DNA from: Ruminococcus albus 7 = DSM 20455
GTDB lineage: Bacteria; Bacillota; Clostridia; Oscillospirales; Ruminococcaceae
Assembly: GCF_000179635.2 (NCBI RefSeq)
Contig: NC_014824.1
Location: forward strand, 388,707-420,706
Direction of reading: 5' to 3'
DNA length: 32,000 nucleotides
Positions within the stretch are counted from its first letter, which is position 1, and each line of letters opens with the position of its first letter. The notes under the pieces are model-generated. The model had not been told where the DNA came from, made no database searches, and saw nothing but the letters and a program-made list of their open reading frames with translations. Below are positions 1-32,000 of the stretch, piece by piece. A program made the position numbers and the translations under genes.

Positions 1-345
1 TGCACCCTCGTGGGACATATTGAACTTGCTTGCGCTTGTTAGGGTGACAACTATCTTTTCGCCCTCATTCAGGAATACCTTGCCGGTCTGAATGGTGCCG
101 CTGCCCGAATACTGTTGTCCGTATTCGCCTGTAAGCTCGAAGCTTGCGGGTATTGTCACGGTGTAGGTCGGATCAACGTTAAATTCGACCGTCGAGCCCG
201 CCGTTTCGGGGGTAGGGTTCACGTCAAAAGGGTCGCCGCCTTTAGGGGTGATAGTCGTATTACTGATGGCTGCTTCTGCAAAAGCTGTAACTGTCATCAT
301 ACTTGCAATTGTAAATGCGGTCATGCCGCTTATCAGTTTTTTCAT
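1..345 (-). CDS. small secreted surface-protein paralog; C-terminus cut by window edge
   Basis: ATG at 345-343 is preceded by AGGAGG (caggaggtatccacc). Signal peptide MKKLISGMTAFTIASMMTVTAFA. PTYTVTIPAS motif is shared with 3267-3764 and the N-domain of 2022-3236. Absent from the ORF track because it runs off the window. Confidence 0.7.
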   Translation of the reverse strand, partial: MKKLISGMTAFTIASMMTVTAFAEAAISNTTITPKGGDPFDVNPTPETAGSTVEFNVDPTYTVTIPASFELTGEYGQQYSGSGTIQTGKVFLNEGEKIVVTLTSASKFNMSHEGA

Positions 346-373
346 GGTGGATACCTCCTGAAATAAATTTCTG

Positions 374-615
374 TTACTTTGCTATCAAAACTGTCTCAAC
401 GTTCGCGCCGTTATCAGTCAGAGTATCGTTAAGCGTCACTGTTGTATCGGCGGGGATAGTCACGATATATGCAGGAGCTATGTCAAGAGTGACATTGGTC
501 TGACCCGACTGCGGAACGCTCTTTTCATTTATGGTCGTATCGGCAAATGCGCTCATCGGGGCGATGAGCATTGCCGCTGTGAGTAATGCGGATAAACCGC
601 TTATGATTTTTTCAT
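374..615 (-). pseudogene. small secreted protein paralog, frameshifted in an A6 run directly after its ATG
   Basis: GAAGGTGA RBS and ATG (615-613) are intact, but ATG AAA AAA TCA TAA stops at once. One extra A in the run 607-612 would give MKKIISGLSALLTAAMLIAPMSAFA... in frame with track ORF 374-571. The ATG at 571 has no RBS and lies inside the signal peptide. Confidence 0.6.
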
Positions 616-655
616 TTAATCACCTTCGATAAATATTCAAATTTTACATAATGCC

Positions 656-1864
656 TTAACCAATTACATCGTTCAAGAGTACAGAAGAAACCAACTGCGA
701 ATTGACGAAATCAAAAACAATTATTCCCATAACGCAATCTGCTCTCTTAGTAATAATGAATTCAGTGACTTTGGGATTAAGAAAATCGGCATACATTCTG
801 GGAGTCCATGTAAATGGTATGAATCCAGCAGTGGTTCCTGTTGCACTTATATGGTTGATTTTCATTCTTTCCGAATCATACGGTAAGTCGATGTTTGCTT
901 TTATCTCTCTTATTTTATCATCTTCGTTCGGAGCATTATAGTTATCTTGGATAACAAATTTAGCATTATCCCCATACACAAATCCATACCCATTCGCACT
1001 GAAAAAATGCTCGTTTAAATTATCGAGAACGACTATTTTCCCCCTCACATCATCTAACAGCGGCCAGTTGATCTGTCCATTACTTTTCCAAAACAGATGC
1101 TTATATTTTTCAAATAACGCAGATAACAGTTCATTGTAATGTTTTTTATCGTCCACACCTACGTCACGTTCGTTTTTTAACCTTACAATAATTGTTTCAC
1201 TTGGATTATCGTTAAGAAATCTATTTACCCATGTCATAAAATCTTCTAATCCATGAACACAATCTATAATCCAATGACACCCTCTTAAATCGGCATCAAT
1301 TCTAATATCAAAATATCGACATCCGTTATTTAGTTGTTCCCAAATATTGTAGGACTGCGTTTTGGCAGTGTAGTCAATACGACTTCCTGCCCCAGTAAAA
1401 TCATATGAAAGTGAATCGTGTGTTCCCGGAATATCCATCTTATTGAGAGGAGTATTACCAGCAATGCCTTTCATCCAGCATCTAAAATCTAATTTCGAGG
1501 CATCATCAGATATGACAATAAACATATCCCCATCGTGCTGCCATAATATAGATTCTGTTGACCTTGAATCATCCCCCGAAAATCCAGTTCTTTCAACAGT
1601 GAAATTACGTTTAGTTGCATCCCACATCTCAATTTTCACTTTCTTTTTAGGGTCATTTTCAAGTACATATTTTGCAATACCACGGTCATCACATCTATCT
1701 TCAAAAAAGCCTTCTGACCACTCAACATAGAATCTTGCTTTTTCCCCAGCTTCTAACTCCTTCGGGAAATCCCACGCATCCATTTGATAGGTAAAGAATG
1801 GTTCTGCCTGAATCAATTTACTTCTTGTGTTGTTAATTAAATTAACTGCTCCGCCTTGTCCCAT
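656..1864 (-). CDS. phosphatidylinositol-specific phospholipase C X-domain protein with an unassigned N-terminal domain of about 150 aa; no signal peptide
   Basis: Bacterial PI-PLC signatures are present: DIPGTHDS (catalytic His), RYFDIRID and CVHGL (second His). Start moved to ATG 1864 (MGQGGAV...), which follows AGGAGG by 8 nt. The track start at 1930 has no RBS. Confidence 0.75.
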   Translation of the reverse strand: MGQGGAVNLINNTRSKLIQAEPFFTYQMDAWDFPKELEAGEKARFYVEWSEGFFEDRCDDRGIAKYVLENDPKKKVKIEMWDATKRNFTVERTGFSGDDSRSTESILWQHDGDMFIVISDDASKLDFRCWMKGIAGNTPLNKMDIPGTHDSLSYDFTGAGSRIDYTAKTQSYNIWEQLNNGCRYFDIRIDADLRGCHWIIDCVHGLEDFMTWVNRFLNDNPSETIIVRLKNERDVGVDDKKHYNELLSALFEKYKHLFWKSNGQINWPLLDDVRGKIVVLDNLNEHFFSANGYGFVYGDNAKFVIQDNYNAPNEDDKIREIKANIDLPYDSERMKINHISATGTTAGFIPFTWTPRMYADFLNPKVTEFIITKRADCVMGIIVFDFVNSQLVSSVLLNDVIG

Positions 1865-1963
1865 ACAAATAACCTCCTTGTTTGATAGAAACATGATTTT
1901 CAAACTATAATTCTTTATGTCATATCTCAATTGTCAAACTAAGCTGTCAGTATTTCGTTTATT

Positions 1964-1998
1964 ATTCTACCGAGCCACATAACGCAGCTCGGTAGAAT
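1964..1998 (-). terminator. perfect 12-bp hairpin downstream of 2022-3236
   Basis: attctaccgagc / gctcggtagaat with an 11-nt loop, 24 nt after the stop codon. There is no clear U-tract, so terminator function is uncertain. Confidence 0.45.
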
Positions 1999-2021
1999 GC
2001 AAATAATCATTATATCACTAC

Positions 2022-3236
2022 TTACGGCTCATAGGTGTAGGGGCTTACGCTGATAGCACCTACGTTGTTGCCTATGGTCACAGTGCCGCAAACACCGCCT
2101 CCTCCAGGACCGATGCTATGTGCACCTGTATCACCTTTGCCCTTTGTGGCTGTTACCTTTGTGACGGTATTTGCAATGGTGATATTGCCACAGGATGTTT
2201 TAGATTGAACGCCGGTGTTTCTGCCGCTTCCAATACCGGCAGCACCATTGTAGCCTGTTGCAGTGATCGTACCGCCGTTGATTGTGATATCGCCACAAGA
2301 TGTATCTGGACCGCCTCCAATACCGGCAGCACTATCGCCGCCTGTTGCAGTGATCGTACCGCCGTTAATTACGATGTTACCGCAAGCAACTTGGTATCCT
2401 CCGCCGATACCTGCACCACCGGGGTTGATAGCATTGCTGTATGCAGTCAAGCTGCCGTCGCCACCAATGGTCAGAGTCTTGTCCTTAGCAATCCAGATGC
2501 CGGGGTAATTGTTATAGTCATCGCTGCCTCTGCCGGCACATATTGTATTCGTACCTTTCAGGATAATAGTCGCATCGTTTGGACAGTTGATACCTGCCCA
2601 GTCGCAATTTTTCCCGAGGTTGGTGATATTCGCATCTTTCAGCGTGACAGTCGCACCATCTGCGATGGAAATCTTGACATTTGCAGCAAGCGTACCTGTC
2701 AGAGTTACGCCGTCCTTTGCTACATAGTCGGCTGTCAATGTTGAAAGGTCAACAATAGTTTCTGCACTCTCCACCGAGATAGTAAATGTTACAGTACCTG
2801 TGTAGTCACCTGCATTCGGAGTAGTTGCAGGCTCATTGAATTTAAGAGTTGAAGAACTTGTCTGTGTGCCTGCTGCTACGTTCAATACCACATCGCCAAC
2901 AGCAACATTATCACCGCCCTTAGAAACGGTATATGTCAGTGAGTCAGTAGCTGTTGTTAACTTGAAAGCATTATCCGCATCGCTGGTGCCGGACAGTGTG
3001 ACATTAAGCTGTTCTCCTGCATTCAGGTTTACATTTCCCGCTTCAATTGTTGCCTCATTACCAAGTGCTACAGTTGCAGGGATGGTGACTGTATACACTG
3101 CACTTGAAGTCCAAGTCACATCAGTCATAGCATTTCCCTCGGCATTGTAATCAGTAGCAAAGGCGGATATAGGAACAATAGCAGAAATCATTGCAATCGC
3201 CATGACAGATGCTATTATTTTTTTAGTATTTTTCAT
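2022..3236 (-). CDS. large secreted surface protein: paralog N-domain plus Gly-rich beta-helix-like repeat C-domain
   Basis: GAGGTGA RBS. Signal peptide MKNTKKIIASVMAIAMISAIVPISAFA. N-domain carries AVYTVTIPATVALG ... YTGTVTFTISVE, like the small paralogs. C-half has repeats CGxItInGGTITATGxxxAAGIGxG, typical of parallel beta-helix adhesin-like proteins. Confidence 0.8.
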   Translation of the reverse strand: MKNTKKIIASVMAIAMISAIVPISAFATDYNAEGNAMTDVTWTSSAVYTVTIPATVALGNEATIEAGNVNLNAGEQLNVTLSGTSDADNAFKLTTATDSLTYTVSKGGDNVAVGDVVLNVAAGTQTSSSTLKFNEPATTPNAGDYTGTVTFTISVESAETIVDLSTLTADYVAKDGVTLTGTLAANVKISIADGATVTLKDANITNLGKNCDWAGINCPNDATIILKGTNTICAGRGSDDYNNYPGIWIAKDKTLTIGGDGSLTAYSNAINPGGAGIGGGYQVACGNIVINGGTITATGGDSAAGIGGGPDTSCGDITINGGTITATGYNGAAGIGSGRNTGVQSKTSCGNITIANTVTKVTATKGKGDTGAHSIGPGGGGVCGTVTIGNNVGAISVSPYTYEP

Positions 3237-3266
3237 AGTATCACCTCAAAGTATTTTAGGATAATG

Positions 3267-3764
3267 CTATTCTACCGAAATAGTGAAAGTAAGCTGGTCG
3301 GTGTATGTGCCTGCAAACTTCGCATCTGTCGGTTCTGTAAAGCTCAGAGAGCCTGAACCTGTTTTAGTTGTGCCGTCATAAGCAAACTCAAAGGCAGTAT
3401 CATTGAGTGCAAGAGCCGTGTCACCCTTCTTGACCTGATAAGTAGCAGTAGCAGCGTCAGCTGTCTTAACTGTGAAATTTGTGCCTGTTACGGTATTTGC
3501 TGCCGCTGTCAGCTTGACAAGAATTTTCTTTCCTGTTGCGAGATTAACATTGCTTGTGGAAAGTGTTGCTGTCCCACCAAGTTCCACGCTTGCAGGGATT
3601 GTTACGGTGTAAGTTGGATTAACTGAGTAGGTGACATTCATTGTGCCTTCCTTTGGTGCTGGAGTATCCTGTGTGATATCCGTAGCAAATGCCGACATAG
3701 GGGCGATCGCAGATACCATTGTGAGAGCCATTACAGCCGCTAAAAGTCTTTTCGTGTGTTTCAT
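3267..3764 (-). CDS. small secreted surface-protein paralog
   Basis: AGGAGG RBS. Signal peptide MKHTKRLLAAVMALTMVSAIAPMSAFA. Motifs PTYTVTIPASVELGG and YTDQLTFTISVE at the C-terminus. Confidence 0.8.
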   Translation of the reverse strand: MKHTKRLLAAVMALTMVSAIAPMSAFATDITQDTPAPKEGTMNVTYSVNPTYTVTIPASVELGGTATLSTSNVNLATGKKILVKLTAAANTVTGTNFTVKTADAATATYQVKKGDTALALNDTAFEFAYDGTTKTGSGSLSFTEPTDAKFAGTYTDQLTFTISVE

Positions 3765-3782
3765 GTGTAGTCCTCCTTGAAT

Positions 3783-4334
3783 TTATTTTGCGATAAGCAC
3801 TGTTTCAACGTTAGCACCATTCAGCGGTGTTTCCTGATCGAGTGCGATTGTCGATATTTTTATTGTTGCGGGATATTCACCCTCCGCAAGGGGCTTGTTC
3901 AGATGAACGTCATAAATGCAGTCGCCGGGCTTGACGTACTTCGATTCAAAGATCGTTTCACCGCTGTCTTTCAGCACAAGCTCAAACTTGAAGTAACAGG
4001 GGTTGCCTTCGGGGTTCATCAGAGCCATCTGCACATCTTCCGTGTCCTTAGCAATTGTGATCGAGGGGTAGCCGGGTATCTTGATACCGACTTCCTCACC
4101 ACCCTGGTCCTTTGGCTTTTCGCCTGTGTATTCACCTGCATTTTCGTCAAGCTCGATAATATTAGCTTTTGAAGTTGTATCCTGCTGTGTGGGTTTTGTA
4201 TCACCAATTCTATCCGAGTTTTTCCTGCTCAGATTTATCCCCAGCACGATCCCTCCAGCTATCAGCAGTACGATTATCGCTGCTACTATTACCAGCTGTT
4301 TTTTTGTAAGTGTTATGCCTTGTTTTTGATTCAT
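3783..4334 (-). CDS. N-terminally membrane-anchored extracytoplasmic protein, first gene of the surface cluster
   Basis: AGGAGG RBS. One TM helix (LVIVAAIIVLLIAGGIVLGI), a low-complexity linker, then a beta-rich domain. The C-terminal GANVETVLIAK is identical to the end of 374-571. Confidence 0.75.
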   Translation of the reverse strand: MNQKQGITLTKKQLVIVAAIIVLLIAGGIVLGINLSRKNSDRIGDTKPTQQDTTSKANIIELDENAGEYTGEKPKDQGGEEVGIKIPGYPSITIAKDTEDVQMALMNPEGNPCYFKFELVLKDSGETIFESKYVKPGDCIYDVHLNKPLAEGEYPATIKISTIALDQETPLNGANVETVLIAK

Positions 4335-4660
4335 AATGATCTACCTCCTATTAAAAAGCGCACCCTTTTTGAAAACACTTATCCCCAAGAGTACGCTTCT
4401 ATCAGTATAGTATTAATTTGAAAAGGGGCGTAGTTATGCCATGTCTGTCGATCTCTCTATCTATCTGATAATAATGATTCCGCATGGATTTTTCAACTCT
4501 TTTTTGGATATTTAACATACAATTCATGTATTTATTTTATCATCATTTTACTATTATGTCAAGTTTGTATTAATATAATTTGAATTTATAACATAAAATT
4601 TGAGCATAATGGCAAAAAACAAGTTCGAAGTTGGGCAAAGTGCGAGACAAAAAAGGAAAA

Positions 4661-4691
4661 ATCAGGCATTTGCGTTATACAAATGCCTGAT
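4661..4691. terminator. perfect 12-bp hairpin separating the minus-strand surface cluster from the plus-strand array
   Basis: atcaggcatttg / caaatgcctgat with a 7-nt loop. A T-run follows directly on the minus strand (tttttcctttttt) and 11 nt away on the plus strand. Confidence 0.5.
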
Positions 4692-4827
4692 CAGTCAGTT
4701 TGTTTTTTTCGATGCTTTTTCATGGACAAAATACGGTATCTGTCCTTGACAGGATACGTTCACTTTTGGATGACAATTTGGAGGAGCGGTGACAATAATG
4801 TTTTGCAGGACTAGGAGGAAAAATACA

Positions 4828-5193
4828 ATGAAGTATCATATTTACGTTTCAGATAACTACGATGCAGAAGATGTAGTAGATTTCTATGTGGAAAGTGAAG
4901 ATTCACCAGAGTGTATTGTTAAGGCAGTTGCGTTAAAAACAATAGAAGATAATGATCTATCAGATGATAATATTGAAAGCATCTCATTCAATACTATGGA
5001 GAATCATTATGGAGTTCTAATTCAGTGTCATGATTATCATATAATGGTGTGGCTGGCTGACGGAAACATTCCCACAATAACAATCGAACAAAAATTTCTT
5101 AATATTGCAAAAAACATTCCTTCTGATGTCCGTTATGATTCAGATAATGATAAAAAACAGCTCAAAAAAATGCTGGATGAAATTTACAAATAA
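4828..5193 (+). CDS. small acidic hypothetical protein
   Basis: ATG 4828 follows AGGAGG by 9 nt (track start 4789 has no RBS). Asp/Glu-rich product. No recognisable domain. Confidence 0.65.
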   Translation: MKYHIYVSDNYDAEDVVDFYVESEDSPECIVKAVALKTIEDNDLSDDNIESISFNTMENHYGVLIQCHDYHIMVWLADGNIPTITIEQKFLNIAKNIPSDVRYDSDNDKKQLKKMLDEIYK

Positions 5194-5211
5194 TAAAGAG
5201 GAGTAAATTAC

Positions 5212-5514
5212 ATGATTACAATTACTACACATAAAGAAGGTTTTATGCTTGAAAGGCCCGGTACACCGAAAATGTTCTTGTCATACAGCGATGCGCTTAC
5301 TCTTTCTCAGGCTGTAGATAGAATGTACCATATCGAAGATGTAAAAACCAAGCTGGAAGAAATAAACGAGTCAGAAATAACAGAAGATGATATCGATAAG
5401 ATCTGTGATGAATATGAACGCAGACTAGAAGATGATGATTCATGGAACTTTATGCTTCGCGATGTTATTTCAGAATTCAAAAAAACAAGTAAATGTAATA
5501 ATACAGTAAAATAA
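5212..5514 (+). CDS. small acidic hypothetical protein
   Basis: GAGGAG RBS. Lies 18 nt after the previous stop on the same strand. The C-half is very acidic (EDDIDKICDEYERRLEDDDSW). Confidence 0.65.
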   Translation: MITITTHKEGFMLERPGTPKMFLSYSDALTLSQAVDRMYHIEDVKTKLEEINESEITEDDIDKICDEYERRLEDDDSWNFMLRDVISEFKKTSKCNNTVK

Positions 5515-5557
5515 ACTTCCCATAATTATATTGGATTATGAGAAACAGGAGGATAAT

Positions 5558-5887
5558 ATGAACTATAAAATTTTTCAGATGAAATATTCAAATAAAACAC
5601 GAGGTGCTGTTTTTTCATGTTATGAAACAGCAAAAAAAGAGAAGCCGGATCTGTCAATAAAGGATTATGACATGGTTTATTCCGGTAAAACCGATTTATC
5701 TGGCAGTGACAGCTATGCGCTCAACGAACTGTATAACGTATTCAATATCAGACATCCGAAAGATTTCAAAGGACGCAGTATGAGTGTTTCTGACGTCATT
5801 GATCTTGAGGGAAGACTGTACTATGTTGATACCTTTGGATTCAAGAGAATAAATATTGATTTTAAGCTTATCAAAAAGGAGAACTAG
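5558..5887 (+). CDS. YodL-like domain protein (mobile-element associated)
   Basis: ATG 5558 follows AGGAGG. From memory, the pattern YKIFQMK ... ELYNVFNIRHPKDFKGRSMSVSDVI ... YYVDTFGF matches the YodL-like domain seen in Firmicutes conjugative-element and phage proteins. Not searched. Confidence 0.55.
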   Translation: MNYKIFQMKYSNKTRGAVFSCYETAKKEKPDLSIKDYDMVYSGKTDLSGSDSYALNELYNVFNIRHPKDFKGRSMSVSDVIDLEGRLYYVDTFGFKRINIDFKLIKKEN

Positions 5888-5890
5888 ATA

Positions 5891-6409
5891 ATGTATGATA
5901 CGAAAGATATAAGAACTTGCAGTGAAGATGAAAAATTAACTCAGCTTGCTGAGTTAAAAGGTCAGCTTATCGACTTCTTCGAAGAATTTCTTGATAGCAA
6001 AGGAGTTATCATCCCTAATCCTGAAAGAGACGAAGATGAAGATCTTGATCCAGAGGAAAGTGCTAATATTTACGGAAGTGATTACGATGAATTGTCTGAT
6101 AGACTTATGGAAACTATCGAGAATTGGGGGTTGTTAAAGCCTGAAATAACTGTAGATACACCTGCGGGGCAGCTTGTGGCTTATGCAGGCAAAGATCTGG
6201 ATAATCCTTCCGTGGGGATCTGCTATAGACCGCAAAGTGGCGGTGAAATAGATTTGGCTATGGCAGAAACTCAGGGGGAAGATCTTCGTAAAAATACCAA
6301 TGTAGGCAAAAAAGATGTTGTACTGTATAAATGGGAAGATCCTTTTTTGGAAGACTACACATCAAAATCAGTTTTTCACGAAAAAGACATCGAACGAGCT
6401 CTTGAGTAA
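5891..6409 (+). CDS. acidic hypothetical protein
   Basis: AAGGAG RBS lies inside the end of the previous gene. The N-half is strongly acidic (ERDEDEDLDPEESANIYGSDYDE). A terminator follows. Confidence 0.7.
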   Translation: MYDTKDIRTCSEDEKLTQLAELKGQLIDFFEEFLDSKGVIIPNPERDEDEDLDPEESANIYGSDYDELSDRLMETIENWGLLKPEITVDTPAGQLVAYAGKDLDNPSVGICYRPQSGGEIDLAMAETQGEDLRKNTNVGKKDVVLYKWEDPFLEDYTSKSVFHEKDIERALE

Positions 6410-6437
6410 CCTCTAAAATTATAAAAGTAATTATGTT

Positions 6438-6469
6438 CTCCCTGTTTTCAATAAACGGGGAGTTTTTAT
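6438..6469 (+). terminator. intrinsic terminator
   Basis: ctccctg / cggggag stem (one G-U pair), 11-nt loop, then tttttatt. Confidence 0.6.
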
Positions 6470-6526
6470 TTATTTGGATTTTCAGATATAATTGTTATAG
6501 AGTGTATCATTGATAACTTGGATTTT
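6464..6526 (+). promoter_or_regulatory. junction promoter module A plus leader box
   Basis: TTTTAT 6464-6469, ATTTTC 6478-6483, TATAAT 6487-6492. Leader box ttgataacttggatttt at 6510-6526. Confidence 0.55.
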
Positions 6527-6633
6527 AACACAGTCAGGAGGAGTATTTATAGCAAATATATAGGAAAATACAGATGATCAACTATACGAATCTGATAAAT
6601 GCAATAAAGTTAATTATTACCGAAAGGAGAAAT

Positions 6634-7161
6634 ATGATGAATAAAACTATAATTGTAATAAATGGCAAAGGCGGCTGTGGGAAAGATACGCTTTGCAATT
6701 TTGCTTCGGAAAAGTATCCAACATTAAACGTGTCATCCATTGATCCCATGAAGAAAATGGCTGAGATAATCGGATGGAACGGAAGTAAAACTCTTGAAGA
6801 CAGAAAATTCCTTGCTGATCTGAAATCTCTTGTAACACGTTATAACGACGGTGCCAACGAGTATATTCTGAAAAAAGCAGAAGAATTTGCTGGCTTACCG
6901 GAATATAAGGTCATGTTCGTTCATATTCGAGAACCCGAAATGATAGAACATTTCAAAGAAACTGTAAAACATCGTGTATGCGGCATTACTGTTGTCACTC
7001 TTCTGGTCAGCAGGAACGAAAAGGATTATCTTGTTTTCGGAAACAGAGCTGATGATGAGGTAAATAAATATAATTATGATCATGTATTTGAAAATAACGA
7101 TGACCTTCACAGCACAAAAGAGTCTTTCCTTAAATTTCTTGATTCGGTCCTGACTGATTAA
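6634..7161 (+). CDS. P-loop NTPase, phage dNMP-kinase-like
   Basis: AAGGAG RBS before ATG 6634. The Walker A motif INGKGGCGKDT resembles the GKDT P-loop of T4-type deoxynucleoside monophosphate kinases. Assignment is by motif only. Confidence 0.55.
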   Translation: MMNKTIIVINGKGGCGKDTLCNFASEKYPTLNVSSIDPMKKMAEIIGWNGSKTLEDRKFLADLKSLVTRYNDGANEYILKKAEEFAGLPEYKVMFVHIREPEMIEHFKETVKHRVCGITVVTLLVSRNEKDYLVFGNRADDEVNKYNYDHVFENNDDLHSTKESFLKFLDSVLTD

Positions 7162-7166
7162 GCGTT

Positions 7167-7205
7167 ATCTCCCTTCTTGTTTTACAAGTGGGGAGATTTT
7201 ATTAT
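7167..7205 (+). terminator. intrinsic terminator
   Basis: atctccc..cttgt ttt acaag..gggagat compound stem followed by ttttatt. Confidence 0.7.
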
Positions 7206-7260
7206 CGTATATTTTCTTGTAAAATAACAATAGTGAACATTCACTGATAGTTGGAGATCA
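7197..7260 (+). promoter_or_regulatory. junction promoter module B plus leader box
   Basis: TTTTAT 7197-7202, ATTTTC 7211-7216, TAAAAT 7220-7225. Leader box ctgatagttggagatca at 7244-7260. Confidence 0.55.
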
Positions 7261-7286
7261 AACAAACTATTACGAGGAGGATAATT

Positions 7287-8240
7287 ATGGATAATATCAA
7301 CGTAGTAAAAACACTGCATTTGTGGGAGAGAATCAACGCATCATTTAAAGGCAAAGTCTTTTTCATAAAGGACGTATACGACAGATTTACCGAAGAAAAA
7401 AAAGATACTATAAGGGGCAGAATATACGAACATCTTGGAAAAGAGTTTCAAAGAATAGGCAGAGGGATTTATTTTGCCGGATCAAAAGATGAGGCTGTGG
7501 CTTTGATAGAAGGGGATGGAAGAGATCTTTCTGTTTTTTCAAATGATTCATTCGACTGTATCATAACAGATCATCCGTGGTCTGACGAAAAGGCTAACAA
7601 AGGTGGAAACAGAAGTTTTGCAGATTATGAAACATTCAGGTACACACCCGATGACTTCAAGGAGAAGGCTCGCGTTCTTAAGGATGGCTGCTTCCTTGTG
7701 GAAATGATACCTGCCGAAAACGAATCAAACTACGAATATTTGTATCAGATCAAAAAAATGGCTGAAGCTGCTGGATTCCAGTATTATGCAAAGGTCCCAT
7801 GGACTAAAGGGACTTTTGTAGGAAATACAGGAAGAAAAGCAAAAAATCAGGAGGATATGATGATCTTCAGCCTTGGAAAAGCCCGCAGCATGAGACCTGA
7901 TGCCAAAAAGGATAAAGCTGATCCTACGGTAAAGCATTATATGAGTGGAGCTAACGGTATGCTTCCTACAAATTTTAATGTTCAGCCGCCTGATAAGAAA
8001 TCAAGGATCCATCAGGCAGAAAAACCTATGGGTCTTGTTGAACAGATCCTGGATTATCTTACCTTCGAGGGGGAAATCGTATTGGATCAATTTGCAGGCT
8101 CCGGTGTTGTAGGTGAGGCTTGCATAAATAAAAAAAGAGGGTGTGTTCTCATCGAAAAATCCAAAGAATGCATCAAAAAAATAATTCAAAGACTTGGTCT
8201 TTCTGATTGTTCAGTGATTTCTTCTTCAGCTATAGCATAA
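7287..8240 (+). CDS. orphan beta-class N6-adenine/N4-cytosine DNA methyltransferase
   Basis: GAGGAGG RBS before ATG 7287. Motif IV-like IITDHPW lies upstream of the AdoMet motif I, VLDQFAGSGVVG (the IV-then-I order defines the beta class). KP..L..QIL precedes motif I. No restriction enzyme gene is adjacent. Confidence 0.8.
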   Translation: MDNINVVKTLHLWERINASFKGKVFFIKDVYDRFTEEKKDTIRGRIYEHLGKEFQRIGRGIYFAGSKDEAVALIEGDGRDLSVFSNDSFDCIITDHPWSDEKANKGGNRSFADYETFRYTPDDFKEKARVLKDGCFLVEMIPAENESNYEYLYQIKKMAEAAGFQYYAKVPWTKGTFVGNTGRKAKNQEDMMIFSLGKARSMRPDAKKDKADPTVKHYMSGANGMLPTNFNVQPPDKKSRIHQAEKPMGLVEQILDYLTFEGEIVLDQFAGSGVVGEACINKKRGCVLIEKSKECIKKIIQRLGLSDCSVISSSAIA

Positions 8241-8245
8241 AAGAA

Positions 8246-8273
8246 AGAGGTTGTCATAGCGACAGCCTCTTTT
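8246..8273. terminator. bidirectional terminator between convergent methyltransferase and primase genes
   Basis: agaggttgtc / gacagcctct 10-bp stem (one G-U pair), 5-nt loop, with an A-run before and a T-run after. Confidence 0.65.
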
Positions 8274-8284
8274 AGCTTGAAGGA

Positions 8285-9454
8285 TCATATGAAATTGAAA
8301 GTTTCTTTGATAGCTTTTTCAGGATCATAATTTTTACGTAACGATAACTCTGTTACATCCTTTATAAAGTATGATTGAGCATCTAGGTCAGTAAGATCGT
8401 ATTTTTGAGATAATTGTTCTATTCTGTAAAAGATGGAATTTTTTAAATCATTTCTTATCAGCTGATAGAATTGTTTAGCTCCGAATTTTTTTATGAACTC
8501 ATCCGGATCTTTTGCATCCCGTATGCTTATCACGTATACTGTAAATCCGACACTTTCAAGTATGTCTATTGCTTTTTCAGTTGCCGCTATCCCGGCATCA
8601 TCATTATCATAACATATAATTATTTCGTCTGAATAACGCTTTAGCAATAAAGCCTGTTTGGTTGTAAGAGCTGTCCCACAGCTCGCCACAGCGGTTCTGA
8701 AGCCTGCCTGATGCATTGATATCACATCGAGATTACCTTCACATAATATCGGTGTTTCACCTTTACTTATGTTTTTTACGGCATAGTTCAGAGAAAACAA
8801 GAAGTTGTTTTTGGTATAGCATGGTGTGTTTTTGGTATTTAGATACTTAAAATTGTTATCACCATCTAGTTTTCTGCCACCAAATCCGATGATATTTCCG
8901 TTTATATCTATAAAAGGGAATATAGCTCTGTTATTAAAAAAATCAATGATCTCATCGTTTTTGGATACTGTAACCAGTGAGCTTTGAAGAAGCTGTTCGA
9001 TCGTGTATCCTAATCCAAGCATATGTTCTTTCAGTGATGTGAAATTTCCATCTGCATAACCCATTCTGAAATTACATATGGTCTCTGTTGTAAGACCTCT
9101 TTTATTTATAAGATAATCCAGGCATACATTTTCCTTTTTTGAAAATAACCTTTCAAAAAAGAATTTTGCAGCTTCGTAATTCAACTCATAAAAAGTTTTT
9201 AAATCGCGAGGTTTTGTATGTATCACATGATTTTTCTTTCCAACGGCATCTTTGTAATGGATCTTATTTTCGTTCATGAATCTCGCCTGATCTCCATTTT
9301 TGCCGCAGTTAAAACAATGATAGCAGTTTTCTTTTTCAAAAACGTATAGCTGTATAGCTCCGCAAAAAGGGCATTTTCCGCGATATAGCCCATTCCCGAT
9401 GTGCTTAAGTGATGTTTTTACGGAAATTATTTTGAGAATACTGTTATTTTTCAT
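8285..9454 (-). CDS. dnaG: DnaG-type DNA primase (CHC2 zinc finger plus TOPRIM), element-encoded
   Basis: AAGGAG RBS. Zinc finger CPFCGA...CYHCFNCGKNGD. TOPRIM motifs ILCEGNLDVIS and ICYDNDDAG. Confidence 0.85.
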   Translation of the reverse strand: MKNNSILKIISVKTSLKHIGNGLYRGKCPFCGAIQLYVFEKENCYHCFNCGKNGDQARFMNENKIHYKDAVGKKNHVIHTKPRDLKTFYELNYEAAKFFFERLFSKKENVCLDYLINKRGLTTETICNFRMGYADGNFTSLKEHMLGLGYTIEQLLQSSLVTVSKNDEIIDFFNNRAIFPFIDINGNIIGFGGRKLDGDNNFKYLNTKNTPCYTKNNFLFSLNYAVKNISKGETPILCEGNLDVISMHQAGFRTAVASCGTALTTKQALLLKRYSDEIIICYDNDDAGIAATEKAIDILESVGFTVYVISIRDAKDPDEFIKKFGAKQFYQLIRNDLKNSIFYRIEQLSQKYDLTDLDAQSYFIKDVTELSLRKNYDPEKAIKETFNFI

Positions 9455-9498
9455 TTATATCATTTCTCCTTTGTTTAAGAGTGGATCCTTCAAATTTT

Positions 9499-9560
9499 CG
9501 CTCCAATTTTTCAATTTTATCTTTCGATTAAATTATATCAGAAAATAATAAATGATAAAA
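9499..9560 (-). promoter_or_regulatory. junction promoter module K plus leader box (minus strand, drives the primase)
   Basis: Read on the minus strand: TTTTAT 9560-9555, ATTTTC 9546-9541, TATAAT 9537-9532. Leader box ttgaaaaattggagcg at 9514-9499. Confidence 0.55.
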
Positions 9561-9576
9561 AATAAAAAAAGCTTGT

Positions 9577-9639
9577 TTTTATCTGAGTGAATTTTCTTCT
9601 ACAATATAATCAGAGATAACGATTGATAACTGGAGATCA
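9577..9639 (+). promoter_or_regulatory. junction promoter module C plus leader box (divergent from K)
   Basis: TTTTAT 9577-9582, ATTTTC 9591-9596, TACAAT 9600-9605. Leader box ttgataactggagatca at 9623-9639. Confidence 0.55.
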
Positions 9640-9894
9640 TTAATTGTTGCTCTATATCGATGTTCTAAACCCTCCAACTATCGATATTAACTACCGTTTC
9701 AAGGCTATAATAAATTAATAAGCCATTATCATATATCTTACTACTCTATAATTTCCTTTTAGGAATGTACATATACTTATCGAACCACTTATCAAATCTC
9801 TTTTTCAATTTCCTTCCTTATTCTCACAGTGATTCTCACCTCATTGTCACTGTGTAATATATACCACTTATCATATTATTTATCAAATTTTTAC

Positions 9895-9929
9895 GGAGCA
9901 TGTACCCGGCGCTGTTGTGTACATGCTCC
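9895..9929 (+). promoter_or_regulatory. perfect 11-bp hairpin abutting the RBS of 9949-10215
   Basis: ggagcatgtac / gtacatgctcc with a 13-nt GC-rich loop. It ends 1-2 nt before GAAAGGAG. Function unknown. Confidence 0.35.
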
Positions 9930-9948
9930 CGAAAGGAGTATTTTACAT

Positions 9949-10215
9949 ATGAACGTCACATTTCTTACTAAAACAATAGACGATAGATTTTCGATATTGG
10001 AGCTCGGCAGTAATGTCGAGTCAATGAAGAGTCTTTTAAAGGCTCATGTCAAGCGCTTTCTGGATAAGAAAGCAAACGTAACATCAATAGAACCTGCAAT
10101 GCACTCATCAGAGGATATGGGTTCTGTCATAACATTTTCTGATAATAAGGGAAAAGAGCATACAGCTCGATTTACTTTGTTATCGGGAGATGCAGATGAA
10201 TTTTTTAAACACTGA
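9949..10215 (+). CDS. small hypothetical protein
   Basis: ATG 9949 follows AAGGAG by 10 nt. The upstream part of the track ORF (from 9829) has no RBS and contains the hairpin. A terminator follows. Confidence 0.55.
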   Translation: MNVTFLTKTIDDRFSILELGSNVESMKSLLKAHVKRFLDKKANVTSIEPAMHSSEDMGSVITFSDNKGKEHTARFTLLSGDADEFFKH

Positions 10216-10226
10216 GCAACAATAAA

Positions 10227-10258
10227 CGCCTTCCTGAATTATACGGGAAGGTGTTTTT
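10227..10258 (+). terminator. intrinsic terminator
   Basis: cgccttcc / ggaaggtg stem, 11-nt loop, then tttttat. Confidence 0.7.
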
Positions 10259-10317
10259 ATTTGCCTGAATTTTCAATTATAATTTTAGTAGTGATATGAT
10301 TTGATGATTTGGAGCAT
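10255..10317 (+). promoter_or_regulatory. junction promoter module D plus leader box
   Basis: TTTTAT 10255-10260, ATTTTC 10269-10274, TATAAT 10278-10283. Leader box ttgatgatttggagcat at 10301-10317. Confidence 0.55.
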
Positions 10318-10355
10318 TTCATATCCTAAAAATTATAGAAAGAAAGGTTATAAAA

Positions 10356-10724
10356 ATGAATATAAGCAGTACATACAGAAAACTGATCAAGAGAGGGCAG
10401 GTGTATTTTGCTGACCTCGGTGACGGAATAGGCTCTGAAATGGCAGGCGTAAGACCTGTTATCATTATCCAGAATAATATGGGAAATAAGTATTCTCCTA
10501 CTGTAACGGTAGTACCTATTACGTCTAAATTCAAAGATCTGAATCAGCCCACTCACTTCTTAGTACAGGCAGGAACAGCCAATCTTAATAAAGACAGCGT
10601 GATCCTTGCCGAAAGTATAAGAACTATTTCAAAAGAACGCTTGAGATACTATATTGGAGATCTTAATGATAACTTCATGAAGCAAATAAGCAATACAGTA
10701 AAGATCCAATTAGGCCTGAATTAA
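10356..10724 (+). CDS. mazF: PemK/MazF-family type II toxin (mRNA interferase)
   Basis: Family-typical KRGQVYFADLG...GSEMAGVRPVIIIQNNMGNKYSPTVTVVPITSK. About 120 aa, the usual length. Confidence 0.85.
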   Translation: MNISSTYRKLIKRGQVYFADLGDGIGSEMAGVRPVIIIQNNMGNKYSPTVTVVPITSKFKDLNQPTHFLVQAGTANLNKDSVILAESIRTISKERLRYYIGDLNDNFMKQISNTVKIQLGLN

Positions 10725-10734
10725 GGAGGAAATA

Positions 10735-11130
10735 ATGATGGTAAGAGGAATTTACAAAGGTGGATTCATCTCAAGACAGGATGCAGCTGAGGGAAAATAT
10801 TATTGTCCAAAATGTAAAAGACCGCTGTACATAACAAAGACCCCGGGTTATTTTGGACAATGCTTTCACTGTGATGAAGATTTCTACATGATAGAAGCTC
10901 TGTCGGAAGAAAATGAATGCGGCGTTATGGTAGGCAGACCCTTAAACGGAATAACTGTTAATGGTGGAATCGAGTACTTGCTTAACAGCGAAAATAAGAG
11001 GATGATATTCGATTCACCCGAAGACGCAAAGAATTATTTAATTCAAAACGGAGTGTCTAAAGTAGCTGCTGAGTTATTCTACTATATAGACGCGGCTATG
11101 CAGACTGAGATCGAAAAAACCGATCAGTAA
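10735..11130 (+). CDS. zinc-ribbon protein immediately downstream of mazF
   Basis: AGGAGG RBS, 10 nt after the mazF stop. CPKC...CFHC four-Cys ribbon at the N-terminus. The C-domain is unassigned. Confidence 0.65.
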   Translation: MMVRGIYKGGFISRQDAAEGKYYCPKCKRPLYITKTPGYFGQCFHCDEDFYMIEALSEENECGVMVGRPLNGITVNGGIEYLLNSENKRMIFDSPEDAKNYLIQNGVSKVAAELFYYIDAAMQTEIEKTDQ

Positions 11131-11147
11131 AGAAAAGGAGCATTTCA

Positions 11148-11774
11148 ATGAATATCAATAAAATTAACGAACTACTTGCCTACAAATATTCTCTTTATAC
11201 AGAGGATGTTGATGAAGCACTCAATGACGAAAAAATTAAAGCATTCGCTGATAAAATAAACAGCTCATCAAGCCGTGAAGAAATGACTGATAAAGATGAA
11301 AGACTAAGAGAAATGATCTATTCATACCTTTCAAGAAGAAAAGAAAATGGCATTTATGTGTCTGTGTACAAAGGAGTAGACGAACACAGATGTATGAAAG
11401 AAGGTATCAGGCATCCTAAAAATATAGTAAGTGATATCTTGTACCGAGTTGGTCAAGCAAAACTTGAACCGGATGAGTATTTTACTGAATCATATAACCT
11501 TAAAGAGATTTACAGTGAATATAAATACGTAATACCCGAATCTATAGCTCAAAAATGTCGATTTATGTGTGATGTTGATTATGGCAACTGCGAGGGAATA
11601 TATTATGACCTTATGCTGTTTGATCATAGCAGATCGGTCCATAGCCTTATAGTAGGCAAAACGTTATCCAAAGATGAACAAGCGTTTATGAAAATGAGTT
11701 ATATGGGCTCTTTTGTAAATCTTCTTCTTAAGAACGATTTTTGCAAGGTAAACACATCAGTTCTAAATCTGTAA
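11148..11774 (+). CDS. hypothetical protein, third gene of the mazF unit
   Basis: AAGGAG RBS. Same strand, 17 nt after the previous stop. A terminator follows. Confidence 0.7.
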   Translation: MNINKINELLAYKYSLYTEDVDEALNDEKIKAFADKINSSSSREEMTDKDERLREMIYSYLSRRKENGIYVSVYKGVDEHRCMKEGIRHPKNIVSDILYRVGQAKLEPDEYFTESYNLKEIYSEYKYVIPESIAQKCRFMCDVDYGNCEGIYYDLMLFDHSRSVHSLIVGKTLSKDEQAFMKMSYMGSFVNLLLKNDFCKVNTSVLNL

Positions 11775-11783
11775 TTTTGGGAA

Positions 11784-11811
11784 AGAGTCTCATCGTGAGG
11801 CTCTTTTTTTA
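11784..11811 (+). terminator. intrinsic terminator
   Basis: agagtctca / tgaggctct stem (one G-U pair), 3-nt loop, then tttttttatt. Confidence 0.7.
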
Positions 11812-11835
11812 TTGCAGTAAATTTTCTTTTAAAAT
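11807..11835 (+). promoter_or_regulatory. junction promoter module J
   Basis: TTTTAT 11807-11812, ATTTTC 11821-11826, TAAAAT 11830-11835. No clear leader box. Confidence 0.5.
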
Positions 11836-11897
11836 ATTAATGGAAAGAAAAATAGTCTTTCTTCATAATGAAATGTATAAAGAAAGGGTGTTGAAGT

Positions 11898-12104
11898 ATG
11901 TTTAAGTGTTCCGGTTCTTACAGAAGAAGTAACTATAAGAAGATGAAAAGAGATGCTTTCAAAAGAAAACATCTTTATGAAATAAGAGCTGAAGCAGAGA
12001 AAAGACGGGATGAATGCTATGATAGAAAGCATCGTCGTTTTGTCTCCGAAAGGACATACTCCACTCAGGCTGAATATATTAGAAAATATTTTGCATGTCA
12101 ATAA
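11898..12104 (+). CDS. small highly basic hypothetical protein
   Basis: AAGGGTG 8 nt upstream. Co-directional with module J, which lies 60 nt upstream. Preferred over the overlapping minus-strand ORF 11829-12110, which has no promoter or RBS and would read through module J. Confidence 0.4.
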   Translation: MFKCSGSYRRSNYKKMKRDAFKRKHLYEIRAEAEKRRDECYDRKHRRFVSERTYSTQAEYIRKYFACQ

Positions 12105-12132
12105 ATACATAACTTAAAAAGAGGGATTCTTA

Positions 12133-12468
12133 ATGGCAGGATATAATTACAAATTAAACATGAGCAATAATGCCGTCGAAGCTTATGAAAAGGGAGCAAA
12201 GCCCTATAACGAGTGGAGTCTGGCAGAAATAATAGACAAGGTACTGGATATCTATGATCCGGAAGAACACGCCTTTGATATCAATAAATTAGTAAACACT
12301 CCTCTCAAAGCAGTAAAATTATGTGTTCTTTCATATTCATCGTGGCATCACACAACAAAGAAATACAAAGAAACAGAATTCTATTTTGTGGATCGGAAAA
12401 AGTTATTGATGCTTACGGATAAAGATATAGATAAATACGTGGATTTCGTAATGCAAAAAGAAATGTAA
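12133..12468 (+). CDS. hypothetical protein (phage/plasmid-type)
   Basis: GAGGGA RBS. Same strand, 28 nt after the previous ORF. Confidence 0.65.
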   Translation: MAGYNYKLNMSNNAVEAYEKGAKPYNEWSLAEIIDKVLDIYDPEEHAFDINKLVNTPLKAVKLCVLSYSSWHHTTKKYKETEFYFVDRKKLLMLTDKDIDKYVDFVMQKEM

Positions 12469-12492
12469 CTTTATACTCTTTCAGCAAGAAGA

Positions 12493-12513
12493 CTCCCACC
12501 TCTTAGGTGGGAG
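12493..12513 (+). other. 8-bp hairpin resembling the hairpin after tnpB (possible IS200/IS605 left-end structure, or a terminator lacking a U-tract)
   Basis: ctcccacc tctta ggtgggag at 12493-12513, compared with cccccgcc tcttta ggcggggg at 14073-14094. Loop and stem layout are the same. Unlike every other terminator in the array, it has no T-run. Confidence 0.35.
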
Positions 12514-12700
12514 ATGAATTGCGTTTCTTACTCACTGAACTTTTCACTTCGCTCATAGCATAAAATATTCAGTCGAATAAAATGGAGTGGCTAAAATACA
12601 GTGGATTTGGATAATAAAGCACATTCTTGCTTTACAAAATGGGAGATTTTTTTAACAGGGCGAGAACACACGTTATTTCAGTTGTGGGATGAAGCCCTGT

Positions 12701-12763
12701 TTATATTATTACTAATTTTCTTGTATAATAATATTGTAGATAATAATTAATAACTGGAGGTCA
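12701..12763 (+). promoter_or_regulatory. junction promoter module E plus leader box (upstream of tnpB)
   Basis: TTATAT 12701-12706, ATTTTC 12715-12720, TATAAT 12724-12729. Leader box ttaataactggaggtca at 12747-12763. Confidence 0.55.
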
Positions 12764-12842
12764 GACAGATCAAATAATACTACTATTACAACACTAAAGA
12801 ATTTAAAATCAAGAACATAAAGCCATAAAAGGAGTGAACACT

Positions 12843-13961
12843 ATGGCAAACAAGGCATTTAAATTCAGAATATATCCAAATAACGAGCAAAAGGTTTTGT
12901 TTGCCAAAACCTTCGGCTGTGTGAGATTGGTATATAACTATTGGTTATACAAAAGAATCAAGCAGTATAAAGAATATGAAACAACTTTAAGTTACAACGC
13001 TTGTGCCAAAGAAATGGCTGGACTTAAGAAAATGGAGAAATACTCATTCTTACGGGAAGTGGACAGCGTATCATTACAGCAGTCGCTTCGACACCTGGAT
13101 ACAGCGTTTCAGAACTTCTATAAACAGCCTAAAACAGGATTTCCCAGGTTCAAATCAAAAAAATGTAAAAAGAACAGCTATTCTACTGTTTGTATCAATG
13201 GTAACATATCCGTATCCAACGGATATTTGAAATTACCAAAAGTCGGACAAGTAAAATTAAGGCAGCACAGGAACATTCCTGATGAATATGTTCTCAAGTC
13301 TGTGACAGTTAGTCAGACTCCAAGCGGAAAATACTATGCAAGTATTCTGTATGAGTACGAAAACCAAGTACAGGAACAGGAACTGCATGACTTCTTAGGG
13401 CTTGACTTTTCGATGCACGAGCTGTACAAAGACAGCAACGGCAATGAACCGGCTTACCCCGGATACTACAGAGGAGCTGAAAAAAAGCTAAAAAGAGAAC
13501 AAAGAAAACTTTCTCTTATGCAGAAAGGCTCTAAAAACCGTGACAAACAACGTATCAAGGTTGCTAAAATGCATGAGAAAGTTGCAAATCAACGAAAGGA
13601 TTTTCTACATAAACAGTCAAGACAGATAGCCAATGCCTATGATTGTGTATGTATAGAAGATCTTAACATGCAAGCAATGTCTCAGGCACTTAAATTCGGC
13701 AAGTCGGTTTCAGATAACGGCTGGGGAATGTTTGTAACATTCCTGAAGTACAAACTAGAAGAGCAAGGCAAAAGGCTTGTAAAGATAGATAAATTCTTTG
13801 CGAGCAGTCAGACTTGTTCGTGCTGTGGTTACATCAATAAGGAAACAAAGAACCTTGCTATAAGAGCATGGGATTGTCCCGAATGCGGAACTCACCATGA
13901 CAGAGATGTAAATGCAGCAATAAATATAAGAAACGAAGGCATGCGAATAGCATTAGCGTAG
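12843..13961 (+). CDS. tnpB: TnpB (IS200/IS605-family OrfB, RNA-guided RuvC endonuclease); no tnpA present
   Basis: N-terminus MANKAFKFRIYPNNEQ. RuvC triad candidates GLDFS, CIEDLN and HDRDVNAAINI. Zn ribbon CSCCG...CPECG. ATG 12843 follows AAAGGAG. Confidence 0.9.
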   Translation: MANKAFKFRIYPNNEQKVLFAKTFGCVRLVYNYWLYKRIKQYKEYETTLSYNACAKEMAGLKKMEKYSFLREVDSVSLQQSLRHLDTAFQNFYKQPKTGFPRFKSKKCKKNSYSTVCINGNISVSNGYLKLPKVGQVKLRQHRNIPDEYVLKSVTVSQTPSGKYYASILYEYENQVQEQELHDFLGLDFSMHELYKDSNGNEPAYPGYYRGAEKKLKREQRKLSLMQKGSKNRDKQRIKVAKMHEKVANQRKDFLHKQSRQIANAYDCVCIEDLNMQAMSQALKFGKSVSDNGWGMFVTFLKYKLEEQGKRLVKIDKFFASSQTCSCCGYINKETKNLAIRAWDCPECGTHHDRDVNAAINIRNEGMRIALA

Positions 13962-14098
13962 CCTTAAATCATAAAAACCGTGGGACACACGGGGTTAGCT
14001 CGCTTATGCTTAGTGCATTAGTACTATCGAACGAGAACCGAACTCGCTGAGGTCAGGGGAAACCCCCGCCTCTTTAGGCGGGGGAGGATGTCACATCA
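13962..14098 (+). ncRNA. putative omega-RNA (reRNA) scaffold / IS right-end region
   Basis: Structured, more GC-rich non-coding stretch immediately 3' of tnpB (stems ccgtg/cacgg, cccccgcc/ggcggggg). This is where TnpB guide-RNA scaffolds are encoded. Exact 5' and 3' ends cannot be set by eye; the scaffold normally also overlaps the 3' end of tnpB. Confidence 0.5.
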
Positions 14099-14104
14099 GC
14101 TTGA

Positions 14105-14140
14105 AAATGCTCTGTGTTTTTCAGGGCATTTATTTTTTTT
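14105..14140 (+). terminator. intrinsic terminator
   Basis: aaatgctctg / cagggcattt stem (one G-U pair), 7-nt loop, then tatttttttt. Confidence 0.7.
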
Positions 14141-14165
14141 AAAATACTAAATTTTCTTATATAAT
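14137..14165 (+). promoter_or_regulatory. junction promoter module F
   Basis: TTTTAA 14137-14142, ATTTTC 14151-14156, TATAAT 14160-14165. Short leader, no full box. Confidence 0.5.
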
Positions 14166-14203
14166 ATAATTGTCTAAACATAGACGGAAGGGAAGTGCTA
14201 TTA

Positions 14204-14455
14204 ATGGCAAAAAAATTAGTAACAAAGGTTATTTTTGAGGTTGGTGATATTCAAGTAAATATAAGAGATGTTATGGATTCGGTCAAAGTAGCTTGGGTAA
14301 ATGCCGGGAATTCACCGGATAGCCTGAATGAACTTACATTTTACATCAAAGCAGAGGACAGGAAGGCTTATTTTATAGGTAATGGCGGAAAAGTGAAAGG
14401 AAGTGTTGCGCTAAGTAATGCGGACGATCTTTCCAATGATGTTATTTTCGAATAA
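14204..14455 (+). CDS. small hypothetical protein
   Basis: ATG 14204 (MAKKLVTKV...) lies downstream of GGAAGGGAAG. Single-gene unit. Confidence 0.6.
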   Translation: MAKKLVTKVIFEVGDIQVNIRDVMDSVKVAWVNAGNSPDSLNELTFYIKAEDRKAYFIGNGGKVKGSVALSNADDLSNDVIFE

Positions 14456-14537
14456 ATTTGCTGTAATTATAATGTATGTATTTACTGCTCCACTATTAGT
14501 GGAAAACACTTTAACATAAACAAGGAGGAAACCTTAA

Positions 14538-14848
14538 ATGAAAACAAGAAGAATCATGACAATACTTGCCGCGATGACAATGGTAACAGCTTTTGGTGCA
14601 ATGTCTGCATCTGCAGAGTCAGGCATTATCGAGGATCTGTCTGTTAATGAGCTTCCTTCAGAGGATGTTCCCGTAGAGGAAGACCCTGCTGAAGTCATAC
14701 CTGTAAACGACGATGCACCTACAGATTACACTCCCACAGAAAATCAAGCAATAAAAACGCAAATCCTAATACAGGTGCAGTAAGCATGAGCTTTGCAGTT
14801 GCTGCTGTAGCTGCCGGCGCGATGATTGTAAGCAAAAAGAGAAGATGA
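14538..14848 (+). pseudogene. mini cell-wall-anchored protein (signal peptide, acidic Pro-rich stalk, NPNTG sorting signal), frameshifted
   Basis: AGGAGG RBS. Signal peptide MKTRRIMTILAAMTMVTAFGAMSASA. The frame stops at 14783, but the -1 frame continues KNANPNTGAVSMSFAVAAVAAGAMIVSKKRR* to 14848 (LPXTG-like motif, hydrophobic helix, basic tail). The shift must lie in 14693-14757; one extra A in the A5 run 14753-14757 restores the frame. Confidence 0.6.
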
Positions 14849-14890
14849 AAGTATCATTAGGTGTTCAGTTACAAAAATACAGTAATATTT

Positions 14891-14921
14891 CAGCATCCGA
14901 AATCTCGGATGCTGTTTTTTA
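14891..14921 (+). terminator. intrinsic terminator
   Basis: cagcatccga / tcggatgctg perfect 10-bp stem, 4-nt loop, then ttttttatt. Confidence 0.75.
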
Positions 14922-14978
14922 TTGATTTGAATTTTCGTATATAATATAAACGAGACCGATATTGATGATATGGAGTTC
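14917..14978 (+). promoter_or_regulatory. junction promoter module G plus leader box
   Basis: TTTTAT 14917-14922, ATTTTC 14931-14936, TATAAT 14940-14945. Leader box ttgatgatatggagttc at 14962-14978. Confidence 0.55.
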
Positions 14979-15052
14979 TGATGTTGGATCCCCATTCACT
15001 TGTCGAACTTACAATCACACTTCAAACTCTAAAACTTAAGGAGGAAGTAATA

Positions 15053-15493
15053 ATGCTGAACAATTGCGTAATTATGGGAAGAATCACAAAGGATCTGGAA
15101 ATGAGACAGGTAGGAGACGGAAATGCTGCAGTAAACTTCACTGTTGCTGTAGACCGCGACTACAAAACGAAGTCTGGAGAAACTATGACAGACTTCATAC
15201 CCTGTCAGGCTTACGGAAAGACTGCCGAGTTTATCGGTAAGTATTTCGGAAAGGGAAGAATGATCAATGTAATTGGTTCGTTCAGATCAAATCCTTATAA
15301 GGATAAGGACGGCAATAACAGGATCATCTACTGTCTGCAGGCAGAAAAGGTAAACTTCACCGGCGAGCCGAAGAAGGATGCCTCAACTCAGCCTCAGAAC
15401 AACTATGTTTCTGATGCGCCAATCGAAGCACCTGATGATTTCCCTTCGTTCGATAGCTTCAACGGAGACTTTGACGACGGAGACGTATTCTGA
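15053..15493 (+). CDS. ssb: single-stranded DNA-binding protein
   Basis: AAGGAGG RBS before ATG 15053. OB-fold N-terminus MLNNCVIMGRITKDLEMRQVGDG..AVNFTVAV. Gln/Pro-rich linker and acidic tail DFDDGDVF. Confidence 0.85.
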   Translation: MLNNCVIMGRITKDLEMRQVGDGNAAVNFTVAVDRDYKTKSGETMTDFIPCQAYGKTAEFIGKYFGKGRMINVIGSFRSNPYKDKDGNNRIIYCLQAEKVNFTGEPKKDASTQPQNNYVSDAPIEAPDDFPSFDSFNGDFDDGDVF

Positions 15494-15504
15494 TCCAACA
15501 CAAC

Positions 15505-15541
15505 AAAAAAGGGCTGTCATTAAAAAAATGGCAGCTTTTTT
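15505..15541 (+). terminator. intrinsic terminator
   Basis: gctgtcat / atggcagc stem (one G-U pair), with an A-run before and tttttt after. Confidence 0.6.
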
Positions 15542-15568
15542 CTATTTACTAAAATTTTCAGCTATAAT
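15540..15568 (+). promoter_or_regulatory. junction promoter module H
   Basis: TTCTAT 15540-15545, ATTTTC 15554-15559, TATAAT 15563-15568. The box-like ttgtagagaggagc (15582-15595) doubles as the RBS here. Confidence 0.5.
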
Positions 15569-15602
15569 ATATATAGTTAAATTGTAGAGAGGAGCATTAT
15601 CT

Positions 15603-16820
15603 ATGAACAACAAGATAGTTACTTTTCTTTCAGCTGCATTTATTCTTGCAGCTGCAACTTCATGCGGAGTTGATTCGCGGGAGGTGATAAACCAAAAATA
15701 TCCCGTAGAAGCAGTTAACCTTACTAAGATAACATCCATAGACGGAGTGTATTTTTATGTGCCGGATGAACATTTGAATTCAAAAGATAATACAACAGAA
15801 AATGGATATTATCTTAAGGATGATGACTTTTTAGTAGAGGTAAGGAGAATGAATGCTTCAGCTGCGATCGATGATCTTGCTGCTTTATCATCATTTTTTT
15901 CAGGACAATTCTCCGAAAACATCTATATTAAGCAGAAATTGGAAGACGGGAAATTTGAGTGCATATTAAGAGATGATGAAAAAAACGGTTATATAAAAAC
16001 CGTAAATGATGAATATGCAATTCTGTGCGTGTCCGATGATGATAAAACGGCATCTACAATTGCTGATAGCTTGAAATTATCAGAAACCAAGAAAATAGCA
16101 GACGGAAAAACAGAATCTGTTAACATTGATGATGACCTGTCCGCTTCGGTAAATGGAGTAGAGATAGGTTCGGCACTATCAGTAGAAGACATTCAGAATG
16201 ATTTTGCTCAGATGGGAGCAAACTTTGAAAGCATGAAAGAGGACCTATCAAATATAAACGGTTCCTCTATCCGGGATATCAACCACAAAGTCATAATGCA
16301 GTTTAATGCCATCGAATCTACCGGAAAAGAAGCTCAGCAAGCTTACCTGAATTCGGTTGCTGCATATAAAGATGCAGTGAGTAAATATAATGTAGAGTTA
16401 AGTAACGGTATCAACCTCAATTCCACTAAAGAGGAGATCCAAAAAGTACTGAAAATAGATCTTTCTCCGGAATGGGAAAGAATAGTGATAAATAATCAGA
16501 ACAAAACTTCCGATATCAGAAAAATAATAATTGAGTACAACAATGAAAAGGACAGTGTAGAATCTATAATTATCAACGATATAAATGAAATCAAAAATGA
16601 AGTTTCAAACAGAGAACAGATAAGAGATAAAATGAATGAAGAGGTTTCAAAGGAACCTATAAGGATCCCTGAAGGAATATTTGATGATAATAGCAGCGGA
16701 AGCAAGAATAAGAGTGATGTAGTTAACGAGGATGTGCTATCAGATATTGTAAAAGAAGATATAACGAAGTCTGATAATGATCCGAACACCGAATTAGGGC
16801 TTCAGGGGATCAATAAATAA
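15603..16820 (+). CDS. lipoprotein of unknown function
   Basis: GAGGAG RBS. Signal peptide with lipobox-like AATSC (MNNKIVTFLSAAFILAAATSCG). Acidic, Ser/Asn/Asp-rich product. Confidence 0.7.
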   Translation: MNNKIVTFLSAAFILAAATSCGVDSREVINQKYPVEAVNLTKITSIDGVYFYVPDEHLNSKDNTTENGYYLKDDDFLVEVRRMNASAAIDDLAALSSFFSGQFSENIYIKQKLEDGKFECILRDDEKNGYIKTVNDEYAILCVSDDDKTASTIADSLKLSETKKIADGKTESVNIDDDLSASVNGVEIGSALSVEDIQNDFAQMGANFESMKEDLSNINGSSIRDINHKVIMQFNAIESTGKEAQQAYLNSVAAYKDAVSKYNVELSNGINLNSTKEEIQKVLKIDLSPEWERIVINNQNKTSDIRKIIIEYNNEKDSVESIIINDINEIKNEVSNREQIRDKMNEEVSKEPIRIPEGIFDDNSSGSKNKSDVVNEDVLSDIVKEDITKSDNDPNTELGLQGINK

Positions 16821-16835
16821 TAAAAACTCTTATCT

Positions 16836-16877
16836 GAAAGGTTATGTTGGGCTTGGAGTAGCGTAACCTTTCTTTTT
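16836..16877 (+). terminator. intrinsic terminator (long loop)
   Basis: gaaaggtta / taacctttc 9-bp stem, 19-nt loop, then ttttt. Confidence 0.5.
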
Positions 16878-16928
16878 AGTGATCTATACCGAGTATTTTA
16901 TACAAACTGATGATTTTAAGGAAACTTG

Positions 16929-16957
16929 TTGAATTATTAACTAAAATCATGTATAAT
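16929..16957 (+). promoter_or_regulatory. canonical sigma-A-type promoter for the nuclease gene
   Basis: TTGAAT 16929-16934, 17-nt spacer, TATAAT 16952-16957. It does not carry the ATTTTC module. Confidence 0.5.
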
Positions 16958-17022
16958 TTTTATAAGAAAATGAGTGCAGAATATTTTGTAGTATCAAATA
17001 TACAAGAAAGGCGGTGAATACA

Positions 17023-18120
17023 ATGCTTAAAAAACCAATTGCATTACTTCTTTCATTTGTGATGCTTGCTTTAGGTGGCTGCACTACTACCGGTACAAGT
17101 TCGGTTCCCCATCAAAGCAAACCATCCGCAACAGTAGTATCAACTGAAATTATAACAGAAATAAGTTCAGAAACTGCTGTTCCCGTGTTAAGTACCACAG
17201 AAAGCTCTGCATCAGAAACGACAGTAACTTCAGTAAGTACAACTGCGGCAATTACAGAAGAAACGACTACTACAGTTGCAGCTGAGCCTGTATCTATCGT
17301 CTTTTCCTTAGCTGACATCCCGTCTTATTCAGGTGAACCGTTTGTTGAGGTCAACAATAACATTCCTTTTTTTGAAGATAAAACTGTTACGGAAGCGTTT
17401 GAATCATACAGTCCTCTGGATGACCTTGGACGCTGCGGACCGGCTTTTGCAAATATTTGTATTGAGTTAATGCCCACTGAGCCACGTGGCCCGATCGGGA
17501 TGATAAAACCGAGCGGATGGCAGACGATAAGGTATGATGATTTAATTGAGGGTAAATTTTTGTACAATCGTTGCCACCTCATATCATATGAAAATTCGGG
17601 GGAGAACGCGAATGCCCAAAATCTTATAACCGGAACTCGCTATCTGAATATACATGGAATGCTTCCTTTTGAGAATAAAGTAGCTGATTATGTTAAAAGT
17701 ACTGGTAATCATGTCCTTTATCGGGTAACTCCGATTTTTGAAGGAAATAATCTTGTTGCAAATGGTGTCCTTATGGAAGGATATTCGGTTGAAGACCAAG
17801 GTCAAGGTATTCAGTTCTGTGTATTTTGTTATAATGTTCAGCCGGGAATTGGCATAGATTATTCTAATGGCGATAGCTGGGTTATGGAGGAATCAGTATC
17901 GGAAACCACAACTACTGTAACTAGCGTTACAACTCCTTCTGAGCATAACGAAACCGAAGAACAATGTGATTATGTGGTAAATACAAATACAAAAAAGTTT
18001 CATTTACCTTCATGTTCGAGCGTAAAAGATACTAAAACGAAAAATCGTTGGGATTATAACGGAAGCCGGGATGACCTGATCGCTCAGGGATATACGCCTT
18101 GTAAACGCTGCAATCCTTAA
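17023..18120 (+). CDS. lipoprotein DNA/RNA non-specific endonuclease (DNA-entry-nuclease type) with a C-terminal Cys-rich Ada-like Zn motif
   Basis: ATG 17023. Lipobox LALGGC. Thr/Ser-rich linker. Nuclease core LGRCGPA...YNRCHLISYENSGENANAQNLITGTRYLN...MLPFENKV..YV....HVLYRVTPIF. C-terminal KKFHLPSCSSV...GYTPCKRCNP. Confidence 0.7.
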   Translation: MLKKPIALLLSFVMLALGGCTTTGTSSVPHQSKPSATVVSTEIITEISSETAVPVLSTTESSASETTVTSVSTTAAITEETTTTVAAEPVSIVFSLADIPSYSGEPFVEVNNNIPFFEDKTVTEAFESYSPLDDLGRCGPAFANICIELMPTEPRGPIGMIKPSGWQTIRYDDLIEGKFLYNRCHLISYENSGENANAQNLITGTRYLNIHGMLPFENKVADYVKSTGNHVLYRVTPIFEGNNLVANGVLMEGYSVEDQGQGIQFCVFCYNVQPGIGIDYSNGDSWVMEESVSETTTTVTSVTTPSEHNETEEQCDYVVNTNTKKFHLPSCSSVKDTKTKNRWDYNGSRDDLIAQGYTPCKRCNP

Positions 18121-18181
18121 AGAAAAGAGCCTTACTCAAATTAAACCGTCCCAGCATAACTCATAAAATAATAAAATGCTG

Positions 18182-18375
18182 GACGTTGCACTGCTCTCAA
18201 TGGTGGGCGCAGGCATTTATTCCAGCGTACCGAGGCTTGCAAGGCTGTTGTACGTACCGACAAGGTTTAGAAGCCCAACGCGGCAACAGTTCCCGAGTAC
18301 GAGAAGTTCTATCAGCTTTATCGCGATATCTATCCCGCACTGAAGAACGAGTTTCCCAAGCTGGCTAAGCTGTAA
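18182..18375 (+). pseudogene. 3'-terminal remnant of an FGGY-family sugar kinase (xylulokinase-like), decayed
   Basis: ..LLSMVGAGIYSSV, then a frameshift near 18227-18231, then TEACKAVVRTDKV, an in-frame TAG (18268-18270), then KPNAATVPEYEKFYQLYRDIYPALKNEFPKLAKL*. This is the characteristic FGGY C-terminus. The roughly 450 N-terminal codons are absent. G+C is visibly higher than in the DNA to its left. Confidence 0.55.
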
Positions 18376-18557
18376 TAACACTGCCATAGAGTAGAGCTTT
18401 ATCTGACTAGCGCTAAAGAAGCAATCTATCCACACCAAAACAATTAATACAGACAATTTACAACGGATCACTAAGCACCATTATGTCACGAAGTCATGAT
18501 GGTGCTTTATTATTATATTTGAAATAGACCATGTCCCAAAAACCGTACATACTCCTA

Positions 18558-18586
18558 TTGCAAAATCTGTTTTGATGTGCTATAAT
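18558..18586 (+). promoter_or_regulatory. canonical sigma-A-type promoter of the WYL regulator
   Basis: TTGCAA 18558-18563, 17-nt spacer, TATAAT 18581-18586. Confidence 0.5.
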
Positions 18587-18619
18587 ACTCTAAACATAAA
18601 TGACATGGGAGGTATCATA

Positions 18620-19663
18620 ATGACAGAGAAAAAGCCGAAAAAGCTTTATATGCACTATATTCTTGAGGTGCTGAAAAAGCATACTGACGAGGAACACAGG
18701 ATATCTCAGCAGAAGATAGCCGATCTGGTGTTTGAGGACTATGGCGTGAAAATTGACCGCAAGACGGTGCGCCATAATCTTTCTATGCTGCTGGAAGCAG
18801 ATTATCCGCTGGTACATACCGAGCATCACCGTACCAACAAGTGTGGTGCACATGAGAATATAATGACTGACTGGTACTTCCAACGTGTGCATAAGTGGGA
18901 CGAAAGCGAGCTTTGCGTGATGATCGACAGCCTGCTTTTCTCGAACTATCTGCCGAAAAATCAGTGTGATAGGCTGGTCATGAAGATAGCCGAAATGGGC
19001 GAAGAGGATTTCCTAAAGCGCGTAAAAACCATGACATCGACGGTTGGACGAAGCGGTGTGAATAAGTCGCTTTTCTACACAATATCACTGCTGAACGAGG
19101 CAGCCATCGACAAAAAGCAGGTGCAATTCCGTTACTGCGACTTCGGCACCGACTTCAAGCTTCATCCGCGGACTGACGACAACGGTGAGAAAAAACTCTA
19201 CACCGTCAGCCCATATAAGCTGCTTTCGCTGAACGGGCGGTACTATATGCTGGGGAATCCAAAGGAGCGTTATGGCGTTAGCGTTTTCCGCGCCGACAGG
19301 ATAACCGATATCTCAATTACTGATGAAAAGGCGGTGTCAGTGCGTTCACTGAAAGGTTTTGAGAACGGCATAGACCTAGGCGATTATGTCCGCGAACACC
19401 CGAATATGTGGGCTGGTGAGGTCGGTTTATGCAGATTCAGATGTCAGCAGTATCTCATGAATGATATTGTTGACTGGTTCGGTACTTCGGCAGGTATCAC
19501 TACCTTTAAAGATGGCTCTATGGAAGTCAGGGTGCGTGTAAGCGAGGACGCTATGCTGCACTGGGCTATACAGTACGCCGATCAGGTCGAGGTGCTGTTT
19601 CCGGAGTCCCTGCGCATGAAGATTGGCAAAACACTTAGAGAAGTGGCTGACAGATACAAGTGA
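18620..19663 (+). CDS. HTH plus WYL-domain transcriptional regulator
   Basis: GGAGG RBS before ATG 18620. N-terminal winged-HTH-like region (HRISQQKIADLV...KIDRKTVRHNLSML). WYL core YTVSPYKLLSLNGRYYMLGN....YGVSVFRADRITDISI. Confidence 0.75.
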   Translation: MTEKKPKKLYMHYILEVLKKHTDEEHRISQQKIADLVFEDYGVKIDRKTVRHNLSMLLEADYPLVHTEHHRTNKCGAHENIMTDWYFQRVHKWDESELCVMIDSLLFSNYLPKNQCDRLVMKIAEMGEEDFLKRVKTMTSTVGRSGVNKSLFYTISLLNEAAIDKKQVQFRYCDFGTDFKLHPRTDDNGEKKLYTVSPYKLLSLNGRYYMLGNPKERYGVSVFRADRITDISITDEKAVSVRSLKGFENGIDLGDYVREHPNMWAGEVGLCRFRCQQYLMNDIVDWFGTSAGITTFKDGSMEVRVRVSEDAMLHWAIQYADQVEVLFPESLRMKIGKTLREVADRYK

Positions 19664-19679
19664 GAAATTGATATCAACT

Positions 19680-19770
19680 ACACCGCCGCTTTTTTACCCA
19701 TCTTATATGTTATACTATATACCGAAGATGAAAAAAGCTTCGGTATATTTTTTATCATTGAAAGGAGCGC
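19680..19770 (+). repeat. intergenic repeat copy 1: extended -10 overlapping a terminator-type hairpin, then an RBS
   Basis: acaccgccgctttttt..catatgTtatact (TGtTATACT 19708-19716), ataccgaag / cttcggtat hairpin (19719-19746), atttttta, gaaaggagc. Homologous to 21546-21628. Confidence 0.6.
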
Positions 19771-19774
19771 ACAT

Positions 19775-20743
19775 ATGGGATTTATTATCAACGGAGATTT
19801 CCTGGAAAAGTACACCAAAGAAGAGGGCGTTACCAGGGCGGTCATTCCCGAGGGCGTAAAGGACATCAGGTATCATGCCTTTGATGATCGTGACGAACTT
19901 ACTTCCATTCATATCCCCAACAGCCTCTACCCCTGGGAAGAAGGCGAAATTAATTTTGGTCTGTGGAATTGCGACGAGCTTGTTGAGATAACTGCAAACG
20001 AAGATAATCCCAACTATGTAAGCGTGAATGGCGTTCTGTACAGCAGGGACATGACCGCGCTGATACGCTGTCCGAACGCTATCGATACGAAACGATTCGT
20101 GATACCCGATACGGTGATCGATATACTGGATGACGCTTTCGCCGGATGCTATAACATCGAGGAGATCGTCATTCCGTCTTCGGTAAAGCTGATCTGTCCC
20201 GGTGCCTTTACTGAGTGTTCTTCGTTAAAAAAGGTAGTGTTCCCGAAATATATGCCCTTTTCTATCAACGACGATATGTTCATGTTCTGTACAGCTCTGG
20301 AAGAGATAACCATTCCCGCAGGAGTGACTTCATTATATACGCAGGTTTTTAACGGCTGTACATCGCTGAAAAAGATCACCATTGGAAAAGATGTGGAAGA
20401 TTTCGACGATCTTTCATTAAGTGCGCCTGCTCTGGAAGAGTTTGAAGTTGACCTGTTCAACCAGCACTACACCAGCAGTGACGGCATTCTTTACAATAAT
20501 GAAAAGACTATCCTGCTGAGATGTCCCGTGGAAAAAAGCGGTGATATAATCATTCCCGAAAGCGTCACGCAGATAGGTGATGAGTGTTCATTCGGTGGGT
20601 TTATGGATTGCCGCAAACTTAAAACTATCCATGTTCCTGCAAGCGTGAAGCGTATAAGAAAAGATGCTTTTCAGTACTGCTCAGCAAAAGTGACCTACGA
20701 AGATAAGGATTCCATTGAGTTTTTCGAGAAGAAGAGGTTTTGA
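19775..20743 (+). CDS. cytoplasmic BspA-type leucine-rich-repeat protein
   Basis: Repeats of IP.sV..I...AF..C..L..v.iP (for example IPDTVIDILDDAFAGCYNIEEIVIPSSV). No signal peptide. Confidence 0.75.
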   Translation: MGFIINGDFLEKYTKEEGVTRAVIPEGVKDIRYHAFDDRDELTSIHIPNSLYPWEEGEINFGLWNCDELVEITANEDNPNYVSVNGVLYSRDMTALIRCPNAIDTKRFVIPDTVIDILDDAFAGCYNIEEIVIPSSVKLICPGAFTECSSLKKVVFPKYMPFSINDDMFMFCTALEEITIPAGVTSLYTQVFNGCTSLKKITIGKDVEDFDDLSLSAPALEEFEVDLFNQHYTSSDGILYNNEKTILLRCPVEKSGDIIIPESVTQIGDECSFGGFMDCRKLKTIHVPASVKRIRKDAFQYCSAKVTYEDKDSIEFFEKKRF

Positions 20744-20782
20744 TATTTAAATTTGTTATAAAATTGAATTTGTTTATTTGTG

Positions 20783-20811
20783 TTGACTTTTGTTTGAGGA
20801 TGTGGTATAGT
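20783..20811 (+). promoter_or_regulatory. near-consensus sigma-A promoter of the GIY-YIG gene
   Basis: TTGACT 20783-20788, 17-nt spacer ending in TGg, TATAGT 20806-20811. Confidence 0.55.
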
Positions 20812-20865
20812 ATGATTATAATGTTAAGCAAGACCGTTTGAAATCTATAGACTGGAGGTAATTAG

Positions 20866-21528
20866 ATGAAGAACAAAAAAGATGCAATTGATTCTTTTAA
20901 AAGAAGATTGACAAAAAAACACTGTAATGAATTTGATAACAATCAGTTATTAGTTCCCGGAAGAATTTTTATGTTTGAAAACTGGACTGGTGTACATGAA
21001 GCAGAAATTATACTATACGATAAAGAAAACTTAACAGTACAATTTCGTAATTTGTTTTATAATATAGAAGAAATATGGACTTTAGATAATTTATTTATTT
21101 TTGACGAAGAATATCTCAAAACAATTTGTGCTCAAGCTGAAGATTATGGACTGTTGACTGATGACAAGTGGAAAAATGAAAACTATATAATGGATGCTGG
21201 TGTATACATTCTACACAACGATAATAAACCTATCGATAGAGGATACTATACAGGACAGGCTAAAGGAAAATCTGGCGGATTAAGTGGAAGGCTTTGTGAT
21301 CACGTCAAAAATGAAGACTCGAAAATAGATAAAGCAATAAAGGAAAATGAACCATTTTCGCTTAAAGTTATAAAGTTAGCTAATACTGATTATGAGGAAA
21401 TTAATGCACTTGAAGTTGCACTAATTGCGTACTATAAAAGTTGGGATAATTGGAATAAAGACGGATATAATGCTAATAGAGGTCCAAATTGTGCTGGAGA
21501 AAGAGCAATAACCAAAGAATTACTATAA
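20866..21528 (+). CDS. GIY-YIG nuclease-domain protein with an unassigned N-terminal domain
   Basis: GGAGG RBS. GVYIL-x10-YYTGQA, then LSGRLCDH (Arg), LEVALIAYY (Glu) and GYNANRG (Asn), in the GIY-YIG order. The gene is visibly AT-rich relative to its neighbours. Confidence 0.65.
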   Translation: MKNKKDAIDSFKRRLTKKHCNEFDNNQLLVPGRIFMFENWTGVHEAEIILYDKENLTVQFRNLFYNIEEIWTLDNLFIFDEEYLKTICAQAEDYGLLTDDKWKNENYIMDAGVYILHNDNKPIDRGYYTGQAKGKSGGLSGRLCDHVKNEDSKIDKAIKENEPFSLKVIKLANTDYEEINALEVALIAYYKSWDNWNKDGYNANRGPNCAGERAITKELL

Positions 21529-21545
21529 TCACCAAAATGGACAGC

Positions 21546-21628
21546 ACACCGCCGTTTTTCTCCCCATCCCATATGTTATACTATATACCGAAGCAGGAAG
21601 CTTCGGTATTTTTTTACCCGAAAGGAGC
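21546..21628 (+). repeat. intergenic repeat copy 2
   Basis: acaccgccgttttt..catatgttatactatataccgaagc aggaa gcttcggtat tttttta..gaaaggagc. The stem is conserved and the loop differs from copy 1. Confidence 0.6.
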
Positions 21629-21635
21629 AAAAATC

Positions 21636-22133
21636 ATGCGTATACTCAATATCCACGGCTACAACGGAAGCCCCGAGAACAGCGCTTATAAGGCGCTTGC
21701 AAAACTTGGTCACGAGATCATCTCACCCGCTTTTGACTATGAGAACGAATCTCCCGACAATATCATGGACAGGCTTAGCAGTATTGCTGAGGAAAAGTCT
21801 CCCGATATCATTGTCGGCACAAGTCTGGGCGGATTTTATGCGGCGGTGCTGTCTGCTGAACTTGATATCCCCGTGATAACGGTGAACCCGTTCCTCATGC
21901 CTTTTCTGACATTCCCCGAACATATCAAGCCACTGATAGCGCTGTTTGGTGAGCTTTCAAAAATCAAAAGCGAGAACGTCAGCTGTATCGTCGGTTCGGA
22001 CGATGAGGTGCTGGGAGATCACACGTTCACTAAAGATCTTCTGGATAATCAGCGTTTTCGCATCATCGATGGCGGCAAACATTCGGGAGCGACTATTCCG
22101 CTTGAGGAATATTTCGGAGAGGTGATCAAATAA
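21636..22133 (+). CDS. YqiA/YcfP-like alpha/beta hydrolase (esterase)
   Basis: AAGGAG RBS before ATG 21636. MRILNIHGYNGSP, nucleophile elbow GTSLGG, later DDEV and GGKHSG (Ser-Asp-His candidates). Confidence 0.7.
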   Translation: MRILNIHGYNGSPENSAYKALAKLGHEIISPAFDYENESPDNIMDRLSSIAEEKSPDIIVGTSLGGFYAAVLSAELDIPVITVNPFLMPFLTFPEHIKPLIALFGELSKIKSENVSCIVGSDDEVLGDHTFTKDLLDNQRFRIIDGGKHSGATIPLEEYFGEVIK

Positions 22134-22135
22134 CC

Positions 22136-22465
22136 TTGAAAAAAGGAGTGTTCTGGCTGATAAACGGCGAACTGCTGACTTTCCCCTTTGACGGAAAATA
22201 CCCCGAGGGCACAGCAAAGTCGGGGGACACTTACAATCATCAAAAACTGTGGGAAATAATCCGACCCAAGGGCTGTAAAAAGCTTTTTGACTATTACCCG
22301 CGGGGCAGAGTTGACATTTCAAACAAAGGCAAAGCTGTGATCTATATGAGCGTGCATATTGGCGAAGATCGTCTTACCAAGATAAAGTCAGCCTTTGAGA
22401 TATCGGGCGATACCGTTATCAGGTACGACCACAGCAGACATTATATGTGCTTTCTTGACAAATGA
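22136..22465 (+). CDS. small conserved-looking hypothetical protein
   Basis: TTG start 11 nt after GAGGTGA and 2 nt after the previous stop. GVFWLINGELLTFPF...YYPRGRV... No domain recognised. Confidence 0.5.
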   Translation: MKKGVFWLINGELLTFPFDGKYPEGTAKSGDTYNHQKLWEIIRPKGCKKLFDYYPRGRVDISNKGKAVIYMSVHIGEDRLTKIKSAFEISGDTVIRYDHSRHYMCFLDK

Positions 22466-22475
22466 GGAGGATAAT

Positions 22476-23408
22476 ATGAACGTGACCATACTTTCCCGCA
22501 AGCAGGCAGAAGAACTTATCGCCGATGGCAGATTTCCCGAAAACAGCGCTGTTATTAGCTTTTACGATCCTCAGGAATATGCAACCGATGGTTACAGCCG
22601 TGTAGATTTCAGCCGCATAAATACAGAAGTTTTCTATGTTGAAGCCCCCGATATCGACTGGGATAGTTTTGAAAATATATCACCCGCTGAAGTCGGACTG
22701 ATAAAAGATATTTCCGAACTTGCAGACTTTATCTATGCCGCATTTGATCAAGATAAAAATATTATCTGCCAATGTGATTTCGGGCAAAGCAGAAGCGCAG
22801 GCTGTGCTGCCGCGATATTGGAACATTTTTATTCGTCAGGCAAAACCATATTTGAGGATAGAAAATATTTTCCGAACCAGATGATATTCGCCGAAGTTTT
22901 ACAGGCGCTGATACGAAAGAAAAGAGAAATGAAAGGAAATAAAGCTCAGATGAAAGTATATATCTATTCCCGTGAACAAGCCGAGAAAATGATAGCAGAA
23001 AATCGGTTCCCGACAAATACCGCTGTTATCAGTTTTTACGATCCTGCCATTAAGCACATCAACAAGAATTACACCCATATCGATTACAGCGGAGTCTGCG
23101 ATATGGTATTTTACAGCGAACTTGATGACCTGGATATTGATGTGCTTGGCAACAAGGGTTATACTTTTGAGAGCTATTTTTCCGAAGCCGATGACATGGC
23201 TGCGTTTGTTAAAAAAGCTTTTGAGTGCGGGCGGGATATCGTCTGCCAGTGCGAATATGGTCAAAGCCGAAGCGCAGGCTGTGCTGCGGCTATTCTGGAA
23301 CATTTCTATCATACTGGCATAACAGTGTTTGCGGATTATGCGCGGTTCCCTAATCAGCTGGTGTTCAATAAGCTGTTTGAGGCGTTGGAAAAGATCGATC
23401 CAAGGTGA
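22476..23408 (+). CDS. tandem-duplicated Cys-based (CX5R) phosphatase-like protein
   Basis: GAGGAGG RBS before ATG 22476. Two homologous halves of about 155 aa each end in CQC(D/E)(F/Y)GQSRSAGCAAAILEHFY, a CX5R(S/T) P-loop like the small predicted protein-tyrosine-phosphatase family. Confidence 0.6.
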   Translation: MNVTILSRKQAEELIADGRFPENSAVISFYDPQEYATDGYSRVDFSRINTEVFYVEAPDIDWDSFENISPAEVGLIKDISELADFIYAAFDQDKNIICQCDFGQSRSAGCAAAILEHFYSSGKTIFEDRKYFPNQMIFAEVLQALIRKKREMKGNKAQMKVYIYSREQAEKMIAENRFPTNTAVISFYDPAIKHINKNYTHIDYSGVCDMVFYSELDDLDIDVLGNKGYTFESYFSEADDMAAFVKKAFECGRDIVCQCEYGQSRSAGCAAAILEHFYHTGITVFADYARFPNQLVFNKLFEALEKIDPR

Positions 23409-23785
23409 ATTATGATATATCTCAAATGCTGTTGCGGGTATTTTCATACTAATACGGACATTCCCTAAGATCGTGTATCGGTGCTTTATAATAATGGCGC
23501 CATTCCACTTGCTTACTATCGTGTATTCTTCTTTTTGATAGATCTCATCTATAACATTGCTCAATACTCTGACAGGTGAGCTTTCTTCGATGTAGATCTC
23601 ATAATTCATGTTAAGACGCACTTGACAATTTCTCATTTTTGTGGTACAATCCTTTCGTTGGTTTAATGTTTTTTTGCAATTATATTATACCACAAAAAGA
23701 AGAGCTTGGCACTACTTTGATATAATCCCCTTAGAGTAGACACACGAAAAAACAAAAATCGTGAAAAACTCTAGGGGGTTATTTT

Positions 23786-24469
23786 ATGTCACGAAGAAAA
23801 CTGACAGATGAAGAAAGAATTCAAGCAGTGCAAGAATATCTTTCAGGAAAAGGGAGCTATGCATCAATAGCCAAGAAATATGGGGTTACAAAAGAAACGT
23901 TTAGACAAATGGTAGTTTTCGCAAAAACAGATGGAATAGAATCGGTCAGGATCAGCCATACAAAGAAACGGTATTCAGCGAAAACTAAGTTGAAAGCAGT
24001 AACTGAATATCTTGACTGTAAAGGAAGTCAAGTAGAGATATGCCGAAAGTATCATATTTCATCCACAAGTGTTTTAAGAAAGTGGATTTCATGTTATAAT
24101 AGCGGTAAGGACTTTAAAGAGCGCACACGCTCGGAAAGAGGAATTACCATGAACAAAGGCAGAAAAACAACACAGGAGGAACGTGCGGAGATCGTAGCGT
24201 TCTGCATTGAGAACGGCAAGGATTATGGGCTTGCGATGGAGAAATACGGCGTATCCTATCAGCAGATCTATTCCTGGGTACGCAAGTATGAAGCAAAAGG
24301 AGTGGAGGGACTCACAGACCGACGTGGCAAGGCAAAGTCGGAAGATGCGCTCACAGAAGCAGACAGGCTTCGTATGGAAAACAAGATACTGCAAGCCAAG
24401 CTGAAAGATATGGAAATGGAGAATAAGCTGCTAAAAAAACTCAGGGAGCTTCAAGGGGGTGGTCACTGA
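23786..24469 (+). CDS. IS3-family transposase OrfA (double HTH plus leucine zipper)
   Basis: Two HTH-like repeats (YASIAKKYGVTKETF; EICRKYHISSTSVLRKW; YGLAMEKYGVSYQQIYSWVRKY) and a coiled coil. A_AAA_AAA at 24433-24439, in frame, near the 3' end. Confidence 0.85.
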   Translation: MSRRKLTDEERIQAVQEYLSGKGSYASIAKKYGVTKETFRQMVVFAKTDGIESVRISHTKKRYSAKTKLKAVTEYLDCKGSQVEICRKYHISSTSVLRKWISCYNSGKDFKERTRSERGITMNKGRKTTQEERAEIVAFCIENGKDYGLAMEKYGVSYQQIYSWVRKYEAKGVEGLTDRRGKAKSEDALTEADRLRMENKILQAKLKDMEMENKLLKKLRELQGGGH

Positions 24470-24510
24470 GCGGAGTACGAAACGAGGACAAGTATATTGC
24501 GATCAGATAC

Positions 24511-25359
24511 ATGAATGAAGCAGAGCATTATCCGATTCAGAAGCTCTGTGCTGCTGTTCACGTCGCACGCTCTGCATATTACAAATGGCTGAAAAGGAAG
24601 CAGAGTTTAAGCCAGAAAGTCAATGAACAGCTTGTAGAATGGATCAAACAACACTATGAAGAACGCAATGGTATCTTAGGGTACCGTCAGATGACAGTCG
24701 TAATCAACCGTGAGCATGACGTGCATTACAACAAGAAACGGATTTACAGATTAATGCAGATTCTTCATCTGAAATCAGTCACCCGTGTCAAGAAGAATAC
24801 ATATATTCCGTCAACACCGCAGATCACAGCGGAGAATATTCTGAACAGAGATTTCCACGCAGATAAGCCGAATGAGAAGTGGCTCACCGATGTGACAGAG
24901 TTCAAATACTATGTCGGTTCGGTCATCAAGAAGTTGTATCTGAGTGCAATTCTGGATCTTTATGACAGACGCATCGTAGCTTACAAAATCGGTGACAGCA
25001 ATAACAATCATCTTGTATTTTCCACATTTGACGAAGCGATAGAACACAATCCTGATGCCCACCCGATCTTCCACAGTGACAGAGGTTTTCAGTATACCAA
25101 CAAAACATTTCACAAAAAACTTGTAGATGCAGGAATGATACAGAGTATGTCCCGAGTCGGAAGATGCATAGATAACGGACCGATGGAAGGCTGGTGGGGC
25201 GTTCTGAAATCCGAGATGTACTACCTTCGTAAGTTTACAGATAAAACCAGTCTGATCGCAGCGATTGAAGAATACATCAGATACTACAACACTGGTCGGT
25301 ATCAAATCAAACTGAACAGCATGACACCGATGGAGTTTCACCGGGCGTATGCTGCGTGA
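24511..25359 (+). CDS. IS3-family transposase OrfB (DDE catalytic domain), expected as an OrfAB fusion by -1 frameshift
   Basis: The -1 frame relative to orfA is open from the slippery site at 24433. DDE context WLTDVTEF, HSDRGFQYT and NGPMEGWWGVLKSE. Confidence 0.85.
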   Translation: MNEAEHYPIQKLCAAVHVARSAYYKWLKRKQSLSQKVNEQLVEWIKQHYEERNGILGYRQMTVVINREHDVHYNKKRIYRLMQILHLKSVTRVKKNTYIPSTPQITAENILNRDFHADKPNEKWLTDVTEFKYYVGSVIKKLYLSAILDLYDRRIVAYKIGDSNNNHLVFSTFDEAIEHNPDAHPIFHSDRGFQYTNKTFHKKLVDAGMIQSMSRVGRCIDNGPMEGWWGVLKSEMYYLRKFTDKTSLIAAIEEYIRYYNTGRYQIKLNSMTPMEFHRAYAA

Positions 25360-25606
25360 CCGGGCGCCGCGGCATTTCACTTTCTTCGTTCGTCGCTACG
25401 CTCCTCACTACGAAAGTGAAATGCCAATTACTGCTAACAAATAGCAGCCTGCACATATTGCACAGACTGCTTTTGGTCACAACATAGAATATTTTTGTTT
25501 TTTACACTGTCTATTTGACAGGGGGCGGGTCACCTTTCAATCAGGTCTGTGCCAGGCTCTTTTTCTTTGTTGGGGCTACAACAGCCCCTTTGTTACGGGT
25601 TTTGAT

Positions 25607-26599
25607 TTATATGACGTCATCCATTGACTCTTTTCTATCGAAAAAGTCACGAAGGATACTGTCACCGATCTCATCACAGAAGTCACATGCAGCTTTTGTC
25701 GATATCGTTTCCATATTCCATTCCTCTTTCACCTTTGCAAGCGCAGAAACTTTCTGTCCATAAACCTGCAGCTTAGCATCTCTGGAAATAAGGAGTTCTC
25801 CGTTCTTTGCATATTTACCTACTATGAAATTGGAGATCTTTTTACCTTTATTCATCTTTATGAACATTGCTTGCTGGTTCATAAGATTTGCGATCTGACT
25901 GTCGCTGTACTCTATACCGTTGACAAATCCATGCTTATGGATAAGTACAAATCTTTCAGCAGGAGGGAGTCTGTCAAGAGCCTTTTCAACGTCGGATTTC
26001 ATATATTGCTGATCAACAATCTCCTCGCAAGTTGCTGTCAAGTCAGGAATAGAGTGATTAAAATTGTCATCATCAAGAGACTGAGCCTCGTTTTGACGAG
26101 AGCCAACCATGCATCTTTCAATGGTGGTTGTAGGTATATCTTCACCTCGGTTTGCCAGAATGCAGGATCTTATCTCATCAGCGTTAGGATAATAATTAGC
26201 TCCTTTAATGGCCTGAATATCGGCTATGGCCATCTTTATCTTTTTTTCGTTGATCATGTAGTGATTCGACGAGTTAGATGTTGCTTTGTTAAGCTCATCG
26301 AGTATTGCAGCTTTGATCTGCGACACAGCGAAGGTATGGAACTGAGTACCTTCATTGAATTTATATCTTTTTGCAGCATAGAATATACCGTATCGACCGG
26401 CCTGCATAAGTTCGTCCCAACTAGTCCTCTTGTTTGTGGTAAAGTGCTTTAAAGTCGAAGTTATCAGACCGATGTTCTTTTCGATGAGCACAGTAGCTGC
26501 AAGTTCCTTTTCACGCTTAGTGAATTGTGATTCAAGATCCTGATAGATCCTGACGATATCTTCGTTCGTAAGTTCTATTATCTCTTCTCTTGTGATCAT
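25607..26599 (-). CDS. sigma-70-family RNA polymerase sigma factor with atypical region 4 and a C-terminal extension
   Basis: GGAGAG RBS. Region 2-like LIEKNIGLITSTLKHF....WDELMQAGRYGIFYAAKRYKFNEGTQFHTFAVSQIKAAILDEL. Region 4-like LDRLPPAERFVLIHKHGF..G.EYSDSQIANLM, followed by about 90 extra residues. Confidence 0.7.
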   Translation of the reverse strand: MITREEIIELTNEDIVRIYQDLESQFTKREKELAATVLIEKNIGLITSTLKHFTTNKRTSWDELMQAGRYGIFYAAKRYKFNEGTQFHTFAVSQIKAAILDELNKATSNSSNHYMINEKKIKMAIADIQAIKGANYYPNADEIRSCILANRGEDIPTTTIERCMVGSRQNEAQSLDDDNFNHSIPDLTATCEEIVDQQYMKSDVEKALDRLPPAERFVLIHKHGFVNGIEYSDSQIANLMNQQAMFIKMNKGKKISNFIVGKYAKNGELLISRDAKLQVYGQKVSALAKVKEEWNMETISTKAACDFCDEIGDSILRDFFDRKESMDDVI

Positions 26600-26626
26600 A
26601 ATTATACTCTCCTTATGGTTCTTTGT

Positions 26627-26887
26627 CTACTCGGCTTTTTTGACTTTTAAATAATCGAGCGCTCTTGGAATCATGCCGCCTAATTCCGCGAGAAGAATGT
26701 ATGATGATAGCTCGATTTTATTCTTCGCGGCTTCGATGTACTCAAGTACAGACAAAACCTGGTCGCCGGGGATATTAACTTTTGTCGTAACAACAAGCTG
26801 ATTAAAAATATCTATCGTGTTTTTATTTTTTAGATCATGCGTTAATGCATAAACCGTTAAAGCATCAGCAATATTATCATCAAACAA
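26627..26887 (-). CDS. small hypothetical protein co-transcribed upstream of the sigma gene
   Basis: TTG 26887 lies 5 nt after GGAGGTGG. The track start at 26926 lies at or upstream of the predicted transcription start of the promoter at 26931-26959. The gene ends 27 nt before the sigma ATG. Confidence 0.5.
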   Translation of the reverse strand: MFDDNIADALTVYALTHDLKNKNTIDIFNQLVVTTKVNIPGDQVLSVLEYIEAAKNKIELSSYILLAELGGMIPRALDYLKVKKAE

Positions 26888-26930
26888 AAATCCCACCTCC
26901 GGATATATTTTTCTTTCTTTCGACAACTAA

Positions 26931-26959
26931 ATTATATCATATAAATTTTTAGGTTGCAA
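26931..26959 (-). promoter_or_regulatory. near-consensus sigma-A promoter of the small-ORF/sigma operon
   Basis: Read on the minus strand: TTGCAA (26959-26954), 17-nt spacer, TATAAT (26936-26931). Confidence 0.55.
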
Positions 26960-27031
26960 TAGGATTGGTAAAAAAATTTTTCTATATACTTAAAGTGGTA
27001 ATTTAGTACAAAAAAAAACACAGCAAATTTT

Positions 27032-27060
27032 TTCTTTTTTAGAAAATATTCTGCTATAAT
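27032..27060 (+). promoter_or_regulatory. junction-type promoter module I (weaker copy)
   Basis: TTCTTT 27032-27037, ATATTC 27046-27051, TATAAT 27055-27060. The downstream ataattatatatata resembles module H. Confidence 0.4.
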
Positions 27061-27097
27061 AATTATATATATACAGTAATAAAGGAGATGTCACACT

Positions 27098-28246
27098 TTG
27101 CCAAAGATATTAAAGACATTTTGCGTTAATTGCGGCAACAGTTTTGAATGCCGAGAGGATAGATTCCCGATATGTAAATGCGGCCACACAATCCCTCTTT
27201 TTGAAAACGATGTTCGTTATGCAAAAATAGATTGTAATGATGAGATGTATGATACCGAAGAGTTTTATGATATCCAATCCAATCTTATAATTTATGATAA
27301 CGGAAATGAAAAGAAATACACCGAAAACGACTATCTTACTCTGATAGAAATTTTGCCTGAACTGTATTTTTATCGTGAAGATGATGTTTGTATTCTTCTG
27401 CTTGCCGATCTTCCTTACGAAAGGAATTTAATTCAGGATTTTACTGCATCCGAATTATATCTTCACCCTATATATTGTCAGAATTCTTCAGTTTATAATT
27501 GCCTTTTTGATCTGGGGGAGATAAATGCTGCCAGGACAATGATCCACAATAAAAAACTTCTGAATTTCAACAACAAAACACAGGAGTCATATTTTCGGAA
27601 AACGGTCTCTGTTTATCTAGAAGGAGAGCTTGGAGATAATATCTTCACGGCCATTGAATGCTGCTTGAATCGATTTGAGATAGAATACTGCAGCGTTTTG
27701 ATCAAATCAAACCTGTCACTATCTGATTTTAAACGGCTTATCAGAAATACTGATTTTGATAAACAGACATTGTGCAGGTACTTGAATGAAGCTGCACTTG
27801 TTCAAATAAAAGGCGATGATGCCATAAAAATGATAGAGGAATACGATTTTTACAAAAAAGAACACGAATTTCTTTCAGTCAATTTCGATGAAGGCAATCC
27901 GATTTATCATAATCATCATCTTGCGACAATATCATATAATCTCTACCTGAAAAACGGATTACTGGAATACCGTAAATATAGCAGTAGATATACGGAAGAT
28001 TATGATGCTCTTCAGGTCGATGAATTTAAAATAAAACTTATCAGCGGAAAAGAACTTACCGACCTGTCGGCAGGTATACTGCCAAACGGTACAACGGCAC
28101 CTGCTATAGGTGTTTTTGAGAACGATAACCTTGTGACTTTGATCGCGAATTCAAATGACCGTATTTATGTAAATGGGAGACAAGACGATATCGTAAAGGC
28201 AGCTGTCAATAAATTTTTGGATTCTACTGACGGAATAAATATATAA
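27098..28246 (+). CDS. hypothetical protein with an N-terminal Cys4 zinc ribbon
   Basis: TTG start 9 nt after AAAGGAG. CVNCG...CKCGH. The remainder is unassigned. Confidence 0.6.
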   Translation: MPKILKTFCVNCGNSFECREDRFPICKCGHTIPLFENDVRYAKIDCNDEMYDTEEFYDIQSNLIIYDNGNEKKYTENDYLTLIEILPELYFYREDDVCILLLADLPYERNLIQDFTASELYLHPIYCQNSSVYNCLFDLGEINAARTMIHNKKLLNFNNKTQESYFRKTVSVYLEGELGDNIFTAIECCLNRFEIEYCSVLIKSNLSLSDFKRLIRNTDFDKQTLCRYLNEAALVQIKGDDAIKMIEEYDFYKKEHEFLSVNFDEGNPIYHNHHLATISYNLYLKNGLLEYRKYSSRYTEDYDALQVDEFKIKLISGKELTDLSAGILPNGTTAPAIGVFENDNLVTLIANSNDRIYVNGRQDDIVKAAVNKFLDSTDGINI

Positions 28247-28266
28247 AAAGAAAGAGGTACAAAACT

Positions 28267-29109
28267 ATGAATTTTTACGGGTTCAAACTAAACACCAGAG
28301 ATTTTGATTCTGCTGAGAAAATAGTAGAACAGGTAAAGCGTCTTGTATACGATAAAGCACAAAAGATCTACAGAGAGCTGCTTTCTCATGAGATCCAAGT
28401 GCTTACAGATGAATGCGTCGTTGGACTTCATGATAACGATAAAATAAACTGTATATATGATGCTGCAACCGAGCTCTTGCAGAAAAAGATAGCTGTTGCT
28501 ATCGCAAAAGGACTTGATACAGAATATAATTTCAATGTTGTACTGAATATGTTTTCATACAACAAGGAGATCTACATTCAAATTGCAACGTATAATTTTA
28601 TTTATTACAAGGTTTTGCTTGATATCAAAGACATGCGGGATCTTTCTATCCATAGCGTTGTTGAGCAGGAAGAAAGAGATAAGAGAGTCAAGCTCTGGGA
28701 AAACATTATAGACAAATACAAAGATCATTCTTGCTTTACCGTAAAGGTTTTCCCGACAAATGATTCCTTTATAAAGCCTGATTTTAAGGATCTTATATTT
28801 GACAGCCCAATGCAAAGAGCGGAAGTCCTGGCCCGTCACAGAGTAATGAATCAGTATCTTTCACTGTATGCCGGCGGCGGAACGATTCAGCCTGAAAAAC
28901 TTATGGAGTATTACGAACAAGCATTTATGAAGCTTGATTCTCCCGAGGGCGGAGAACTCAGAGAACAGTACAAAAGTGATCTTCTGCGATTTTTACCTGT
29001 TATCGAAGAAAAGATCGTTATGACTAAGATGACGGATGAAGCTCCGATCAATAAACAGCTGCAAAATATACTGGAAAAAACCCCCGGTGAAGAACAGTCG
29101 AGTCTATAA
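28267..29109 (+). CDS. hypothetical protein
   Basis: AGAGG RBS, 20 nt after the previous stop on the same strand. No recognisable domain. Confidence 0.65.
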   Translation: MNFYGFKLNTRDFDSAEKIVEQVKRLVYDKAQKIYRELLSHEIQVLTDECVVGLHDNDKINCIYDAATELLQKKIAVAIAKGLDTEYNFNVVLNMFSYNKEIYIQIATYNFIYYKVLLDIKDMRDLSIHSVVEQEERDKRVKLWENIIDKYKDHSCFTVKVFPTNDSFIKPDFKDLIFDSPMQRAEVLARHRVMNQYLSLYAGGGTIQPEKLMEYYEQAFMKLDSPEGGELREQYKSDLLRFLPVIEEKIVMTKMTDEAPINKQLQNILEKTPGEEQSSL

Positions 29110-29503
29110 ATCCAATCTACAGAAGAAGCCAATGTCGAAGTTTGGCATAACAGGCTCCCTTTTGACTATGCTAAGTTCATAGGGAACTGCGTTATATAAG
29201 AATGTGTGTTTATCCGTGAACGTATAGCCTAATCTGCAGCTCTATGGTCAACGAGCAAATATTTCCCAGAGGATAGAACAGCGTTGCTGATTCAAAATCT
29301 TGTAATAACATTGGAAAAGGCTGACTTGCAGTTTTTATGTGCTGTCCCATTGATTAAGACATATCAGAAATGCCATAGGGCATAAAGCTCTATGGCATAT
29401 TATCTGATTATAAATTTATTCCGTTTTTGCTATTTTGTGATTGTAATGTGTAGTTTTGTCGCCGAATTGTACAGCATACACATGCGGATTTCGATACATT
29501 AAG

Positions 29504-30156
29504 TTATGTGTCAAAAATAATACATTTATCTGGTGTACAAAACTCTGAAACGCATGTTTCTGTATCATAATATTCACCGCATTTCGGACATTTGAATATT
29601 ATAGTATCATTTCCACAATTAAGACACAATCCTCTGGCAAATCCATGATTGTCATCAATATTCAAATCGTCAAAGGCAACCATTGTTTCGCCACAAAAAT
29701 GACATTTTACATACATAACGGCATTTGAAGCATGCACAGACGTAGAATTGGAGTTATATATCAAACCACAACGGTAGCATCTTTTGTAAGGCAACATTGT
29801 TTGTAATCCAATGTCGCATATTGGACAATAATACAGTTTCCCATAATCAGACTTTGCTTTTTCGTTTAATTTTTCAGCGAAATTATAGTTTGCAAGAAGC
29901 TTCTTATACTCGGTGCTATTGATGAGATCAGTGATAATGATGTCTTTTTCACCCGCACTAATGTCAGTAAGCATTTCTACAATGATATAGATGAATATGT
30001 GTATAATGTCATTTTCAATTTGATTAATCTCGCTTGGTGTAAAAGTATAATTTTGATGTACTAGCTTATTTCTATAGTTTTGAAATTTATCCATGTATGC
30101 AAAATGGCTAGAAAAGGTTGTGCTTAATTCTTTATTGCTTTTCATATAATTTTTTA
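29504..30156 (-). pseudogene. C-terminal fragment of an IS-split HEPN-like / multi-Zn-ribbon gene
   Basis: Continues 31178-31470 across the IS. Contains YRNKLVHQ (Rx4H) and four or five CxxC pairs (CPICD, CYRCG, CHFCG, CLNCG, CPKCG). Confidence 0.6.
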
Positions 30157-31177
30157 TGGTTATCCCTTTAACACACCACAAGTAAGATCACTGCACCAAA
30201 GCAGCCAAAAGCCTTAAATACGCACTGTTTCCCAGCTTACGACGGTTGAATTTGTAGCAGTATTCGGCAGCATATAACGCTGTGTGGATCTTTTCGTTTC
30301 CGTGGTAAGTTCCCATGATCATTGCTTTGAAGTTTGATATAACTTTATGCATCCAGTTCAGCTGACCGCTTGTCGGATCATATGTTTCAAAAACATGGAA
30401 GTATTTCTGTGCCAACGGTTTCTTGTAACTTCGAGCATTATCACTCTCGATCTTCGAGCCTGCGCGGATATTATCCCTGGCAAATCTACCAACAGTTATA
30501 CCCTTTAAATTCGGCACATCGCTCATTTTAACGTACTCGGGATTTCCTGCTGCGTTCTTTGACAAAGCTACTATCATCTTGACTTTTTCAGTTCCTCTGC
30601 CACGCTTTTTACCGTGAGTCGGAGCACCGAGATACGTGTCATCAAGTTCAACGATCCCGTCAAGCAAATAGCGTTCTTCACGGCATTTCATAGCTTTTCT
30701 GATGCGATGAAGGATGTACCATGCAGTCTTGTAGGTCACCCCCAAAGACCTCATCAGCGTAACAGCAGAAACGCTGCATTTGTTGCTCATAATGAGGAAT
30801 GCGGTGACTATCCACAGTCTGAGCGGAATATGTGTTCTGTGCATAAAAGTTCCGTTTGTGGCGGATATATCTGCTTTACAGAACTTGCATCGCAGCAGAT
30901 GGCGTGACCTTATCCTGCGGTACTCAGAGCCACCGCAAAACGGGCAGGCAAAACCCTTTTCAAAGCGGATATCAAGCAGAAAATCCTTGCAAAAGCTTTC
31001 ATCTGCGAACTTTGAGTATATCCCATCAAGTGTGATCTCAGGTTTCGGAAATCTTTTTGACATAGCGACAGCTCCCTTCGGTTTCTGTCACTATTATACT
31101 ATATTTTCTGAGTTTTGAGGTCTGTTTATTTGGACAGCATTGTAAATTATCTGTGGTGTGTTAAAGGGATAACCATG
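30157..31177 (-). mobile_element. IS1595-family insertion sequence
   Basis: Perfect 23-bp terminal inverted repeats ggttatccctttaacacaccaca (30158-30180) and tgtggtgtgttaaagggataacc (31152-31174). Flanked by direct repeat TAATTTTTTA (30147-30156 and 31178-31187). Confidence 0.8.
30188..31063 (-). CDS. IS1595-family (ISXO2-like) transposase
   Basis: N-terminal Zn ribbon CPFCGG...CKFCK, then HTH-like SAVTLMRSLGVTYKTAWYILHRIR, then DDE region IVELDDTYLG. Confidence 0.85.
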   Translation of the reverse strand: MSKRFPKPEITLDGIYSKFADESFCKDFLLDIRFEKGFACPFCGGSEYRRIRSRHLLRCKFCKADISATNGTFMHRTHIPLRLWIVTAFLIMSNKCSVSAVTLMRSLGVTYKTAWYILHRIRKAMKCREERYLLDGIVELDDTYLGAPTHGKKRGRGTEKVKMIVALSKNAAGNPEYVKMSDVPNLKGITVGRFARDNIRAGSKIESDNARSYKKPLAQKYFHVFETYDPTSGQLNWMHKVISNFKAMIMGTYHGNEKIHTALYAAEYCYKFNRRKLGNSAYLRLLAALVQ

Positions 31178-31470
31178 TAATTTTTTAATTGCTCAAATTC
31201 ATTAATTCTTAGTTCGTTGTTTTGGAAGGCGTCATAGATTTGATCTATCGAAAGCCCGTGGATACTCTTGGTTTCAAAAATAATGCGCACATCTACTGTT
31301 TCGGCTATTTTATATTTCATCGCTAATTCAAGAGCCATCTGTGTATTTACGATGGATAATATCTGATCAGCGTATGCTTTATTTTCAAGCCAGCGATTAA
31401 AATGATAAATCGCATCATTAAAGAATACAATAGCATTTTTAAATAATGAATCTGTAATTATGTTGCTCAT
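31178..31470 (-). pseudogene. N-terminal fragment of the IS-split HEPN-like gene
   Basis: GAGG RBS. The reading frame runs ...EFEQLKNY into the IS inverted repeat and stops at 31147. KNY is repeated at the other junction (the target duplication), so the two halves join in frame. Confidence 0.6.
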
Positions 31471-31491
31471 AAACTATCAATCCTCTTTTAC

Positions 31492-31520
31492 ATTATATAT
31501 CATAGGTATAAAAAAGTCAA
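31492..31520 (-). promoter_or_regulatory. near-consensus sigma-A promoter of the HEPN-like gene
   Basis: Read on the minus strand: TTGACT (31520-31515), 17-nt spacer, TATAAT (31497-31492). Confidence 0.5.
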
Positions 31521-32000
31521 GAAAATCGTATTTGAAACCGCATGGCAAAAAAGAATCAAGTACATAATCGTTGAGATCAGCGGCGAAACCACCAAGCTTC
31601 CGAAGGCTTTGATGGGTGCCGATACACATAGACGTGGCTCGAATGTATAGAAAGCAAGCTGAAGCCTGATTATTTCGGCGCTAATCTACGCTCCCAGCGG
31701 AACAAGTTCCTCGCTGGTATTGTGACGGCAATCAGGAATGGTGCATTTCTGAGTCCGTATCGTCGCTTTTTTACGGCATATGCAATCCTTTTTCACATAT
31801 CAGATTGTTTTATTGCCATCATGCACCTCTTTTTCACTTTTGAGCGAAACACACATCTATGTTAACATTTTTATACATCTATAGTATACCACTTTGTATA
31901 CAAAAAAGCAAGAAAACAAATGCAATTTCCACGAAAGAGGGATGTTGCTATGACAAAAAAATAATACAAGGCAAAAAAGGGAGGTATCAAAAAGTATACC

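Follow-up and report, generated by a model that had tools for sequence, protein, structure and literature searches.

Terminator-fused cassettes as a putative element-specific promoter class in a Ruminococcus albus megaplasmid family

Based on the analysis of a 32,000-nt stretch of Ruminococcus albus 7 DNA (the window), we infer that most backbone genes of a megaplasmid and its relatives start from one unusual, previously unreported three-part promoter. The window is part of an R. albus megaplasmid, whose own sigma factor is ADU24113.1 on a 420,706-bp contig. The three parts of the promoter, together called a cassette, are a T-tract (TTTTTATT, -36 to -29), a box (AATTTTC, -22 to -16) and a -10 hexamer (TATAAT). 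We infer promoter activity from sequence, and the cassettes very probably represent a real promoter class specific to these elements.

Composition of the cassettes and their fusion to terminators

The first-pass annotation had listed eleven 29-nt copies of the module, and each of them reads as claimed: ATTTTC (ATATTC at 27046) lies exactly 3 nt 5′ of TATAAT, TAAAAT or TACAAT in all eleven, and the upstream hexamer is exactly TTTTAT in seven. The pattern ATTTTC-N3-TA(T/A/C)AAT (ATTTTCNNNTAHAAT) has 10 exact matches in the window versus 0.10 ± 0.30 expected from 100 dinucleotide shuffles, and 17 versus 2.14 expected when up to one mismatch is allowed; a repeat search recovered the same family independently (repeats D1 and D3). 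Each of the 10 exact copies lies between genes and is oriented toward the next one, with predicted 5′ UTRs of 28-337 nt (Table 1).

The -10 is of the canonical sigma-A type, TATAAT in 8 of the 11 window copies and TAAAAT or TACAAT in the rest. At positions that lay outside the motif-search selection, T is fixed at -35, -34 and -32 (26/26 copies) and A is found at -22 in 22 of 26; since these positions are also fixed, the promoter is tripartite. When sites were anchored on the T-tract and AATTTTC, TAnAAT followed exactly 3 nt on at all distinct backbone sites except one (L141:9697, TAATAT). The T-C pair at -17/-16 is nearly invariant across lineages (45/47 copies). The cassettes had been described as having no -35; this did not hold, because the T-rich element at -36 to -29 stays at a fixed spacing in the copies lacking a terminator too, and it therefore belongs to the promoter. 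It is not a canonical TTGACA-like -35: the hexamer 17 bp upstream, TTTTAT, shares 2/6 positions with it, and G occupies the third position in 0/26 copies. Nor are the cassettes extended -10 promoters, as TG at -15/-14 (TGn) occurs in just 5 of 26. Our literature search found no described promoter class with an AATTTTC box, in agreement with the earlier annotation.

Table 1. Cassettes and associated features of the window. Positions are counted from the first base of the window.
Feature	Span	Strand	Hairpin	T-tract	Box	-10	Downstream genes and remarks
Cassette 1	6438-6492	+	6438-6462	6463-6470 (TTTTTATT)	GATTTTC 6477-6483	TATAAT 6487-6492	Predicted start ~6499; dNMP-kinase-like gene 6574-7161 (PHROG dNMP kinase match)
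Cassette 2	7167-7225	+	7167-7197	7196-7203	TATTTTC	TAAAAT 7220-7225	N6/N4 DNA methyltransferase, ATG 7287 to 8240
Cassette 3	9532-9561	-	none upstream	9561-9554 (TTTTTATC)	9547-9541	TATAAT 9537-9532	DnaG-type primase, 9454-8285 (minus strand)
Cassette 4	9576-9605	+	none	9576-9583	AATTTTC 9590-9596	TACAAT 9600-9605	Divergent from primase; ~337-nt leader, then 88-aa ORF 9949-10215
Cassette 5	10225-10283	+	10225-10255	10254-10261	AATTTTC	TATAAT 10278-10283	PemK/MazF gene (10356) and two ORFs, up to 11774
Cassette 6	11781-11835	+	11781-11807	11806-11813	AATTTTC	TAAAAT 11830-11835	ORFs 11898-12104 and 12133-12468
Cassette 7	12654-12729	+	12654-12701	12700-12707 (TTTATATT)	AATTTTC	TATAAT 12724-12729	tnpB, 12843-13961
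Cassette 8	14105-14165	+	14105-14131	14136-14143	AATTTTC	TATAAT 14160-14165	DUF6465 gene (14204) and 81-aa ORF; orthologous copy L137:18547
Cassette 9	14891-14945	+	14891-14914	14916-14923	AATTTTC	TATAAT 14940-14945	SSB (14981/15053 to 15493); orthologous copy L137:15241
Cassette 10	15508-15568	+	15508-15540	15539-15546 (TTTCTATT)	AATTTTC	TATAAT 15563-15568	405-aa lipoprotein, 15603-16820; orthologous copy L137:12261
Cassette 11	27031-27060	+	none		AATATTC (weak variant)		Conserved 382-aa and 280-aa genes, 27098-29109; divergent from sigma operon
Leader box	6510-6523	+					TTGATAAnTGGAG(G)-like; begins 16-19 nt 3′ of -10; other clear copies 7244-7256, 9623-9635, 10301-10314, 12747-12760, 14962-14975
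Sigma operon (candidate trans factor)	25607-26965	-					86-aa ORF 26887-26627; 330-aa sigma-70-family protein 26599-25607

The claim that these promoter-like modules are fused to the preceding intrinsic terminator, and divide the region into units of 1-3 genes, was borne out. In 22 of 26 cassettes, a GC-rich hairpin at a gene end (-12 to -17 kcal/mol, z -2.6 to -7.4) terminates 0-6 nt 5′ of the -35/T-tract and is followed by a U-tract, as in an intrinsic terminator; an independent terminator scan also recovered five of these hairpins. Because a strong hairpin abuts the -35 in these 22 copies, the T-tract serves as terminator tail and promoter element at once. The statement that the hexamer is the U-tract of the previous gene's terminator stands for 8 of the 11 window copies (-12 to -17 kcal/mol, 0-6 nt 5′ of the -35) and fails for three, namely the divergent pair 9546(-) and 9591(+) and the copy at 27046, which retain the T-tract with no hairpin upstream. 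A single-strand (Frpo/ssi) promoter does not fit, as the hairpin lies wholly upstream of -36 and leaves the T-tract, box and -10 outside it. A leader box, TGATAAnTGGAG(G), is a further frequent component, 16-19 nt beyond the -10. Cassette 7 lies within an IS, since it is located between the IS left end (~12475-12625) and tnpB.

Conservation among related elements and control DNA

The cassette is present, at orthologous positions, in all related elements sampled. The flanks, the hairpin sequences and the free positions drift between lineages and the cassette motif is conserved: orthologous cassettes are 95% identical at motif positions versus 52% outside them, with about 12 of the 21 motif positions having been selected on. 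Hairpins are likewise retained in orthologues with different sequences. The same architecture was found in L137/L151 (sigma 70% identical), L139/L150 (83%), L199 (38%) and L201 (33%), as well as in R. albus 8 (L119) and in L141, a 387-kb megaplasmid contig that encodes the sigma. Where the sigma is just 33-38% identical, the box relaxes to A-T-W-W-T-C, and its preference moves between lineages from ATTTTC to ATTATC. The weak box of cassette 11 is again a variant in its orthologues (AATATTC in L150 and L201, AATAATC in L137 and ACTTATC in L199). As the loci were mostly located via the sigma gene, the co-occurrence of cassette and sigma is partly built in.

Other genes of the window had been assigned ordinary promoters, and 17014, the WYL gene, 20866, 31470 and the minus-strand sigma operon (26887) are indeed preceded by TTGNNN-N17-TATAAT/TATAGT; a TGn extended -10 is present at the majority of canonical promoters in the window DNA. 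The module was also correctly distinguished from the local sigma-A consensus: cargo genes, a mobilisable element and a chromosomal sample have TTGACA-type promoters and no module. The mobilisable element belongs to a closely related strain, in which the region corresponding to the window shows 99.96% identity. A relaxed scan counted 49 cassettes across 148 kb of element DNA. Over 49 kb of non-backbone Ruminococcus DNA the count was 0; the promoters sampled there are of the TTGACA type, and only ~21 kb of it is true chromosome, from a different R. albus strain. The strict pattern gave 43 matches in all of IMG/VR, each single, versus 10 in ~106 kb of element DNA. Among the 120 random genome matches listed, at least three modules were seen only at the R. 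albus 8 locus.

The element sigma factor and the reading of the cassettes

The sigma operon has a predicted promoter of the canonical sigma-A type (TTGCAA-N17(TGa)-TATAAT, ~26960-26932), and sequence prediction places a canonical promoter upstream of this operon in four lineages (window, L137, L199 and L201); a plasmid-encoded sigma with such a promoter is found in regulons of the SigN/pBS32 type. Six representative clusters among 1.84 billion proteins make up the sigma family (E ≤ 1e-30), and the gene shows the same backbone synteny at every locus whose context was read. The protein aligns with SigA and FliA over regions 2 to 4.2, and the alignment reveals residues that differ from both in the helices reading the -10 and -35, as placed by the E. 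coli sigma-70 numbering. Its region 2.4 is FliA-like (FAVSQIKAAILDEL), with a bit score of 53 against FliA models whose family cut-off is 190. The predicted region 4.2 recognition helix differs among orthologues (QQAMFIK, TYGMFVK and TYGLYVR), and the T-tract is constant. Because the predicted structure is unreliable past residue 165, it is speculative that the C-terminal extension reads DNA.

The best overall explanation, which we consider fairly likely, is an element-specific promoter class whose most likely reader is RNA polymerase with the FliA-like sigma of the element. Host sigma-A would make the element sigma from its canonical TTGnnn-N17-TGnTATAAT promoter, and this sigma with RNA polymerase would then read the cassettes, in a two-step cascade as with SigN of Bacillus subtilis pBS32. 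Recognition of the -10 would extend upstream to include the T-C at -17/-16 and the A-T at -21/-20, the T-tract would substitute for the -35, and each gene or small operon would form an insulated unit, terminated and then restarted within ~45 bp. Taken by itself, reading by the element's own sigma is a tentative proposal that falls slightly short of an even chance. A -10 that matches the sigma-A consensus perfectly counts against it, since alternative sigmas usually have a -10 of their own, and so does the 17-bp spacing, which is optimal for sigma-A. Two further points against it are R. albus 8, where the cassettes could be shown and the sigma could not, and the region 4.2 helix, which varies among orthologues when the T-tract does not. 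The first-pass annotation had favoured a phage middle-type promoter dependent on an activator or appropriator. That view was not supported, as no phage relatives were found in IMG/VR or INPHARED and the element belongs to a megaplasmid family; a conserved cassette together with a family-specific sigma under a canonical operon promoter favours a sigma cascade no less than it favours an appropriator.

The perfect TATAAT, exactly 17 bp from the upstream hexamer, would be expected if host sigma-A itself read the cassettes, with the T-tract and AATTTTC acting by DNA shape or spacer contacts, alone or with an element activator or appropriator. We regard this, the main rival, as a possible but rather doubtful reading. 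A precedent exists in E. coli sigma-70, which senses spacer sequence near -18 via R451 (PMC3130263), and tnpB inside the IS is also cassette-driven. The element sigma would in that case control other genes elsewhere on the 100-420-kb elements; its regulon could lie there, since the context examined was ~±10 kb around the sigma gene. Against reading by sigma-A, TTG occupies the -35 of the sigma-A promoters in this DNA, most of which also carry TGn, while the cassettes have TTG in 0/26 and TGn in 5/26, and the 49 kb of non-backbone Ruminococcus DNA holds no cassette. Additionally, the conservation of T-C resembles base-specific reading rather than curvature, the box preference changes by lineage, and searches of the neighbouring genes with Pfam, NCBIfam, PHROG and PADLOC returned no candidate activator.

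In plasmid global regulons (RK2, pSM19035), a shared short motif overlaps the core promoters of most operons. AATTTTC could similarly be the operator of a backbone-wide repressor (like KorA/KorB of IncP or omega of inc18) over ordinary promoters, since most backbone operons carry this one short motif across their core promoter, with a weaker variant conserved at one of them. We consider this improbable: the box is a lone asymmetric stretch of 6-7 bp, the logo shows no dyad, tandem repeat or partner half-site, and the palindromic site or tandem heptads of KorA/KorB/omega-type operators are absent. Even without the box, the promoter would have no usable -35, and no repressor-like gene was recognised among nearby genes. 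That a single intergenic segment was recently duplicated to give the cassettes, with ATTTTC a functionless passenger, is scarcely credible: three R. albus 8 copies have nearly identical hairpins and leaders and one cassette has been copied into an IS, so that cassettes do move, but between lineages the hairpins and both spacers (6 nt after the T-tract, 3 nt before the -10) have diverged around an unchanged box, T-tract and -10, a pattern that persists at 33% sigma identity.

Comparison with known systems

In T4 MotA/AsiA middle promoters, an appropriator and activator pair acts through an activator box centred near -30 that replaces the -35. In the cassettes, the conserved box occupies -22 to -16 and has no sequence relation to the MotA box. 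Promoters independent of the -35 (TGn, Z-element) resemble the cassettes in that a strong -10 and an extra element at -22 to -14 compensate for a poor -35; the spacer Z-element is reportedly read by the beta-prime zipper (Yuzenkova et al. 2011). Unlike these promoters, the cassettes rarely have TGn, their box is unlike any described spacer element, and a T-rich element is fixed at the -35 position.

FliA/sigma-28 promoters have the consensus TAAAGTTT-N11-GCCGATAA, or TAAA-N15-GCCGATAA with CGA within the -10. The cassettes share with them a long, upstream-extended -10, the T-rich end of the -35 element and an ATAA core. They do not fit the class: the ATAA core has neither CGA nor GCCG in front of it, and TTTTTAT stands where the class has TAAA. 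To our knowledge, R. albus is not motile.

The leader box recalls STAB-SD and other ribosome-mediated 5′ stabilisers of Firmicute mRNAs, such as those of cry3A and SP82. Another example is hbs (PMC5737220). As in these, a GGAG(G) Shine-Dalgarno-like sequence lies ~20 nt from the predicted 5′ end, often with no start codon after it and the real ribosome-binding site further downstream. Unlike in STAB-SD, the conserved TGATAA upstream half is unexplained by that model, and in the recD2 and polymerase copies, the leader box is itself the predicted ribosome-binding site.

The gp28 cascade and host-takeover module of phage SPO1 offer a parallel in organization. The early operons of its terminal redundancy form a string of short units, each with promoter and terminator, and a sigma made from a host-type promoter turns RNA polymerase toward a second class of promoters, as proposed here for the element. 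The gp28 consensus (AGGAGA-N17-TTTNTTT) is unrelated, and unlike SPO1, the element showed no phage structural genes or phage relatives.

SigN (ZpdN) of B. subtilis pBS32 is a divergent plasmid-encoded sigma whose gene is transcribed from sigma-A promoters; its distinct consensus recurs in front of plasmid replication-type genes, with no chromosomal copy found, and SigN dependence was established by Rend-seq, reporters and in vitro transcription (PMC6751061). The SigN promoters (TTTACGTTT...GATA(T/A)AA) are unrelated in sequence to the cassettes (PMC6751061). In the element, moreover, we observed neither a LexA site nor an autoregulatory promoter. The element and pBS32 nevertheless have in common a large plasmid, a divergent sigma of its own, a sigma-A-type promoter for the sigma gene and a repeated, distinct promoter consensus.

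Anatomy of the cassette

The eleven TTTTAT-N8-ATTTTC-N3-TATAAT modules of the first-pass annotation lie exactly at the coordinates that it had given, each stretch being 29 nt long. ATTTTC stands 3 bases 5′ of TATAAT, TAAAAT or TACAAT in all copies, save for ATATTC in the weak variant at 27046, and the upstream hexamer matches TTTTAT exactly in 7 of 11, as had also been claimed. In the window, ATTTTCNNNTAHAAT occurs 10 times exactly, against 0.10 expected from dinucleotide shuffles of the window, and 17 times with at most one mismatch, against 2.14 expected. The exact copies are all intergenic and oriented toward the next gene, and the module family was also recovered by an unprompted repeat search of the window.

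To give a logo, 26 non-identical copies, taken from both the window and the related loci, were aligned at the box and the -10. Outside the positions used for selection, T was found at -35, -34 and -32 in 26/26 copies, at -36 in 24 and at -30 in 23, while A was found at -31 in 19 and at -22 in 22. These near-invariant unselected positions indicate a tripartite promoter, composed of TTTTTATT (-36 to -29), AATTTTC (-22 to -16) and, after N3, TATAAT. When sites were anchored on the T-tract and AATTTTC alone, TAnAAT followed exactly 3 bases later at all distinct backbone sites but one (TAATAT, at position 9697 of L141, a locus on a 387,527-bp megaplasmid contig). A hairpin (-12 to -17 kcal/mol) precedes 22 of the 26 copies and ends 0-6 nt 5′ of their -35, so that their T-tract would double as terminator U-tail and promoter element. 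The window copies 9546 (minus strand), 9591 and 27046 have the T-tract without an upstream hairpin. Judged from the sequences, the upstream T-rich part is a positioned element, beyond a terminator tail that lies close by chance. The conserved -21 to -16 element and the rigid terminator-promoter overlap are the unusual features of the cassette, which, as far as could be found, is undescribed so far. Rfam gave no match at gathering thresholds and three sub-threshold matches in leaders. Logan contigs over the region (100% identity; SRR4055031-45 and SRR3925597-98, RNA or DNA runs) end 34-58 nt before the predicted starts.

Occurrence in related elements, host and phage DNA

Based on a relaxed definition (T-rich -36 to -29, N-W-W-W-T-C/A, N3, TA(T/A/C)AAT), we identified 49 cassettes in the 148 kb of element DNA. 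The same definition gave 0 cassettes in 49 kb of non-backbone Ruminococcus DNA, a control whose weakest point is its small chromosome sample: it consists of a 20.9-kb chromosomal stretch, a third contig and a mobilisable element. The last belongs to a near relative, an R. albus assembly that matches the window region at 99.96% identity. By our own arithmetic, the chance of zero control cassettes under equal rates is about 1e-6; the control loci have plain TTGACA-N17-TATAAT promoters. The strict pattern was found 43 times in the whole of IMG/VR, each time singly; about 106 kb of element DNA has 10 matches. Taken together, the control and IMG/VR counts argue that the motif is neither the host consensus nor that of a known phage family. 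A genome-collection scan for TTTTAT-N8-ATTTTC-N3-TAWAAT gave at least 120 matches, mostly single chance ones among the matches listed. In INPHARED, tnpB was the sole match, and PLSDB, evidently without R. albus plasmids, gave only distant tnpB matches of about 70% identity.

Six further lineages were reached via the sigma-70-family protein encoded in the window (ADU24113.1 of Ruminococcus albus, on a 420,706-bp contig). Its relatives are 100% identical in another R. albus assembly (L011/L144) and 83% (L139/L150), 70% (L137/L151/L152), 38% (L199) and 33% (L201) identical in metagenomes, and L141 encodes a sigma of the same 90%-identity cluster. R. albus 8 (L119), reached via the motif scan, has five cassettes in 8 kb. 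In all related loci, the cassette occupies orthologous positions, upstream of recD2, the 442-aa and 382-aa genes, SSB, DUF6465, the lipoprotein gene, nrdD and the polymerase III alpha subunit gene. Identity across orthologues is 95% at the motif positions and 52% in the remainder; hairpins are retained with differing sequences. The box is looser in the two distant lineages L199 and L201 (A/G-T-W-W-T-C, with ATTATC commonest in L201), and T-C at -17/-16 is near-invariant across lineages (45/47 copies). The cassette finding is real and reaches across a whole family of elements. The conserved backbone, found on contigs of 100-420 kb, runs in the order polymerase III alpha, DnaG-like gene, two recD2, 380-aa gene, divergent sigma, SSB, DUF6465 and nrdD. 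A 558-aa [FeFe]-hydrogenase-like gene, present in some relatives only (L137, L151 and L152), sits between a 291-aa gene and the recD2 pair, within this replication-gene backbone.

In the window, the genes predicted to be cassette-driven encode a phage-type dNMP kinase, an orphan N6/N4 methyltransferase, DnaG primase, PemK, SSB, DUF6465, a lipoprotein and small ORFs without assigned function. One region has canonical promoters and zero cassettes, and contains genes for an endonuclease, a WYL protein and LRR proteins as well as an IS3, whose called OrfB begins at CTG. We read this region as inserted cargo because the lipoprotein gene directly adjoins the sigma gene in L137. A 48-nt direct repeat within it may be a second, distinct repeated regulatory cassette. 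Additionally, the internal 101-nt repeat of one ORF indicates a protein with two tandem copies of one domain; the corresponding called gene in L145, a related locus, has faint phosphatase-type Pfam matches.

Two further insertion sequences were observed (see table). The IS1595-family element is inserted relative to GCA_000621285.1, where 30156 directly abuts 31174, and an identical transposase is encoded both chromosomally and on a megaplasmid contig in another R. albus assembly. The cassette that lies between the left end and tnpB of the TnpB element is complete, with two hairpins, a promoter and a leader box. This cassette is in part similar to 7174-7204, and its leader is similar to L119:2418. 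In the phage record MT835477, a 76%-identical copy of the IS is shorter at this place, with about 80 nt and no cassette. These comparisons suggest that the TnpB-type IS acquired a promoter cassette of the backbone.

Features of the window and of related locus L137 (window positions unless a locus is named)
Feature	Position	Remark
Leader box copies	6510-6523, 7244-7256, 9623-9635, 10301-10314, 12747-12760, 14962-14975
337-nt leader	9612-9949	separates primase-divergent promoter from 88-aa ORF
Inverted leader-box copies	9672-9683, 9785-9795, 9864-9874	in 337-nt leader
Hairpin, 16-bp stem	9890-9934	in 337-nt leader; abuts ribosome-binding site
TnpB (IS605-type) element	12475-14100	left end 12475-12625
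SSB gene	14981-15493	downstream start at 15053
Putative cargo region	16.9-25.5 kb
48-nt direct repeat, 90% identical (ACACCGCCGCTTTTTTACCCATCTTATATGTTATACTATATACCGAAG)	19680-19727, 21546-21593	one copy upstream of LRR gene (19775), other near ORF at 21489
ORF with internal repeat	22395-23408
101-nt direct repeat, 76% identical	22759-22859, 23236-23336	in ORF 22395-23408
Sigma gene	25607-26599 (-)
86-aa ORF	26627-26887	predicted co-transcript with sigma gene
382-aa + 280-aa gene pair	27098-29109	divergent from and adjoining sigma operon
IS1595-family element	30157-31173
[FeFe]-hydrogenase-like gene	L137:5795-7471

Leader box and the 337-nt leader

A leader box, TGATAAnTGGAG(G), starts 16-19 nt past the -10 in at least 18 of 47 copies. 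It is also found in L011, L119, L137, L150, L199 and L201, and is thus retained even in lineages with a sigma of only 33-38% identity. The box is predicted to be a working ribosome-binding site at recD2 and the polymerase gene, where an ATG lies 7-9 nt past GGAGG. In many other copies, the actual ribosome-binding site lies 25-330 nt farther, so that the leader is long and includes a second Shine-Dalgarno sequence. The alternative of a second FliA-type -10 (TGATAA vs CGATAA) was rejected, since the adjacent GGAGG is plainly a ribosome-binding site in the recD2 and polymerase copies. STAB-SD sequences are ribosome-mediated 5′ stabilisers of Firmicute mRNAs, and hbs is an example of such stabilisation (PMC5737220). 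The leader box resembles these stabilisers in having an SD-like sequence fixed about 20 nt from the predicted 5′ end, whereas its conserved TGATAA half lies outside that model.

The SSB reading frame extends upstream, uninterrupted, to an ATG that follows the leader-box GGAG by 6 nt. This ATG is 24 codons before the downstream start, which has a strong ribosome-binding site, and a GTG is aligned to it in the L137 SSB; SSB may have two start sites.

The 337-nt leader folds better than shuffles (z = -4.2) and contains short ACTTATC-type direct repeats, besides the inverted leader-box copies and the hairpin. A regulatory leader is one possible role; an origin/iteron region beside the primase is another.

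Candidate reader of the cassettes

The sigma family is very small: a search of 1.84 billion proteins gives 6 representative clusters at E <= 1e-30, and the family is found in R. albus isolates and metagenomes only. Alignment of the protein to both SigA and FliA starts in region 2 and reaches into region 4.2, and a conserved extension of about 80 residues lies C-terminal to region 4.2. Compared with E. coli sigma-70, its -10 reading segment is FliA-like, without the two tryptophans (FHTFAVSQIKAAILDEL), and its -35 recognition helix lacks the R-E-R-Q residues. The AlphaFold model (mean pLDDT 54, below 50 from residue 165) is unfit for structure searches and for judging region 4 or the C-terminal extension. 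The sigma operon promoter, TTG(C/A)(A/C)(A/G/T)-N17-TGnTATAAT in four lineages, is by its sequence of the textbook Firmicute sigma-A type, and nearly all other backbone genes are preceded by a cassette, which together would form a sigma-cascade layout. The 382-aa/280-aa gene pair is syntenic in every sampled lineage and the 86-aa ORF is present in nearly all (none called in L199). The three proteins have no match in Pfam, NCBIfam, PHROGs or PADLOC; any of them might act as a partner of the sigma or as an anti-sigma.

From their conservation, position and specificity, the cassettes appear to function as an element-specific promoter class, probably tied to the element-encoded sigma. That their transcription depends on this sigma is a tentative reading, to which we give close to an even chance. 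Against it, the cassette -10 is the sigma-A consensus, the loci were mostly sampled via the sigma, so that co-occurrence is partly built in, and the sigma could not be demonstrated in R. albus 8, a cassette carrier. Sigma-A might instead read the cassettes, with or without a helper, which the consensus -10 would allow and which we consider possible, if somewhat doubtful. The phage reading, in which the modules were likened to middle-type promoters, was dropped because IMG/VR held no sigma relative and no multi-cassette contig. An attC-like or iteron reading of the cassette was discarded in view of its orientation, perfect -10 and fixed distance to start codons.

Extending the sigma-dependent reading, we propose, as an unlikely model, that a small sigma family, limited to megaplasmids of Ruminococcus, recognises a three-part promoter with a new middle element and a terminator-to-promoter polymerase hand-over. 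The middle part, A-T-W-W-T-C (-21 to -16), would be a new promoter element, perhaps contacted by the conserved C-terminal extension. Because the upstream promoter part also serves as U-tract of the terminator before it, polymerase freed at the end of one gene would pass straight to the next promoter, and the backbone would be transcribed by unit-to-unit hand-over through post-termination recycling. Such recycling of polymerase has been observed in single-molecule work (PMC6978380, PMC10372574). The rigid overlap of the cassettes is a natural test bed for recycling from a terminator to a promoter close by.

If the cassettes fire as predicted, a compact part of about 45 bp ends one gene and starts the next, and its -21 to -16 element lies outside the textbook set. 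If host sigma-A suffices unaided, the finding reduces to an unusual but ordinary promoter variant of one plasmid lineage. An uncharacterised sigma family is now paired with a plausible regulon. This pairing is a starting point for explaining how the very large plasmids of a major cellulose degrader of the rumen may transcribe replication genes (polymerase III alpha subunit, primase, two RecD2 helicases, SSB and NrdD) separately from those of the host. The closest worked example of such a sigma cascade is SigN of pBS32 (PMC6751061).

Follow-up and report, generated by a model that had tools for sequence, protein, structure and literature searches.

A promoter-locked leader box in Ruminococcus mobile-element gene arrays looks like an undescribed element for control of mRNA stability or translation

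We analyzed a window of 32,000 nucleotides from Ruminococcus albus 7 and found that the box TTGATAA-N1-3-GGAG, which lies at a fixed distance behind the promoters of an array of small gene units, looks like an undescribed leader element for control of mRNA stability or translation rather than an antitermination site. New here is that structure prediction places the box in a stem-loop starting at the predicted transcription start in about half of the non-redundant members of the family.

The box is locked to the promoters of a gene array

The promoter core ATTTTC-N3-TAnAAT occurs ten times in exact form, nine times on the plus and once on the minus strand, and allowing up to one mismatch yields 17 matches in the window against 2.1 expected. 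Seven of the ten exact cores are followed by the box. Units comprise one to three genes and each ends in an intrinsic terminator. On the plus strand these terminators directly precede the next promoter, and no plus-strand intrinsic terminator was found within any array unit. The features are:

6438-6462: terminator followed by a T-run, directly 5' of the unit 1 promoter
6478..6492, plus strand: unit 1 promoter core ATTTTCAGATATAAT, exact core match; dNMP-kinase-like gene
6510..6526, plus strand: box copy 1, TTGATAACTTGGATTTT, 17 nt after the -10; degenerate, GGAT instead of GGAG
7211..7225, plus strand: unit 2 promoter core; N6/N4 DNA methyltransferase, ATG 7287
7244..7271, plus strand: box copy 2 (unit 2), CTGATAGTTGGAG, including the predicted stem
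9499..9514, minus strand: box copy 3 (unit 3), TTGAAAAATTGGAGCG, TTGAAAA variant
9532..9546, minus strand: unit 3 promoter core; DnaG-type primase, 9454-8285
9591..9605, plus strand: unit 4 promoter core with the -10 TACAAT
9623-9635, plus strand: unit 4 box, TTGATAACTGGAG, within the leader stem-loop 9612..9653
10224-10256: terminator directly 5' of the unit 5 promoter
10269..10283, plus strand: unit 5 promoter core; PemK/MazF-like toxin operon
10301-10314, plus strand: unit 5 box, TTGATGATTTGGAG, within the leader stem-loop 10289..10328
11821..11835, plus strand: unit 6 promoter core; box-less, short leader
12715..12729, plus strand: unit 7 promoter core, within an IS605-family TnpB element
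12747..12763, plus strand: box copy 6 (unit 7), TTAATAACTGGAGGTCA, decayed copy
14151..14165, plus strand: unit 8 promoter core; box-less, real Shine-Dalgarno (SD) sequence at the box position
14891-14914: terminator directly 5' of the unit 9 promoter
14931..14945, plus strand: unit 9 promoter core; SSB, ATG 15053
14962..14978, plus strand: box copy 7 (unit 9), TTGATGATATGGAGTTC, 16 nt after the -10
15554..15568, plus strand: unit 10 promoter core; TTGTAGAGAGGAG replaces the box and is the real SD for ATG 15603

All seven copies described in the initial annotation were recovered with the same coordinates and sequences. TTGATAA starts 16-18 nt past the last -10 base in the window copies, TGGAG begins, as had been reported, at the 26th-27th nt, and the copy at 6510 indeed lacks GGAG and reads TTGGAT. 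The signal is a position lock rather than bare sequence enrichment. With up to three mismatches the bare 13-mer box is without enrichment in the window (23 matches versus 25.5 expected), whereas the ungapped 13-mer stands inside a 3-nt offset window at five of the ten promoters (P ~1e-12, as the per-position chance is ~4e-4) and two further promoters have it with a spacer 1 nt longer. The copies of units 1, 3 and 7 are decayed. Downstream of box copy 1 lies an orphan AGGAGGAG (6537-6544), and a second GATAA/GATAT is often seen ~10 bp upstream of the box, e.g. GATAACGATTGATAAC in unit 4.

The seven window copies do not serve as working ribosome-binding sites, in agreement with the initial annotation. 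The real start codons of these units lie 35-343 nt past the -10, and real SDs here read AAAGGAG or AGGAGG. Nor does a consistent upstream ORF follow the box, as had also been claimed: six of the seven copies have no start codon at SD distance, and only the 14962 copy is followed by an ATG, 5 nt after GGAG and in frame with ssb, a gene equipped with a strong SD of its own. The base before GGAG is A in none of 37 modules, and mostly U or C precedes GGA. In box-less units the real SD stands where the box would be. A box-less unit encodes a small arginine-rich protein of 68 aa (11898-12104), and candidate regulators encoded nearby are a WYL/WCX protein (18620-19663) and a sigma-like protein (25607-26599).

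The module recurs in mobile elements of rumen Ruminococcus

The promoter-plus-box module belongs to mobile-element gene arrays of rumen Ruminococcus. It also occurs in Ruminococcus albus 8, in rumen MAGs and in ~50 rumen metagenome contigs; no IMG/VR contig with the module was found and no phage structural genes are present. Other genomes and metagenomes supplied 74 distinct related promoter modules, of which 52 carry the strict box, at offsets of 17 nt (n = 36), 16 nt (n = 11) or 18 nt (n = 5). Thirty 'bystander' modules, related promoters outside the search pattern and so unselected for the box, contain a loose box at offsets 15-19 in 13 cases, compared with ~0.1 expected. Of the 94 matches to the box pattern within 279 kb of family DNA, 75 stand behind such a promoter.

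Homologues that keep the promoters conserve the box as well. The orthologous methyltransferase leaders are of unequal length and have different flanks and yet keep it; one of them, L075 783, retains TTGATAATTGGAG with flanks and a lower stem that differ from those of unit 2. Even the TTGAAAA variant of unit 3 is retained in its orthologues L053 3540 and L055 7521. In ~37 non-redundant modules the 17 nt ahead of the box and the stretch behind it have diverged, yet the box persists, which indicates purifying selection on the box itself. In two relatives, L060 679 and L087 5827, the GGAGG of the box lies 7-9 nt ahead of the ATG and is the SD in actual use. The left end of the unit 7 insertion sequence, with the module, is also found in L062 and L079 behind other flanking DNA.

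Predicted stem-loops enclose the box at the 5' end of the transcript

A check of structure and covariation among the relatives, as suggested in the initial annotation, yielded a sense-strand hairpin with a co-varying lower stem in about half of them. TTGAT and an ATCAA-like arm downstream of it form pairs, a loop of 5-18 nt holds GGAG, and the stems begin 4-10 nt after the -10, which is the expected start site. These folds were chosen per sequence by energy minimisation; a single consensus alignment or covariance model was not obtained, and no Rfam family matches the leader element.

Out of seven window copies, only three have a clear predicted hairpin, those in units 2, 4 and 5, and none of these hairpins is individually significant. 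In unit 2, GATAGTT (7246-7252) pairs with AACTATT (7265-7271), leaving GGAG in the loop (MFE -8.0 kcal/mol, z -1.39). The unit 4 stem-loop has an MFE of -11.5 kcal/mol, its MFE and centroid structures are identical, the box falls within the upper stem and loop, and the orthologues L053 3584, L055 7568 and L072 11842 fold alike. In unit 5, GATATGA pairs with TCATATC around the box (-9.8 kcal/mol, z -1.71), and the orthologue L055 8246 replaces an A-U pair by G·U (GGTATGA with TCATATC). For unit 9 the hairpin enclosing GGAG is sub-optimal only (-7.7 versus an MFE of -11.3 kcal/mol), and the prediction for unit 3 is at most a weak AU hairpin. The leader of unit 1 gives no stable predicted hairpin (z +1.78) and that of unit 7 no stable fold; in unit 7 the box loses pairing with the ATCAA arm because of a G-to-A change. 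Its orthologue L062 5182, which reads TTGATAA, gives a good fold in which GTAGTTA pairs with TAACTAC and TTGAT with ATCAA. Box-less unit 6 has a 5' hairpin of GAAAGA with TCTTTC (z -3.45).

Across the family the 5' part pairs better with its own 3' flank than with the flanks of other units (-7.52 versus -4.96 kcal/mol; none of 20,000 permutations did as well). Taken alone, the variable 14 nt that separate the -10 from the box behave likewise (-6.06 versus -4.60 kcal/mol; 0 of 50,000 permutations), and this unit-specific pairing is co-variation. Pairing of the box with its own 3' flank beats that with shuffled flanks (Wilcoxon p = 9e-6), and the control with shuffled 3' flanks gave a mean z of -1.52 (p = 6e-7), with z < -1.64 in 16 of 37 units. 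Folding is stronger for the sense than for the antisense strand (-9.06 versus -5.59 kcal/mol; 29 units versus 8, p = 3e-5) and 16% of the pairs are G·U. The sense-strand excess and the many G·U pairs indicate RNA and not double-stranded DNA. As only about half of the members have the hairpin, the box is more conserved than the structure.

A 5' stabilizer is the tentatively favored reading

By analogy with the STAB-SD and aprE stabilizers, we tentatively propose that the box is a 5'-terminal protective stem-loop displaying an SD-like site without a start codon. It would act as a transcribed element at the mRNA 5' end and neither at the DNA level nor as an antitermination signal. The promoter core would set the transcription start ~7 nt after the -10, and the RNA would open almost immediately with the stem-loop, consisting of a variable lower stem followed by UUGAU with an AUCAA-like arm, whose loop would display AAnnGGAG. 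Such an element may stabilize the mRNA from its 5' end or dock ribosomes, as do elements known in Firmicutes, and would be bound by the 30S subunit. The paired 5' terminus and the SD-like site without a start codon would impede 5'-end attack of the RNase J type, and the resulting higher expression of DNA-metabolism, anti-restriction-like and establishment genes would presumably come through mRNA half-life. The position lock would arise because the hairpin must start at the first transcribed nucleotides. That the box can bind ribosomes follows from its use as working SD in L060 679 and L087 5827. An RNA stability site was among the alternatives listed in the initial annotation, and the structural evidence favors it. 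Against this reading, the SD-likeness is minimal (GGAG only, never preceded by A), which predicts weak 30S binding, and a generic stabilizer leaves the conservation of TTGATAA unexplained.

Loop and upper stem are conserved far past the needs of a generic protective hairpin, and GGAG seems to be kept from extending into a strong SD (no preceding A in the 37 modules). Both would suit an RNA site for a dedicated trans-acting factor, protein or small RNA, that controls the whole set of units post-transcriptionally, which we consider rather unlikely. Such a factor could be a repressor of the CsrA type that spans from the loop GGA to the real SD, a sequence-specific RNase of the RegB or MazF type that cuts the loop and turns the genes off, or a loop-loop antisense RNA. 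A GGA in a hairpin loop with a downstream SD is the classic two-site CsrA arrangement, here with the SD 25-300 nt later, and the box variant ACAUGGAGU resembles the CsrA/RsmE consensus. T4 RegB cleaves GGAG in early mRNAs, and a PemK/MazF-family RNase gene lies within the array behind its own box. However, tblastn searches of the window and of ~500 kb of related DNA detected no homologue of CsrA, Hfq or NusG, and no RNA-binding domain was seen among the annotated ORFs. Moreover, the base preceding GGA is mostly U or C, unlike the A or R of CsrA sites, and the L053 orthologue does not retain the anti-box found at 9672-9684. Somewhat less probable still, and in our view unlikely, is that the box, at +11 to +24, serves at the DNA level as the operator of a repressor encoded by the element or the host, whose joint shut-off of the promoter set would give transient expression after entry of the element, as global repressors do for the leading and maintenance regions of plasmids. 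The almost exclusive linkage of the box to promoters (75 of 94), the -35/-10-like spacing of 17±1 bp, the second GATAA/GATAT upstream, the nearby candidate regulators and a conservation of the box exceeding that of the hairpin would fit an operator. The box, however, has no dyad symmetry of its own, co-varying unit-specific stems with loops of such different lengths are unneeded for a protein-binding palindrome, and the strand bias and G·U pairs of the folds favor RNA.

The initial annotation had also considered a fossil SD, and this received partial support. The box would then be the relic of an ancestral short-leader cassette (promoter, the stop codons TGA-TAA, SD, ATG), functionless where a second SD exists, and the ~60-bp promoter-leader module would be the unit duplicated or recombined as new genes join the array, in the way that promoter-stem-loop cassettes mediate shuffling in T4-type phages. 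The real SD at the box position in box-less units, including that of unit 10, the two relatives that use the box as SD, the decayed copies and the movement of the module onto the TnpB insertion sequence point in this direction. We nevertheless judge a relic improbable, given the apparent purifying selection on the box amid diverged surroundings, its retention in methyltransferase leaders of differing length and flanks, and the pairing excess around it, which a relic leaves unexplained. Most doubtful is processive antitermination, in which the hairpin would load an N/boxB-, put-, LoaP- or Q-like factor on RNA polymerase for read-through of the terminators at the unit ends. What remains of this proposal of the initial annotation is that the box is a transcribed site near the promoter, frequently within a hairpin with a conserved loop, a trait it shares with boxB, put and LoaP targets. 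An intrinsic terminator closes every unit, the conserved ATTTTC stands right upstream of the -10, at the place that Q-binding elements have in lambdoid phages, and the arginine-rich protein is encoded in a box-less unit. Yet there is no terminator between a box and the genes of its unit, and no gene needs read-through since each terminator directly precedes a new promoter. The window and ~500 kb of related DNA yielded no N-, Q-, NusG/LoaP-paralog or ConAn1-like gene. With neither a partner nor a terminator inside the units, antitermination lacks support. A sigma-dependent pause is unlikely because in many copies the -10-like portion of the box does not end in the critical T (GATAAC). Nut and put sites are not known to be position-locked to the -10, which also counts against this reading. 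Finally, conAn2 RNAs are 260-600 nt long with one per operon (PMC8191782), whereas the box element is ~45 nt and repeated at each promoter.

Comparison with known systems

Lambda nut (boxA/boxB), HK022 put, LoaP leader hairpins and conAn2 are, like the element, promoter-proximal transcribed RNAs that mostly form hairpins and belong to mobile elements or long operons. Their targets are terminators within long operons, and they require or encode a partner (N, a NusG paralog, ConAn1) or show the characteristic double-stem put fold, in contrast to the short units here, which lack both internal terminator and detected partner and repeat the element per promoter. T4-type PeSL cassettes and the SPO1 host-takeover module consist of small same-orientation units with a strong conserved promoter and a stem-loop or terminator, and their junctions can mediate gene shuffling. 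The array shares this layout, each unit having its own conserved promoter, but PeSL and SPO1 modules are phage early regions, and the conserved leader box has no described counterpart in them. The ArdK/StbA repeats of IncW R388 and KorA/KorB of RK2 provide a short site common to many establishment-gene promoters. The present case is similar in that one mobile element carries establishment genes (ssb, anti-restriction, methylase) with a short conserved promoter site. The R388 and RK2 sites act as operators on DNA and mostly consist of repeats or palindromes located at the promoter or upstream of it, whereas the site here lies downstream of the start, is asymmetric and falls in a sense-strand-biased stem-loop.

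The element also resembles the cryIIIA STAB-SD of Bacillus thuringiensis and the polypurine 5' stabilizer of SP82, which stabilize downstream mRNA without being translated (PMC3997798). As in these, an SD-like leader sequence without a start codon lies near the RNA 5' end in a Firmicute. Unlike STAB-SD, a long strong SD (GAAAGGAGG), only GGAG is conserved here and never after A; further differences are the conserved UUGAUAA, the frequent hairpin loop, the promoter lock and the repetition at many units. In the Bacillus subtilis aprE leader, as summarized in PMC3997798, a stem-loop at the 5' end and the binding of ribosomes determine mRNA longevity (Hambraeus et al. 2002). That account shares with our element the combination of a 5'-terminal stem-loop and a ribosome-binding site. 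There the stem-loop is separate from the working RBS and the leader serves a single gene, whereas our element places the SD-like tetranucleotide in the loop of the 5' hairpin, has the real SD further on as a second one and forms a family motif.

Promoter architecture and genetic setting of the array

The region from 6.4 to 15.7 kb of the window is composed of ten small transcription units, nine on the plus strand and the primase unit on the minus strand; the G+C content is 38.7%. Each unit is headed by an exact copy of the promoter core ATTTTC-N3-TAnAAT. Seven of them carry the leader box TTGATAA-N1-3-GGAG, at exactly the coordinates given in the initial annotation.

Promoter cores and leader boxes of the ten units
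6478, plus strand: core of unit 1, box at 6510
7211, plus strand: core of unit 2, box at 7244
9546, minus strand: core of unit 3, box at 9514
9591, plus strand: core of unit 4, box at 9623
10269, plus strand: core of unit 5, box at 10301
11821, plus strand: core of unit 6, no box
12715, plus strand: core of unit 7, box at 12747
14151, plus strand: core of unit 8, no box
14931, plus strand: core of unit 9, box at 14962
15554, plus strand: core of unit 10, no box

Allowing up to one mismatch, the core was found 17 times against 2.1 expected. A recognisable -35 is absent from the array promoters, and the TTTTTAT(TG) found 8 nt upstream of the ATTTTC core is the T-run of the previous unit's intrinsic terminator. 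Since the genes flanking the array have ordinary TTGACA-17-TATAAT promoters, the ATTTTC type is specific to the array. Its architecture suggests a dedicated activator or sigma factor, for which the window holds two candidates. AATTTTC is half of the CodY box as well.

Candidate regulators of the ATTTTC promoter
18620-19663: WYL/WCX regulator
25607-26599: phage-type sigma factor, more distant from the array

Besides the WYL/WCX regulator, genes within or adjoining the array encode a YodL-like protein, a dNMP-kinase-like P-loop protein, an orphan N6/N4 DNA methyltransferase, a DnaG-type primase, a PemK/MazF toxin, an IS605-family TnpB, DUF6465, SSB and a secreted nuclease. Exact protein matches assign the region to assembly GCA_000621285.1 (record KK211254.1), and the public runs SRR3925597/8 and SRR4055031-45 contain the element. 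The closest DNA relatives are from Ruminococcus albus 8, rumen MAGs and metagenomes. Related contigs additionally encode a RecD-like helicase, topoisomerases, NrdD, a sortase with VWA, Big_2 and dockerin surface proteins, DUF4314 and an integrase, and no phage structural genes. Because of this gene content and the lack of phage structural genes in the relatives, the setting resembles the part of a conjugative plasmid or ICE of rumen Ruminococcus that holds accessory or establishment genes. A phage origin was rejected, as the sole phage match spans the methyltransferase gene and includes no modules (promoter plus leader, with or without box). Among IMG/VR viral contigs none has promoter and box together, and promoter-only matches are single and chance-like. 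The plasmid database yielded no near match and only distant homologues of the primase.

We also considered the Frpo-type single-stranded DNA promoter of plasmid leading regions. Frpo-type promoters form a long hairpin whose -35 and -10 become double-stranded via an inverted copy. This candidate was set aside as unlikely, since complementarity between the promoter and the stretch preceding the Shine-Dalgarno sequence (SD) is weak over the family (mean z -0.54; z < -2 in 5 of 38). Single cases were observed: an inverted promoter core, ATTTTCCTATATATT, lies at 6555-6569 on the minus strand just upstream of the real SD of unit 1, and in four related loci (L064, L069, L073 and L101) the -10/ATTTTC region is complementary to the stretch immediately 5' of the SD. 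In single-stranded DNA or read-through RNA, a leader with such an inverted copy could fold back onto the promoter.

The leader box is locked to the promoter and conserved

As a free 13-mer the box is not enriched (23 matches with up to three mismatches in the window, 25.5 expected), so the evidence for it is its position lock to the -10, which is far above chance (P ~1e-12 for the five ungapped copies). TTGATAA starts 16-18 nt after the -10 and TGGAG at the 26th-27th nt, the latter in agreement with the initial annotation. Its further statements that the box is not the working ribosome-binding site and precedes no consistent small ORF also held: the real sites, of AAAGGAG or AGGAGG type, are found 35-343 nt beyond the -10. 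In the three units without a box (11821, 14151 and 15554) the leaders are short, and the real SD stands where the box would be.

We scanned one genome per species, metagenomes and IMG/VR for promoter plus box. Genomes returned three R. albus 8 contigs and two rumen or gut MAGs plus a few isolated, chance-like matches, while metagenomes returned 52 stretches, several with 2-5 matches apiece. Genome matches in Cytobacillus, Bacteroidota and Aerophobetes, as well as several metagenome matches without an upstream T-run, were left out of the family statistics as probable chance or unrelated matches. Collecting all exact promoter cores in these loci gave 107 distinct modules. The strict box is present in 52 of the 74 modules that have the upstream T-run and are members of the family, at an offset of 17 nt (36), 16 nt (11) or 18 nt (5) and with a spacer of 2-3 nt between TTGATAA and GGAG. 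To remove the bias of the search pattern, only the 30 modules not matching it were examined; 13 of these show a loose box 15-19 nt after the -10, where the frequency at other offsets would predict about 0.1. Of the 94 matches to the box pattern across 279 kb of family sequence, 75 stand behind such a promoter, most of the others being ordinary ribosome-binding sites. The outcome that, by the initial annotation, would have told against the box, its absence from homologous elements with the promoters, was not observed: the box is conserved there. In the methyltransferase leaders, CTGATAGTTGGAG (61 nt) in the window and TTGATAATTGGAG (52 nt) in the related locus L075, flanks and length differ and the box is kept; such orthologous leaders appear to show selection on the box.

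Two further promoter assignments were tried and rejected. With TTGATA as the -35 of a second promoter, nothing is conserved 17 nt downstream, and for an antisense promoter on the other strand (TTATCAA-N17-ATTATA) the -10 is inconsistent and divergent genes are absent.

In related loci (e.g. L078 10837, L083 3338 and L046 7213, numbered by module position), box-less modules tend to have short leaders and secreted, lipoprotein or dockerin-bearing products. Box-bearing modules there are mostly found ahead of small cytoplasmic proteins and DNA-metabolism genes.

The box is frequently part of a predicted 5'-terminal hairpin

Many modules have, between the -10 and the box, a stretch complementary to one that follows the box, and the paired sequences vary by unit.

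Complementary arms on either side of the box
Related locus L059, module 7475: 5' arm AGATCTGTT, 3' arm AACAGATC
Related locus L070, module 9479: 5' arm AGACCTT, 3' arm AAGGTCT
Related locus L058, module 3128: 5' arm ATCAGGT, 3' arm ACCTGAT
Window, unit 5: 5' arm GATATGA, 3' arm TCATATC

In the predicted folds, the usual partner of the TTGAT in the box is an ATCAA, GTCAA or ATTGA further downstream, and the loop of 5-18 nt left between them holds AA-nn-GGAG. Because stems and loops vary in length from one unit to the next, MAFFT cannot register the 3' arms and a covariance model or RNAalifold consensus was not derivable, so permutation and shuffle tests on 37 modules (non-redundant at 70% identity) were used in place of pair counts. 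Leaders fold better with their own than with exchanged 3' flanks (-7.52 vs -4.96 kcal/mol), none of 20,000 permutations reaching the observed mean. The same was found for the variable 14 nt upstream of the box alone (-6.06 vs -4.60 kcal/mol; 0 of 50,000 permutations), which is a co-variation signal independent of the shared box. For the box octamer, too, pairing is better with the native 3' flank than with shuffled ones (p = 9e-6). When shuffled 3' flanks serve as the reference, the mean z is -1.52 (p = 6e-7), with z < -2 in 12 and z < -1.64 in 16 of the 37 modules, and for whole leaders it is -1.38 with the box (n=39) compared with -0.62 without it (n=19).

The sense strand folds more stably than its reverse complement (-9.06 vs -5.59 kcal/mol; 29 vs 8 units, p = 3e-5), and 85 of 527 predicted pairs are G·U. 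Strand bias and G·U pairs fit a predicted structure in RNA (or in the sense single strand) rather than a double-stranded DNA palindrome. The first bases of the stems lie 4-10 nt beyond the -10, where transcription from a sigma-A-type promoter would initiate. Logan contig ends were discarded as a proxy for transcription starts, as they fall at hairpins and repeats and their meaning depends on library type.

A clear hairpin is predicted for only about half of the family members and, in the window, for three of seven copies, those of units 2, 4 and 5 (MFE -8.0, -11.5 and -9.8 kcal/mol; z -1.4, -1.2 and -1.7). None of the copies at 6510, 9514, 12747 and 14962 folds convincingly; the one at 12747 is a decayed form of the orthologue in related locus L062, which folds well. 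Rfam 15 gave no gathering-score match in the window, nothing at E <= 5 for the boxes in 6400-15700, and no match with E <= 1 at the boxes of five related loci (L046, L048, L059, L064 and L070). As far as could be checked, the promoter-locked box with its hairpin is absent from Rfam and not described.

Possible functions of the box

An explanation has to cover the fixed distance to the -10, the transcription of the box, the frequent 5'-terminal stem-loop with co-varying arms and G·U pairs, a loop GGAG that resembles an SD and lacks a start codon, the service of this box as real SD in two relatives, and the real SD found at the box position in box-less units. The simplest fit, which we favour tentatively, is a 5' leader element of the Firmicute stabilizer type (STAB-SD or aprE leader), and mechanistically the box is most likely a variation on an element type already known. 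Leaders of this sort stabilise downstream RNA without translation in Bacilli (PMC3997798). The stems at the predicted transcription start and the SD-like GGAG may be counterparts of the aprE/STAB-SD features, and an effect on half-life is our proposal. A paired 5' terminus together with an orphan ribosome-binding site would hinder 5'-end-dependent decay and might also pre-load 30S subunits. For this the stem would have to start at the first transcribed bases, and such confinement would give the position lock a mechanical reason.

The box serves as true SD in two relatives (L060 679 and L087 5827). GGAGG occurs in 8 of 37 boxes and GGAG in the others, and complementarity to the 16S rRNA 3' end spans only 4-5 nt. 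An A directly before GGAG is found in none of the 37, compared with AAAGGAG in real sites. No start codon follows GGAG at 5-10 nt in six of the seven window copies; in the remaining one, at 14962, ATG 14981 lies 5 nt downstream, in frame with ssb and upstream of ssb's own strong SD, and a leader peptide was accordingly rejected. Our confidence in a 5' stabilizer stays low because the SD-likeness is limited to four bases with the upstream A avoided, the conservation of TTGATAA is unexplained, and the hairpin varies more than the box does.

All three speak for the main rival, a specific trans-acting reader of the loop with a CsrA-like, RegB/MazF-like or antisense-RNA mechanism. We consider this rival unlikely. 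Neither the window nor about 500 kb of related DNA yielded a CsrA- or Hfq-like gene, in domain searches or by tblastn with approximate queries. The three points also keep alive a one-sided, monomer-type DNA operator, to which we give a still smaller chance. Operators built as palindromes or direct repeats are contradicted by the variable distance of the 3' partner of TTGATAA (loops of 5-18 nt), by outer arms that differ between units yet stay complementary, and by the strand asymmetry of folding, which favours RNA. Improbable, too, is a ribosome-binding-site relic that travels with a recombining promoter cassette; it would explain where the box came from and leaves its maintenance unaccounted for. 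Rather doubtful is a wider proposal: the promoter-locked hairpin with UUGAUAA-nn-GGAG may be a new cis-regulatory RNA motif that marks a regulon of dozens of establishment and anti-defence-type units on Ruminococcus conjugative elements, read by an element- or host-encoded factor so that the set is switched on or off after entry into a new cell. Candidates for the reader are a repressor that binds RNA, an RNase with sequence specificity (for instance the PemK encoded in the array) and an antiterminator, and the -35-less ATTTTC-N3-TATAAT promoter would form the transcriptional half of the same switch.

Processive antitermination of the nut/put type, favoured in the initial annotation, is highly unlikely, neither of its defining features, internal terminators and a partner factor, having been found. 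The box at about +11 to +24 does have the unit-end terminator downstream, an arrangement that any leader element trivially shows. No terminator lies within any unit or between a box and its own unit's genes. Plus-strand intergenic terminator-like sites in 4400-19000 are found at 6438, 10224, 14105, 14891 and 15507, with 7165 and 11781 added by eye, and a new promoter directly follows each. In the window and about 500 kb of related DNA, no gene for an N-, Q-, NusG-paralog (LoaP/RfaH) or ConAn1-like protein was found. Pfam and PHROG revealed no recognisable domain of an antitermination factor in the window ORFs or 79 ORFs of related loci, and tblastn with an approximate NusG query found nothing; a small protein of unrecognised type may still act as the factor. 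The put RNA has two stems. In the antitermination system of Gram-positive conjugative plasmids the RNA component, conAn2, measures 260-600 nt and is present a single time in each operon (PMC8191782). The leader element here differs from both, being a single hairpin of about 45 nt. A sigma-dependent pause or Q-type loading was rejected, as the -10-like GATAAY in the box often lacks the final T.

If the box is a 5' stabilizer, rumen Ruminococcus mobile elements would be reusing a compact, portable promoter and stabilizer cassette before many unrelated genes, among them ssb, primase, orphan methyltransferase, toxin, ATPases and even a TnpB insertion sequence. This would reveal how mobile elements of Gram-positive bacteria ensure that their establishment genes are strongly expressed, and would supply a part for gene expression in a genus where engineering is difficult. 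If a dedicated factor reads the box, a regulon and a new RNA motif would be defined, with a direct handle on that factor. Either way, the motif and the -35-less promoter are simple markers for poorly described elements in rumen metagenomes.

Observations on single units

The leader of unit 4 (9606-9948) is 343 nt long, pyrimidine-rich and located ahead of an 88-aa ORF; it is conserved in the related loci L053, L055 and L072 and has no Rfam match. Its hairpin at 9895-9930 (GGAGCATGTAC...GTACATGCTCC), which stops exactly at the SD, carries compensatory changes in the orthologues. This leader could be an independent regulatory RNA or riboswitch-like leader. It also contains a reverse complement of the box, CTCCAACTATCGA (9672-9684), that has 11 of 11 nt in common with the unit 2 box core GATAGTTGGAG. 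This anti-box is kept in L055 and L072; as it is not kept in L053, it was rejected as a trans or cis partner of the box.

The PemK/MazF-family toxin operon (10356-11130; PemK 10356-10724) has its own box and hairpin. No recognisable antitoxin gene lies upstream of the toxin; downstream, a 131-aa zinc-ribbon protein is encoded, perhaps an antitoxin of non-canonical type. A unit that lacks the box and has a 5' hairpin of its own in the leader encodes, at 11898-12104, a very basic, Arg/Lys-rich protein of 68 aa without family match that is conserved in L055, speculatively a candidate nucleic-acid-binding regulator.

An IS605-family TnpB-only element (about 12480-14090; tnpB 12843-13961) carries its own copy of the promoter-box module. 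Its left end recurs in the metagenome loci L062 and L079 next to other flanking DNA, and hence the module travels with the insertion sequence. The structured 3' region after tnpB is probably the omega RNA.

At 14538-14850, an 81-aa secreted-protein ORF stops at 14783, and frame +2 continues with NPNTG, a hydrophobic stretch and KKRR, which is a sortase-type C-terminal signal. The continuation points to a small surface-anchored protein whose gene carries a frameshift, possibly at an A-run.
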